Positions 1 through 64,000 of a stretch of DNA of 64,000 nucleotides are shown piece by piece. The notes under the pieces are model-generated. The model had not been told where the DNA came from, searched no databases, and saw only the letters and a program-made list of their open reading frames with translations. The position numbers and the translations under genes were made by a program. Positions within the stretch are counted from its first letter, which is position 1; every line of letters starts with the position of its first letter. The stretch covers positions 1-64,000 of the forward strand of contig JAUCBJ010004415.1 in the NCBI GenBank assembly GCA_032718475.1, in the 5' to 3' direction. This stretch comes from Nemertoderma westbladi (Eukaryota; Animalia; Xenacoelomorpha).

Positions 1-1105
1 GTCTACCGCTAGAGGGTGAAATGTCTGAAAGTTACCATCTTCTCCAACTTTGTTATTTATAATCCATTTAGACTGAACTTGGTAGGCATCTACTACAGCA
101 TAGGCTATATCTTTACTGAGTCGCACAGAGTTGTCTACATTACCCGCGTCTGCCGCTAGAGGGCGAAATGTATGAAAGTTAACATCTCCTCCAACTTTGT
201 TATTTACAATCCTTTTAGACTGAAACTTGGTAGACATCTACTATAGCATAGGCTATATCTTTGTGGAGTAGTAGAGTCGTCTACAGTTCCACAGTCAGCC
301 GCTAGAGGGGGAATTGTCTGATAGTGAAAACCTCATCCCATTTGGTTCTTTTTAATCATTTTGAGCTGAAACTTGGCAGGTATCTACTACATCATAGGCT
401 GTATCTTTACGGAGTTGCAGAGTCCTATACACTTCCCCAGTCTACCGCTAGAGGGTGAAATGTCTGAAAGTTAACATCTTCTCCAACTTTGTTATTTACT
501 AACGGTTTAGACTGAAACTTGGTAGGCATCTACTACAACATAGGCTGTACCTTTACGGATTCGCAGAGTTGTATACAGTCCCCCCATTTGACGCTAGAGG
601 GCGAAATATCTGATAGTGAACACCTCATCCCATTTGGTTCTTTTTAATCCTATTGAGCTGGAACTTGGCAGGAATCTACTACAGCATATTCTGTATCTTT
701 ACGGAGTCCTAGAGTCGTCTACAGTTCTTCAGTCTACCGCTAGAGGGTGAAATGTTTGAATATGAACATCTACACCAATTTTGTTATTTACAATCTGTTT
801 AAGCTGAAACTTGAAAGGCAGGCATTTTACTTCACCATAAACCCCATCTTTACCAAACTGCAGCGCCGTCTGCATTTCACCAGTCCGCAGGTAGAGGGTG
901 GATCTGAAAGTGATCATTTTCTGGAAATTTTGTTATTTACAATCTGCCTAAAGTTGAAACTTGACAGTTATCTCTTATGGGGGTGGTGTTTTATTTAATG
1001 ATGGTGTCTGTTCCGTATGCAGTTCTCAAATCTCCCACACATATTCATATATCATCTGCACGTGCACTAGAAAGCTGTGGCCCGAAGGGCCACAGGCTTT
1101 CTAGT
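1..1105 (+). mobile_element. 3' part of a non-autonomous Helitron/Helentron-like element with an internal ~146-bp tandem array
   Basis: About 6.5 diverged ~146-bp units (GTCTACCGCTAGAGGG.. starts near 1, 148, 294, 440, 586, 732, 880), then a GC-rich hairpin CTAGAAAGC-TGTGGCCC-gaa-GGGCCACA-g-GCTTTCTAG (1067-1104) ending in CTAG|T, which resembles a Helitron 3' end. Confidence 0.6.
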
Positions 1106-2207
1106 GTAAAAGAAATGTTGTTAATTAGGAAGCTCATACCGACCCTCAACACACAGTTCACTTCTATTCCACTTAAACTCTTGTACGCCCCCTTTCAGTC
1201 GCTATTTTTATCGGAAAATTTATTGGATGCCTTGTTTGCCCGTTGTAATAATTAGCTGTATTATTTGTGCATTGAGAATGGTTTTAGTAATAAAGTTTTG
1301 ATTTCCGCACATATTTATAGGTTTTCTGGTTCGCTGATTCGAACGACATTACTCTAAAAACTAGAACACCTAGTGGTACCACATTTTTTGTGCAACAAAA
1401 TTTTGGCGTGGCACATTTGAAATTTTGACATAGATTTGGAAAAACGTCAAAGATTTTATTTGTATTTTGTACTTGTATATTTTTATGTTTTTTTTTATCT
1501 TTCAAAGTATTTTTATATGTTTTCCGGTCAGCTGAATCGACTGAAAGTAATGGCCTACAGAGACCTGAAGACTTAGTGGTTTGTCATTTTGTAATAAAGT
1601 GACAAATAAATTTATTTTTTAATTTAAATTTTAAATTATTATTAATCATTATTAATTAAATAAATTGTATGCAACCCACGATATACGAAACCTATAAAAT
1701 CAAAACATGGTGTTATTTTCCGCATCTCGGATTCTCAGATTTATTTATTGGTTAGTCGTTGTTGTAGATTAATGCTGTAAGGATTTACTGGATTGTAAAT
1801 TTATTTTTGTGCAAATTTAATAAGATGCACCACGGCACTTAAGTTATCTTTTTTTCCTCATATGTTTTCATCATTTTATTGCTGAACGGCTGCTTCCCAA
1901 CATCCATTAAAGGATCAGTATAATAGTTAATAAGATGGTAGGTACCATACACTTTGAGAAGCGACCCCACCGGCTGTTATTTTGTACACTCCACGAACTT
2001 AAATTCAAAGGTTGAAGGCAGTCCAGCACCGTTTGACCATTGGAATGTCCCATTGCTATAATTTCTCCTTAGCAATAAAGAACGACAATTCCAGTTTTGG
2101 TTAATTGGACTTGTACAAAAAGGATATATAATAGAAAAGGTACAGTTATATGTTTTACAATTATATTTCGTATATTGCCATCCATATAAAACAATTAATC
2201 ATAAATT

Positions 2208-4040
2208 CTAAAAGATTGGTGACCCACACTCGCATTTGGAGAATTTAATTATAGGCCCAAAACTCTCTAGTGATTTACAGATGTGCAGATGTCCACACAG
2301 CTGCCAAGAATTATCACCTAATTTCTTCACCCTATTTTCATTTTGGTCCATTTCGCCATCGGATTTTCCAATGGCTATAATTTCTCCGAAGCAAACAATG
2401 ATTCCTATACCTTTACCAGGTGACGAATCAGCTTCAACCAGATTCCATACATTATTTAGAGGATCGTAGCACTCAATGCTACTCAGTAGGTCTGTTGGAA
2501 TATGATTATTGCAGCCACCTACCACGTAGATATGGTTGTTATAAACTGCGCACCCAAAGGAATACCGTCTGGTGTTCATCGCCGCCACTCTCTTAGTCCA
2601 TTTTTTGGTTTTCGGGTTGTACTTCTCGACCGAATTCAAAATTCTAGAATCATTGATACCACCAATAGCATAAAGACATCCACCCAGAACAGCCACTGAC
2701 AATCGTGATCGATGATACGTCATTGAAGTAACCGGTTTCCATCTGTTGGTGTTTGGGTTGTAACGTTCCACGGTCTTGAGGTGTCTTTGCCTATTTCCAT
2801 ATCCCCCAACCACATAGAGCAACCCGTCCATCACAGCAACACCATGGGCATAGCGGGATGTGCTCATTGGGACCATGGTATCCCATTGGTCGACTTCTGG
2901 ATCATAACGCTCACAGAATTTCTGTGCTATGCGCTCTGCATTTAATCCTCCAACCGCATACAAAAATCCATTGAGCACAGCGACTCCCACACAAAATCTG
3001 GGCCAATTCAATTGATCAACCAATTCCCAGTCATTAGTCTCTGGTTTATATTGCACTACCCACGTACTTCTGATTGAATTCTCATGGTAGTTTATAGACT
3101 GGCCGAAAGCATACAAACGTGCACAGGGCTGGGGACTCCGAGAATGGGTCCCAACCCAAGGGCTGGAGTTCAATGAGACATCCTTCCGGAATGTCTTGGC
3201 ATCTTCTACCAGTTGCAGACACTCATTGTCATTACAAATTAGAGGGTGGGTCTCCACAGTTCCCTCTAGGAATGTCAATCTTATTAGCGGCATACGAATG
3301 AGTTTGAGCAACTCTAGCAGTAATGGAAAAGGTTCCTCATTCTGCTCGGTATGGTGCCGAATCCATTCCGTACTGCAGTCAACCCATTTCATCACAGCAG
3401 TAAACAGCTCCTCCTCAGACCAAAGATACAGCTCATCACTTCTAATTATCTCCTTCAGCTTATTAACTGACAATGAAAGAAATTCGTCATTTCGTATAAC
3501 ATTATGGAAGTGGTGCATCATGTACTTTTTGGCATCACGCAAGAGGTCCTGACATAAAAAGATTTCCGCAATCGATAGGAAACCAATACAATTACTCGGG
3601 TCCAGGTTGTTCTTCAAGAACTCGCAGCACCTTTGCATCACCTTTTTCACTTGGAGCATAGACGCAGCAGCCAACAGTTTCTCCACATTTTCCTCATCTA
3701 CCGTTATGAATGATGTGTATGCAAAGTTGATTATCTGTTCCACAGCGTGTGCGTCTACTTTGCTGATTCTCACCTCAGCTTGATTGGTTTCTCTCCATTC
3801 ATGAGTGAACATGGCTTCGAAGTAGGGACTTAACCTCACCAAAATACATATGTGCGTGGTGATTCTCTGTTCTTCGACGATGAGTCGTATGTCACAGGGT
3901 TTGTTAACTATTTCAGCCCTAATTTTGGATAAGATCCTATCATACTCCATGGTGTTATTTTTCGGCTCAAAGTTTGTAGCCGTCGCCTCTTCGCCAACTT
4001 CCCACCCAGTGACACTGTTCCTGCAGCCAAGGCACCACAT
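2208..4040 (-). CDS. Intronless BTB-BACK-Kelch protein, divergent KLHL20/diablo-like (probable retrogene). Likely start at 3950 (ACCATGG).
   Basis: 610-aa ORF with BTB (H..IL...SPYFEAMF), BACK (LDPSNCIG..., EEELFTAVMKWV) and Kelch repeats (VAVLNGFLYAVGG, ERYDP...W, MNTRRYSFGCAVY). Confidence 0.88.
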   Translation of the reverse strand: MWCLGCRNSVTGWEVGEEATATNFEPKNNTMEYDRILSKIRAEIVNKPCDIRLIVEEQRITTHICILVRLSPYFEAMFTHEWRETNQAEVRISKVDAHAVEQIINFAYTSFITVDEENVEKLLAAASMLQVKKVMQRCCEFLKNNLDPSNCIGFLSIAEIFLCQDLLRDAKKYMMHHFHNVIRNDEFLSLSVNKLKEIIRSDELYLWSEEELFTAVMKWVDCSTEWIRHHTEQNEEPFPLLLELLKLIRMPLIRLTFLEGTVETHPLICNDNECLQLVEDAKTFRKDVSLNSSPWVGTHSRSPQPCARLYAFGQSINYHENSIRSTWVVQYKPETNDWELVDQLNWPRFCVGVAVLNGFLYAVGGLNAERIAQKFCERYDPEVDQWDTMVPMSTSRYAHGVAVMDGLLYVVGGYGNRQRHLKTVERYNPNTNRWKPVTSMTYHRSRLSVAVLGGCLYAIGGINDSRILNSVEKYNPKTKKWTKRVAAMNTRRYSFGCAVYNNHIYVVGGCNNHIPTDLLSSIECYDPLNNVWNLVEADSSPGKGIGIIVCFGEIIAIGKSDGEMDQNENRVKKLGDNSWQLCGHLHICKSLESFGPIIKFSKCECGSPIF

Positions 4041-4989
4041 TCAAATATGCCACTCGACCCCCTCTTACACTATAGAGTAAATGAAGATGAAATAGTGAAC
4101 ATTTTAAAATAGATAATAGATAACGTCTACCAGAAGGAAAAATTAATGTTCTAGAATAAAAAGAACACATAACAGTCATTCACACATTGAAAAATTGAAT
4201 AAAATTTGGGGCATAAATGGGCAAAAGTTCCATATAGCAGTGCATTTTTAAAAGATATGTCATTATTACTATGGTAATGTTGAAGAGTTTTAGAACAATT
4301 ACTGTATATACTATTCTAGAATATAAATATAATAATACAATTTAAGATCTAGAACATATAGATAATTTATTTTAATTTTAAAATAGCTAGCAATAATTAA
4401 AAAAAATTATTTTTAAATCAATTTAGCAATACATTTAAATTAAAATTGCAACTAAAATTTAATTGCATATATTTAACTATACACAGATATTAATTAAAGG
4501 GTACCGGTAAAATGAAAGAAAATTAAGGCGATGCATAAGTCAAGTCACAGACTGCTCGATAGTTCCTGGCGATTTAAAAATGATGAATAATAAAAATTTT
4601 AAAATACTCTTAAAAGTTGTCATATTATTATTACCTATTTACATTATTCAAAGCTCAAGAATTAAAATTACAATTAAAAAAATATTAATGTTTACTAAAA
4701 ATAGTGTTTTGGCAAAGGGTTAAAGTCACTAAAATTGAAAAAAAAAATATATCTGTTGAAATTCTGTAAAAAAATATCATGTTATTATAAATATGACCAA
4801 GTGAATATGAAGTAAAATGTAAAAAAAATACAATCCCGCAGAAGATTAACTATGGTGGAAAATGTAAAATTAATTAATAAATAAAAAATAAATGAATAAA
4901 ATATTACAGTTGTAAGTAGAATTACTGAAATAAAGTGACTTTAAGATGTCGTACAGGCCATCGCTGAAGGAGAAAGTGGTGAGACCTTG

Positions 4990-5882
4990 GTTCCGAGGTA
5001 GTGCCACAGAGTCTGTGTCTGATCTCCTTCAGGAATACCGCCGTTTCAGCCTTTCAGGACCGGGCCATACAAAGGTCTCAAAATCTACGGGGCAGAATAT
5101 ATAGCCTCGCTTTACCAACTCCTCATATTTACGGGATTTGGCAACTTCCATTGCCATGCGACCTCCACTGGATTGACTTGTAGCGATGGGGATGGGTGCG
5201 AGCAAATCCCACACTGTGGTGTCCCAAGTGAGCATGCGGCCACGGTTCCACAGAATAGTAGTTACCTCATCAACCCGCTTCCCATCACCTTGACAAAGTC
5301 CTGGCAGTTCCAGTTTGGTTGGAACTCCACAGCTGGCCAATGACTGCTTTATGACGTCATTGATCATCGAGTGTATGGGGTGTATGCCAGCACTTTGCTG
5401 ACACAATAAACTGTGTAATCCATCTGACTCAACTGGTTTACCACAGCGAGTGCAACTGTGGAGTACGGTAATCTTGCATCTGAGTCACATGGCAAAGGAG
5501 ATGCGAAACTGCTAGTTGTTGAGTTTCAACCCGAGGGACGCTGCTGGGACTGCACCGCATCGAGCCAACATCTAGCAACACTGCAGTTGATAAGAGTTCA
5601 TTCGCGCGACTTCAGATGATGTGGTCGATGAGTGGAGGTTCATCAAGTATGCATATATGGAAGGTAGCAACCACACACTCTGTAGGGTGGAGGTAGGGAC
5701 GGGTTCGCCTATGGTGACCAAAGAGTGCCATAGCTCCTGCACACCATGTTAGCTGTACGTGCCCTTGACTTGAACAGACACCCCACCTGATTGGCACTTG
5801 CAGCTGTGGAAGCCAAGAAGGCGGAAGGTGCGAGCTGCATGGCGCTGGTCAAGCCGAGACCCCCTACTCAGGTCGGGAGACA
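4990..5882 (-). mobile_element. Degenerate non-LTR retrotransposon 3' fragment (CRE/RLE-type)
   Basis: LPT*VGGLGLTSAMQLAPSAFLAS thumb motif and GDGKRVD..W.RGRMLTWDTTV restriction-like endonuclease region, with stops and frameshifts. Confidence 0.75.
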
Positions 5883-6799
5883 GGGGCAAAAATGTGTCGT
5901 TTTTGCACAATGCGCACAAATGGTTACTCTAAACCTTGAAAGTTCTTAAGAACTTTGACATTTTATAAACTAACATAAACTCACCCCATCTAGTGTTTAT
6001 TTTAAGTATAGAGCTTTGTCGATTGCTCTTAGAGAAAAACAGCTGCTTAGATTACGAAATTACCAGCTATTGGACAGTATCTCTCTTTGTCCCTTGCTTC
6101 TGCGTTATTTACCGTCCAATCAGTATACTTTTCACTGATAGACTGAATTACCGAATCCCTGGGTTACGGACGGATGGCATGGTTACTGATTCCTGATTGG
6201 AGTTCTAGCCGATTCCATGAATTCTATGACATTCGATGGTGATTCATCCCTAATTGCCTAGTTTAGGCAGGAATTCATTGCTGCATGCTGCAATTCCTTC
6301 AGTGAGTGGGTATACACTTCCTGAGACTTTCTGACTTTGCCCAGAAACATCAGCGGCCAGAGAGATCATAGAAGGCAAATCTATTTACTTTCCATTCAAT
6401 TCATACATTCATACTCCTTTCATACATTGCAACACATCCTGACTTTCTGAAGTCTGACTGCTGACATTGCATATGCCGTGCTAAACTGGCTTCGGCTGTG
6501 TTCATATTTTGTATGGGCTGTCAGACATTATAAGACATATAAATTAGCAGGTTAAACTGTTAAAGGTGTAAAAGCGTGAACAACGTGATCCCACTGAACA
6601 AACATAACCGGAGATTATTCACACATATAACAACCTACTATAGGCATCAGCTTACTAACCATAAGATGTTGCCAACACATAGTGAGAGAGGGATTAATTA
6701 GCGCAATAATTTTTATTGTCCGTTTAAATTACTCATGATGTCCTTTTTTTTACTTTTTATGTCCTCCAGAAATTTACCGTTAGGTTCCATGCTACCGAC

Positions 6800-7559
6800 C
6801 AAGCCACTAACCCTACAAGTTACTCACCTGAGTAAAGAACAGTTCCGGGATGCGGTGTGTCTCCGCTACGGTTGGTGTCCGAAGAATCTACCATCTCATT
6901 GTGCCTGTGGGGCGCGATTTTCTGCAACCCACGTCCTGTCATGCCCAACTGGAGGTTTCCCCTCCATCAGGCACAATGAGATACGTGATTTCGTCACCAA
7001 CTCGCTCACTGAGGTCGCCGACAACGTTGCTGTTGAGCCGATGCTCCAGCCATTATCCGGTGAAACTTTCACCCATCGTACCACCTCGACGGACCAGCAG
7101 GCGAGGCTGGATATGTCTGTGAGCGGCTTCTGGGGAAACCGATTCCAGCGGTCGTTCATCGACGTGTCCGTGTTTTACCCGCTGGCGGCGACGAACGCGG
7201 CTATGTCCCTAGACGCAGCGCACCTCCACCACGAGAATCGTAAGATTCTTAAGTATGAGGAGAGGATACGGGAGGTGGAACATTCTACTTTCGTCCCCCT
7301 CATATTCTCGGCCTTTGGCGGGATGGCGCCGACCACGCGACAGTTTGTTAAGCGCCTGGGACAGAAGCTCGCGGACAAACGCGAGGTCAGGTAGGCCTAC
7401 TTGGAAAGCGTCACGTGGATCCGGCCCAAGTTAAACTTCGCATTGCTTCAATCCTCCCTGCTCTGCCTTCGAGGTTGTAGGTCAGCCTCTAAACGGCCGG
7501 TTCATTGTCCAGTGTCCGATGCCTCCATTCGGTTGGACAATGCCAACACTGAGCCGTAG
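6800..7559 (+). mobile_element. CRE-like non-LTR retrotransposon 3' fragment (zinc knuckle plus RLE endonuclease)
   Basis: FRDAVCLRYGW, CACG..H..SC..GG..RHNEIRD and ARLD..GFW..FIDV motifs. 5'-truncated and disrupted at 7394. Confidence 0.8.
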
Positions 7560-7964
7560 TCTGTGGTCTGGTAGGACAGCGCAGTCGTACAGGCCTTCAA
7601 TAGCTGACCAGTACAACATAAACAACCAACTGTTTTGAATTTCCCCCTTACATCCGTATCACTGTACCTCATTGTATAAATCAGATTTGGGTGTAATAGT
7701 GCAATTTGAAGTATATACTATATAATATACACCATCTCCACACTTACCAGTATATAGAGCACTATTTTGCAGTATTGCTGTATTGTATGTACAGATTTAG
7801 GTATAAAGCAGGTATTTTAGGTATTTTAGTACCTGTACCGGCACCGGTACTGCTGTAGGCCTACTGTGTAGCCTACCATTTAAATACAGTAATGGTAGGC
7901 CTACCGGCTGACCGGTTGTGCTAATAAATTTTAAATAATTGATAGGTAAAGATAGGATAGGATA

Positions 7965-8515
7965 GGTAAAGTGACCGTTTATTGTTTTGGTTAGAAAGGC
8001 CCGCCTCTGTAACCTGCTCCTTTCCTTAATTTAGTAAAGTGACTGTTTATTGTTTTTGGTTAGAAAATCCCGCCTCAGTAACCAACTCCTTTCCTTCAAT
8101 TAGTTAAATGATCGTTTATTGTTTTGGTTAGACAATCCCGCCTCTGTCACCTGCTCCTTTCCCTGATTTAATAAAGTGACAATTTATTGTTTTGGTTAGA
8201 AAGGCCCGCCTCTGTAACCTGCTCCTTTCCTTCATTTTGTAATGTGACTGTTTATTGTTTTGGTTATAAAATCCCGCCTCTGTAACCTGCCCCTTTCCCT
8301 CAATTAGTTAAATGATCGTTTATTGTTTTGGTTAGAAAATCCCGCCTCTGTAACCTGCTCCTTTCCCTCAATTAGTTAATTGGTCGTTTATTGTTTTGGT
8401 TAGAAAATCCCGCCTCTGTAACCTGCTCCTTTCCTTCATTTGGTAAAGTGACTGTTTATTGTTTTGGTTAGAAAATCCGGCCTTAACCTGCTCCTTTCCA
8501 TCAATTGGTAATTGT
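7965..8515. repeat. 68-bp minisatellite
   Basis: Tandem GTGACCGTTTATTGTTTTGGTTAGAAAGGCCCGCCTCTGTAACCTGCTCCTTTCC.. units, about 8 copies. Confidence 0.9.
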
Positions 8516-9489
8516 TTTTGGCTATAAAATGAGTGTTTTGCTACGTCATGTGGTAATCGATTATCGACAACAACCACAAACTATTAAATTTAGAGTCTTT
8601 TACCACATGCGCATATGGAAATCTATCTCATAGTCTATAAATCATGGAATTTTCAATGTTTTGGCACAGGCATAGTGAAACCAACTGTCCGACAGACCAG
8701 AAATCAACAAATTATGAATGTTTTGGCATAGGCAACATGCCTATGCCAAAACATTCAAAATTTGTCAGACAGTCCAGAAATCAGCAGTCTGACAGTTTGA
8801 AGAAATACATACATAAAAAGTCATTAAAGGACAACAAAAGTCATTAAAGGGTCAATAAAAGTCATTATGCATAATTCGTAAAAAAAGGAGGACAAAAAAG
8901 TCAAATAAAAGGACATAAAAAATCACTGCCATTAATTAGTTAGGAAAGTGAACGATTAATCAACAAAAGGCGATAGCCAATAGCAAAACTGCAGCCCTGA
9001 TCACCCATTGGTTAGGGCATCAATAAGGCAACCCTCTCAATCTATAGTGGCTTAAACCGTATGTAATATCAATAAATTTTAACTCAGTCACATGCGTCCT
9101 TCAAACCCGAGAGATGGCTTTAGTTTTAATGGTTCTGTTGCTGTAATTACTGACGGTATTCTGTTTATTGTGTAAGCATCAGATTCATACTTGTGCCTTT
9201 TACTGGTCAATGTTCGTTACGTATGATATTTCTATTATACATGCAGGAAGAACAAAACGCTAGTTTCCAAGTCATGCCTGAGTTTTTTTTTTATTGATAG
9301 ATTGATTGATTGATTTATTACCCATAGAAACATATACATTATAATAAATGCACACATAATTATTGTAATATATATCAGTATATATATAAATATAATAGCA
9401 TACCAATATAATAGCAAACTAATAGCATTACTAGTGAACGGCTGCCCACGGAGGGTGGATGGATATTTCAGAGGAAGGGATGGGACAAG

Positions 9490-9630
9490 GATATAGTTAG
9501 ATTAGAATAGGGTTAGATAGGATTTGGGTTAGGATAGGTAGATAGAGTAGGACATGATATGATAGGGTAGGATAGAGTAAGATAGGATAGGGTATGATAG
9601 GAGGATAGAGTATAGGATAGGATAGTCTAG
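9490..9630. repeat. Degenerate (ATAGG)n purine-rich microsatellite
   Basis: Runs of GATAG/ATAGG pentamers, with a paralog at 24380-24530. Confidence 0.8.
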
Positions 9631-9886
9631 GATGTGTTAGAAGTGCCGAAAGAGTGAAAAGTTATGAGTAAAAAGCAAATACAGTCGACTGCGATTTTTT
9701 GGCATTATTTGTTATATTAATTAATTATTTATACATAAATTTATATTGTTATTTATTTGTGTTTTATGAATTTTAGTTATATTAGGTATTTTTTAGTACT
9801 ATAAACTGTATTTTTAAAGGTTTACTGGGGAATAATATCTTACTAGACATCTGACTAGTCAGTGATGTTGATGATGACTGCTTCGA

Positions 9887-10718
9887 AGCGTGACCCCGCG
9901 CCCGGGTAGATTTAATGAAGGTCCACTAAGAGTGAGCGTGACCCCGCGCCCGGGTAGTTTTAATAAAGCCCACAAGGAGTGAGCGTGACCCCGCGCCCGG
10001 TTAGATTTAATGAAGGCCCACAAGGAGTGAGCATGACTCCGCGCCTGGGTAGTTTTAATAAAGCCCACAAGGAGTGAGCGTGACCCCGCGCCCGGGTAGA
10101 TTTAATGAAGGCCCACAAGGTGTGAGCATGACTCCGCGCCTGGGTAGATTTAATGAAGGCCCACAAGGAGTGAGCGTGACCCCGCGCCCGGGTAGTTTTA
10201 ATAAAGCCCACAAGGAGTGAGCGTGACCCCGCGCCCGGGTAGATTTAATGAAGGCCCACAAGGTGTGAGCATGACTCCGCGCCTGGGTAGATTTAATTAA
10301 GGCCCACAAGGAGTGAGCGTGACCCCCCGCCCGGGTAGTTTTAATAAAGCCCACAAGGAGTGAGCGTAACCCCGCGCCCGGGTAGATTTAATGAAGGCCC
10401 ACAAGGAGTGAGCGTGACCCCGCGCCCGGGTAGTTTTAATAAAGGCCCACTAAGAGTGAGCGTGATCCCGTGCCTGGGTAGATTTAATGAAGGCACACAA
10501 GGAGTGAGCGTGACCCCGCGCCCTGGAAGATTTAATGAAGGCCCACAAGGAGTGAGCGTGACCCCGCGCCCGGGTAGTTTTAATAAAGGCCCACTAAGAG
10601 TGAGCATGACACCGCGCCCGGGTATATTTAATGAAGGCCCACAAGAAGTGAGCGTGACCCCGCGCCCGGGTAGTTTTAATAAAGGCCCGCTAAGAGTGAG
10701 CGTGACCCCACGCCCGGT
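9887..10718. repeat. 48-bp GC-rich minisatellite
   Basis: GTGAGCGTGACCCCGCGCCCGGGTAGATTTAATGAAGGCCCACAAGGA, about 17 copies. Confidence 0.95.
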
Positions 10719-11689
10719 AGGGTGTTTCAAAAAAACATTTTTTTCTTATTTCCATTGCTCAAGTGAATTTTCCCATTGCATTTCACCTCAAAACATTATT
10801 GTTATCGTTATTACTGTAGCCTACTACACTACGCACATTGAATAAATATTTTTTTTCTAGAACACATTTTTTTTTGTTCTAGAACAAACTTTTTTTTGTT
10901 CTAGAACACATTTTTAATTTTTGTCACTAGCTAGGTTTTTCAACTTATTTTTTATAAATGTTATAGAACAAGTGTTAGTTATCAATTTTGATAAATATTT
11001 TTGTTCTAGAACACATTTTTTTGTTCTAGAAGACATTTTTTTGTTCTAGAACATTTTTTGAAAAATTTATTGAACAATTTATATTGTAAATCAATAATAT
11101 TATATTGTACTTTAGCTGAATTTAAACGTTATTTGTTGAAATTAGCTATTAATAGCTGAGTGTTCTAGAACAAATAGTGTCAAAGGTGAAGATGATGCAG
11201 CACTCTGACAACCGTTCCACCGAATTATAACCACCTTTGGGAGATATATAGAGTTCGTAGAATTGGTGGCTGAAGACCTTCACGTTCTCATTCCGGATGG
11301 CGATCCGAGAACAGGATGGACTCAGATAGGTCGATGACGCTGTCGCCTAACTCCATTGGGGCTGAGCCCGAGTAAATTAATACAAATTAATAATATTAAT
11401 AAATAAAAACAGATTAAGTAAATAAAATTGTATATAAGTACAGTAGTAGCAGTACTGGTACTAGCTTGGTTTTAATTTCTGCAGTTCAGCAGTTTGTAGT
11501 TTGTATAATGATATTGATATTGATTTTTTATAATCAATTAATATTGAGTTAATTGTATTTTATTTATAAATCAAGCACGTTAAGTAAAAACCTTACCGGT
11601 AGGTATGCCAGTGCCAAAGTATGAAAAAACTAAAAAGCAACAAGACCTAGACGTTGCATGCAATCAGTGCTCAGCTGACAGCAGCCAGC

Positions 11690-12189
11690 TGATCGGTAGG
11701 TTTCGCCCCGCAACTGATGGCATTCTCAGGAGGCCAAGCCTGGAAATGTAGAGAGAGTTTCCCAAAGGGGGACGGAACAGGTAACGAAATGAAGATATGT
11801 CTGTATTGTAACTAACCACTGGGAAGCAGCCCCCGTTTAACTGCTTATTGATAACCGGCTTGCGTGATTGGATGTACTACATTTTCGAGCTTTTGCAAGA
11901 CTGGCCGCAATGGGTGTCTAGCAATTACTGTGAAATGTTTAAACAATTCACGCCAGTCAGTCAGCCAACGTGTATTGGGCTCGCCGCGGTGCGTCATGAT
12001 GTGGTTGTGCACAGTCTTACCCTGTTCGCTCCCATCATTGGCTGGGCCATCCTGGTGATGTCTAAGGCGTTCAAACAAGTGTTGGATGGTGTGTCCAACA
12101 TATTCCCCCTTACAAGAGGGACAAGAGAAAGAGTAAACGACGTACCGGTAAGGTTTAAAAAACGTGCTTGATTTATAAATAAAATACAA
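11690..12189 (-). mobile_element. Penelope-like element fragment (GIY-YIG endonuclease)
   Basis: ORF 11845-12189 with VVYSFSCPSCKGEYVGHT..LFERLRHH, a GIY-YIG signature with the CxxC typical of Penelope elements. Confidence 0.75.
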
Positions 12190-12949
12190 TCAACTCTTTA
12201 TTATTGGATTTTCAAGCTTCTACTTCAATTAATATTGATTATAGAATGGCTTTTGTTGACCTTTAATATCTCATGGACACAGTTTAATTTTCCTTTTATT
12301 ATTTGTTGTCTCAATATGTAGGCACTACTATGTATGGGTACCCACTTTTTAAACAAATTGTTTCATATGAAAATGGCTTTTATCATGAGGTTTTTTGTTC
12401 TAGAACAAGTATTTAACTTTCTGCCAGTACGATGGTAACTAGTAATTTTGATTTTGTGTTAGCTAGTACTTTTTATTAGCTAGTAAATGTAAGATATACC
12501 GGTAATTTAATTCTCAATTATATTTTTGCATGGATTAATTTATGAGTCATGGTGTAGCTAGTAATTATTCACTAGCTAGTTCTTTATACAAAATATAGGC
12601 AGATGTCAAAATAGAGTTTTTACTTATTTTACTTATTTTGGTCTATTTTACTTATTACTAGATTTATTTATCTTTTTATTAATTGCGAGAATATATTGAT
12701 GATATGGAAATTGTCTAAATAAAAGAGGAACTACAAAATTTATTTTGTAATTTTAAGTTCACTAGCTACCTTTAAAAACACTACCGGTAGCTACCATAAT
12801 AAAAAATAATAGCTAACCTCCCTCGGAAGGTGAAAAAATTTATGTTCTAGAACAAAAAGCCATCTTGATAATATCCATTAACATGGTCCAAAATATTATT
12901 TTGTAATTTTAAGATCACTAGTTACCTTTAAAAACACTAGCTACCTTAA

Positions 12950-14481
12950 CCCTATTAAACCCGGGGGGGGGGGGGGGTCAATATGACCGCCCCCCCGTGG
13001 TTTTTTTATTATAATTCTGAAACAAACGCAGTTGGGAATCTGAAATTTTATGACTTTTCCTAAAAACCTATTGTCTTCCTAGTAGTGAAAACCGTTTTCA
13101 AAAATATTGGGTACTTTTCGAGTTATAGAACCATTTTTTAACCCTACTTTTGGCACTTTTTTGAGACGTTTTTTGAAAATTACATTTCATTAAATATGAA
13201 TTGTAACATCACTATTTTTGATTTACACCGGTTTTTTGATGTTAGAAATTGGATGGAATTCATATAAATTGATTTAGAAATTTCAAACTTGTTTTTTTCG
13301 GTGGGTGCCAAATTTTGGTGCCAGCACCAAATTTTGAATTATGTCAATTTTGTAAATTGATTGTTTGAAACTTGTTTTTTTACGCAATTGGGGTTTTTTG
13401 GGGTTCTGGTTTCGATGAAATATATACGAGTTGCACCAAGCGTATCAAACTTGTATTTTTCGGTGCTGTGTGCAAATTTTGGTGCTAGCACGAAATTTTG
13501 AAAATTCATTCAATAGATAAAATTGCTTGTGACAATTTATTTCTTGCGTTTTAGAGGTTTATGGCTGTTCTGAATTCAATGGAATATATAATTATCGAAC
13601 CAAACATCTCAAACTTTAATTTTTCGGATATGGGTGCAAAATGTGGTGCAAGCACCAAATTTTGAAAACCATCAAATATATCAATTGATTGTGTCACCTT
13701 GTTTCTTGCGTTATACGGGTTTGTGATGGTTCTGAATTCAATGGAATCAGTAAAAATGTCATAAGAGTTCTCAAACTTGTATTTTTCGACATTTTTAGAA
13801 AATATGCAAATTGATCATTAGATAGTATCACCTTGTTATACGGTATTATGAGGGTCCTGAATCCGATGGAATCCATAAAAACAGCACTGGACATCGCAAA
13901 CTTGTACTTTTTGGTGATGGGTACGAAATTTGGTGCTAGCACCAAAATTTGCCAAATTACGCCGAAAAATACAAGTAGCAATGATCTGGCATATTAGAAA
14001 TATATTCCATTAGAATCAGCGCCCTCGAAAACCTGAAAATGTGAATTTATAGCATCGTATAAGTGAATTAAAAATTTTGTGTTCTAACTGAAAAGTGCTG
14101 GTTACTTGTTTTTTTCATTTTTTTCCTACGCAGAGAGGACTAAACAGCCATTTATAGTAATCATATCATTTTTAAATATTTTCCAATGTATTTTGCACCC
14201 CAGAAAACCTGTATTGAAAAATAATTAGCCGAAAATGTAACTTTCAAATTTTGTGAAAATTGTGCACTACTTGTAATTTTGGTGCTGCAATATAACTACG
14301 CCAGTACATTTTTTCGAAATTTTTTTTTTCGGTCGGATCCAGACTAGTGATACCTACGTACAAACAAAACATCAGACGTTTTCGTAAATATTTGTAGATT
14401 TTAGAGGGGGGGGGGGGGGGGTCAATATGACCCCCCCCCCTCGGTATTTGTACAACATTTTATAGCCCGGTACTAATAGGG
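12950..14481. mobile_element. Non-autonomous piggyBac-like element (MITE)
   Basis: TTAA|CCCTATTAAACCCGGG ... CCCGGTACTAATAGGG|TTAA, i.e. a TTAA TSD (12946-12949, 14482-14485) and CCCT..AGGG TIRs. Internal degenerate ~120-bp repeats. Interrupts a local AT-rich tandem repeat. Confidence 0.8.
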
Positions 14482-15676
14482 TTAATAAAAAATAATAGGT
14501 AACCTCTCTCAGAAGGTGAAATTTATGTTCTAGAACGAAAAACATAATGATAATATCCATTAACATGGTAAAAAAATTGATCAAAAATTAGGTACCAAAA
14601 ATTTGGTTTTGTAATTTTAAAAACAGTAGCTACCTAAAAGAAATCACTAGCTACCATAAAAAAACAATAGCTAACGTCTAACAGAAGATGACATTAATGT
14701 TCTAAAACAAAAAACCTCAAGATAATAGCCATTAACATGGTCAAATAAACGGTCAAAAAGTGGGTACCCATAACATAGTAGTACCAATATGTATTCTGTC
14801 AGTTTTTTGAAGAATTTATCTTCCTAGTTTAATGCACTCCTCACACAAAGCTCTGGCGTCGTATATTTTTCTTATTTTTCTCCGTACCTGTTTTTAATTG
14901 CCTTAATTTGACTTTTTGTGCATTTTGCACCTCAAAAATCTTATTATCATAATTAAATTTTATTAATTTAGTTTTGAAAAATAACTAGCTATATGTTCAA
15001 GAAGATGATATTTTTTATTTAATTTATGTTCTAGAATAGTGTATAATATTAAAATTTTATTCTAGAACTCTACAATCATAAAAATGTAGTGCTGTAAGGA
15101 ACTGTTACCCATAAATGCCCTACTAGCACATTTATAAAATAAGAACAAAATTATATTGTTCTAGAACCGGATCTCGGATTCTTGGATTTATTTATTGGTT
15201 AGTCGTTGTTGTAGATTAATGCTGTAAGGATTTACTGGATTGTAAATTTATTTTTGTGTAAATTTAATATTGATGCACCACGGCACTTAAGTTATCTTTT
15301 TTTCCTCATATGTTTTCATAATTTTATTGCTGAACGGCTGCTTCCCAACATCCATTAAAGGATCAGTATAATAGTTAATAGGATGGTAGGTACCATACAC
15401 TTTGAGAAGCGACCCCATCCCTCCATCCAACTGCACTCTGTAAGCTGTTATTTTGTACACTCCACGAACTTAAATTCAAAGGTTGAAGGCAGTCCAGCAC
15501 CTTTTGACCATTGGAATTTCCCATTGCTATAATTTCTCCTTAGCAAAGAACGACAATTCCAGTTTTGGTTAATTGGACTTGTACAAAAAGGATATATAAT
15601 AGAAAAGGTACAGTTATATGTTATACAATTATATTTCGTATGTTGCCATCAATATAAAACAATTAATCATAAAATT

Positions 15677-17542
15677 CTAAAAGATTGGTGACCCACACTC
15701 GCATTTGGAGAATTTAATTATAGGCCCAATACTCTCTAGTGATTTACAGATGTGCATATGTGCAGATGTTTCTTTATATACTTTACGGCTTTGCATCGTT
15801 CCACACAGCTGCCAAGAATTATCACCTAATTTCTTCACCCTATTTTGGTCCATTTCGCCATCGGATTGTCCAATGGCTATAATTTCTCCGAAGCAAACAA
15901 TGATTCCTATACCGTTACCAGGTGATGAATCAGCTTCAACCAGATTCCATACATCATTTAGAGGATCGTAGCACTCAATGCTACTCAGTAGGCCTTTTGG
16001 AATATGATTACTGCAGCCACCTACCACGTAGATATGGTTGTTATAAACTGCGCACCCAAAGGAATACCGTCTGGTGTTCATCGCCGCCACTCTCTTAGTC
16101 CATTTTTTGGTTTTCGGGTTGTACTTCTCGACCGAATTCAAAATTCTAGACTCATTGATACCGCCAATAGCATAAAGACATCCACCCAGAACAGCCACTG
16201 ACAATCGTGATCGATAATACGTCATTGAAGTAACCGGTTTCCATCTGTTGGTGTTTGGGTTGTAACGTTCCACGGTCTTGAGGTGTCTTTGCCTATTTCC
16301 ATATCCCCCAACCACATAGAGCAAACCGTCCATCACAGCAACACCATGGGCATAGCGGGATGTGCTCATTGGGACCATGGTATCCCATTGGTCGACTTCT
16401 GGATCATAACGCTCACAGAATCTCTGTGCTATGCGCTCTGCATTTAATCCTCCAACCGCATACAAAAATCCATTGAGCACAGCGACACCCACACAAAATC
16501 TGGGCCAATTCAATTGATCAACCAATTCCCAGTCATTAGTCTCTGGTTTGTATTGCACTACCCACGTACTTCTGATTGAATTCTCATGGTAGCTTATAGA
16601 CTGGCCGAAAGCATACAAACGTGCACAGGGCTGGGGACTCCGAGAAAGGGTCCCAACCCAAGGGCCGGAGTTCAATGAGACATCCTTCCGGAATGTCTTG
16701 GCATCTTCTACCAGTTGCAGACACTGATTGTCATTACAAATTAGAGGGTGGTTCTCCACAGTTCCCTCTAGGAATGTCAATCTTATTAGCGGCATACGAA
16801 TGAGTTTGAGCAACTCCAGCAGTAATGGAAAAGGTTCCTCATTGTGCTCGGTATGGTGCCGAATCCATTCCGTACTGCAGTCAACCCATTTCATCACAGC
16901 AGTAAACAGCTCCTCCTCAGACCAAAGATACAGCTCATCACTTCTAATTATCTCCTTCAGCTTATTAACTGACAATGAAAGAAACTCGTCATTTCATATA
17001 ACATTATGGAAGTGGTGCATCATGTACTTTTTGGCATCACGCAAGAGGTCCTGACATAAAAAGATTTCCGCAATCGATAGGAAACCAATACAATTACTCG
17101 GGTCCAGGTTGTTCTTCAAGAACTCGCAGCACCTTTGCAGCACCTTTTTCACTTGGAGCATAGATGCAGCAGCCAACAGTTTCTCCACATTTTCCTCATC
17201 TACTGTTATGAATGATGTGTATGCAAAGTTGATTATATGTTCCACAGCGTGTGCGTCTACTTTGCTGATTCTCACCTCAGCTTGATTGGCTTCTTTCCAT
17301 TCATGAGTGAACATGGCTTCGAAGTAGGGACTTAACCTCACCAAAATACATCTGTGCGTGGTGATTCTCTGTTCTTCGACAATGAGTCGTATGTCACAGG
17401 GTTTGTTAACTATTTCAGCCCTAATTTTGGATAAGATCCTATCATACTCCATGGTGTTATTTTTCGGCTCAAAGTTTGTAGCCGTCGCCTCTTCGCCAAC
17501 TTCCCACCCAGTGACACTGTTCCTGCAGCCAAGGCACCACAT
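15677..17542 (-). pseudogene. BTB-BACK-Kelch paralog with an in-frame nonsense codon
   Basis: Near-identical to 2208-4040, but CGA (Arg) has become TGA at 16994-16996 in the BACK domain. Confidence 0.85.
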
Positions 17543-18489
17543 TCAAATATGCCGCTCGACCCCCTCTTACACTTTATAGAGTACATGAAGACGAAATAGT
17601 GAACATTTTAAAATAGATAATAGATAACGTCTACCAGAAGGAAAAATTAATGTTCTAGAATAAAAAGAACACATAACAGTCATTCACACATTGAAAAATT
17701 GAATAAAATTTGGGGCATAAATGGGCAACAGTTCCATATAGCAGTGCATTTTTAAAAGATAATGTCATTATTACTATGGTAATGTTGAAGAGTTTTAGAA
17801 CAATTACTGTATATACTATTCTAGAACATAAATATAATAATACAATTTAAGATCTAGAACATATAGATAATTTATTTTAATTTTAAAATAGCTAGCAATA
17901 ATTAAAAAAAATTATTTTTAAATCAATTTAGCAATACATTTAAATTAAAATTGCAACTAAAATTTAATTGCATATATTTAACTATACACAGATATTAAAG
18001 GGTACCGGTAAAATGAAAGAAAATTAAGGCGATGCATAAGTCAAGTCACAGACTGCTCGATAGTTCCTGGCGATTTAAAAATGATGAATAATAAAATTTT
18101 TAAAATACTCTTAAAAGTTGTCATATTATTATTACCTATTTACATTATTCAAAGCTCAAGAATTAAAATTACAATTAAAAAAATATTAATGTTTACTAAA
18201 ATTAGTGTTTTGGCAAAGGGTTAAATTCACTAAAATTGAAAAAAAAATATATCTGTTGAAATACTGTAAATAAATATCATGTTATTATAAATATGACCAA
18301 GTGAATATGAAGTAAAATGTAAAAAAAAAACAATCCAGCAGAAGATTAACTATGGAGGAAAATGTAAAATTAATTAATAAATAAAAAATAAATGAAAAAA
18401 TATTACAGTTGTAAGTAGAATTACTGAAATAAAATGACTTTAAGATGTCGTACAGACCATCGCTGAAGGAGAAAGTGGTGAGACCTTGG

Positions 18490-19384
18490 TTCCGAGGTAG
18501 TGCCACAGAGTCTGTGTCCGATCTCCTTCAGGAATACCGCCGTTTCAGCCTTTCAGGACCGGGCCATACAAAGGTCTCAAAAGCTACGGGGCAGAATATA
18601 TAGCCTCGCTTTACCAACTCCTCATATTTACGGGATTTGGCAACTTCCACTGCCATGCGACCTCCACTGGATTGACTTGTAGCGATGGGGATGGGTGCGA
18701 GCAAATCCCACACTGTGGTGTCCCAAGTGAGCATGCGGCCACGGTTCCACAGAATAGTAGTTACCTCATCAACCCGCTTCCCACCATCACCTTGACAAAG
18801 TCCTGGCAGTTCCAGTTTGGTTGAAACTCCACAGCTGGCCAATGACTGCTTTATGACGTCATTGATCATCGAGTGTATGGGGTGTCGACCAGCACTTTGC
18901 TGACACAATAAACTGTGTACTCCATCTGACTCAACTGGTTTACCACAGCGAGTGCAACTGTGGAGTACGGTAATCTTGCATCTGAGTCACATGGCAATGG
19001 AGATGCGAAACTGCTAGTTGTTGAGTTTCAACCCGAGGGACGCTGCTGGGACTGCACCGCATCGAGCCAACATCTAGCAACACTGCAGTTGATAAGAGTT
19101 CAGTCGCGCGACTTCAGATGGTGTGGTCGATGAGTGGAGGTTCATCAAGTATGCATATATGGAAGGTAGCAACCACACACTCTGTATGGTGGAGGTGGGG
19201 ATGGGTTCGCCTATGGTGACCAAAGAGCGCCATAGCTCCTGCACACCAGGTTAGCTGTACGTGCCCTTGACTTGAACAGACACTCCACCTGATTGGCACT
19301 TGCAGCTGTGGAAGCCAAGAAGGCGGAAGGTGCGAGCTGCATGGCGCTGGTCAAGCCGAGACCCCCTACTCAGGTCGGGAGACA
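18490..19384 (-). mobile_element. CRE/RLE-type non-LTR fragment (duplicate of 4990-5882)
   Basis: Same motifs, ORF 18528-18908. Confidence 0.75.
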
Positions 19385-19949
19385 GGGGCAAAAATGTGTC
19401 GTTTTTGCACAATGCGCACAAATGGTTACTCTAAACCTTGAAAGTTCTTAAGAACTTTGATATTTTATAAACTAACATCCAGTGCTTATTTTAAGTATAG
19501 AGCTTTGTCGATCGCTCTTAGAGAAAAACAGCTGCTTAGATTACGAAATTACCAGCCATTGGACAGTATCTCTCTTTGTCCCTTGCTTTTGTGTTATTTA
19601 CCGTCCAATCAGTATACTTTTCACTGATAGACTTAATTACCGAATCCCTGGGTTACGGACGGATGGCATGGTTACTGATTCCTGATTGGAGTTCTAGCCG
19701 ATTCCATGAATTATATGACATTCGATGGTGATTCATCCCTAATTGCCTAGTTCAGGCAGGGATTCATTGCCACAATTCCTTCAGTGAGTGTGTATACACT
19801 TCCTGAGACTTTCTGACTTTGCCCAGAAACATCAGCGGCCAGAGAGATCATAGAAGGCAAATCTATTTACTTTCCATTCAATTCATACATTCATACTCCT
19901 TTCATACATTGCAACACATCCTGGCTTTCTGAAGTCTGACTGCTGACAT

Positions 19950-20500
19950 TGCCGCACCGCATCCCTTATACTGTTTTTAAGCTGTTATAATATACTTTGT
20001 AACATATTTGATTAATGCTAATATTTGGAGAATATTTACGAATAACCGATAACTCTAGATTATTTCTAGATTATTGAGGTAAGCGGAGGGGAATACTATT
20101 CACAATTGCCTAGCTCAAGTAACAGTGGTTTGTATGAGTTTATGCTGTTTCATAGTCCCCAACGTACGTGAGCTAAGTTTCTCCTTATATGAGAGTAAAA
20201 TTGGTGGCAGTCAGCAAATTGGTGTGTTTCAGTACTATTGTCAGTTGCGTGGGTGTGAACGATTAATAATACATTCCTAAAGAATGTAAACATTTGCATT
20301 ATCTCATGCCCACCCGTTGTAATTAGTATAAGTCATAACTCTGCGTGGTATTTAAAGGAGAGTACCTAAAAGGAACTGTTGCTATTTAACTGAAAATAAA
20401 CATAGTTTTTGGAGATTATATAGAGAGATCAATCGAATAATACAAAGTAGCCTACATCTCTCTCTGCCATAGAATCCAGTCTCCCACATCCGATGGGTCA
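19950..20500 (+). mobile_element. LTR-derived fragment related to the element E LTR
   Basis: Absent from copy A. Shares ordered blocks (TTCCTAAAGAATG, ATTAGTATAAGTCATA, AAAGGAACTGTT, GATCAATCGAATAATACAA, AGAATCCAGTCTCCC) with the reverse complement of 44700-44960. Confidence 0.7.
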
Positions 20501-20899
20501 TATGCGCTAAACTGGCTTTGGCTGTGTTCATATTTTGTATGGGATGTCAGACATTATAAGACATATAAATTAGCAGGTTAAACTGTTAAAGGTGTAAAAG
20601 CGCGAACAACGTGATCCCACTGAACAAACATAACCGGAGATTATTCACACATATAACAACCTACTATAGGCATCAGCTTACTAACCATAAGATGTTGCCA
20701 ACACATAGTGAGAGAGGGATTAATCAGCGCAATAATTTTTATTGTCCGTTTAAATTACTCATGATGTCCTTTTTTTTTACTTTTTATGTCCTCCAGAAAT
20801 TTACTGTTAGGTTCCATGCTACCGGTTTCTCTACTGCTGTTCTCTCAGGCTCTCAGTACCGGTATTAGTATATAGAGCACTGTGTACTGAACAGAGACG

Positions 20900-21802
20900 G
20901 ATCGTGACCGAGGTGAAGGCGGAGTCCGTAACATCGTCTCGTACTAAAAGGGAACAAGTATACGCCCCGCCCAGTTACCCACAGACCTACGCAAACTGTG
21001 TGAACTCACAACAGAAAAAGGTGCGTTAGCTTGGTTAAATTCCAAGGCACTAACCCTACAAGTTACTCACCTAAAGAAGAATAAAGAATAATTCCGGGAT
21101 GCGGGGTGTCTCCGCTACGGTTGGTGTCCGAAGAATCTACCATCTCGTTGTGCCTGTGGGGCGCGATTTTCTGCAACCCATGTCCTGTCATGCCCAACTG
21201 GAGGTTTCCCCTCCATCAGGCACAATGAGATACGTGATTTCGTCGCCAACTCGCTCACTGAGGTCGCCTACAACGTTGCTGTTGAGCCGATGCTCCAGCC
21301 GTTATCCGGTGAAACTTTCACCCATCGTACCACCTCGACGGACCAGCAGGCGAGGCTGGATGTGTCTGTGAGCGGCTTCTGGGGAAACCGATTCCAGCGG
21401 TCGTTCATCGACGTGTCCATGTTTAACCCGCTGGCGGCAACGAACGCGGCTATGTCCCTAGACGCAGCGCACCTCCACCACGAGAATCGTAAGATTCTTA
21501 AGTATGAGGAGAGGATACGGGAGGTGGAACATTCTACTTTCGTCCCCCTCATATTCTCGGCCTTTGGCGGGATGGTGCCGACCACGCGCCAGTTTGTTAA
21601 GCGCCTGGGACAGAAGCTCGCGGACAAACGCGAGGTCAGGTACTCGGAATGCGTCACATGGATCTGGCGCAAGTTAAACTTTACGTTGCTTCGTTCCTCC
21701 CTGCTCTGCCTTCGAGGTTGTAGGTCAGCCTCTAAACGGCCGGTTCATTGTCCAGTGTCCGATGCCTCCATTCGGTTGGACAACGCTGACACTGAGCCGT
21801 AG
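20900..21802 (+). mobile_element. CRE-like non-LTR fragment (longer duplicate of 6800-7559)
   Basis: EKGALAWLN region plus RLE domain ORF 21290-21802. Confidence 0.8.
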
Positions 21803-22001
21803 TCTGTGGTCTGGTAGGACAGCGCAGTCGTACAGGCCTACAATAGCTGACCAGTACAACATAAACAACCAACTGTTTTGAATTTCCCCCTTACATCCGT
21901 ATCACTGTATCTCATTGCAGCATTGTATAAATCAGATTTGGTGATAGGGTGTACAGTAATAGTGCAATTTGAAGTATATACTATATAATATACACTATCT
22001 C

Positions 22002-22566
22002 TGTGACGGGATCCGAGAATCCCTGTTTATCCGGGTTGTTTGTTTACGCGTCAAGTGTCACACCGTTCGATGGAAAAGATATAAGTTTGTTTGTTGTTCC
22101 GGCGTTCTTGATAATATAGATAAATATGTGATAGCATACAGATATGAGATAACATGAGCAAATACTGAAATGACCGGTAATATAGGTGACGGCGATAACG
22201 GTAACAAAGTCACCGCTCTGCCCTGACTGCACTGCGATAACTAAAGTGAGCAAATGAAACAACTGGTAATATATATTGCACGGGTTGGCCATATTACTCA
22301 GTCGATGCCTTCCCCCCATTGGCTAATAGCTCACTTCTCGCCCTCCCATCTCTCTAGGAGTGTTTTTCCCCCGCTACTGTTATTCTCTCTCCCCTGGAGG
22401 TATAACCTCTGACCCCCATTGTGCGTATGTCCTCTGGGGTTTCCCGTCCCCATCTCATTGGGGTGACACGAGGTTGATTGGCAATCAACCTCGTGTTCCC
22501 AATATTGCTTAAGGCGCTCTTTCCCACTTTATGGGGGTTGGTGTGGCGGAATTGAATACGCTCACA
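22002..22566 (-). mobile_element. Solo LTR of the element C family
   Basis: TG..CA ends and a 5-bp TSD ATCTC (single ATCTC in copy A). Reverse-complement homology to the split LTR at 25902-26051 plus 42120-42531. Confidence 0.92.
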
Positions 22567-22799
22567 ATCTCCACACTTACCACCAGTATATAGAGCACTA
22601 TTTTGCAGTATTGCTGTATTGTATGTACAGATTTAGGTATAAAGCAGGTATTTTAGGTATTTTAGTACCTGTACCGGCACCAGTACTGCTGTAGGCCTAC
22701 TGTGTAGCCTACCATTTAAATACGGTAATGGGGGCCTACCGGCTGACCGGTTGTGCTAATAAATTTTAAATAATTGATAGGTAAAGATAGGATAGGATA

Positions 22800-23415
22800 G
22801 GTAAAGTGACCGTTTATTGTTTTGGTTAGAAAGGCCCGCCTCTGTAACCTGCTCCTTTCCTTCATTTAGTAAAGTGACTGTTTATTGTTTTGGTTATTAA
22901 ATCCCGCCTCTGTAACCTGCCCCTTTCCCTCAATTAGTTAAATGATCGTTTATTGTTTTGGTTAGAAAATCCCGCCTCTGTAACCTGCTCCTTTCCCTCA
23001 ATTAGTTAAGTGATCGTTTATTGTTTTGGTTAGGAAATCCCGCCTCTGTAACCTGCTCCTTTCTCTCAATTGGTAATGTTATCGTTTATTGTTTTGGTTA
23101 GAAAAGACCATCTATGTAACCTGCTCCTTTCCTTCATTTGGTAATGTTATCGTTTATTGTTTTGGTTAGAAAAGATCAGATCTGTAACCTGCTCCTTTCG
23201 TTCATTTGGTAAAGTGATTGTTTATTGTTTTGGTTAGAAAATCCCGCCTCTGTAACCTGCTCCTTCCCCTGATTTGGTGAAGTGACCGTTTATTGTTTTG
23301 GTTAGAAAGGCTAGCCTCTGTAACCTGCTCCTTTCCTTCATTTGGTAAAGTGACTGTTTATTATTTTGGTTAGAAAATCCGGCCTTACCCTGCTCCTTTC
23401 CATCAATTGGTAATT
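22800..23415. repeat. 68-bp minisatellite (copy B)
   Basis: Same unit as 7965-8515. Confidence 0.9.
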
Positions 23416-24785
23416 GTTTTTGGCTATAAAATGAGTGTTTTGCTACGTCATGTGGTAATCGACTATCGACAACAACCACAAACTATTAAATTTAGAGTCT
23501 TTTACCACATGCGCATATGGAAATATATCTCATAGTCTATAAATCATGGAATTTTCAATGTTTTGGCACAGGCATAGAGAAACCAACTGTCCGACAGACC
23601 AGAAATCAACAAATTTTGAATGTTTTGGCATAGGCATGTTGAAATCAACTGTCAGACAGTCCAGAAATCAGCAGTCTGACAGTTTGAAGAAATACATACA
23701 TAAAAAGTCATTAAAGGACAACAAAAGTCATTAAAGGGACAATAAAAGTCATTATGCACAATTCGTAAAAAATGGAGGACAAAAAAAGTCAAATAAAAGG
23801 ACATAAAAAATCACTGCCATTAATTAGTTAGGAAAGTAAACGATTAATCAAGAAAAGGCGATAGTCAATAGCAAAACTGCAGCCCTGATCACCCATTGGT
23901 TAGGGCAGCAATAAGGCAAACCATCTCAAATCTATAGTGGCTTATACCGTATGTAATATCAATTTTAACTCAGTCACATGCGTCCTTCAAACCCGAGAGA
24001 CGGCTTTAGGTTTAATGGTTCTGTTGCTGTAATTACTGACGGTATTCTGTTTATTGTCTAAGCATCAGATTCATCATACTTGTGCCTTTTACTGGTCAAT
24101 GTTCGTTACGTATGATAGTTCTATTATACATGCAAGAAGAACAAAACGCTAGTTTCCAAGTCATGCCTGAATTTTTTGTGATTTATTTATTTATTTATTA
24201 CCCATAGAAACATATACATTATAATAAATGCACACATAATTATTGTAATATATATCAGTATATATATAAATATAATATATATATATAGGTAAAGGAGGGC
24301 AACCTAATAGCATTACTAGTGAACGGCTGCCCACCAGGGAGGGTGGATGGATATTTCAGAGGAAGGGATGGGACAAGGATATAGTTAGATTAGAATAGGG
24401 TTAGATAGGATAGGGTTAGGATAGGCAGGGTAGGTTAGGTGGATAGAGTAGGACATGATATGATAGGGTAGGATAGAGTAAGATAGGATAGGATAGGGTA
24501 GATAGGAGGATAGAGGATAGGATAGTCTAGGATGTGTTAGAAGTGCCGAAAGAGTGAAAAGTTATGAGTAAAAAGCAAATACAGTCGACTGCGATTTTTT
24601 GGCATTATTTGTTATATTAATTAATTATTTATACATAACTTTATATTGTTATTTATTTGTGTTTTATGAATTTTAGTTATATTAGGTATTTTTTAGTACT
24701 ATAAACTGTATTTTTAAGGGTTTACTGGGGAATAATATCTTACTACATCTGACTAGTCAGTGATGTTGATGATGACTGCTTCGAA

Positions 24786-25901
24786 GCGTGACCCCGCGCC
24801 CGGGTTAGTTTTAATAAAGGCCCAAAAGGTGTGAGCATGACCCCACGCCCGGGTAAATTTAATAAAGGCCCACAAGGTGTGAGCGTGACCCCGCGCCGGG
24901 GTAGATTTAATAAAGGCCCACTAATTGTGAGCGTGACCCCGCGCCCGGGTAGATTTAATAAAGACCCAGGCCCACTAAGAGTGAGCGTGACCCCGCGCCC
25001 GGCTAGATTTAATAAAGGTGAACTAAGAGTGAGCGTGACCCCACGCCCGGGTAGATTTAATAAAGGCCCACAAGGTGTGAGCATGACCCCGCGCCTGGGT
25101 AGATTTATGAAGGCCCACACGGTGTGAGCATGACCCCACGCCTGGGTAGATTTTATAAAGGCCCACTAAGAGTGAGCGTGTCCCCGTGCCCGGGTAGTTT
25201 TAATAATGGCCCACTAAGAGTGAGCATGACCCCGCGCCTGGGTAGATTTAATGAAGGCCCACAAGGAGTGAGCATGACCCCACGCCCGGGTAGATTTAAT
25301 AAAGTCTCAATAAGAGTGAGCGTGACCCCGTGCCCGGGTAGTTTTAATAAAGGCCCACTAAGAGTAAGCATGACCCCGCGCCTGGGTAGATTTAATGAAG
25401 GCCTACAAGGAGTGAGCGTTACCCCACGCCCGGGTAGATTTAATAAAGGCCCACAAGGTGTGAGCGTGACCCCGCGCCCGGGTAGATTTAATAAAGGCCC
25501 ACTAAGAGTGAGCGTGATCCCGCGTCGGGGTAGATTTAATAAAGGCCCACTAAGAGTGAGCGCGACCCCGCGCCCGGCTAGATTTAATAAAGGCGCACTA
25601 AGAGTGAGGGTGACCCCACGCCCGGGTAGATTTAATAAAGGCCCACAAGGTGTGAGCGTGACCCCGTGCCCGGGTAGATTTAATAAAGACCCACTAAGAG
25701 TGAGCGTGACCCCGCGCCCGGGTAGATTTAATAAAGGCCCACTAAGAGTGAGCTTGACCTCGTGCCTGGGTAGATTTAATAAAGGCCCACTAAGAGTGAG
25801 CGTGACCCCATGCCCGGGTAGATTTAATAAAGGCCCACTAAGAGTGAGCGTGACCCCGCGCCCAGGTAAATTTAATAAAGCCCACAAAGAGTGAGCGTGA
25901 C
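24786..25901. repeat. 48-bp minisatellite (copy B)
   Basis: Same unit as 9887-10718, cut by the element C insertion after GTGAC. Confidence 0.95.
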
Positions 25902-26051
25902 TGTTAGCGAATTTAATTCCGCTAACCACCCCACAAAGTTAGCTTTAAGCAATATTGGGAGCACGAGGTTGATTGCCAATCAACCTCGTGTCACCACAAT
26001 AAACGGGGACAAGAATCCCCGAAGGACACACACACAAAGGGGGTCAGAGGT

Positions 26052-28078
26052 TAAATTGGAGAGATACGCCTATTCCTACTATCGGAAGAGACGGTAACAA
26101 TACCTGCAATATCCTACTGTAAAGTTTGTAAATCAAATCATAAATCCGACCTTCTCACCAAAACAGTAAACCCCAAGTAAGCGAATATATTGCAGTATCG
26201 ATCTCTTTTAACCGGTGAGGCAGAAAACAGTCTACGAGCAGACAAACTTCGATAAAACAAATCCCGCGCAGCGAATCCTAAAATCAGGCTGACTCACTGA
26301 CGGACTAAGAGGCTCGTATACTTTGCCGCGGTGTGATTTATATGGTTGGGCAAAGGGACGCTAGCTAGGTATAGAGCAGATTTGGAGATGGCTAACTAGC
26401 GAGCAAAGTGCAGTAAGGACGAAAGTTAATTTTATATATTTCGAGGTGTAAATAATTTCTAACGCGCGTGTGTTAATTCTGAACGGTCAAAGCAGTTTTG
26501 CTCCTTCACATATATAATTACTGGGTACGGTGTGCATTTTACGAATATTCTAATTTTATAACTTGTAGGTCCAATACTCACGAATGATAAGGTTCCTTCC
26601 CCTCTTGCGTATTTCCAGGACTCAAATTCAGGCATAAGGTTAATACTACGCCCAGAATTCGGCAATTTTAGGTACCAGGTCCCTGATACTAAGAAGAGAT
26701 GTGTATATATATAAAAAAAAAATAAAAAAAATATATATATATATATCCACATAAAAAAAAAATTAAATAATATATCAATTAATTATAATTATAGAAGAGA
26801 TGTGTTAGTTTACTACTGTAGGCGTACGGGTACTAATAGCTATCCTGGCTCCTATCTAGAATTTTAGTCACCCAGGTAGTCCGGGTAACTTCCTATTAGG
26901 GCGTTGGCGGGGACACGGTAGATGTTAGTATATCCCTGATAGCCTCAATTTATTTGCGCCTAGCGTAAACTGCCCTACCGCCCGAACGGTACAATCCCAA
27001 TTCAGGTGAAAACACAGCAACCCCTTAGCCTACAAGTTCTGATGTAACGGACACCGTTGTACGGCAAATAGTCGCACACACACCTGTACTTAGCAAGAGT
27101 TAAGCGTACAGTTTGCTGCACCCTAACCAATGTGTATGCCTTGTACCGGTGTGCCTACGTCCTATCTGCGTACTAGTATCTGCTCTCTCTCCCTCCCCCC
27201 CCCGTAGGAATATGAAGGTCTACTGCGGTTTTCCCTGAATCAAGACAGTACAGTCCCTATGATGTAATTTTGGGCTCACAGCGTGTCACTACGTCTACCT
27301 TTGATCTTTTGGTCTTACACTTAGGTAGCAAGGATCGAACGCTGTCTAACCTTTCAGGCGATGGGCGAATAACACTAGATGGTATTGCGGGTTGTCTCTC
27401 GTCTACATTCCCGTGATGTTCCCGTTCATTGCTGCGGCCCGATCTCTAGCCGGCCATCCTGTCCCTGGGTTTGTTCACCGTAGTGAAACCATATTAAAAC
27501 AGATAGAAAAGGGCTGAGATGTGACTAGTATTTCTGACTTTTATTACAAAAGATATAATAACTATTATACAATAAACAATGTAATCTGAAATAAGACAGA
27601 AAGTGAATGATGGATTGAGAGATTGAGAGTAGATTAGATAACTAATGAACGAATCGCACCTTTATATACTAAATTTGTGCTGCAATCAATCGAGAAAATT
27701 CTCGATTGTTCTATAGGTTCTAACAAGGTTTTAAAGATAGCTTATTGGTCCAGCTAATATATAACTTGCACGACATTGGTTACAATCAAATAACTACAGC
27801 CTTATTGGTACAGACAAATGCAATTAATTTGTAGCGGTTAATTTAAATGAGTTGAAATTCTGCACAAAAAATAATTCGCACTTACTAGGATTCGAACTCG
27901 ATACCTACTACACATATAATTTCCAACGCTCTACCAACTGAGCTACTGAACCACTTGACCGATAGATACACAATAGATAGAACCAATACTAATGAGAACT
28001 TAAAGCAATCTTTACAAAGTTAATCCGAATAAAATAAAATTTTGAAAATCCACGGCATTTAGGGAATATAATTCTATA
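26052..28078 (-). repeat. Element D 3' LTR
   Basis: Direct repeat of 40187-42114 plus an AT-rich insert at 26705-26792. Confidence 0.93.
27866..27952 (-). promoter_or_regulatory. tRNA-derived Pol III-type unit (A box, B box, T6) in the D 3' LTR
   Basis: GGTTCAG-TAGCTCAGTTGGTAGAGC..GAGTTCGAATCC..TTTTTT on the minus strand. Acceptor and T stems are degenerate. Confidence 0.7.
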
Positions 28079-28759
28079 CCGCTCCATGAAAACAGGATAT
28101 TATCGTGCATAAAATATACGGTTTTCACCAATAATCAATCAAACTATAAAATACTTAGGGCGTACTTACATATTTACAATTAAGTTTCAAACAATACTTC
28201 CTTTCTACGTAATGATTCGATACAAAAATAATTACAAATTCAAACTTTACGTATTTATGGCTTTACTAAGTAAGTACAATATAAATCTAAATTAAATTCA
28301 CCAATGTAAATCTATTGCATCTCAGATATTGCATAAATTCAAACAATTACAAATACAAATAAATGAAAACAATAAGAAAGGCTCGCAAGTCTTCCATCTA
28401 CTATTGTATCTCAAATATTGCATAAATTCAAGTAATTACAAATACTTTCGTACCTAAATGTAGATTGCATAAGTTTGGAATAATTACAAATATGAGTCTT
28501 TCTGAGCACAAAATTTTCTGTCTATAAAACTTTCTCTTTAGGTACAAATACTGCTTATAAAATATAAGTTCCTTCTAAACTTTCTAAATTTCACAAATTC
28601 GGAACAATACAAATTGCATAAGTTTGGAATAAGCACAAATATAAAATATAAGTTTTACTAAATATAAATCTTACTAAATATAAGTCTTTACTTAAATATA
28701 AATATAAACTGCATAAGTTTAGAATAATATAAACCTTTGCATCTCAAACATGAAACATA

Positions 28760-29934
28760 CGCTTGTGTCCTTCTGGGCTCCTCCCCGAGGCGCACCCACG
28801 AGGCGGACACCTTTCCACCACCCCTGGGGCCAGTCCGACTGCTTGTTATTATCAGACCGGGCCGGAGGGTGGCCTGATGCTTCCCGGGTTCAATTTTCAA
28901 TTCCCCGATCACACCAGCACAGCTCGTCGAACGTGTAGCCAGATGGGCGGCTACTGTCAACTTACTGTGGCCTGACTGTACATTGAGCCAACTCAAAGTA
29001 TAACAAAGAGTCAACCGGCAGGTGGACCAGTCGATAGTGATCGAGCACCAAGGTCGCCCTTGGGCCTAACCGACGGTCTTGTCCCAAGCGGGCTTGCGCT
29101 ACCCGACATGGAATTTTGACTCGTTTTCACCTGCCTCGCCGGCAGTATTTAAAAAACAATACTGTCTGTAGCTCAAAAGCTACTGAACAAGTAACCACTT
29201 ACCAGTCACTGTACACGTGTACTCAACAGATGTTCACGAAATCAAGTACACAACGGTAAGCACAAAATCGAACACATACCATGCACACACAGAGACAAAA
29301 TCGGGAAAGACAAAATCGGGGTCAAATCAGAGGGGACAAAATTGTATCGACCGGAGGCAAATCGAGAGTACTTTATTTTACCGACAGGGTAAAATAACTT
29401 TGTGTGCACAAAGTATGCTGGGGCGCAGTAAAGTATGGTCCTACTAATACCAGCGGCGTCTTGTCCAACTGGCAAGGGTTCCCATACCCACTCGCAGTGG
29501 CCACACATACAATCACGTGTACTCACGTACCTACAGCGACAGAAAGCTCAAAGACCCAAACAAATCCCAAAGACCAATCAGCTGAACATGGAGACAATAA
29601 CATATAGTATCAAAAAAACGGAACAGCTGACGGCCAAAGGAACCCATCCAAGCCCCAAGCAAACTACCACTGGTTGCTCACATACAAAACATAGTTCACG
29701 CCACATGAACCACAAATCACGCCATGCCACCACCCCTACTGTGTACAGGACTGGCAGTACGGCAACATGCCGACTAGACGATACCACGGCACCATGGCAA
29801 TTCATGGTTCGTTAGACACGAGGGCCTTCAGTGACTCCCTAGCACTATATTTGAGATTTAGCGTGCCCCCAGACCCTCACGAGTCCGCCGCCGCCTGTTA
29901 AGATCACCCCTATAGAGACCTCACCTCTTTGGGT
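28760..29934 (-). ncRNA. Group I intron (copy in the element D 3' UTR)
   Basis: P1 is AAGAUU|ACCC paired with GGGUGAUCUU, with U.G at the splice site. P3 GGCAGGUG/CACCUGCC, P7 GACUG/CAGUC, J8/7 CAAUGUA and a terminal G at 28760. Homologous to 51988-53248. Confidence 0.88.
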
Positions 29935-30109
29935 AATCTTTCAAATATAAGTTCCTTCTAAACTTTCTAAATTTCATAAATTCGGAACAATACAAATTGC
30001 ATAAGTTTGGAATAAGCAAAAACTTTCTAAATATAAAACATATAATTCAAATAAATCACAAATCATAAGAAAGGCCCACGAGTCTTCCGTCCACCCTTGC
30101 CCTCCCCTT

Positions 30110-31324
30110 TTATCGTTTAGTTGATCGAGCCCTGCCGCGTCCTCGAAAACTGCGCACAGGTGACTTTGCTCGCGATATGGGACTAATGGGGCGAGTCACT
30201 GGTTTACTTGGGACGTTGAGAGACGGTGCAACTATTTCCTCGCAAATTCGTCTATTTGGCATCCCAAAACCTCGACCAATTCCTCGTGACCGATCAGTTG
30301 TCGCTACAGTTGGTAGAACGTCTGGGAACGCGTGAGAAGCGGACGACGCAGACCCAAGAGTAGCTTGCGCCCCCTGTTGATCAGCTGGTGTATGTCCCGA
30401 TCCTCCTACCGGTTCTCTTGGAAGTGATACCGTATCCCGAGTAACTCGAATAGTCGGCTCAACTCCCTTACGTTCTTCTACATTAATAATTTTCTTCAAT
30501 TGTTGGCCCACCTTCTGGACCCGTATGATCCTACCCTGCCCGTCCTCCCGAGGGTGACGTGCAGACGGCGCAACCGGAGTGGCTGGTATATTTGTCGCCT
30601 CTAGGACCTCCTCTTCCTCGAATACGCTCGCTCGTATACGTTTATGGTAAAACGCGGCTCGGTACGCCCATGCGACGGTTAACCAAGCTCCCTTGTTCCG
30701 CTTTTCAGTTCGGAAACGATCAAATTCACCATACGTGATACGATTTACGACTTTCTGAAAATTCCACGTGTTCTTGTTGTCTGGGTGAATCTGTAATAGA
30801 TACTCGCGCACCACTCGGAATCCGCTGTCGTGGGGCAAAATATCGACAACCTCGATAAGTTCGTCATATTGAGGCATAGCGGAGATGTATCCTTCCGACA
30901 TCATCGTCTGGGGATTTACCGCCCAAAATCCGAGATGCGCTCTCATCGGAAACCGTCTTCTCTGTGCCGATACATGTTCGTCGGCCAAATCTTCCCACTC
31001 ATCAAATAACTTCCTCACGAGTTTTACAGATTCGTGTTCATAAGGTATGTCCCTTAGTTGGCATTCAGATGCTCGATGTCCCTTTATATTGCAGTAAGTA
31101 CATTGAGCCATAAATCTCCAGCAAGTATAAAAGGTATGAGACCCTTGATCCCCACACCATCCACAGATTAGCTGAGTCGTAGTAATGTGCTTTCCACTGC
31201 ACTTTGTCATATGATGTCCAGCGACGCCACATTTACTACACATCGTATTAGCAGGGTACCACACTCGTTCGTATAAGATCTCCAATCGGTCGAGCGCTTC
31301 CTCCCATACTATAATCGTAATCAT
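30110..31324 (-). CDS. Element D accessory 3' ORF, CCHC zinc-knuckle protein (possibly joined by frameshifts to ORFs 31248-31622 and 31475-31918)
   Basis: CSKCGVAGHHMTKC, CGWCGDQGSHTFYTC, CTYCNIKGHRASEC and a basic C-terminus. Homologous to 45902-46795. Confidence 0.7.
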   Translation of the reverse strand: MITIIVWEEALDRLEILYERVWYPANTMCSKCGVAGHHMTKCSGKHITTTQLICGWCGDQGSHTFYTCWRFMAQCTYCNIKGHRASECQLRDIPYEHESVKLVRKLFDEWEDLADEHVSAQRRRFPMRAHLGFWAVNPQTMMSEGYISAMPQYDELIEVVDILPHDSGFRVVREYLLQIHPDNKNTWNFQKVVNRITYGEFDRFRTEKRNKGAWLTVAWAYRAAFYHKRIRASVFEEEEVLEATNIPATPVAPSARHPREDGQGRIIRVQKVGQQLKKIINVEERKGVEPTIRVTRDTVSLPREPVGGSGHTPADQQGAQATLGSASSASHAFPDVLPTVATTDRSRGIGRGFGMPNRRICEEIVAPSLNVPSKPVTRPISPISRAKSPVRSFRGRGRARSTKR

Positions 31325-32471
31325 CTGGGTCTATGGGTTGGTAGGTTTCTGAAGGTTGTATACAAACTATAGCATCTGTTGCTTCAAGTTGTCGAATCTC
31401 CGTCTGAGATTTCTTCGGGAGGTTCCTTTCTATCTCAAGAAGTTCCTCTAAAGGATCGTCGGCGATCGTAGTAGTTACGTTGAAATCATCACCGAGGTGA
31501 CCGATAGGCGCGCGCGTCTGCCGTGATTCATCCGTAATTTCCACAATACGTTCTCCTTCATAGGGTAACAATGTAAACATAGATGGTCTTTCGATAAGAG
31601 ATCCCGCACAGCGAAGATACACGTCTCGAAATATACTAAATCCTGCTCGAGTAAAGGCATTACTGTCTTTGCGAGCTTCACTGTACTTTCTGATAATTCC
31701 TTTATACCAAATATAGTGTAGTCTTTTGCTCCAAATCGTTCGAATGAAGCTGCCGCCTCCTCTGGGATATCATATCCCCATCTCGGCTCTCTTTGTATCC
31801 CTTTCTCCATAATTAGAGGTGTAGTTACATAATCATTACTACTAGAGGGAATACAACAGAGTTTGTGGTTAGTTGTGAGGAGACGTGAGAGTTTCGTCTG
31901 CCTTTTGGGCTTCGACAACGCTCTAACCTCCTACCCATAGCCTAAGATCTAAGGTTTCTTTAATGACACGCTGCTTCTTATCTAAAATTTTTTGCCGAAA
32001 TAAAAAACGAATTTGGGCTAAACTGGCCGTGAGTCTAAAATACTCACCTTTTGATCCCAAACTATTATCAGAAAATAAGCAGTCAAGAATTAGTAATAAA
32101 TATAGGGGAGTCTATTTTGACGTAACTTATTGAAACAAGACCGTGTAAAATTTAATTAAAATTTTAAGAAAGGCTCGCAAGTCTTCCTCTCTTGTTTCTC
32201 TAATTTTAAGTTCCACCCGACTGTACCCTGAAATCTATTCACTGGAGAAATTTTTTAAAAATTTTTCAAATCCAAATGGATTGTCTAAAATTTCGAAAAT
32301 GTCTCAATATTGTGAGTTCCAAGTAGAATTCCATTTCTTATACCTACAAATCCCGCTCCTATGTGACACATAAGGGTACTACCCTCAATGTTCACATATA
32401 AAGACAATGGAATTCTACCGCTGTCCTTACTACGGTGTACAGGTACGTGGAATCTATTTGTAAACTCCTAA

Positions 32472-35400
32472 TTATTTACTAGTATTAGGTGGAGATTTGT
32501 AGTCTCCAGACTCATTACGAGTCTCTTCAAGAAGTACGAGACGTTGAGTCGGTCTGTCTACTGTACGACCGTCAATTGTCCGTACCGTCACAGTTCTTGT
32601 CACTCCATCCATAGATGGATGTGTGGCTAAAATGACACCTGTTATCCAGAAGCGTCTTTTTAGATTCACTTCTGCCAACAGCACGTGATCTCCCGGCTTT
32701 AATGCGCGGGTGTTATTGTACCAGTTTGTTCTGGCAGAAATAGAGGGCAAATAATGGTTTTGCCATATTTCCCAGAATTTGTTAGCCAGTAGTTGCGTGA
32801 TTTTCCACGCTTTTCTACCGTAGCTGTCGCTTTCTATTGGAATAGAAATAGGTGTCAAAGTCGTCGGTGCCTGCATAAGCAGGTGTGCCGGTGTCAAAGC
32901 AAACTGAGATTGTTTGTCATCGGGTACTAATACTATTGGTCTAGTATTTAGTATTGCCTCGATTTCAACAAACAATGTTGTCAGTTGGTCGTCTGTTAAT
33001 ATGTGGTTTACTGGAATGACCTTTGCCATGGCTGTCTTTATAGATCTAATCAATCTCTCCCAGACTCCGCCTCTCCAAGGACTATCTGGAGGATTAAACT
33101 TCCAAACAATCTTGTGAGGTTGCAGTTCGTTCGAGATTTGATCATGATCTAATTTCTTAAAGGCTCTAGCAATCTCATTCCGAGCACCAACGAAGTTTGT
33201 CCCTTGGTCTGAGTACAAGCATTTCACTAGTCCGCGTCTAGCGATAAATCGCCGCAGTGCTAGTATAAACGCGTTGGTGGAAAGATCCATCACACGTTCA
33301 ATATGAACTGCCCTACTGGACATACATGTGAAAATCAGTCCCCAGCGTTTTACTAGTATACGTCCACGTTTCGTATGTATGGGACCAAAGCAATCAATTC
33401 CAGTCTCTGTAAAAGGTGGTCTGAATGCTTGAAGTCGTGCTTGTGGTAGTTCACTCATTTCTTGGGTACCTATTCTAGAATGTACCTTTTTACAAATAAT
33501 ACACGTACGTGTCACTGAACTTAATGCTTTACTGGGTCTAATTAATACAAATCTAGTACGTAAGTAGGAAAGACAGTGGTGTCTTCCAGCGTGTTTCAGA
33601 TGTAAATGTGCGTCCAGTATCATTGCACGTTGTAGTTCGTGATGTTGCGGTATTATTATTGGGTACCTAAAGTTTGTGTTAAAGTCAATGTTTTGAAGCC
33701 GAGATTTATGACAAATTAAGCCATTATAAATTATCGGACTCCAACTCAGTATCGGTGACGACTTGATTGGTTGACCTTGATTTATAGATGTGAATTCGCG
33801 CGCGAAATATCTCAGTTGGTAATGGCGAATTAATTTAATCTCACACCTGTCAATCTCAGCCAATGTAAGTCGACGTGTGAAGTCACGTTTGCCTTTAACG
33901 TATTGTACAAAACGTACAATCCACGCTAATTTTCGGCAAGCGTTTGACCAAGAATCTGTTAGGTTTACAATACGGTCGACGTAAGTATTTGTGACGTCAT
34001 CAGGTAAGTCAATGGAGAACTTGGAAGGTTTTGAATTACTAGAAGGGCCCACGGGTCCGCCGGTAAGTATTCCCTTGTTGACTGTTGATCCGTCCGGGTC
34101 TACAAGTAATTTGTCCTTCTTTGTCTTCTTACCTTGATTGTCGGTACTTTGTAAGTCGATCGCTAATGGTGGTTTGAACTCTATAGGGTCAGCAGGTTTT
34201 GGTAAACTTATTTTCCTGCCGACATTAATCCCAGGTCTCACCACAGGTTGTAAGTTCGGTATGTCTCTTGAGCGCAAAGTAACACCTGTATTTACATTAG
34301 CGTAGGTACTACCCACATCTGCAATACATGAGGTTTCACCATGCTTATGGTTGCTCAAGTGTGTCAAAATTGGTGGTTTGTCAATAGAAGGCCGCTCCAA
34401 TAGGGAAACTGCGGCTTTATTGTTAGTCAATACATTACTAGTGTCTAGTCGACTGTCTAGTAGTGTGTCTGGCGATACGTCTGGTAACGTATCTGGTTGT
34501 TTGTCAATAGAAGGCCGCTCCAATAGGGAAACTGCGGCTTTACTGTATGTCAGTGTGTTACTAGCGTCTGGTGGAACATTTTGTGATATGTCTGGCAAAA
34601 TGTCTGGTTGGCTGTCTAGTAACATGTCTGGTTGACCGTCTGGTAACGTGTCTGGTTGACCGTCTGGCGATATGTCTGGTGTAGAAAGGCTCGCAAGTCT
34701 TCCTCTCTTGACCTTTGAAGTTATATCCTTCCATTTCGCCTTCGGTTTCTTCTTGAGTTTAGTTGCCGTCGTCCTTTTCTTTGTATCGACGGGCATTGTT
34801 GATGTCGTTGGGGTAGGTAGACTCGCAAGCCTATCATCTGTCGTCGATGGAATCTCTAGCTGACTCGTCTTCTCCCCAAGTTCTAAACTCACCTTGTGGA
34901 TTAGCTGCTCCTTGTGACTTATCATACTAGTTACACGTCTGTTATGTTTTGTATGTAAGGTAGTATGGTCCACGTCGTGTGAAAAGGAATGAATTGAATT
35001 TATAGTTAATAAACTACATGTACTCTGTACATCGTCTTCCTCGTCACTTACGTCTAGTGTGCGCACAGGCGCTCGAGTATACCACCCTATCGGCGTTCTG
35101 CAGGCGTATGCGTTTCCTGCTACAACTGCCGATGGTCTGGTTTCCCACACCTGATGTAGGTTGAATTGGTCCGTCCCGATCAGCATTGCTACCGATCTAT
35201 AATTGGCAGGACATTCGGGTACACCAAGGTGTCTGAAATACTTACGGTCCTCTAGAGATTGTGCCGGCACTGGACCTAGTAGGTTACTAAAGTCCTTCGT
35301 GGCCGCAAAGGTTAGATCTCTAAAGGGCAACAAAGACCTCTCCCTCTCGCTGTGTTGCGATCTTGGAAGAAGAGAGTCTAAGTCCAACTTAACTCGTGTC

Positions 35401-38400
35401 ACTGGTATTGCACGCTGTCCGTGCATACTACTTACTGTATAACTGACGTGCTTACCTTGTCTAAGATCTGTTACGACGTCAGCTATCTTTTCATCTACGT
35501 AACTGTGAGATGAGGCTGAGTCTAGAATCGCGTAAATCCTCTTACTCCCCTTTGTGCCAGTAACTTTAATCGGGATTACACTGAATCCCTTCAGTTGGTC
35601 AGTGGTCAGGAGCGCGATTGACGGTTGTTCGTCTCTATTTGAATATTCGTCGTCTTCTGATTCTTCGTCCGACGATCCGGATTGTTCTGAAAAGCAATCC
35701 TCTATATGGGTCACGAAAGTCGGAGTCGTTTTCGATTCTCGTTTTCGGTAAGCCGCATCACATCTCGCTGCTGCTTCCGGGTGTTCCCTGGCGAAGCGTT
35801 TCGTCGGCGTGTGGCTGTCTGTGTGGAGCAGACCGTCGTGGTTGCGTCCACAGGATGGACAAGTGTCGGTATTTGGGCAATCCTTACGGACGTGTCCGTG
35901 TCGCGTACACCGCCAACAAGAGTCCAGTGGCCGTATCTGCAGCCGTCGTTCTTCTGAGTTCAACTCGCGAAATTGTCGACAACCTCGTAACTTGTGACCA
36001 ATATACCGCTTACCTAAATGTTCGCAGTATTGGCAGCCGTTGAAGTCAGCGCTGAGTTGCTGTCTCGTCTGTTTCGTTCCAATGGGCGCAGATACTCTAT
36101 TCCCGTCTGAGAATTGTCGTGATTCCGTCGGTGTGGCGTAAGTGGCCGTCTTTGTGGATGTTGTCTGGGGTTTTTGTCGGTTAGAGGATGGCAGTGTGAT
36201 CCCTTCTGCCACGATGTGCTGGTCGGTATAGTTAGATCGAGTCTCTACTACCGCCTCCCTGGATATTAAAAGGTACACATCTTCTAATTTCAGGAATCCT
36301 CCTCGCTCCTCTCGCTGATATTCGACCTTCCTCCACTCCCGACGAAGTCGATGGTGGAGTCGTCCTATTATCTTTAATAGAACTGTAGGCGTATTCCCGT
36401 AATCAAGTTGTCCAATTGATCTTAAGGTAGTGATAGCGTTCTTGATTTCGTCAGCCAGTTTTAGTAAGTCGACGGGTTTAGTGATAGCCCCTCCCTTACA
36501 GAGTTCTTCTATTACTGACCTGGCCATACTCACTGTACCTCAGTATATCGAAGTCAAACGATCGTACGCTAGTTCGAAAGCGTCTGGTACACCGACGAAA
36601 GTCTCCGCCAAACGTTTAGGTTCTCCTGACAACGTTTGGAGCAGGTAATTGAACTTCTCCCGTGATGTAAAGGCGCACACGGCGATCTGGGATTCGATAT
36701 AGTCTACGAAGGTATGCCAGTGTTTTGAGCTACCGGAAAACTTCGGTGGTTGTTGTACCGGCAATCCCTGTCTGGCTGCGAATTTCGCTATCTCCTCGGC
36801 AACGTTCAGAGTTTCGCGTCCTTGGTTGGTAACCTGGTTGATGTTCTCCCTTCTAGGCGCTTTTCCCTGATACGATGTGGGGTTTGAAGGTACCGGTCTT
36901 TGTGGTCCCTTCGGGTGTCTATTGTGTTCGAATTCGGAATTTCTCGAACTGTCGGTTTGAACTTCCTCCAGACGCTCCTCGATCTGAGCCAACTTGTTGA
37001 CAACTGGTCGCAGAATGTCGGCGAACTGTTGTGTACTAATTGCGTCCGTTGGTTGTAACGCCTTCTGTGTTGGTGTATTCTGTGGAGGATTGTCTGCAAA
37101 GGAGTTGTCTGAACGCTCGCGTTTATATTCATCGGCCGCCCCTGTTCTAAATACCTCGCGTTTCGGGTAATCCGATTCGCTCGAAGTACTACTATCATCC
37201 GGATATGGTGGTCGACGTGCTCGCGTCCGTTGCGTCGTATGAATTCTAACATTCCGTTTCGGAACATCGTCCACTGATCTCCGTTGTTCGGTAGGCTCAC
37301 AAGTCTTCCTCGAAGTCGTAGATTGCGATGTAAACTGATTGAATGGTCGCGTCTCCACTGTTCTCCGTTGTTCGGTAGGCTCACAAGTCTTCCTCGAAGT
37401 CGTAGATTGCGATGTAAACTGATTGAATGGTCGCGTCTCCACTGTTCTCCGTTGTTCGGTAGGCTCACAAGTCTTCCTCGAAGTCGTAGATTGCGATGTA
37501 AACTGATTGAATGGTCGCGTCTCCACTGTTCTCCGTTGTTCGGTAGGCTCACAAGTCTTCCTCGAAGTCGTAGATTGTGACGTAAACTGATTGAATGGTG
37601 GTCGGACGACCGCGTTTGAATCCAAAGGCCTCGTAGGCCGAAATGTCATGGGGTAATCGTAGTGCGTAACGGGTTTAGGTGTCAAAGGTGTACTCACCTG
37701 TTTTGTCGTCAGTAGTGCAGGTCCGACTAATAAACTACTACGATCTGTAATCGGTGGGTTACTTACCTTGACTCTCGGAATAGGCGACGACGTTGCTCTT
37801 GGCGGTGTAAACTTGTCCGGAATAACAAACCTGTGTTCCGTCACACCATGGATAGGAGAGATATCGCTGCTACCAGCAATCGAAATAGGTTCCTTAGTAG
37901 TAACCGGTGCAAACATATGAGTTACCTGTGGGAATCGTTGACACACGTCTTTTACTAATTGTCGTTCCCGTCCGGGTGCTCCTACGCTTCCTTCCTTCTT
38001 TCGTTCCTGAATTTGGCGATGTCTTACCTCTAACTGGTCCAAATCATGTCCGTCACGAGATCTCATCGATCGATCGCGGGCTTGTAGATCCAGGTCTTCC
38101 TTGGCGTTGGCTAATTCTCTCGCCTTCTTCTCGAGTTCGAAACGAAGTTTAACTTCTTTCTCGCGTTGCTCCGTTTGTTGTTGTTGCGCCTCGAGTTCCG
38201 CTTGTCGTATAGCTGACTGGGCCTTTATTTGCCGTGTCTTCATTTCTGCTCTGGCTTCTAAAACTAACCGGTTTCTCTCCAACTCTGCCTCTGCCGCTGC
38301 CGCTGCCGCTTGTCGCTCTGACTCAGCCGTTGCCGCTTGTCGCTCTGACTCAGCCGCTGCCGCTGCTGCTGTTTGTTGCGCAATGTCCAACTCTAATCTT

Positions 38401-39377
38401 TCCATCTCGGCTGCTTCCAACTCGGCTTGTTCTTGCAGGAGGGAGATTCTTGCTATATTTGTAACGCGTAGCTTCTCTTCTTCTACTGCTGCTTGTAGCA
38501 TTAGAAGTTGAGTTTGTTCCTCCATCTCCTGTTGTTGTCTGCAGAGCTGTTGTTGTCGAGCAGTTTCTGACGTAGCCATACTCACCTCGCCAATTTCGCT
38601 GCGAATACTCACCAGAGATTGATCTAGTATTCCCGGTGCCGATTCGATTCGTACGGGTGAAGTTTCCCTCGTATATTCCGGCACGGTTTCCAAATCGCCG
38701 ACGTCTTCGCCGCACATACGTAAGTGGTCCGTCAGATGTTTCAATTGTCCATCCAGTCGGTACAGTTCCTGTTCTTCCTCGGGCTGTAATAATTCGTCCG
38801 AAACTGACTCACCTAACAACTGGTCCGCTTGTTCCTGTTGTATCTGTCTAATCGTCGACTTAAACTGAATCAGTTTCTCTCTAGTGATCATTAGTTTCTC
38901 GAGGATTCTAAGTTGAGTATCCATGTCCTGTCTCTGTCTAGCTAGATCTTGTAGGCCAACTAGATTATCTACGGACTTATATACTTTACTCTGTACTCTA
39001 ACCTGGAGGGTGTAGAACTCGAATCGAGACATCGGAGCGGTCAACCCGTCTAATATGCGTTGGCCTTCTCCAATACTCCTGGTTATATGCGCCATGTAAC
39101 CTCCGACGCTTCTAACCACACTTTCCTGGCTTCCTGCTGAACTTACCATGTCCGTTTCCCTGTATCTAGGTTGCGGAACAGTTAGAAAGTCCTCGGTCCT
39201 GCCGTCGCCTCGTACTACGGCATCCGGTACTCCCGTTGGATGTACTGGTGACGCGCACGGTGTAGGTTCGGTAGGCTCGCGAGTCTTCCCCTGTTGTTCT
39301 TCCGCTGCTGACTTATCCGCGTCACATGAGTCATAGTCGGTTTGTGTATTCTTCGTATAGTCTTGTTTGTCACTCAT
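32472..39377 (-). CDS. Element D Gag-protease-integrase polyprotein (one in-frame TGA at 36540-36542)
   Basis: ORFs 36540-39377 and 32472-36533 are in one frame. Contains a BEL capsid (PKFSG..LSGEPK), three Cys/His knuckles, PR ILDSASSHSY, and IN H2C2 plus GIDCFGP/SDQGTNF/GGVWERL. No RT or RNase H motifs. Confidence 0.88.
37274..37597 (-). repeat. 84-bp in-frame tandem repeat (~4 copies) in D gag
   Basis: PFNQFTSQSTTSRKTCEPTEQRRTVETR repeated. Confidence 0.92.
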
Positions 39378-40186
39378 TTCGGTAGTTGTAAGTCAAGTGA
39401 AGTGAGTGTCAAAGTATCGAGTTTACCGTATTTGTATAAGACGGTACTAATTACAGTCATATAAAATTAGCCTACCGGCCGATTTTATAGCAGATGGATA
39501 AAATTAGCCTAAACGGCCAATTTTACAGCAAATAAATGTCACGGAATAAGTATATAATAAAATTAGCCTAGCGGCCAATTTTATAACAAATAAATCGGAT
39601 AACGATATGCGTTATCAAAAGGTAAATTAAATACAATAATACGGACTAATTCAGCAATGAACAAAGAAATCATACGGAATGCATAAATACTTGAGACAGT
39701 GGAACCCACAATAATTTTAACTAATACGGTAATGCCTAACTTATTTATGCAACTTTTCAAACTCACCCACTCCAATAATTCTCCAGAAAAACAGATTCCC
39801 AGATACAAACCGAACGTGAACCTTTCCGTTTTTAACGTTGCGGACGAAACGCGATTTTCCCAACCAAAGTTGTTGAGTTATCTATCTCCCAAACTTGCTA
39901 AACACGGTCTTGCTCACGTTACAGCCTAGAAATGAGTTCTGAATCCTGAAAAAACAAAAGAGTTAGGTTTTACTTTACGAAAATTTTGTACCGGTACAAT
40001 ATGGTATTTAAACCCTTTTAAACACCGGTATTTAATTCCAAAAATAATTTTACACGCGGTTCAAATCAAATTTTATTTCAAAAAATTAGCACTTAGCTAA
40101 TCAAATATAAATTTTTACCTCAAAATACAAAATTTTCAAATAACTTTAGTCCTACCGAACCGTAGTTCAGTAAAACATATTCCTAC

Positions 40187-42114
40187 TAAATTGGAGAGAT
40201 ACGCCTATTCCTACTATCGGAAGAGACGGTAACAATACCTGCAATATCCTACTGTAAAGTTTGTAAATCAAATCATAAATCCGACCTTCTCACCAAAACA
40301 GTAAACCCCAAGTAAGCGAATATATTGCAGTATCGATCTCTTTTAACCGGTGAGGCAGAAAACAGTCTACGAGCAGACAAACTTCGATAAAACAAATCCC
40401 GCGCAGCGAATCCTAAAATCAGGCTGACTCACTGACGGACTAAGAGGCTCGTATACTTTGCCGCGGTGTGATTTATATGGTTGGGCAAAGGGACGCTAGC
40501 TAGGTATAGAGCAGATTTGGAGATGGCTAACTAGCGAGCAAAGTGCAGTAAGGACGAAAGTTAATTTTATATATTTCGAGGTGTAAATAATTTCTAACGC
40601 GCGTGTGTTAATTCTGAACGGTCAAAGCAGTTTTGCTCCTTCACATATATAATTACTGGGTACGGTGTGCATTTTACGAATATTCTAATTTTATAACTTG
40701 TAGGTCCAATACTCACGAATGATAAGGTTCCTTCCCCTCTTGCGTATTTCCAGGACTCAAATTCAGGCATAAGGTTAATACTACGCCCAGAATTCGGCAA
40801 TTTTAGGTACCAGGTCCCTGATACTAAGAAGAGATGTGTTAGTTTACTACTGTAGGCGTACGGGTACTAATAGCTATCCTGGCTCCTATCTAGAATTTTA
40901 GTCACCCAGGTAGTCCGGGTAACTTCCTATTAGGGCGTTGGCGGGGACACGGTAGATGTTAGTATATCCCTGATAGCCTCAATTTATTTGCGCCTAGCGT
41001 AAACTGCCCTACCGCCCGAACGGTACAATCCCAATTCAGGTGAAAACACAGCAACCCCTTAGCCTACAAGTTCTGATGTAACGGACACCGTTGTACGGCA
41101 AATAGTCGCACACACACCTGTACTTAGCAAGAGTTAAGCGTACAGTTTGCTGCACCCTAACCAATGTGTATGCCTTGTACCGGTGTGCCTACGTCCTATC
41201 TGCGTACTAGTATCTGCTCTCTCTCCCTCCCCCCCCCCCGTAGGAATATGAAGGTCTACTGCGGTTTTCCCTGAATCAAGACAGTACAGTCCCTATGATG
41301 TAATTTTGGGCTCACAGCGTGTCACTACGTCTACCTTTGATCTTTTGGTCTTACACTTAGGTAGCAAGGATCGAACGCTGTCTAACCTTTCAGGCGATGG
41401 GCGAATAACACTAGATGGTATTGCGGGTTGTCTCTCGTCTACATTCCCGTGATGTTCCCGTTCATTGCTGCGGCCCGATCTCTAGCCGGCCATCCTGTCC
41501 CTGGGTTTGTTCACCGTAGTGAAACCATATTAAAACAGATAGAAAAGGGCTGAGATGTGACTAGTATTTCTGACTTTTATTACAAAAGATATAATAACTA
41601 TTATACAATAAACAATGTAATCTGAAATAAGACAGAAAGTGAATGATGGATTGAGAGATTGAGAGTAGATTAGATAACTAATGAACGAATCGCACCTTTA
41701 TATACTAAATTTGTGCTGCAATCAATCGAGAAAATTCTCGATTGTTCTATAGGTTCTAACAAGGTTTTAAAGATAGCTTATTGGTCCAGCTAATATATAA
41801 CTTGCACGACATTGGTTACAATCAAATAACTACAGCCTTATTGGTACAGACAAATGCAATTAATTTGTAGCGGTTAATTTAAATGAGTTGAAATTCTGCA
41901 CAAAAAATAATTCGCACTTACTAGGATTCGAACTCGATACCTACTACACATATAATTTCCAACGCTCTACCAACTGAGCTACTGAACCACTTGACCGATA
42001 GATACACAATAGATAGAACCAATACTAATGAGAACTTAAAGCAATCTTTACAAAGTTAATCCGAATAAAATAAAATTTTGAAAATCCACGGCATTTAGGG
42101 AATATAATTCTATA
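40187..42114 (-). repeat. Element D 5' LTR
   Basis: 1928 bp. Candidate TATA GTATATAAAGG near 41700 and AATAAA near 41578 and 40985 (sense strand). Confidence 0.93.
41902..41988 (-). promoter_or_regulatory. tRNA-derived Pol III-type unit in the D 5' LTR
   Basis: Identical to 27866-27952. Confidence 0.7.
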
Positions 42115-42631
42115 GAGGTTATACCTCCGAGAGAGAGAGAGAGCGACAGTGGTGAGGGGAGAACACTCCCAGAGAGATGGGTGGGCGAGAATTAGGTTAT
42201 CAGCCAATGGGGGGCAGGCATCCACTGAGTAATATGGCCAAACTAGGGCAGTATATTACCGGTCGGTGTGTCACATTCATTTACTCAGTTAGTCAGTTTA
42301 GCTAGGGCAAAACGGTAACTCTTGTCACTGTCCACTGCCGCCATCATCATTCAACCATATTACCGGTACAGCCTTAATCAGTTCATACCAATTGTGCTTA
42401 TACTTTACATTATATATATTATACATATCAACAATGGTCAGAGTAACTCAATAATACTCTTTTCACATACACACGGCAGGGACGCATAAACAAGATAACC
42501 GGATAAATCGGGATTCTCGGATCCCGTCACAGTGACAAGAACCAGCAGCTGCCCGATACCGCGATAGTGACAAGAGCCAATTGCCTGAACTAACTGACAG
42601 TCACCAGCCACCGACCAAGTAGAGACTAAAG

Positions 42632-44332
42632 ATGAGTCGAGAAGGAGAGACGACACCGCCGCGGACCCCGGACGGCGACCTAACGATCCGCAAGGCCGCG
42701 ACGTCACGGTACCGACCCACGATGCCGGATCCGTCGACCATAGGCAATCCGGCAATCCAAACGGAGGGGGGCCGTCTACAGCGAGAGGACGAGTCGAGAG
42801 AGGAGAGAGACGAGTCGACACACGACGGCGGTCGACGTGCCGATGTCGCCGGCCAGCCACAGGCCGAGGGCGATGGACGGCCCACCGGAACGGCGACGGT
42901 GGGGCCGCCGGTACGATGCCGGACCCGGAGGGATAGAGGAGACGTTGGCGACGAGGACGTCGGGGTCAGCGACCGGCTCCGACGAGCCTACAACGCGACC
43001 CGAAAGCAACTGAGGGAAGCCAAAGGTGGGGCCAAGATAGATGAGGTAAAGCTAGAGAAGCGGCTAGGTGAGTCGAATAAACATTTTGATTACTTAGTGC
43101 GCTTTGGGCAGGGAGAACTAGCCGATGAGAGAGCGAGAGGGGTTGCCACTGAACTGTTTGAACTGTGGGAATGTAGGAGTATGGAACCTAGCATAGTGTA
43201 CGTAGGGCCATACTTAGTCGATGCCCGGGGAAATAAGTTGGTGGGTTGGAGAGGGCTGCAGGAGGGCGAATCCGAGGTTAACCCCGAGGAGTCGGTCTCG
43301 TCGGTCGGCAAAAGTTCCAGGAAGCGGGGGAAAGTTAGTAGGACGGGAAGGCGACGGGAGCCCGTCGCAACCGATAAGTCTGCTACATCCTCCGCGAAAG
43401 TAAGACGGGTGATGGAAATAGATCTGGTGTGCCAGCTCGATCTGGCGGCGCTAGACCAGAGAGAATTAGAGAGACAGTTGGAAGAAGGGAGTGCGTTATT
43501 AGAGAAGGAGAAAGAACTGGCTAGAGAGAACAGAGAGAGAGCCGAAAAGGTTGCGAGAAGTTTTAAGGAGTGTGAGGAAATAGGGAGGATAGAAAGAAAG
43601 GAGCAAGAAGAGCGCGAGGCGGCGAGTGAGGCGAGAGAGCAGAGTGAACGTAAAGAGCGTGAGGCGAGAGAACAGAATAGACGTGAAGAGCGTGAGGTGA
43701 GAGAGCAGAGTGAGCGAAAAGAGCGCGAGGCGAAACGACTGGAGAGAGTTGTGAGAGAGGCGGAGTTAGCCAACCAAAGTTCACGAGAGGATAAAGAGAG
43801 AGAAATAACGGGAAAGTGTATGCGGGATGATATGCACGCCCGGTTGATGGGGCTTATGCAATATCAAGCCAAACAGAAGCGCCGACTAGAACTGGCGCAG
43901 ATGGGGCTGTCAGAGAGCGAGGCTGGCTCGGGTAGTATTTACGAGGAGCCAGGAGTTAGGGAAACATTTATTAATACCCCACTTACAGGGACCGGACGAC
44001 AGACCCAAGACTGGTGTGACCACACGGGCGGGGGGGGGGGGGGGGGGGGGGAGGGGGGTAATAATGATAATAATACAGTAAATAACGTTAATATTAATAG
44101 TACCGTAGTGGATAACCCTAATCAAACTTTTGTTGCAGGAAATAATATTTTGTCCGATAGTAGTAATTTAAATCTGAGCGGTTTCAATATAAATGTAGGT
44201 TCGAATTTACAAAATAATTCAAATAATTTAAATAATAATCTAAACCCGAGTATACAAAATAATTCAAATAGTGTAATTACGCTAAATAATTTAATTGACG
44301 ATTCAAATAATATAATTACACAAAATAACTAA
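42632..44332 (+). pseudogene. Element C gag N-terminal region (disrupted)
   Basis: 566-aa ORF about 100 bp after the LTR, with an E/R coiled-coil and an Asn-rich tract. The frame is lost and E inserted downstream. Confidence 0.7.
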
Positions 44333-44556
44333 AATAATATAATCACGCAAAATAATTTAATTAATTTGGAAAATGACAGTGATGGTGGTGCTATTAATAT
44401 AAACGCGGCAAGCTAAGGAGGCCCGGCAAATGAAGGCCTGGTAGGCCATGTAGTTAGTAGGCAGGAAGGGGCAGGGTTGAGTCAACCCAAAGAGGGCCTG
44501 GTAGGCCACGTAGTTAGTAGGCAGGAAGTGGCGGGGTTGAGTCAACCCAAAGAAGG

Positions 44557-45823
44557 TGTACGCGCTTTTGAAGACCTTTAGCAGTTTAACCTGCCAAAAT
44601 TTATATGTCTTTTGGTTTATAAATAGACTTTAGAAGATGACAAATATTTAATACCAATAAACACAACATTAGCAGAAGCCAGCCTAGTGCGCGTCCATTC
44701 ACCCGCTGGATATACCCGGGAGACTGGATTCTGAGGGCTTAGATTATTATTGCAGTGTAAGCTTACTGGATTGTATTATTCGATTGATCGTTAATAATTA
44801 ATTTCTGACTAATATTATTTACTTTCGGGAAATATTAACAGTTCCTTTAGGACGTGGCGCTCTATCTAGGTAAACAGAGATATGACTTATACTAATCACA
44901 ACGGTAAGTCGGTAAGGCTTATGATTCACGTATGAGGCGCATTCTTTAGGAAATGCTTAGTTATCAGTCACAATCAGGCACACTACCGGTAACACACAAT
45001 ACTGCCCACTAATTTGCCGACCGTCAATGATTTTTATCATATATAAAGAGAACAGCAACGGACCAATGTAGTGCTTATCAAATAGCATTAAATTCACTAC
45101 ATACACAATAATATAAGTCGCAATCGCTATATATATAACCCGTCTCTCTAACCTGTAGTGTATCAAGAAAATTGGGAAATTTGGGTTCTTTATATATGTT
45201 CTCCAAATAATATTCAACCAAAACACAACAGTAAACAGCATTAAGACGGTAGGTTAAGATATGATATGACAATATATGACAAGATATGCACTGATTGTTT
45301 TGTTATGATATGATAACAGTTATACGCTCTATAATTTAAGCCTACTAATGTTTCTTCTAAAGTATGAAAACGAGTTGACTCTAGAGCCGTTGTTCCTGGC
45401 CTAGATAGCAACAACAACAAAGTATCAAGTAAAAAACAGTAAGACTGAACACTCCTAGTATGATCGGCCGAAAGCTCCACATCGACAGAAAAAATCGCTC
45501 TGATTGGCTTAAGCTAAACAAAGAACCATGTGGCCAATGGCTGTTTCCATGTCAGCAACCAGCTGTTAGATCTCGTAATATGAATCATCACGGCTAAGCT
45601 GTGAAAGTTATTTGGTGCATTGCAGGTTTTTTGCCTTACCATGTCCGCCAAAACACGTATATAGCAGAATGACTTTTATGTCCGTTAAAACACCTATAAC
45701 GGTACCTTGCGGGCGAGGGGAATATATATACAGTTAGAGAACCTTTTAGAGTATTCCAGCGCCTGGGGGGGAAACTGGATTGCGAAGCAAAAGGGCCAGT
45801 TATATCCCACAGAAGCGTTTACA
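44557..45823 (-). repeat. Element E 3' LTR
   Basis: Direct repeat of 60529-61795, preceded (sense) by the PPT-like GGGAGCGG. Confidence 0.95.
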
Positions 45824-45901
45824 CCGCTCCCAGAAAATGGGATTTGAGTCTATAAAATATACAAAATCACAGTTTCTAATATACGTAAATACTCTAAACA
45901 G

Positions 45902-46795
45902 TTAGTCTTTCTTGCGCGGACGGCGTTTACGCAGTTTCTTAAAGCTAGCCAGAGTCCTTTTCTCTTTGGGGCGAGCCACTTTACAAAGAGGGCTATAACT
46001 CCTGGGTGAGGGGTGCAATATGATTGCATCAGAGGGTGTAGGATTATGGTCGGTGTATCCGCCAGTCGAAGTACCGGGTTGATTGACATCAACGTCCGGG
46101 GAGAGGGGTCTAACGGCTTTGAGAGCTCGTTTCAAGACAGCCGCTCTTACGGGTCCTTTACGAGTGGTCTGAACGAGGGCTGTGGGTGGACCATAGGCAG
46201 TTAGAAACCTCCGGGGTTTAATGGTCCTTTCCAACTCGCGTTCGCGGGCTCGGTATTCGTAAGGCCGTCGATATACTTCCTGTAACTCGGGGTGTGAGTT
46301 AACAAACAAGTCTCCATAGTCCGGATCCTGACGGATATAATTGATTAAGTTATAGGAATGAAGGTCGCTAGGATTAACACTCCTGAGAAATTTGCGTACG
46401 AATTTGGTTGAAATACATTCTCCAACGCGCTTCAGTAGCTCGTAACTTGATAGGCGTGATTTCTGTTCAACCGAAGCGAATAGATAAGGATGGAACGCAT
46501 AAACTCCTTCGTAAGCGCGTCCGGGATAATAGCGATGGCGAGAATCACAATGTAAATCAGCGTTCGCTTCCCAAGCTCTGATGTAACGTAGTGTGATCAT
46601 TTCATCTACGCTTTCCAAATCGTGATTAAAAGGGCAATCGAAACTGGCATGTCCCTTTAGTTGACAATGGTGACATTGAGTCATAAATTGAGGGCAAACC
46701 GCAAAAATGTGCAAGTTATTGAGTCTGCAATATGCACAATAAATTTCCATCACCGGTTGTTCGTGGAAATAGGAACAGCGGACGTTTGTGTCCAT
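45902..46795 (-). CDS. Element E accessory 3' ORF, CCHC zinc-knuckle protein
   Basis: CAYCRLNNLHIFAVC, CHHCQLKGHASFDC, a WE..AD.H...R..P.RA..G block shared with the D ORF, and a basic tail KKLRKRRPRKK. Confidence 0.72.
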   Translation of the reverse strand: MDTNVRCSYFHEQPVMEIYCAYCRLNNLHIFAVCPQFMTQCHHCQLKGHASFDCPFNHDLESVDEMITLRYIRAWEANADLHCDSRHRYYPGRAYEGVYAFHPYLFASVEQKSRLSSYELLKRVGECISTKFVRKFLRSVNPSDLHSYNLINYIRQDPDYGDLFVNSHPELQEVYRRPYEYRARERELERTIKPRRFLTAYGPPTALVQTTRKGPVRAAVLKRALKAVRPLSPDVDVNQPGTSTGGYTDHNPTPSDAIILHPSPRSYSPLCKVARPKEKRTLASFKKLRKRRPRKKD

Positions 46796-46951
46796 GGGCG
46801 TAACATGGTCTCTCGATGCGCATACCCGACAACGTTGCCGAGAAACATAGTTGGCATGGCGATAATTGTACGCAGTGAGACACTGTGGACCTTGATACCA
46901 TTCTAGGATGTAATCGTTGTCGCTGTTCCGGGCGCGATAGGCTGAATCTCC

Positions 46952-47350
46952 TCAGATTCTAGGCATATTGGTTCGTCTTCCCAGTCTGTTACGAATAGAA
47001 TTTTCGTGATCTATTCTCGGTTTACCGTTATGACTCCGCTGGGTATGATATTTAAATAGAACCATTTCCCTTTCGGTGTCTACATCGTCCGTATCATGTA
47101 AATCGATAGGATGGCCGGTAGTTAGGAAGTCCATATACATACTATTACGATGCGTATAGCGAGCGGTGAATTTTCGATAGTCCAATTCACGCGTAAGTTG
47201 CTCTTGGGACATCGGCGGTTCGATATAACGACCATCGTCCTCCGTAATGGTTGGATCGGTTTCACCGCGTATCAAGCTATCCACAAATGCTTGTAAAGGT
47301 AGAGTATATCGCTCCCTGATACCAAGATCATCTTCTATCAACTCCGTCAT
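46952..47350 (-). CDS. Small ORF upstream of the E accessory ORF (unknown, possibly its N-terminal part)
   Basis: 132-aa ATG ORF in the same position as the D ORFs at 31248-31918. No recognisable motif. Confidence 0.35.
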   Translation of the reverse strand: MTELIEDDLGIRERYTLPLQAFVDSLIRGETDPTITEDDGRYIEPPMSQEQLTRELDYRKFTARYTHRNSMYMDFLTTGHPIDLHDTDDVDTEREMVLFKYHTQRSHNGKPRIDHENSIRNRLGRRTNMPRI

Positions 47351-48977
47351 ATCTGCTATCTGAGTTTATTAATATCGAAATGAGTTTATGTTTAGGCGAG
47401 CGGACGTCGCTGCCTACCTCTCTTTGCCCCCGGACAGTGGGATTCTCAGCGCCGATGTACCGTCGTCGCGGTGTTTACGCCAACATGTAGCAACAGCACG
47501 ACAACGATAACCGGCACAAGTCACTCCACTGTCCGTCCCAAAGGCTTGAATCCACTTTAGGTTCTTTCTATAGGAGAGTTGGGCTACTTTCACAATTGCG
47601 ACTAGCTACTGTAAACACACCTTAGCAGTAACATTCACCTATAAACGCACAAATTCCACACAACTGTCACCAATTGTACACATACAGGCCATTTGTCCGT
47701 TAGTCAGTGCCTTCCAGAATGTCACGTTATTACTGTGTATCTTTGGATACTAACAGTGTGCTATGTATTCTCTATGCTATGCAATGAGACAAGCTTTCTA
47801 TTGCTCTTTTAACTTGCTTCTAATTCTAGCGTGGGTGTTGCTATGGTGACATTATGGAATGCTAGCGGTAGAATTAGGGTAATTCTCATGCATACAGATC
47901 TGGGATGCTATTTAATAATAATTCTTTAATTGTCAATATCCTCTTTATGCATGATTTTATTAATTTTATCGGCTATTGACTATATGTTGGAGATTCTCGC
48001 ACTCTAATACGCTCAATAGGATGAATCTCCGCTCCCATGATCTATTAATTAATGGAATTTTTGGGAATGTTATAAATTGCACAAAACGACAATTTATAAA
48101 ATTCATTTAAATATGAATTTAAATTTATTCCCATGAATTTTATTATTTGATGTTAAAATTGACACAATTTTTTATTCCAGAGCATGTCTGGGGACATAGG
48201 ATCCTTAATTCTATAAAATTGTCTTTTAAGAGTATCGGTAAGTGCTGCGATATCTTAATTGACTAGAAATTGTTAACGGATCTGAATTTTTACAGATTTT
48301 ACTAAATATTAAATTAATATTTAAGATGGGCACCGATCTATTCCAGAACTTGTCTGGTGACGTTAACCACTGATTCTAGAATTTGTCTTTCAAGTATATC
48401 GGTGGGTGCCGCGATATCTTAATCGACTAGAATTACAGATGGTCAAAAAGTTTAACAGATTTATTTGCGTTTTACGCTACTGTTAGAGGGACATCACGCT
48501 ACTATATGTATTATTTAATATAAGGTAGAAGAGCAATATCGCACGAAGCAATGTCAGTGTGAAGAGGCAAGTCGTTTCCAAGGTCTACCCAGAGCTTGGC
48601 TTAGCCGAGACACGAGGATCTGAACTTTGCATTCCTAATACTCTGCCTACCAATAATACTTGAATATAGTAGTGGCTTTATTGTACTTTAAGAAGTACGG
48701 ACATTTCATCTTACTGTAGTCACGTATTTATAATATGATACGGACAGTAAGGAAAGAGAAGAAATTATTTCTCGCCGTCGCACTAAATATATTATAAGTA
48801 ATTACGTACGTAATAAACACTAATATATTGCACTAATCTACTAAATAATCACTAAAATAACATTCTACTAAATAAAATTGAATAAAAACGATTATAATAA
48901 AGTACATAATAAAGTTCGCATATAAAAATATAACAAAATAGATAAAATCATATAGTCATACACCCACTCCAGACGTA

Positions 48978-51900
48978 TTACGTGGGGGAGTCCCTAGATG
49001 TTTGAAGAATTAGGGAGGTGGTCGTGGGAAGAGTGTCTTGCCTTCCATAGTTCCCGGAGAGTTCTCTGTCTCTTTCCAGTAAACATAAACGACCAACTGG
49101 GCGATTGAGTTATTGCGTCTCAAAGATTATGCCTGGCTTCTTGAAATTACGCCGCATGACGATGAGTTCTACCGAGCGTACTAAACCATCATCTGAGATG
49201 TGGGTCTTGATGATACGACCTGTCTGCCACCGTTTACGTGGGAGGTCTGGATCTACAATAAGCACCATATCTCCGGCGCTGACGTTTTCTTGCTGCGCAA
49301 ACCACTTAGTTCGAAGTTGTAGCGTGGGCAGATAATGTTTCTCGAAATGGTCAGCGAAACGACGGGATAGCAACTGCATAAGTTGCCAAGTTCGACGGCA
49401 GTATTCGTCTCCGTCGGCAATCTCCGATCGTGGGAGCATGGCTACAGGTTTCTTCAGTAGGAAGTGCGCGGGTGTTAGCGCTTCTAGGGAATCGGGACTC
49501 GATGAGACTGGCATAAGAGGTCTCTCGTTGAGATAGGCAGCGATTTCCTCCATTAATGTCCGCAAAAGTTCGTCGGTGAGATACGCGCGGCATGGCACTA
49601 TAAAGTGAAATGCGGTTTTGACACTTCGAATTAATCTCTCACAACTTCCTCCCCACCAAGGGGCGTCGGCAGCGTTGAAGGTCCAGCTAGACGCTGTTAT
49701 CCTTAGCTGGTCGTCCACCTGTCTTTGGTTCCAGTCCTTCACGTAAGCCTGTATCTCGTTGTTGGCACCTATGAAGTTCGTTCCTTTATCCGATCTCATG
49801 GTATTACTCGTCCCGAAGCGAGCGATCTGTCATCGTAAACTTAAGACGAAGCTGTTGGTAGATAGATCGTTCACCATATCGAGATGGATGGCTCTACAAG
49901 TCATGCACACGAAGATGACACACCATCTCTTGACTATAGTCCTCGCACGATATACTTCAATAGGGCCAAATAAATCTACACCAGTATTAGTAAAAGGTGG
50001 TTCATAGAAGCTTACTCGTTCCCTAGGTAATTCTGCCTCTCGCTGTGTTAAAGGCCTACTGAATGCTTTCCTACAGGGTATGCAGTTCCTAAGAACTTGG
50101 TTCAGAGCTCTACGGGGTTTATCAAAATAATAGCGAGTTCGAATTTCGCTAAGAATTCGTTCTCTACCAGCATGATAAAGTTTACCGTGAACGTCTACAA
50201 TCATCTTGATTTGTACTTCAAGATTTCTAATAAGTATGGGGAATTTGGTGTCAAAGGATAAGGGCGCATTGGTGAGTCTTCCTCCAACACGTATTAACCC
50301 ATCTATCATTGTGCTCGAGAATCGATCCCTTAAGCGCATCTGCGGATTTCTCAACAACAGGAAATACTTTTCGGAATCCTCATAGCATTGCAGGAGTCTC
50401 AGTATCTGCTTATTTGTTTCTTCATGCTCCTGGTGACTAATTTTCTCCTTTAGAAAACGATCAGATGTCTTATATTTGGGTAAATTTTTAATGACATGAA
50501 CTTGTGCAGATGTCAATGGAGCGGTATCACTAGTGGTCTTCGTCCTGGAGTAGTGATGATGAAAACATCGTCTTAAATATGTGACGGCTTTACAGAGCCG
50601 ATTCCAGGAACTATAATGATGCATTGCTCTCTGCAGCATGGGTGAGATTCCTTGCGAGACGTCTGGTATTCCAGATTTCCAATCTCTATCTCTAATTTCC
50701 ACAACAGACTTATTTGTGTTGAGGGATTGTGGATCCGAAGCATCATTCCCGGAAGTATGTAATACAGATAGATCGATAGTCGGTTTAAACAACTTCGATT
50801 TACTCGCCCGGGTTTTAGGTTTGACTGTCTCCGCTCCCTTGGCTTGTCTAATCTCTGCCGTAGTAAGGTGAGGAGGCCATTCATCCTCTTCCTTGCTCAG
50901 GAAGTCGGGTCCACCCAACCAATCTGGAGTATCTATCAGTTCCTGTGGAGTTGCTCCCCTGGAGGCGATATCGGCTGGATTAATCGTACCAGGGCAATGT
51001 CTCCATTGATCTATCTTTGTGCGACTAAGAATAATAGCTACTCTGTTAGTAACAAAAACGCTGAACTGACAGACTTCATTGGTTAGATACTCCAACACGA
51101 GTAAAGCGTCGGTCCAATAAACCGTTTTCTCCAGTGGATAGTCGATTTGTTCCGTTACGTTCCGGCCGATGGCTGTAGCGTATAAAGCCGCCTTTAACTC
51201 CGCTCGAGGAACCTTTAACTTGTTGTTAATCAATGCCTTAGAGGTAACCAAGGCGACTTTGATTCCATCCGGGGTTTCGACTCGCAGATATGCTACTATA
51301 CCTATTCCCATGTCGCTGGCGTCTCCAAACACATGGAGTTGATAGGAATACGTAGGAAGAACATGGCCAAAATAGGTACGGGAAATTATAAAGTTCTCGA
51401 TGGCAGGTAGAGAATCTTCCCATTTCATCCATTTCTTTAACAATTCTCCCTTAAGCGGATCGTCCCATGAGTGGTTTTCAAGCCACATTTGTTGTACTAA
51501 ACTCCGAGCAATCAATATGACTGGGCTAATAAATCCCAATGGGTCGAAATAAGTGCTCAGGATACTTAAACAAATCCGTTTGGTCCGAACTGGATTATCT
51601 CGCTGTTTGAGCTGAAAAAACAGGATGTCTCTTTCAGTGTCCCACTTCAAGCCAAGCGTCTTGGTTTCAGGAAGATCGTCCTTTATTAAGTCTAGGTCTT
51701 TCGCTCCGCGGTCTTCTACTGGTATCGCTTCCAGAAACTCACGGGAGTTGCTGGTGAATTTCGTCAGTCGAAATCCACCTCTTTTCAAACACTCTACCGT
51801 TCCTTTCGCGACATCTATGGCTTCTTCTACTGATGGAAGGGACCTTAAATTGTCGTCCATGTATATATTCCGTTTGATGTTGTCTATCACCTCTTTTGAG

Positions 51901-54900
51901 AAGGAGTCTCGGTTGTCATTCGCAGTGGTTCGCACCACGGAGCAGGCGTTGGAAGGGCTTGATATGATTCCAAAGGCCTGGATGGTCCGCTTGCGTCCTT
52001 CTGGGCTCCTCCCTGAGGCGCACCCACGAGGCGGACGCTGTCCCACCACCCTTGGGGCCAGTCTGACTCCGTTTTTATCAGACCGGGCCGGAGGGTAGCC
52101 CGATGCTTCCCGGGTTCAATTTTCAATCCCCCGATCACACCGGCACAGCTCGTCGGTGTAGCCAGATGGTTGGCTACTGTCAACTTACTGTGGCCTGACT
52201 GTACATTGAGCCAACTCCGAGAGTCAACCGGCGGGTGGACCAGTCGATAACGATCGAGCATCAAGGTCGCCCTTGAGCCAAAGCGACGGTCTTGTCCCAA
52301 GTAGGCTTGCGCTACCTAACATGGAATATTGACCGTTTTCACCCGCCTCGCCGGCAGTATTGAGGGGAAGTCGGTTCCGCAAACAATACTGACTAGCTCG
52401 AAAGCTAGGAACAAGTAACCACTTACCAGTCACTGTACACGTGTACTCAATAGATGCTCACGAAATCAAGTACACAACGGTAAACACAAAATCTGACGCA
52501 TACCATGCACACACAGAGGACATAATCGGCAATGGACAAAATCGGTGACAAATCAGAGGGGACAAAATTGTATCGACTAATAAAGAGTCGAGAGTACTTT
52601 ATTTTACCGACAGGGTAAAATAACTTTGTGTGCACAAAGTATGCTGGGGCGCAGTAAAGATATGGTCCTACTAATAACCAGCGGCGACTGAACCAACCGG
52701 TAAGGGTTCCCATACCCACTCGCAGTAGCCATACATACACTCACGTATACCACGTACACACACAAACCACAGATTCCAGAGTATCATTCACTCGGACCAC
52801 ACTACAACACCAACCCCTCCTTGCAGCCGATATTCCGCGTGCCACCTCCATTCCAATAGTAGTACCAACAGAATCATCAGGAACCTGTCCATTCCGATGC
52901 AACACCTCCATTCCAATAGTGCTACCCTGGGAAAAGACACGTTTTGGCAACCGATTGGAGACAGTAAAGAGTCTGGTCAACTCATACATACCACACATAG
53001 ACCTACCACATAGACCACATAAACCACAGATCACACTAAGCCACCACCCCTACTGTGTACAGGACTGGCAGTACGGCAACAGGCCGACTAGGCGATACCA
53101 CGGCACCATGTTGATTCATGGTTCGCAAGACACGAGGGCCTTCAGTAACTCCCCTGCACTATAGAATAGATTTAACGTGCCCCCAGACCCTCACGAGTCC
53201 GCCGCCGCCTGTTCTGGACACCCCTATAGAGACCTCACCTCCTTGGGTATCCAGTATTCTACCGGTTTCTGATTGAGGTCTCCTTCAGGCCACCACAGAA
53301 ATCTCAGGATGTCTCTATCTCTATCCAGCGCCTTGACTTGTAAGAACATTCCCTCTATATCTGAGGCGAACGCGATGGAATATTGTCTTAATCTTAAAAG
53401 TATTCCCAACAAAAATTGGAGCAAGTTGGGTCCTGGTAACAACTCGGAATTGAGGGATTGGCCCATATATAGCGCAGAGCCATCGAATACGACTCGGACT
53501 TCATGAGGTTTACCGGGTTTGGGAACGTAATGATGTGTTAAGTAATACGTTCTCTCAGTCACTGGTGTTCCTTCCGGTACTCGCTCCGCGTATCCCTTTG
53601 TTATAAATTTCTTCAGCTGAGTTTGGTACATTTCTTTAGCTGAAGTATTAGCTGTAAGGCGTCGATGTAATTGAGCGATTCTTTTCTCTGCCAAGGGTCT
53701 GTTATTTATAAATCTAGGTTCTCGTTTTCGAAATGGTAGGCCGATTTCATATCTACCTTGATCCTTTAAAAAACGTGTAGTTGTTTCCTGGATTTGCTTG
53801 GCTCTTTCTTCTTCTATCGATAGAGCCTTATCATATGAATTGGGCTCTACCAGTTCCTGAGTAAAGAATCGTACGGCTAGTTCGTCCCGAGTTCTAGCGT
53901 TGTAGCGCTCTATCTCATCGTTGAGTTCGTCATTGTAAGCGATGGGTTCCGATGGGCGAATCCGTTGACATAGGTTCACCTGATTTTTCCAAGTTTGGTT
54001 TTCTGTAAGTAAGTCGATTGTGTTCTCTTCATCGAAGAGTTGGTAGATGTCGTCATTATCTGAGGAGTATGATGTTCCCTCAGTTAGTTCGTCCACTTCA
54101 CTGCTCTCCACTTCCCAATCGTTTACTTGGTATGTTTGTTCTTGTGGCATTCTCTCTTCGAGAGTCCTGCGGGAAGGGCCAGTAAAGTACCAACCTACTC
54201 TAGTTCTTACCGCATAGGTTTGCAGTGGCTGTGGTTGAGCAGGCCGTTTCTCCAATGTTTCGAGCGCCTCATGCGCGTTCTGGCCGATGAGTATTTGCAC
54301 TCCAGGATAATCTGTCTGGAATCGAGGTATCTTAAGATGTTGGATGCTCTCATCCTCGTCCCAATTATAAAGGTCTGCTTGAGTAGTAGCGAAGTTCTTT
54401 ATAGCCACCATTTTTACTGACCTTATACCTTGTGCTCCTAACTTATCCTGGGGGGTGGACAATACACCTACATAGTAATCTGCCGTTAGGGTAGATTTCC
54501 AAACCTGCATAATTCCTGACATATTCAATTTAGTCCGGAACTTGGGTTGTCCAGCAAAGATATCTTCGGCTAGTTCTTGATCGATGAATGTTCCTGTGCT
54601 GCCGGAGTCAAGGAGGGCGTTCACTATGTAACTTTTGTTAAGACCGTGAACTCTTACCTGCACAACAGGAAATTCTCTGATTCCTACATTGGAAGTTGGA
54701 GCTTTCCAAGATGGTTGTTTGGCAAAAGTAGTTGGGGGAAACTCATCGTTGGTGTCCTTTTCATAAGTAAGTGCTCGATACACTGCGGTATTGATTAGAT
54801 AACAGGATTCGTTGGCGTCGGAGAATTCATCAGTATAGAATCCTTCCATCTCAGATTCTTGATCAGTGTCGTTTACATCACTGAATTGGACATGTAGTTC

Positions 54901-57900
54901 GGGCTCACTTACCTGACTCTGTTTGTCTCGTTCGAACTCACTGTGTAACAAGATGTGATGTTTCGCGCCACACTTTGCACACTTTATATCGGAGTAACAG
55001 GTTCGCAGTTGGTGTCCTGGTCTGAGGCAATTATAGCATAACCGCTTGTCCCACACGACTGCACGTCTGTCTACAAGGGATTTCTTTAGAAATTCAGCAC
55101 ACGCACTCAAACGGTGGGTCCCGTCGCACAACACACAGTTAGGTTTTATGTTACTCACTTTACCTTGGGTAACTTGATGCACTCTCGTTTTTTCTTCGGG
55201 TTTTCTTCGGTGCATTCTGTTAGGAGACTGAGGAGGAGTCTTGACAACCTGTTCTCTCCTATCATTGTTTCGAGCCTTGTATTTACTTACATCCTTTGAG
55301 GTTTTTTCAACGTAGTAAGATCTCTCAGTGTCTTTCCCGCTGTCCTCTTCTTGAGAAGCTTGGCTTTCGCCATCGTCAGTGTAACACACCGGTGTTACTC
55401 TTCTCCTAGAAGCGAGTTTCTCACTTACCTTATTTTCCGATGTTTTCTCTCTGGACTGCTTGATGAGTTGTAGTTTTACTTCACCATCTAAGAAGGACAT
55501 GAGATCAGCCATGGTAGGGCTTCGTCGTTGCTGTTCATTCATATACAACACTTTCTTGTCCCAGCGTGTACATACTCCACCCTTTGGTAAAGTAGAAACT
55601 ACGGCTCCAATAACCATGGAACTCTGATATTCATGAGACTTACCTAACCAGTCCAATTGTCTACAGATTTCCTGAATCTCATCGGAAAACTCTATAATCC
55701 CGCTACTAAGGAAGTGTCGGGGGGCTACTAATTTTGCATACAAATACTTAGCTATGTTATCCTTATTACCATACCTGATGTTTAATGTATCCCATACTTG
55801 TCTTAATCCTTCTGGATGTCCAATAAACTTTAATGCCATTAACCTGGGAGGTCCTTCCAAGCACTTGATGAGGAACCTAAGTTTCTCTCCGTTAGATAGT
55901 ACAGAGTTTTGTATGCTATCTTTGTAATATTCGTTGAAAGGTAACCATTTCATCTCATCTCCATTGAATTTGACGATCTCTCCCACTTTGACCGCTTGGC
56001 GGGCTTCTGTTCTAGCCATCTGACGCGTAAAGCTTTCTTGGGCCATCGTGTTATTTAATATCGAATTATCAGTATATAAATTTCTCGGGTCATTGTCAGG
56101 TCTATAGGGGATATCGTTAATAACAGGTCTATAATCACCCTTAATAGGGTTTGCTATAGGAGTTTCTACTTCACTAGCAGTATAGATGCGTGTAGGCTCC
56201 ACACCTTGCGCATGTAATACTTCAGACCTAACAGGTTGACACAATTTTACAGGGGGTATTGGTATCCCCTTTTGGATATTGACTAATTTGTCGCGTTCTA
56301 GTGCAATACTTTGCTGCACTTCTTGCAACTCTGCTCTACCTTCCCTTACTGTTCCCTTAAGTTGGTGGACAGTCTCCTGCATCTGTCCGAGCAGGAGATT
56401 CATCCCCCGCCGTCCCTCCTCTACCCACTCGACCGCCGAAGCGGGAGTCGCCAACATTGTAGCGGGCTGACGTGGGACGACGGGAGACAAATCTTTGATT
56501 TCTCTCTCAGCTTCCAGGACAGGAATATTCTCATGGACTGTTCTACCGGGTACAGGCAGTGTAGTACTGTGTAAAGGGAACTTAGAGTTAAGCTCTGGAA
56601 GTACAGGGGTCTCTAGCACAGGTGTGACTTTGGGAACGACAGGCCTAATTATTTCAGGCTCATCAACTATTGTAGGGAGTCTTTTGACCTGAATAGTTTG
56701 GTATGTGGGTTCCGTACTACCTAAGTCTGCGCTAGCTAGCTGTCTTCTAACAGCTGGGGGCAAATCAGGCAATTTGTGACGGTGAGATGTTTTTCTAAGC
56801 CTGCTTAGACGAGATCTATTTCCTCCGCCTTCAGGATCGGTGGTTTCGCTTTCCTCCGATGATGTGTATCCTTGGCGTTTGGGAATAGATCGTCTCATCA
56901 TCTGCATTTGACTAGCAGTTAACTGTTTATTTATGTTGTCTTGCGTCTCTTGCAGATTTTCCAACTCCAGTTGGGTAGTCTGCTCAGACGCTCTCCGTTC
57001 TGCTTCTGCCACTGCCCTTTCCGCCTTTGCTTCTGCCGCCGCTGCCTTTCTTTCTGCTTCTGCTTCTGCCGCCGCTGCCTTTCTTTCTGCTTCTGCTTCT
57101 GCCGTAGCCGCCGCCTTTTGTTCCTCTATCCGTCTTTTCTTTACTTTTTCTTCTTGGACTCTAGCGAGGCGGAGTTTTTCATCAAATTCTGCTTGGTTAG
57201 CAGCTAACATTTCAGCATCGATTGAGTCTAACACACGCTGGGTTCCTTCACTATTGGGGGAAAGTCCAGACAGCCGTCTCCTCAACTCTTCGTCTCCTAG
57301 GAATCGCTGATAGTCGGACAGATAAATGTCTATGGCGTCTCTCGTTCGTGGTTTCTCTGAGGTCTCTTCGCCTTCCACTTGAGAAAGGGTGGCATCGGTT
57401 GGTTCTTCATAAGTTAGTCTCTCAGACAGCTGGGATTTCCACTGGTCCGTTTTTTGCACTTTGAGACCTACCCGCTGGAACCAAGTCTTAACAGAAACCT
57501 GCAGCAACGTGTCCTGTCTTCTTTTGGAAGTTTCCTCAAAGGCTGATAGGATTAGTCGAATGCGTAGGGTTCTTTCGCGTACTTGATATAGCAGTTCTTC
57601 CTGCTCTTGAGGTCCTTGGGGTTGTCGAAACAGTTGTTCTTCTAATCGCTCTAAGGAGCCGAAGAATCCCTGCACATATCCTGCTGCCGACCTCTTCCAA
57701 ACAGCTGGATCCATCGTATCTTTAGCCACTCCCATCCTGTGTATATCTTCCCAAGTAGCCTCGGACAGATCTAACGGGAGTCCGGGTCCGGGAAAGTTCC
57801 ATTGTGACTCGACAATAGACATCAATTCTTCCCTGGCGTATCCCGCATAATTATCTTGGGTCGCTCGCTTATTTCTCGCCCAGTCGGCTTGATGTTCCTC

Positions 57901-58293
57901 CACCGCAATCAATATAGTAGCTAGCACTGCGGCAGGAAGGGTGAGAAGGGGGTCCGAGTAGGCTTTAGCCGTCATCTGTAATCCGCGTTCGGGGGTCAGC
58001 TCGACAGTATCCGAACCACTGGAACTATCGGATCGCTGGGAACAAGTTTCTTGACTAGGCTGTTGCTGCTGTGGGACAGCTGCTTCCTGGTTTCGTTTGA
58101 CTTGGGCCCGAGTGCCGATGATAGACCTACGGTGTTGGATTAGCTTAGGGTCTGATACCACTACCGGAGGGATGACCTTTCTTTCAGTAGGAGGTGAGCT
58201 GAACTCCTTTCTTAATCGCTCCACACTCCTATCTGTGTCACAGATGGTTGTATCGATTAGACTGTCTGACAGGTTTTGCTGAGTGTCAGACAT
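48978..58293 (-). CDS. Element E Gag-Pol polyprotein interrupted by a group I intron, with nonsense codons at 49830-49832 and 49110-49112
   Basis: Gag knuckles, PR LLDSGSTGTF, RT ASDIEGMF / (spliced) EYWMTIQAFG..SSP / YMDD, RH FGDAS..RAELKAA..WTD, and IN GVDLFGP, SDKGTNF, GGSCERL. Confidence 0.9.
51988..53248 (-). ncRNA. Group I intron inside the reverse transcriptase of element E
   Basis: Removal rejoins AT|G to restore the frame and the RT motif. P1 CUGGAU|ACCC paired with GGGUGUCCAG, P3 GGCGGGUG/CACCCGCC, P4 ACGGUC/GACCGU, P7 U(C)GACUG/CAGUCA, P8, and a terminal G. Confidence 0.92.
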
Positions 58294-59619
58294 GTTTAGC
58301 TATACAGTTGAATGCTTACTGCTATAGTTACAGTTAAAGCAAGTCTAGCAATTCAGTATGACCGTTGGCCTAGTACCGGTAATTTATTACAGTATATTAG
58401 AATACCGGTATACACTTATAGTATATATAAGTATTGTAAACTAGGTTTGTCACAGAGTACCGGTATATAATTTTAGCACAAATATATATAAATATATAAT
58501 AGGCCTATCGTGAATACCGGTATACAGCTTACACTTATAGTATATATAAGTATAATTATGAACTAGAATTAATTACAGAATACCGGTATGATTTCCGCTC
58601 AAATTTATAGAAATAAATATAATAAGCCTATGGTAAATACCGGTATGTCAATTATTTTAGAATAATTGAATTTCTGAATATTTTAGGGTTACTTGGTTAC
58701 TTTAACTTACTTTGTTACCGTTATTTAAGCAGTAGTCCAACTGATATTGAGACCTAGTTGTTGTATGGCAGGCCTACTATTTATAAATCTTTTGAGTTGA
58801 TTTATAATATTTATATACCCGTTTAAAAGGGGTTTTGTCAATATTTGAAATAAATGTTATTATTTCTGGGGGAGTCACTACACAGAAGCTGTGCGCTCTC
58901 AGTGAAGTGCTATTTATTGGACACTAAAACAGATAATTCTAATTTACCTAAGTTACTTAATACTACAAATTACTTACGATACGGGTGAGATTAATTCTCT
59001 AATTAAACACAACAAAATATTACGTACGAAATTTTTTAGGGTAATTTTACAGGAAGTCTACAAACCAGTCTAACAAAGGGTTAGATTTCTGATTATTACA
59101 ACGGACAGGGTACTACGGTTTTTGAAATAATAAGTAGTAGTAAATATATTGCACTGTCCAGATAGGAAGATACCACCGCCTGACAACCTATAACCGTATC
59201 GCTATAGGTACTACGTTATGTATCACGGAGTGTTCCTACCTAGAAGTTAATTACCGCGGACTACCAGATCCAGCGTGCCTATTAACCACTTTACAACACA
59301 AATATACTGCCTACACACTAATTACCTCGGAAAGCACTGTACACTAAACCCTAAATTAGGTACAAGTACTGGTACAACAAATAATCAGTAGTTAAATATA
59401 CTTGAACAGTTAAAAGAACCACGGCATCTGCTGGAGTGACCGGTGCACAAAATCACCAGTCTTGTCCTACGCCAAGCAGCCCGTGTAGTACCGGGGTTAA
59501 TTTAACTATAACGGTATGTGTAACAAACACAATTACTGTAGGAATAAACTTGGGGACATGAATGTTGCGAATAATCGCATAAACTCTGAATAATAAATAT
59601 TACGCTACCCGTACAGAAT

Positions 59620-60470
59620 ACTCAAACAAAATACAAACCAAACGCTGGCAGACTACCACCAAGCCTAAATAAACTACTGTATGTGCAGATTCCAAAACGG
59701 TTAGTTAGTATGCGTTCTAACACAGTAGTACGACTTATTCTTTAAGAGGGGATTGACCTTACAGCTATGGCTGCCCCAACTTACTAACTGGCACTTTATC
59801 AGACAAACTCTACACACGCAGCAATCTCTTCAGACCTAATAATAGCTAGACAACAATCCAGCCTACAAAATATCTGAGTAATAACTATTACGGTACCTGA
59901 ACAGACCACACAAACAAACACAGGCCAAAACGCTGGCAGAATACTGTCAAGCCTAAATAAACTACAGTATGTGCAGATTCCAAAATTGTTAGTTAGTATG
60001 CGTTCTAACACGGTAGTACGACTTATTCTTTAAGAGGGGATTGACCTTACAGCTATGGCTGCCCCAACTTACTAACTGGCACTCTATCGGACAAACTCTA
60101 CACACGCCGTAATCTCTCCAAACCCAACAACAATCTAACAACAGTCCGGCCTACAATTATCTGAACAATCTGAGCAGACTTACACGTCTTCAGCTCAATA
60201 TTAACTTACATGTAAATAAAACCGACAGAAATAAGTAAAATCTCAATAAAAAATCAGGGCTGCAGTCCCTGATTAAATACTAAGACCTACCGGTATACAA
60301 TAATCAAAATCGAATAATACTAATGTACTTATACTGGAAGTACCGGTTAGGACAGTTGGGCCTACGGACCTACAGAAGTACCGGTTCTGACAGTTGGACC
60401 TACGGACCTACAGCAGTACCGGTTCTGGCAGTTGGGCCTACTGACCTACAGAAGTACCGGTTCAGGTTTA
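59620..60470. repeat. Tandem duplications in the element E 5' leader (~290 bp x2, 38 bp x3)
   Basis: CAAAACGCTGGCAGA.. at ~59638 and ~59926, and GAAGTACCGGTT..CCTACA units at 60337-60460. Confidence 0.85.
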
Positions 60471-60528
60471 CCGGTTGACCGGTACTTTCAACTTTATTGC
60501 TTACTGCAATAAAGTCAATAACTGTTAT

Positions 60529-61795
60529 TGTACGCGCTTTTGAAGACCTTTAGCAGTTTAACCTGCCAAAATTTATATGTCTTTTGGTTTATAAATAGAC
60601 TTTAGAAGATGACAAATATTTAATACCAATAAACACAACATTAGCAGAAGCCAGCCTAGTGCGCGTCCATTCACCCGCTGGATATACCCGGGAGACTGGA
60701 TTCTGAGGGCTTAGATTATTATTGCAGTGTAAGCTTACTGTATTGTATTATTCGATTGATCGTTAATAATTAATTTCTGACTAATATTATTTACTTTCGG
60801 GAAATATTAACAGTTCCTTTAGGACGTGGCGCTCTATCTAGGTAAACAGAGATATGACTTATACTAATCACAACGGTAAGTCGGTAAGGCTTATGATTCA
60901 CGTATGAGGCGCATTCTTTAGGAAATGCTTAGTTATCAGTCACAATCAGGCACACTACCGGTAACACACAATACTGCCCACTAATTTGCCGACCGTCAAT
61001 GATTTTTATCATATATAAAGAGAACAGCAACGGACCAATGTAGTGCTTATCAAATAGCATTAAATTCACTACATACACAATAATATAAGTCGCAATCGCT
61101 ATATATATAACCCGTCTCTCTAACCTGTAGTGTATCAAGAAAATTGGGAAATTTGGGTTCTTTATATATGTTCTCCAAATAATATTCAACCAAAACACAA
61201 CAGTAAACAGCATTAAGACGGTAGGTTAAGATATGATATGACAAGATATGACAAGATATGCACTGATTGTTTTGTTATGATATGATAACAGTTATACGCT
61301 CTATAATTTAAGCCTACTAATGTTTCTTCTAAAGTATGAAAACGAGTTGACTCTAGAGCCGTTGTTCCTGGCCTAGATAGCAACAACAACAAAGTATCAA
61401 GTAAAAAACAGTAAGACTGAACACTCCTAGTATGATCGGCCGAAAGCTCCACATCGACAGAAAAAATCGCTCTGATTGGCTTAAGCTAAACAAAGAACCA
61501 TGTGGCCAATGGCTGTTTCCATGTCAGCAACCAGCTGTTAGATGTCGTAATATGAATCATCACGGCTAAGCTGTGAAAGTTATTTGGTGCATTGCAGGTT
61601 TTTTGCCTTACCATGTCCGCCAAAACACGTATATAGCAGAATGACTTTTATGTCCGTTAAAACACCTATAACGGTACCTTGCGGGCGAGGGGAATATATA
61701 TACAGTTAGAGAACCTTTTAGAGTATTCCAGCGCCTGGGGGGGAAACTGGATTGCGAAGCAAAAGGGCCAGTTATATCCCACAGAAGCTTTTACA
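60529..61795 (-). repeat. Element E 5' LTR
   Basis: Direct repeat of 44557-45823. Confidence 0.95.
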
Positions 61796-61800
61796 GAAGG

Positions 61801-64000
61801 CCTGGTAGGCCACGTAGTTAGTAGGCCGGAAGTGGCGGGCCTGGTAGGCCACACAGCAGCAGAGGGAGAGGCGGGGGTGAATAGACCCAGCCGCAGTAGG
61901 GTTAGTGTGTCGACTAGAGAGGGGTGTAGAAGTGAAGTGAGAGATAGTGAAGTAATAGGTGGCGAGTGGGGGGGGGGGGGGAGGGCTACAGGAGCCCCAC
62001 AACGAGAGATTAGCGGCGAGAGGGGGGGGGGGGGGGGGGCAAAGAGTGTCCCACAAGCGTCGGCGGATAGTGCGCGGGGCAAATTAGGTGAACCGCGGCA
62101 CCCGGCGATGGAGAATAGTAGGGGGATTATGAGTATCCCCAGCGGCGTGCGATCGAGCAGAGAGAGACAGGTTGACGTCGCGAGAGGGTGAGCAACAAGA
62201 CGTCGAGCCCAATCAGAAGAGGGAAGAAGAACAGTGGAGTTTAACCGGGAGGTCGACGAGAGATCTCACGACCGGGGATACTGCACTACAGAGAGAAGAA
62301 GGGAAGAGAGTAGAAGAAGTGTCGTCGCGAACGACAGGAGAGTGAGGACGGATAGCGAGCCGTCGGTAGTAGAGATGGAAACGGAGAGTCAGCCGGGGTC
62401 GAACTTCGGGAGATTGCCATCATCCCGGGGAAATGCGACCTGATGAGGCGTACTACGCTTCGAGAGAGGGGTACGGGATGTACCGGTACGAGGACGAGAG
62501 CAGTAGAGGGGGTCGAAGAGAAACTTCCCGACGGGATCTACCTAGCAATCGAGAGTACGGTAGCTGCGGGAAGGATTATTCGAGAAGATTAAACTTCGAT
62601 CCCGAGCGACAGATACAGACTGCAGGACATACTGTAGGCCTTACTGCACATACCATAGGCCATACTGGGAGAGATAATGTAGGCGATAGGATAGCGCGGA
62701 CGACGGGATTAAACCGGAAGTCGCGGAGTACATACCGGCAGGTTGGCCAGAAGTGGATAGGCCTATACTGGTACCAGCACAGCAGTATGACTACAGCATG
62801 CAAGGACATAACATATATCCAGGGGAGGGAAGAATTATTGCAGATAGGTACATGGGCCCCAATATATTAACATCAACCCCAGTACCAAACATACCGGTGG
62901 GGGGGGGGGGGGGGGGGGCAGGGTGACATTCCCCCATTACAATATCAACAATATACTCGAACAGCAATGAGAACATCGAACCCCCTGGACGAGAACAGGT
63001 CGTGCGATACCGAAATATGGAGGGGGCCGTTACCCCCAATGATATATCCGACGCAACAGAGGAGAACAACAGATAGGATGAACGGACCACACCCAACAGG
63101 AGAGTCTGTACAGCATCCCTCGAACCCATTGGAAGCACAGGCAATGGGAATGGCGACACTAATCGATGCATTAAAGACCAGGATCGAGTAACCACCAGTC
63201 GAGCCATTTAAATTCGACGGAAGTAGGCCGGTAGAATACCTGCAATTTCGGCGCATGTACAGCAACGAGATATTAAGTAAGAACTTGACGCAGGCGGAGT
63301 GCCTAAAATATCTACAGGTGTATACAGGAGGGCCAGCATACGACATCGTGAGGCAGTACCAGGGCATCGAGGGTGGCTTCACGACAGCATGGCGGGCGCT
63401 AGACAGGGAATACGGACACCCAGCCAAGATCATCCGGCAAACCCTGAGAGGTATAACATCGGGTGGCCTACAGGACAACCCCGTTAGCATAAATACCTTT
63501 GCGAACACGGTCGAGAAGGCGTTAATCGTGTTAAAGACACTAGACGCACCATACGAACTCAACGCATCTAATAACATCACCACGATAGCGCAGGCACTGC
63601 CGATAATCCAGGATTCGAATGTCAATTACATCGGGACGGAACCCATAAGACCATGAGTTGTAAGCACTGGCAAGCGTTGCCCAAACAAGATCGTATAGCC
63701 TACACAGACGCAAACGGACTATGTCATCGATGTGTGGTAGAAGGACACAGATCCGGAGAGTGTAGAGAAACAGCAGCAAGAGAGGAAGAGACTGGTGGAC
63801 AAACAATGGCTACAAGCACGACAGGAGTAAGAAGGAAGAGAAAAGTACTACTCGGGGTAGTACCTGTTAAGATATCAGGAAAGGGCAGTCGATCAGTTAC
63901 AACATTAATGCTGGTCGACAGCAGAGCAGCCTTCACGCTGGTGGAGAATTGGGTGGCCGAAGAGATAGGGCTAAAGACGAGGCCGAATAAGATGGCGGTA
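61801..64000 (+). pseudogene. Element C gag C-terminal part and protease (frameshifted)
   Basis: Sequence resumes the GGCCTGGTAGGCCACGTAG repeat left at 44495. Fragmented ORFs carry BEL capsid and aspartic protease motifs. Confidence 0.8.

What the first reader, a model, noticed from the sequence alone, without database searches (positions are those of the whole stretch)
51988..53248. Group I self-splicing intron inside the RT gene of a nuclear BEL/Pao retrotransposon
Seen: a 1261-nt insert without a TSD splits RT. Joining 53249 to 51987 rebuilds an ATG and gives EYW-M-TIQAFGIISSP in frame, like the usual BEL EYRMT..FG..SSP. The 5' exon ends in U and the insert ends in G. CUGGAU|ACCC pairs 10/10 with GGGUGUCCAG (53223-53214), with the U.G wobble exactly at the splice site. 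The core is in canonical order: P3 (52347-52340 with 52237-52230), AAA, P4 ACGGUC/GACCGU, P5 with a GCAA loop, P6 UCAAGG-GCGA-CCUUGA, P7 U(C)GACUG/CAGUCA (G-binding site), P8, and a 7-nt J8/7 CAAUGUA. Established: nuclear group I introns are known essentially from rDNA of fungi, algae and protists, and in animals from mitochondria (hexacorals, sponges, placozoans). Inference: this is a ribozyme intron living inside an animal nuclear retroelement, which I do not know to have been described.
Basis: partly seen in the sequence, partly recalled or inferred. Interest (0 to 1): 0.96.

Follow-up and report, generated by a model that had tools for sequence, protein, structure and literature searches.

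The report
Ribozyme intron parasitising animal retrotransposons
Two unrelated jumping genes in this animal chromosome each carry a copy of a group I intron related to those of giant DNA viruses, each with a short guide matched to its own landing site, so this predicted self-splicing RNA likely spreads by splicing itself into jumping-gene RNA and being copied into DNA with it, a route long proposed but not yet shown.

Summary
Confirmed and extended. The 1,261-nt insert (53248-51988, minus strand) splits one codon of a BEL/Pao reverse transcriptase; relatives are continuous there (115 of 116), and public runs hold the exact empty site with no duplication. The copies are about 90% identical, but 4 of 5 guide positions differ, each matching its own 5' flank with U.G at the splice site. 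P3, P5a, P6a and P9 also change in compensating pairs. Rfam finds nothing, nor in 7 viral relatives. A model built from 39 giant-virus introns scores both copies at 101-104 bits, E about 1e-23. The nearest relatives sit in iridovirus-like capsid genes (about 70% core identity; tree node unresolved). No endonuclease ORF is present. Best reading: a virus-related group I ribozyme that reverse-splices into retroelement RNA and is fixed by retroelement reverse transcriptase. Splicing and mobility are inferred, not shown. Ten paper searches found no such case.

The parts
51988..53248 (-). Group I intron, copy A (1261 nt), in phase 2 of a codon of the BEL reverse transcriptase
53214..53254 (-). P1 of copy A: 53254-53245 pairs with 53214-53223; internal guide 53219-53214; U53249.G53219 at the 5' splice site
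   Evidence: same position is the guide in 10 of 14 viral introns that share the P2-start motif
53083..53213 (-). P2 region, colinear with viral relatives
   Evidence: alignment A3; 179 of 199 identical A vs B over 53213-53015
52357..53082 (-). Extra segment in the P2.1 region (about 650-700 nt more than in viral relatives); no shared ORF; divergent middle (53014-52758) and a conserved, hairpin-rich 3' part (346 of 382 identical) with repeated U-rich motifs; role unknown
52193..52356 (-). Catalytic core: P3 52347-52340/52237-52230, P4 52336-52331/52291-52286, P5, P6, P6a, P7 52247-52241/52201-52196 (G-site pair G52245-C52197), P8 52229-52209
51988..52195 (-). P9 domain: predicted P9.0 (52194-52193 with 51990-51989), P9, a P9.1-type hairpin shared with viral relatives, two further hairpins, terminal G at 51988
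28760..29934 (-). Group I intron, copy B (1175 nt), same ends as A, in the non-coding 3' part of BEL element B; guide 29905-29900 pairs with its own flank 29940-29935
44557..61795 (-). BEL/Pao element A: LTRs 60529-61795 and 44557-45823 (1263 of 1267 identical), 5-bp target duplication, gag-pol 58299-49110 broken by the intron and by one in-frame stop at 49830-49832
26052..42114 (-). BEL/Pao element B, a different family: LTRs 40187-42114 and 26052-28078 (no substitution in 1926 aligned bases, two gaps); no detectable RT or RNase H

Best explanation
The insert is a group I intron without an endonuclease gene, present at two unrelated sites in two BEL/Pao retrotransposon families and related to introns of giant DNA viruses; it is predicted to self-splice, and it likely spreads by reverse-splicing into retroelement RNA at sites that match its 6-nt guide and then being written into the chromosome by the retroelement's reverse transcriptase. 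Shown: the fold, exact ends, empty sites, two sense-oriented copies inside young LTR elements, site-matched guides, no ORF, viral relatives. Inferred: (1) forward splicing restores the RT frame, so the intron costs its host element little; (2) excised intron RNA reinserts at guide-matched sites in BEL RNA; (3) unspliced genomic RNA is packaged, reverse-transcribed and integrated, in trans for RT-less element B; (4) spliced RNA gives intron-free copies, so empty and filled copies coexist; (5) guide mutations open new sites; (6) the founder came from an invertebrate-infecting giant virus.
For: Two copies with the same ends at non-homologous sites, both in sense within an LTR-to-LTR transcript. 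Guide differs at 4 of 5 free positions against about 10% elsewhere (binomial 4.6e-4), all 4 compensated by the flank. Further guide variants: positions 53214 and 53216 differ in 10 contigs each in X1, 6 and 5 in X3, 1 in X4, with letters that neither A nor B has. Clean empty site, no duplication; 115 of 116 relatives are colinear across the break and 111 have Met there. Compensated pairs A vs B outside P1: P3 1, P5a 2, P6a 1, P9 domain 2 of 68 predicted pairs. Virus-only model 103.5 and 100.7 bits; in 39 viral cores 97.7% of cells pair, and P7's top pair occurs as four Watson-Crick types tied to the bulged base. No shared ORF in the insert. LTR pairs nearly identical, so both elements were copied through RNA recently. 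Reverse splicing is shown in vitro, in yeast and in E. coli, but genomic integration is not (PMC3679873, PMC8395846, passages).
Against: No splicing evidence: no run is on record as RNA, and the joined form stands in DNA runs, so it shows empty alleles only. Only two copies could be read whole; two of two in sense inside BEL elements is weak because these elements fill 33,302 of 64,000 bases (about 0.07 by chance). Each copy has one mismatch in P6, and B has an extra base in P4. Element A has a premature stop and B lacks RT, so neither is autonomous as it stands. The tree does not resolve a donor: A+B sit in an open polytomy. No convincing P10 was found for either copy (by inspection).
Confidence: 0.68

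Rival explanations
1. It is a real group I intron that moves at DNA level, IStron-like (single-strand transposase or endonuclease supplied in trans), and the guide adapts to the site afterwards or guides DNA targeting.
For: Insertions are exact and leave no duplication, as in IS200/IS605-type insertion (recalled). IStrons pair a group I intron with a transposase (PMC13521648, abstract in listing). In X4 the intron is covered more deeply than the A family, a weak hint of other hosts.
Against: No ORF; the flanks of A and B share no target motif beyond the last U; both copies are in sense in RNA-copied elements; copy B is in non-coding sequence, where later selection on the guide for the host's sake is hard to see.
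Confidence: 0.12
2. The intron reaches new sites with loose or no guide matching (for example by RT template switching), and the guide is then rewritten from the flank by fold-back copying of the P1 hairpin during reverse transcription.
For: The guide changes far faster than the rest (2 of 6 identical, against 28 of 29 in the adjacent P1 loop), and P1 is a long inverted repeat.
Against: The U.G wobble is kept in both copies, which copying would erase; exact ends at both sides are what splicing chemistry gives; site-matched guides are the norm in the viral family too.
Confidence: 0.1
3. It is a group I fossil: it once spliced, and is now carried passively by BEL elements, killing element A's RT.
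For: P6 mismatches, a large insertion, no RNA evidence, and both host elements are otherwise defective.
Against: No broken pair among the hand-defined P1, P3, P4, P5, P6a, P7 and P8 helices between copies about 10% apart; the G-site pair, U.G and terminal G are intact in both; the host LTRs are young.
Confidence: 0.08
4. Chance pairing in an ordinary insert, or an assembly chimera with viral DNA.
For: No Rfam hit.
Against: Virus-only model E about 1e-23; two diverged copies with covariation; intron-matching contigs in 3 DNA runs of 3 studies under one organism label; flanks are retroelement, not viral.
Confidence: 0.02

Closest known systems
Group I introns of giant DNA viruses (faustovirus capsid gene, PMC6247863 and PMC11814242; chlorovirus introns, PMC7019647; passages read) and the IMG/VR family found here
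   Same: Same core sequence family as the IMG/VR introns (68-72% core identity to those in iridovirus-like capsid genes), colinear P2 and P9.1 regions, guide at the same position; interrupts a protein-coding gene. Whether the published faustovirus or chlorovirus introns belong to this sequence family was not tested.
   Different: Host is a chromosomal LTR retrotransposon; about 650-700 extra nt in the P2.1 region and extra 3' hairpins; no endonuclease inside; one copy in non-coding sequence.
Nuclear rDNA group I introns, IC1 (Tetrahymena) and IE (Didymium) (PMC3679873, PMC8395846; passages)
   Same: Nuclear location, P1 with U.G, P3-P9 core, G-site in P7, terminal G; reverse splicing proposed as a route.
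   Different: Those are described as restricted to rDNA of microbial eukaryotes; this one is outside rDNA, in an animal, at unrelated sites. Subgroup not assigned.
IStrons (group I intron plus IS200/IS605 or IS607 transposon, bacteria; PMC13521648, abstract in listing)
   Same: A self-splicing intron that makes a mobile insertion harmless at RNA level and occupies varied sites.
   Different: IStrons encode their own transposase and nuclease and move as DNA; this element encodes nothing and sits inside another mobile element.
Group I introns in Polinton-like viruses of protist genomes (PMC12220804, passages)
   Same: Group I intron inside a mobile element resident in a nuclear genome, outside rDNA.
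   Different: DNA viruses of protists, Rfam-detected; not animals, not retroelements.
Retrozymes and Penelope hammerheads (PMC4209133, PMC5680766, PMC7761336; abstracts in listing)
   Same: Ribozymes tied to eukaryotic retroelements; retrozymes borrow LTR-element machinery.
   Different: Small self-cleaving ribozymes, not exon-ligating introns with a guide.
Putative group I 'spintrons' in rDNA spacers, reported for sharks (as cited in PMC8393795, passage)
   Same: The only claim of animal nuclear group I introns seen in the papers read.
   Different: rDNA spacer, putative; primary paper not seen.

Membership tests
Group I intron | U at the end of the 5' exon paired with G in P1 | tested here: met
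   Both copies
Group I intron | Terminal G and exact exon continuity at the empty site | tested here: met
   G at 51988 and 28760; exact empty site for A; B's empty site not seen
Group I intron | P3/P7 pseudoknot core with P4, P5, P6, P8 in canonical order | tested here: met
   one P6 mismatch per copy
Group I intron | G-binding G-C pair in P7 next to a bulged base | tested here: met
   G52245-C52197; invariant in 39 of 39 viral cores (partly fixed by the selection pattern); top pair covaries with the bulge; the rule itself is recalled
Group I intron | Match to Rfam RF00028 (operational, not defining) | tested here: not met
   also 0 of 7 viral loci; the model's weakness is described in PMC6125680
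Group I intron | Guanosine-dependent self-splicing | not testable with these tools
   Needs a bench test; no RNA run on record
Subgroup IE | Simple P5, expanded P2 and P9 regions | tested here: inconclusive
   P2 and P9 are expanded; P5 is short in many viral relatives but carries a P5a/b arm in the window copies
Subgroup IE | P element starting with GG and a C-G pair at R9/S10, as given in PMC3699495 | tested here: not met
   J3/4 is three A and the pair is A-U; numbering read from text only
Subgroup IE | P13 loop-loop pairing; match to a subtype model | tested here: inconclusive
   Only a 4-bp candidate, not kept in copy B (by inspection); no subtype models on hand
Mobile group I intron with homing endonuclease | Endonuclease ORF inside the intron | tested here: not met
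   Longest ATG ORFs 91 aa (A) and 126 aa (B), none shared in full; the 168-aa antisense frame has no Pfam hit
IStron | TnpA/TnpB genes within the intron | tested here: not met
BEL/Pao retrotransposon (host) | LTRs, target duplication, gag-PR-RT-RH-IN with DUF1759, Peptidase_A17, DUF5641 | tested here: met
   B lacks RT/RH

The most novel reading that the evidence does not exclude
A protein-free group I ribozyme from giant DNA viruses has become a multi-copy parasite of animal LTR retrotransposons: it self-splices out of their RNA, reverse-splices into new sites chosen by a fast-changing 6-nt guide, and is fixed in chromosomes by their reverse transcriptase. It would be the first self-splicing intron in an animal nuclear protein-coding sequence and a natural completion of the reverse-splicing route to genomic integration.
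Probability: 0.6. Interest if true: 0.96.

Novelty: new variant of a known kind. Interest (0 to 1): 0.91.

Why it matters
Reviews state that nuclear group I introns are confined to rDNA of microbial eukaryotes, and that reverse splicing followed by reverse transcription and integration has never been shown in full (PMC3679873, PMC8395846). Here a group I intron sits in an animal chromosome outside rDNA, inside elements that supply the missing reverse transcriptase and integrase, with a guide retargeted between copies only about 10% apart. That makes the old question testable with one genome and one test tube. It also points to gene flow from giant viruses to animal retroelements, shows a ribozyme family that Rfam misses, and offers a naturally retargeted guide system that may work in animal cells.

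Tried and rejected
Rfam scans: no group I hit in the window or in 7 viral loci. No whole genome is held, so copies could not be counted. Run search: no RNA holder listed; X5 is only guessed to be RNA and carries another organism label, so it is not used as evidence of expression. Read evidence for copy B's empty site was not obtained. Phage collection: 8 chance matches, none over 8% of the query. Metagenome scan with an animal-type pattern: 1 match (L020), rejected by the model. Prokaryote scan: 96 pattern matches; only L102, L128/L130 (two introns) and L191 score over 100 bits, the rest 31 or less; L102 and L128 look like giant-virus DNA in bins by their neighbouring frames (inference). The 80-bp repeats near copy B (29943-30022, 28560-28639) are not a target duplication: they lie 8 and 120 bp away within AT-rich repeats. 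My first P2 and P2.1 registers were mis-set and are disregarded. P10 and P13 not established. Summed contig depths are not used as copy numbers. The tree gave no supported donor. Three papers were not held, so subgroup criteria come from one secondary text. Supplements were not read; bioRxiv supplements are closed.

Full report
Observation. The insert runs from 53248 to 51988 on the minus strand (1261 nt). The upstream frame (58299-53224) has the BEL Gag domain DUF1759; the downstream frames have Peptidase_A17, the integrase zinc finger and DUF5641. The break splits one codon 2+1. Read through with X at the break and aligned to 120 BEL proteins (the named ones come from animals), 116 span the site, 115 without a gap, and 111 have Met there. 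In public runs the joint 51987->53249 skips exactly 1261 nt with no ambiguous letter in X1, X3 and X5; X4's joint table lacks it, though its contigs stop at both ends. X1 may be the window's own source. These are empty alleles in DNA, not proof of splicing.

A second copy. The window holds another copy at 29934-28760 with the same first and last base and unrelated flanks. It lies in sense in the non-coding 3' part of a second BEL element (26052-42114) that lacks RT and RNase H and shares only 42-47% integrase identity with element A. Both elements are young: A's LTRs match at 1263 of 1267, B's at 1926 of 1926 aligned bases. Identity between copies is 28/29 in the P1 loop, 179/199 in the P2 region, 149/164 in the core and 188/205 in P9, but 2/6 in the guide. 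All four changed guide bases are matched by the copy's own flank, and U.G is kept. Such a match occurs at 2.4e-4 of window positions, and four or more of five changes at 10% divergence has probability 4.6e-4. Compensated pairs also occur in P3 (1), P5a (2), P6a (1) and the P9 domain (2 of 68 predicted pairs). Contigs in X1, X3 and X4 show further guide letters at 53214 and 53216 (top rows only), so more variants exist; their flanks could not be read.

Relatives. Rfam finds nothing. A P7-J8/7 pattern found 19 IMG/VR loci, all 19 with a homologous core. A P4 pattern found 77 loci; together they give 54 distinct cores. I aligned 39 of the 54, leaving out near-duplicates and rows with long insertions or cut ends. 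On them 97.7% of cells pair; 6 of 8 P3 pairs and 6 of 7 P8 pairs change on both sides; every slid control stays under 50%. P7's top pair is C-G or G-C with bulged A (16, 3) and U-A or A-U with bulged C (13, 7), the rule I recall for group I introns. A model from these viral rows alone scores the window copies at 103.5 and 100.7 bits; the next match is 10.3. The selection patterns came from the window, so part of the score is built in; as a control, chance pattern matches in prokaryote loci score 31 bits or less and L020 not at all. The viral introns lie in or beside Capsid_NCLDV and DNA_pol_B genes; other neighbours look like RNA polymerase subunits (by eye). In 10 of the 14 viral introns that share the P2-start motif (of 55 examined; three of the ten are near-duplicates) the 6 nt before it pair fully with an exon ending in U.G, the same place as in A and B. 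The nearest cores (68-72%) are in capsid genes whose best solved match is 6ojn (recalled as an iridovirus capsid), but the tree leaves A+B in an open polytomy. A viral origin is therefore a lead, and the direction of transfer is not shown.

Differences from viral relatives. The distance from the P2 motif to P4 is 873 nt in A and 771 in B, against 155-229 in viruses. The extra segment has no shared ORF; its 3' part is as conserved as the core and folds into hairpins, with only 1 of 111 predicted pairs compensated, so its structure is weakly supported. It might carry a packaging or protein-binding signal (speculation). The 3' end has extra hairpins and a predicted 2-bp P9.0 before the terminal G.

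Mechanism. Shown: fold, ends, empty site, matched guides, sense orientation inside RNA-copied elements, no protein gene. Inferred: forward splicing restores RT; excised intron reverse-splices into BEL RNA where its guide fits; unspliced RNA is reverse-transcribed and integrated; spliced RNA yields empty copies. I put this at 0.68, and the group I identity alone at about 0.97. Against it: no RNA evidence, two readable copies only, one P6 mismatch per copy, both host elements otherwise defective. Rivals are DNA-level movement with a partner in trans (0.12), guide rewriting by hairpin copying (0.10), a dead passenger (0.08) and artefact (0.02).

Literature. Ten searches listed no group I intron in an LTR retrotransposon or in an animal nuclear gene; the library lacks most subscription papers, and most listed papers were seen only as title and abstract start. 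Passages read: PMC3679873 and PMC8395846 say nuclear group I introns are confined to rDNA of microbial eukaryotes and that integration after reverse splicing is unproven. PMC8393795 lists animal mitochondrial introns and cites putative rDNA-spacer introns in sharks. PMC12220804 reports group I introns in Polinton-like viruses of protists. PMC6247863, PMC11814242 and PMC7019647 cover giant-virus introns. PMC6125680 shows RF00028's limits. PMC3699495 gave IE criteria, which are only partly met, so no subgroup is assigned. PMC2864245 was irrelevant. Earlier scan notes describe the viral family but nothing like this element.

Verdict. A real group I intron family in animal BEL/Pao retrotransposons: a known ribozyme class in an unreported kind of host, likely with a mode of spread that has been proposed but not shown. 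Interest 0.91.

Noticed in passing
window 60528-60518 with 61295; 40186-40176 with 41250 (minus strand): Neither BEL element has a tRNA-type primer site; in both, the first 11 nt after the 5' LTR have an exact reverse complement inside the same LTR, a Tf1-like self-priming signature (the Tf1 comparison is recalled).
   Followed up: partly
window 45902-47365 and 30110-31930: Both BEL elements carry extra ORFs between integrase and the 3' LTR; the Cys/His-rich ones are homologous (27% over 182 aa, E 3e-19) and have no Pfam hit.
   Followed up: partly
window 26052-42114: Element B keeps gag, a protease-like motif and integrase but has no detectable RT/RNase H, yet has substitution-free LTRs: a recently copied non-autonomous BEL.
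   Followed up: partly
window 52569-52485 and 29343-29261: Four U-rich repeats resembling protein-binding sites in the intron's extra segment, kept in both copies.
   Followed up: no
L005 (two introns), L028:1260-1870, L001, L040/L041, L059: Viral contigs with several introns of this family close together; in L028 the guide does not fit a flank ending in U.
   Followed up: no
L004, L008: Intron sits in the YGDTD/S motif of a family B DNA polymerase.
   Followed up: partly
L102, L128/L130, L191: Bacterial genome bins hold introns of this family; L102 and L128 have giant-virus-like neighbours, probably misbinned viral contigs.
   Followed up: partly
window 2208-4040 and 15677-17542: Duplicated intronless BTB-BACK-Kelch gene in a 4.8-kb repeat (96% identical); the second copy has an in-frame stop.
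   Followed up: no
window 42623-44556 and 61796-64000: Element A appears inserted into a third, plus-strand repeat element with a long ORF.
   Followed up: no
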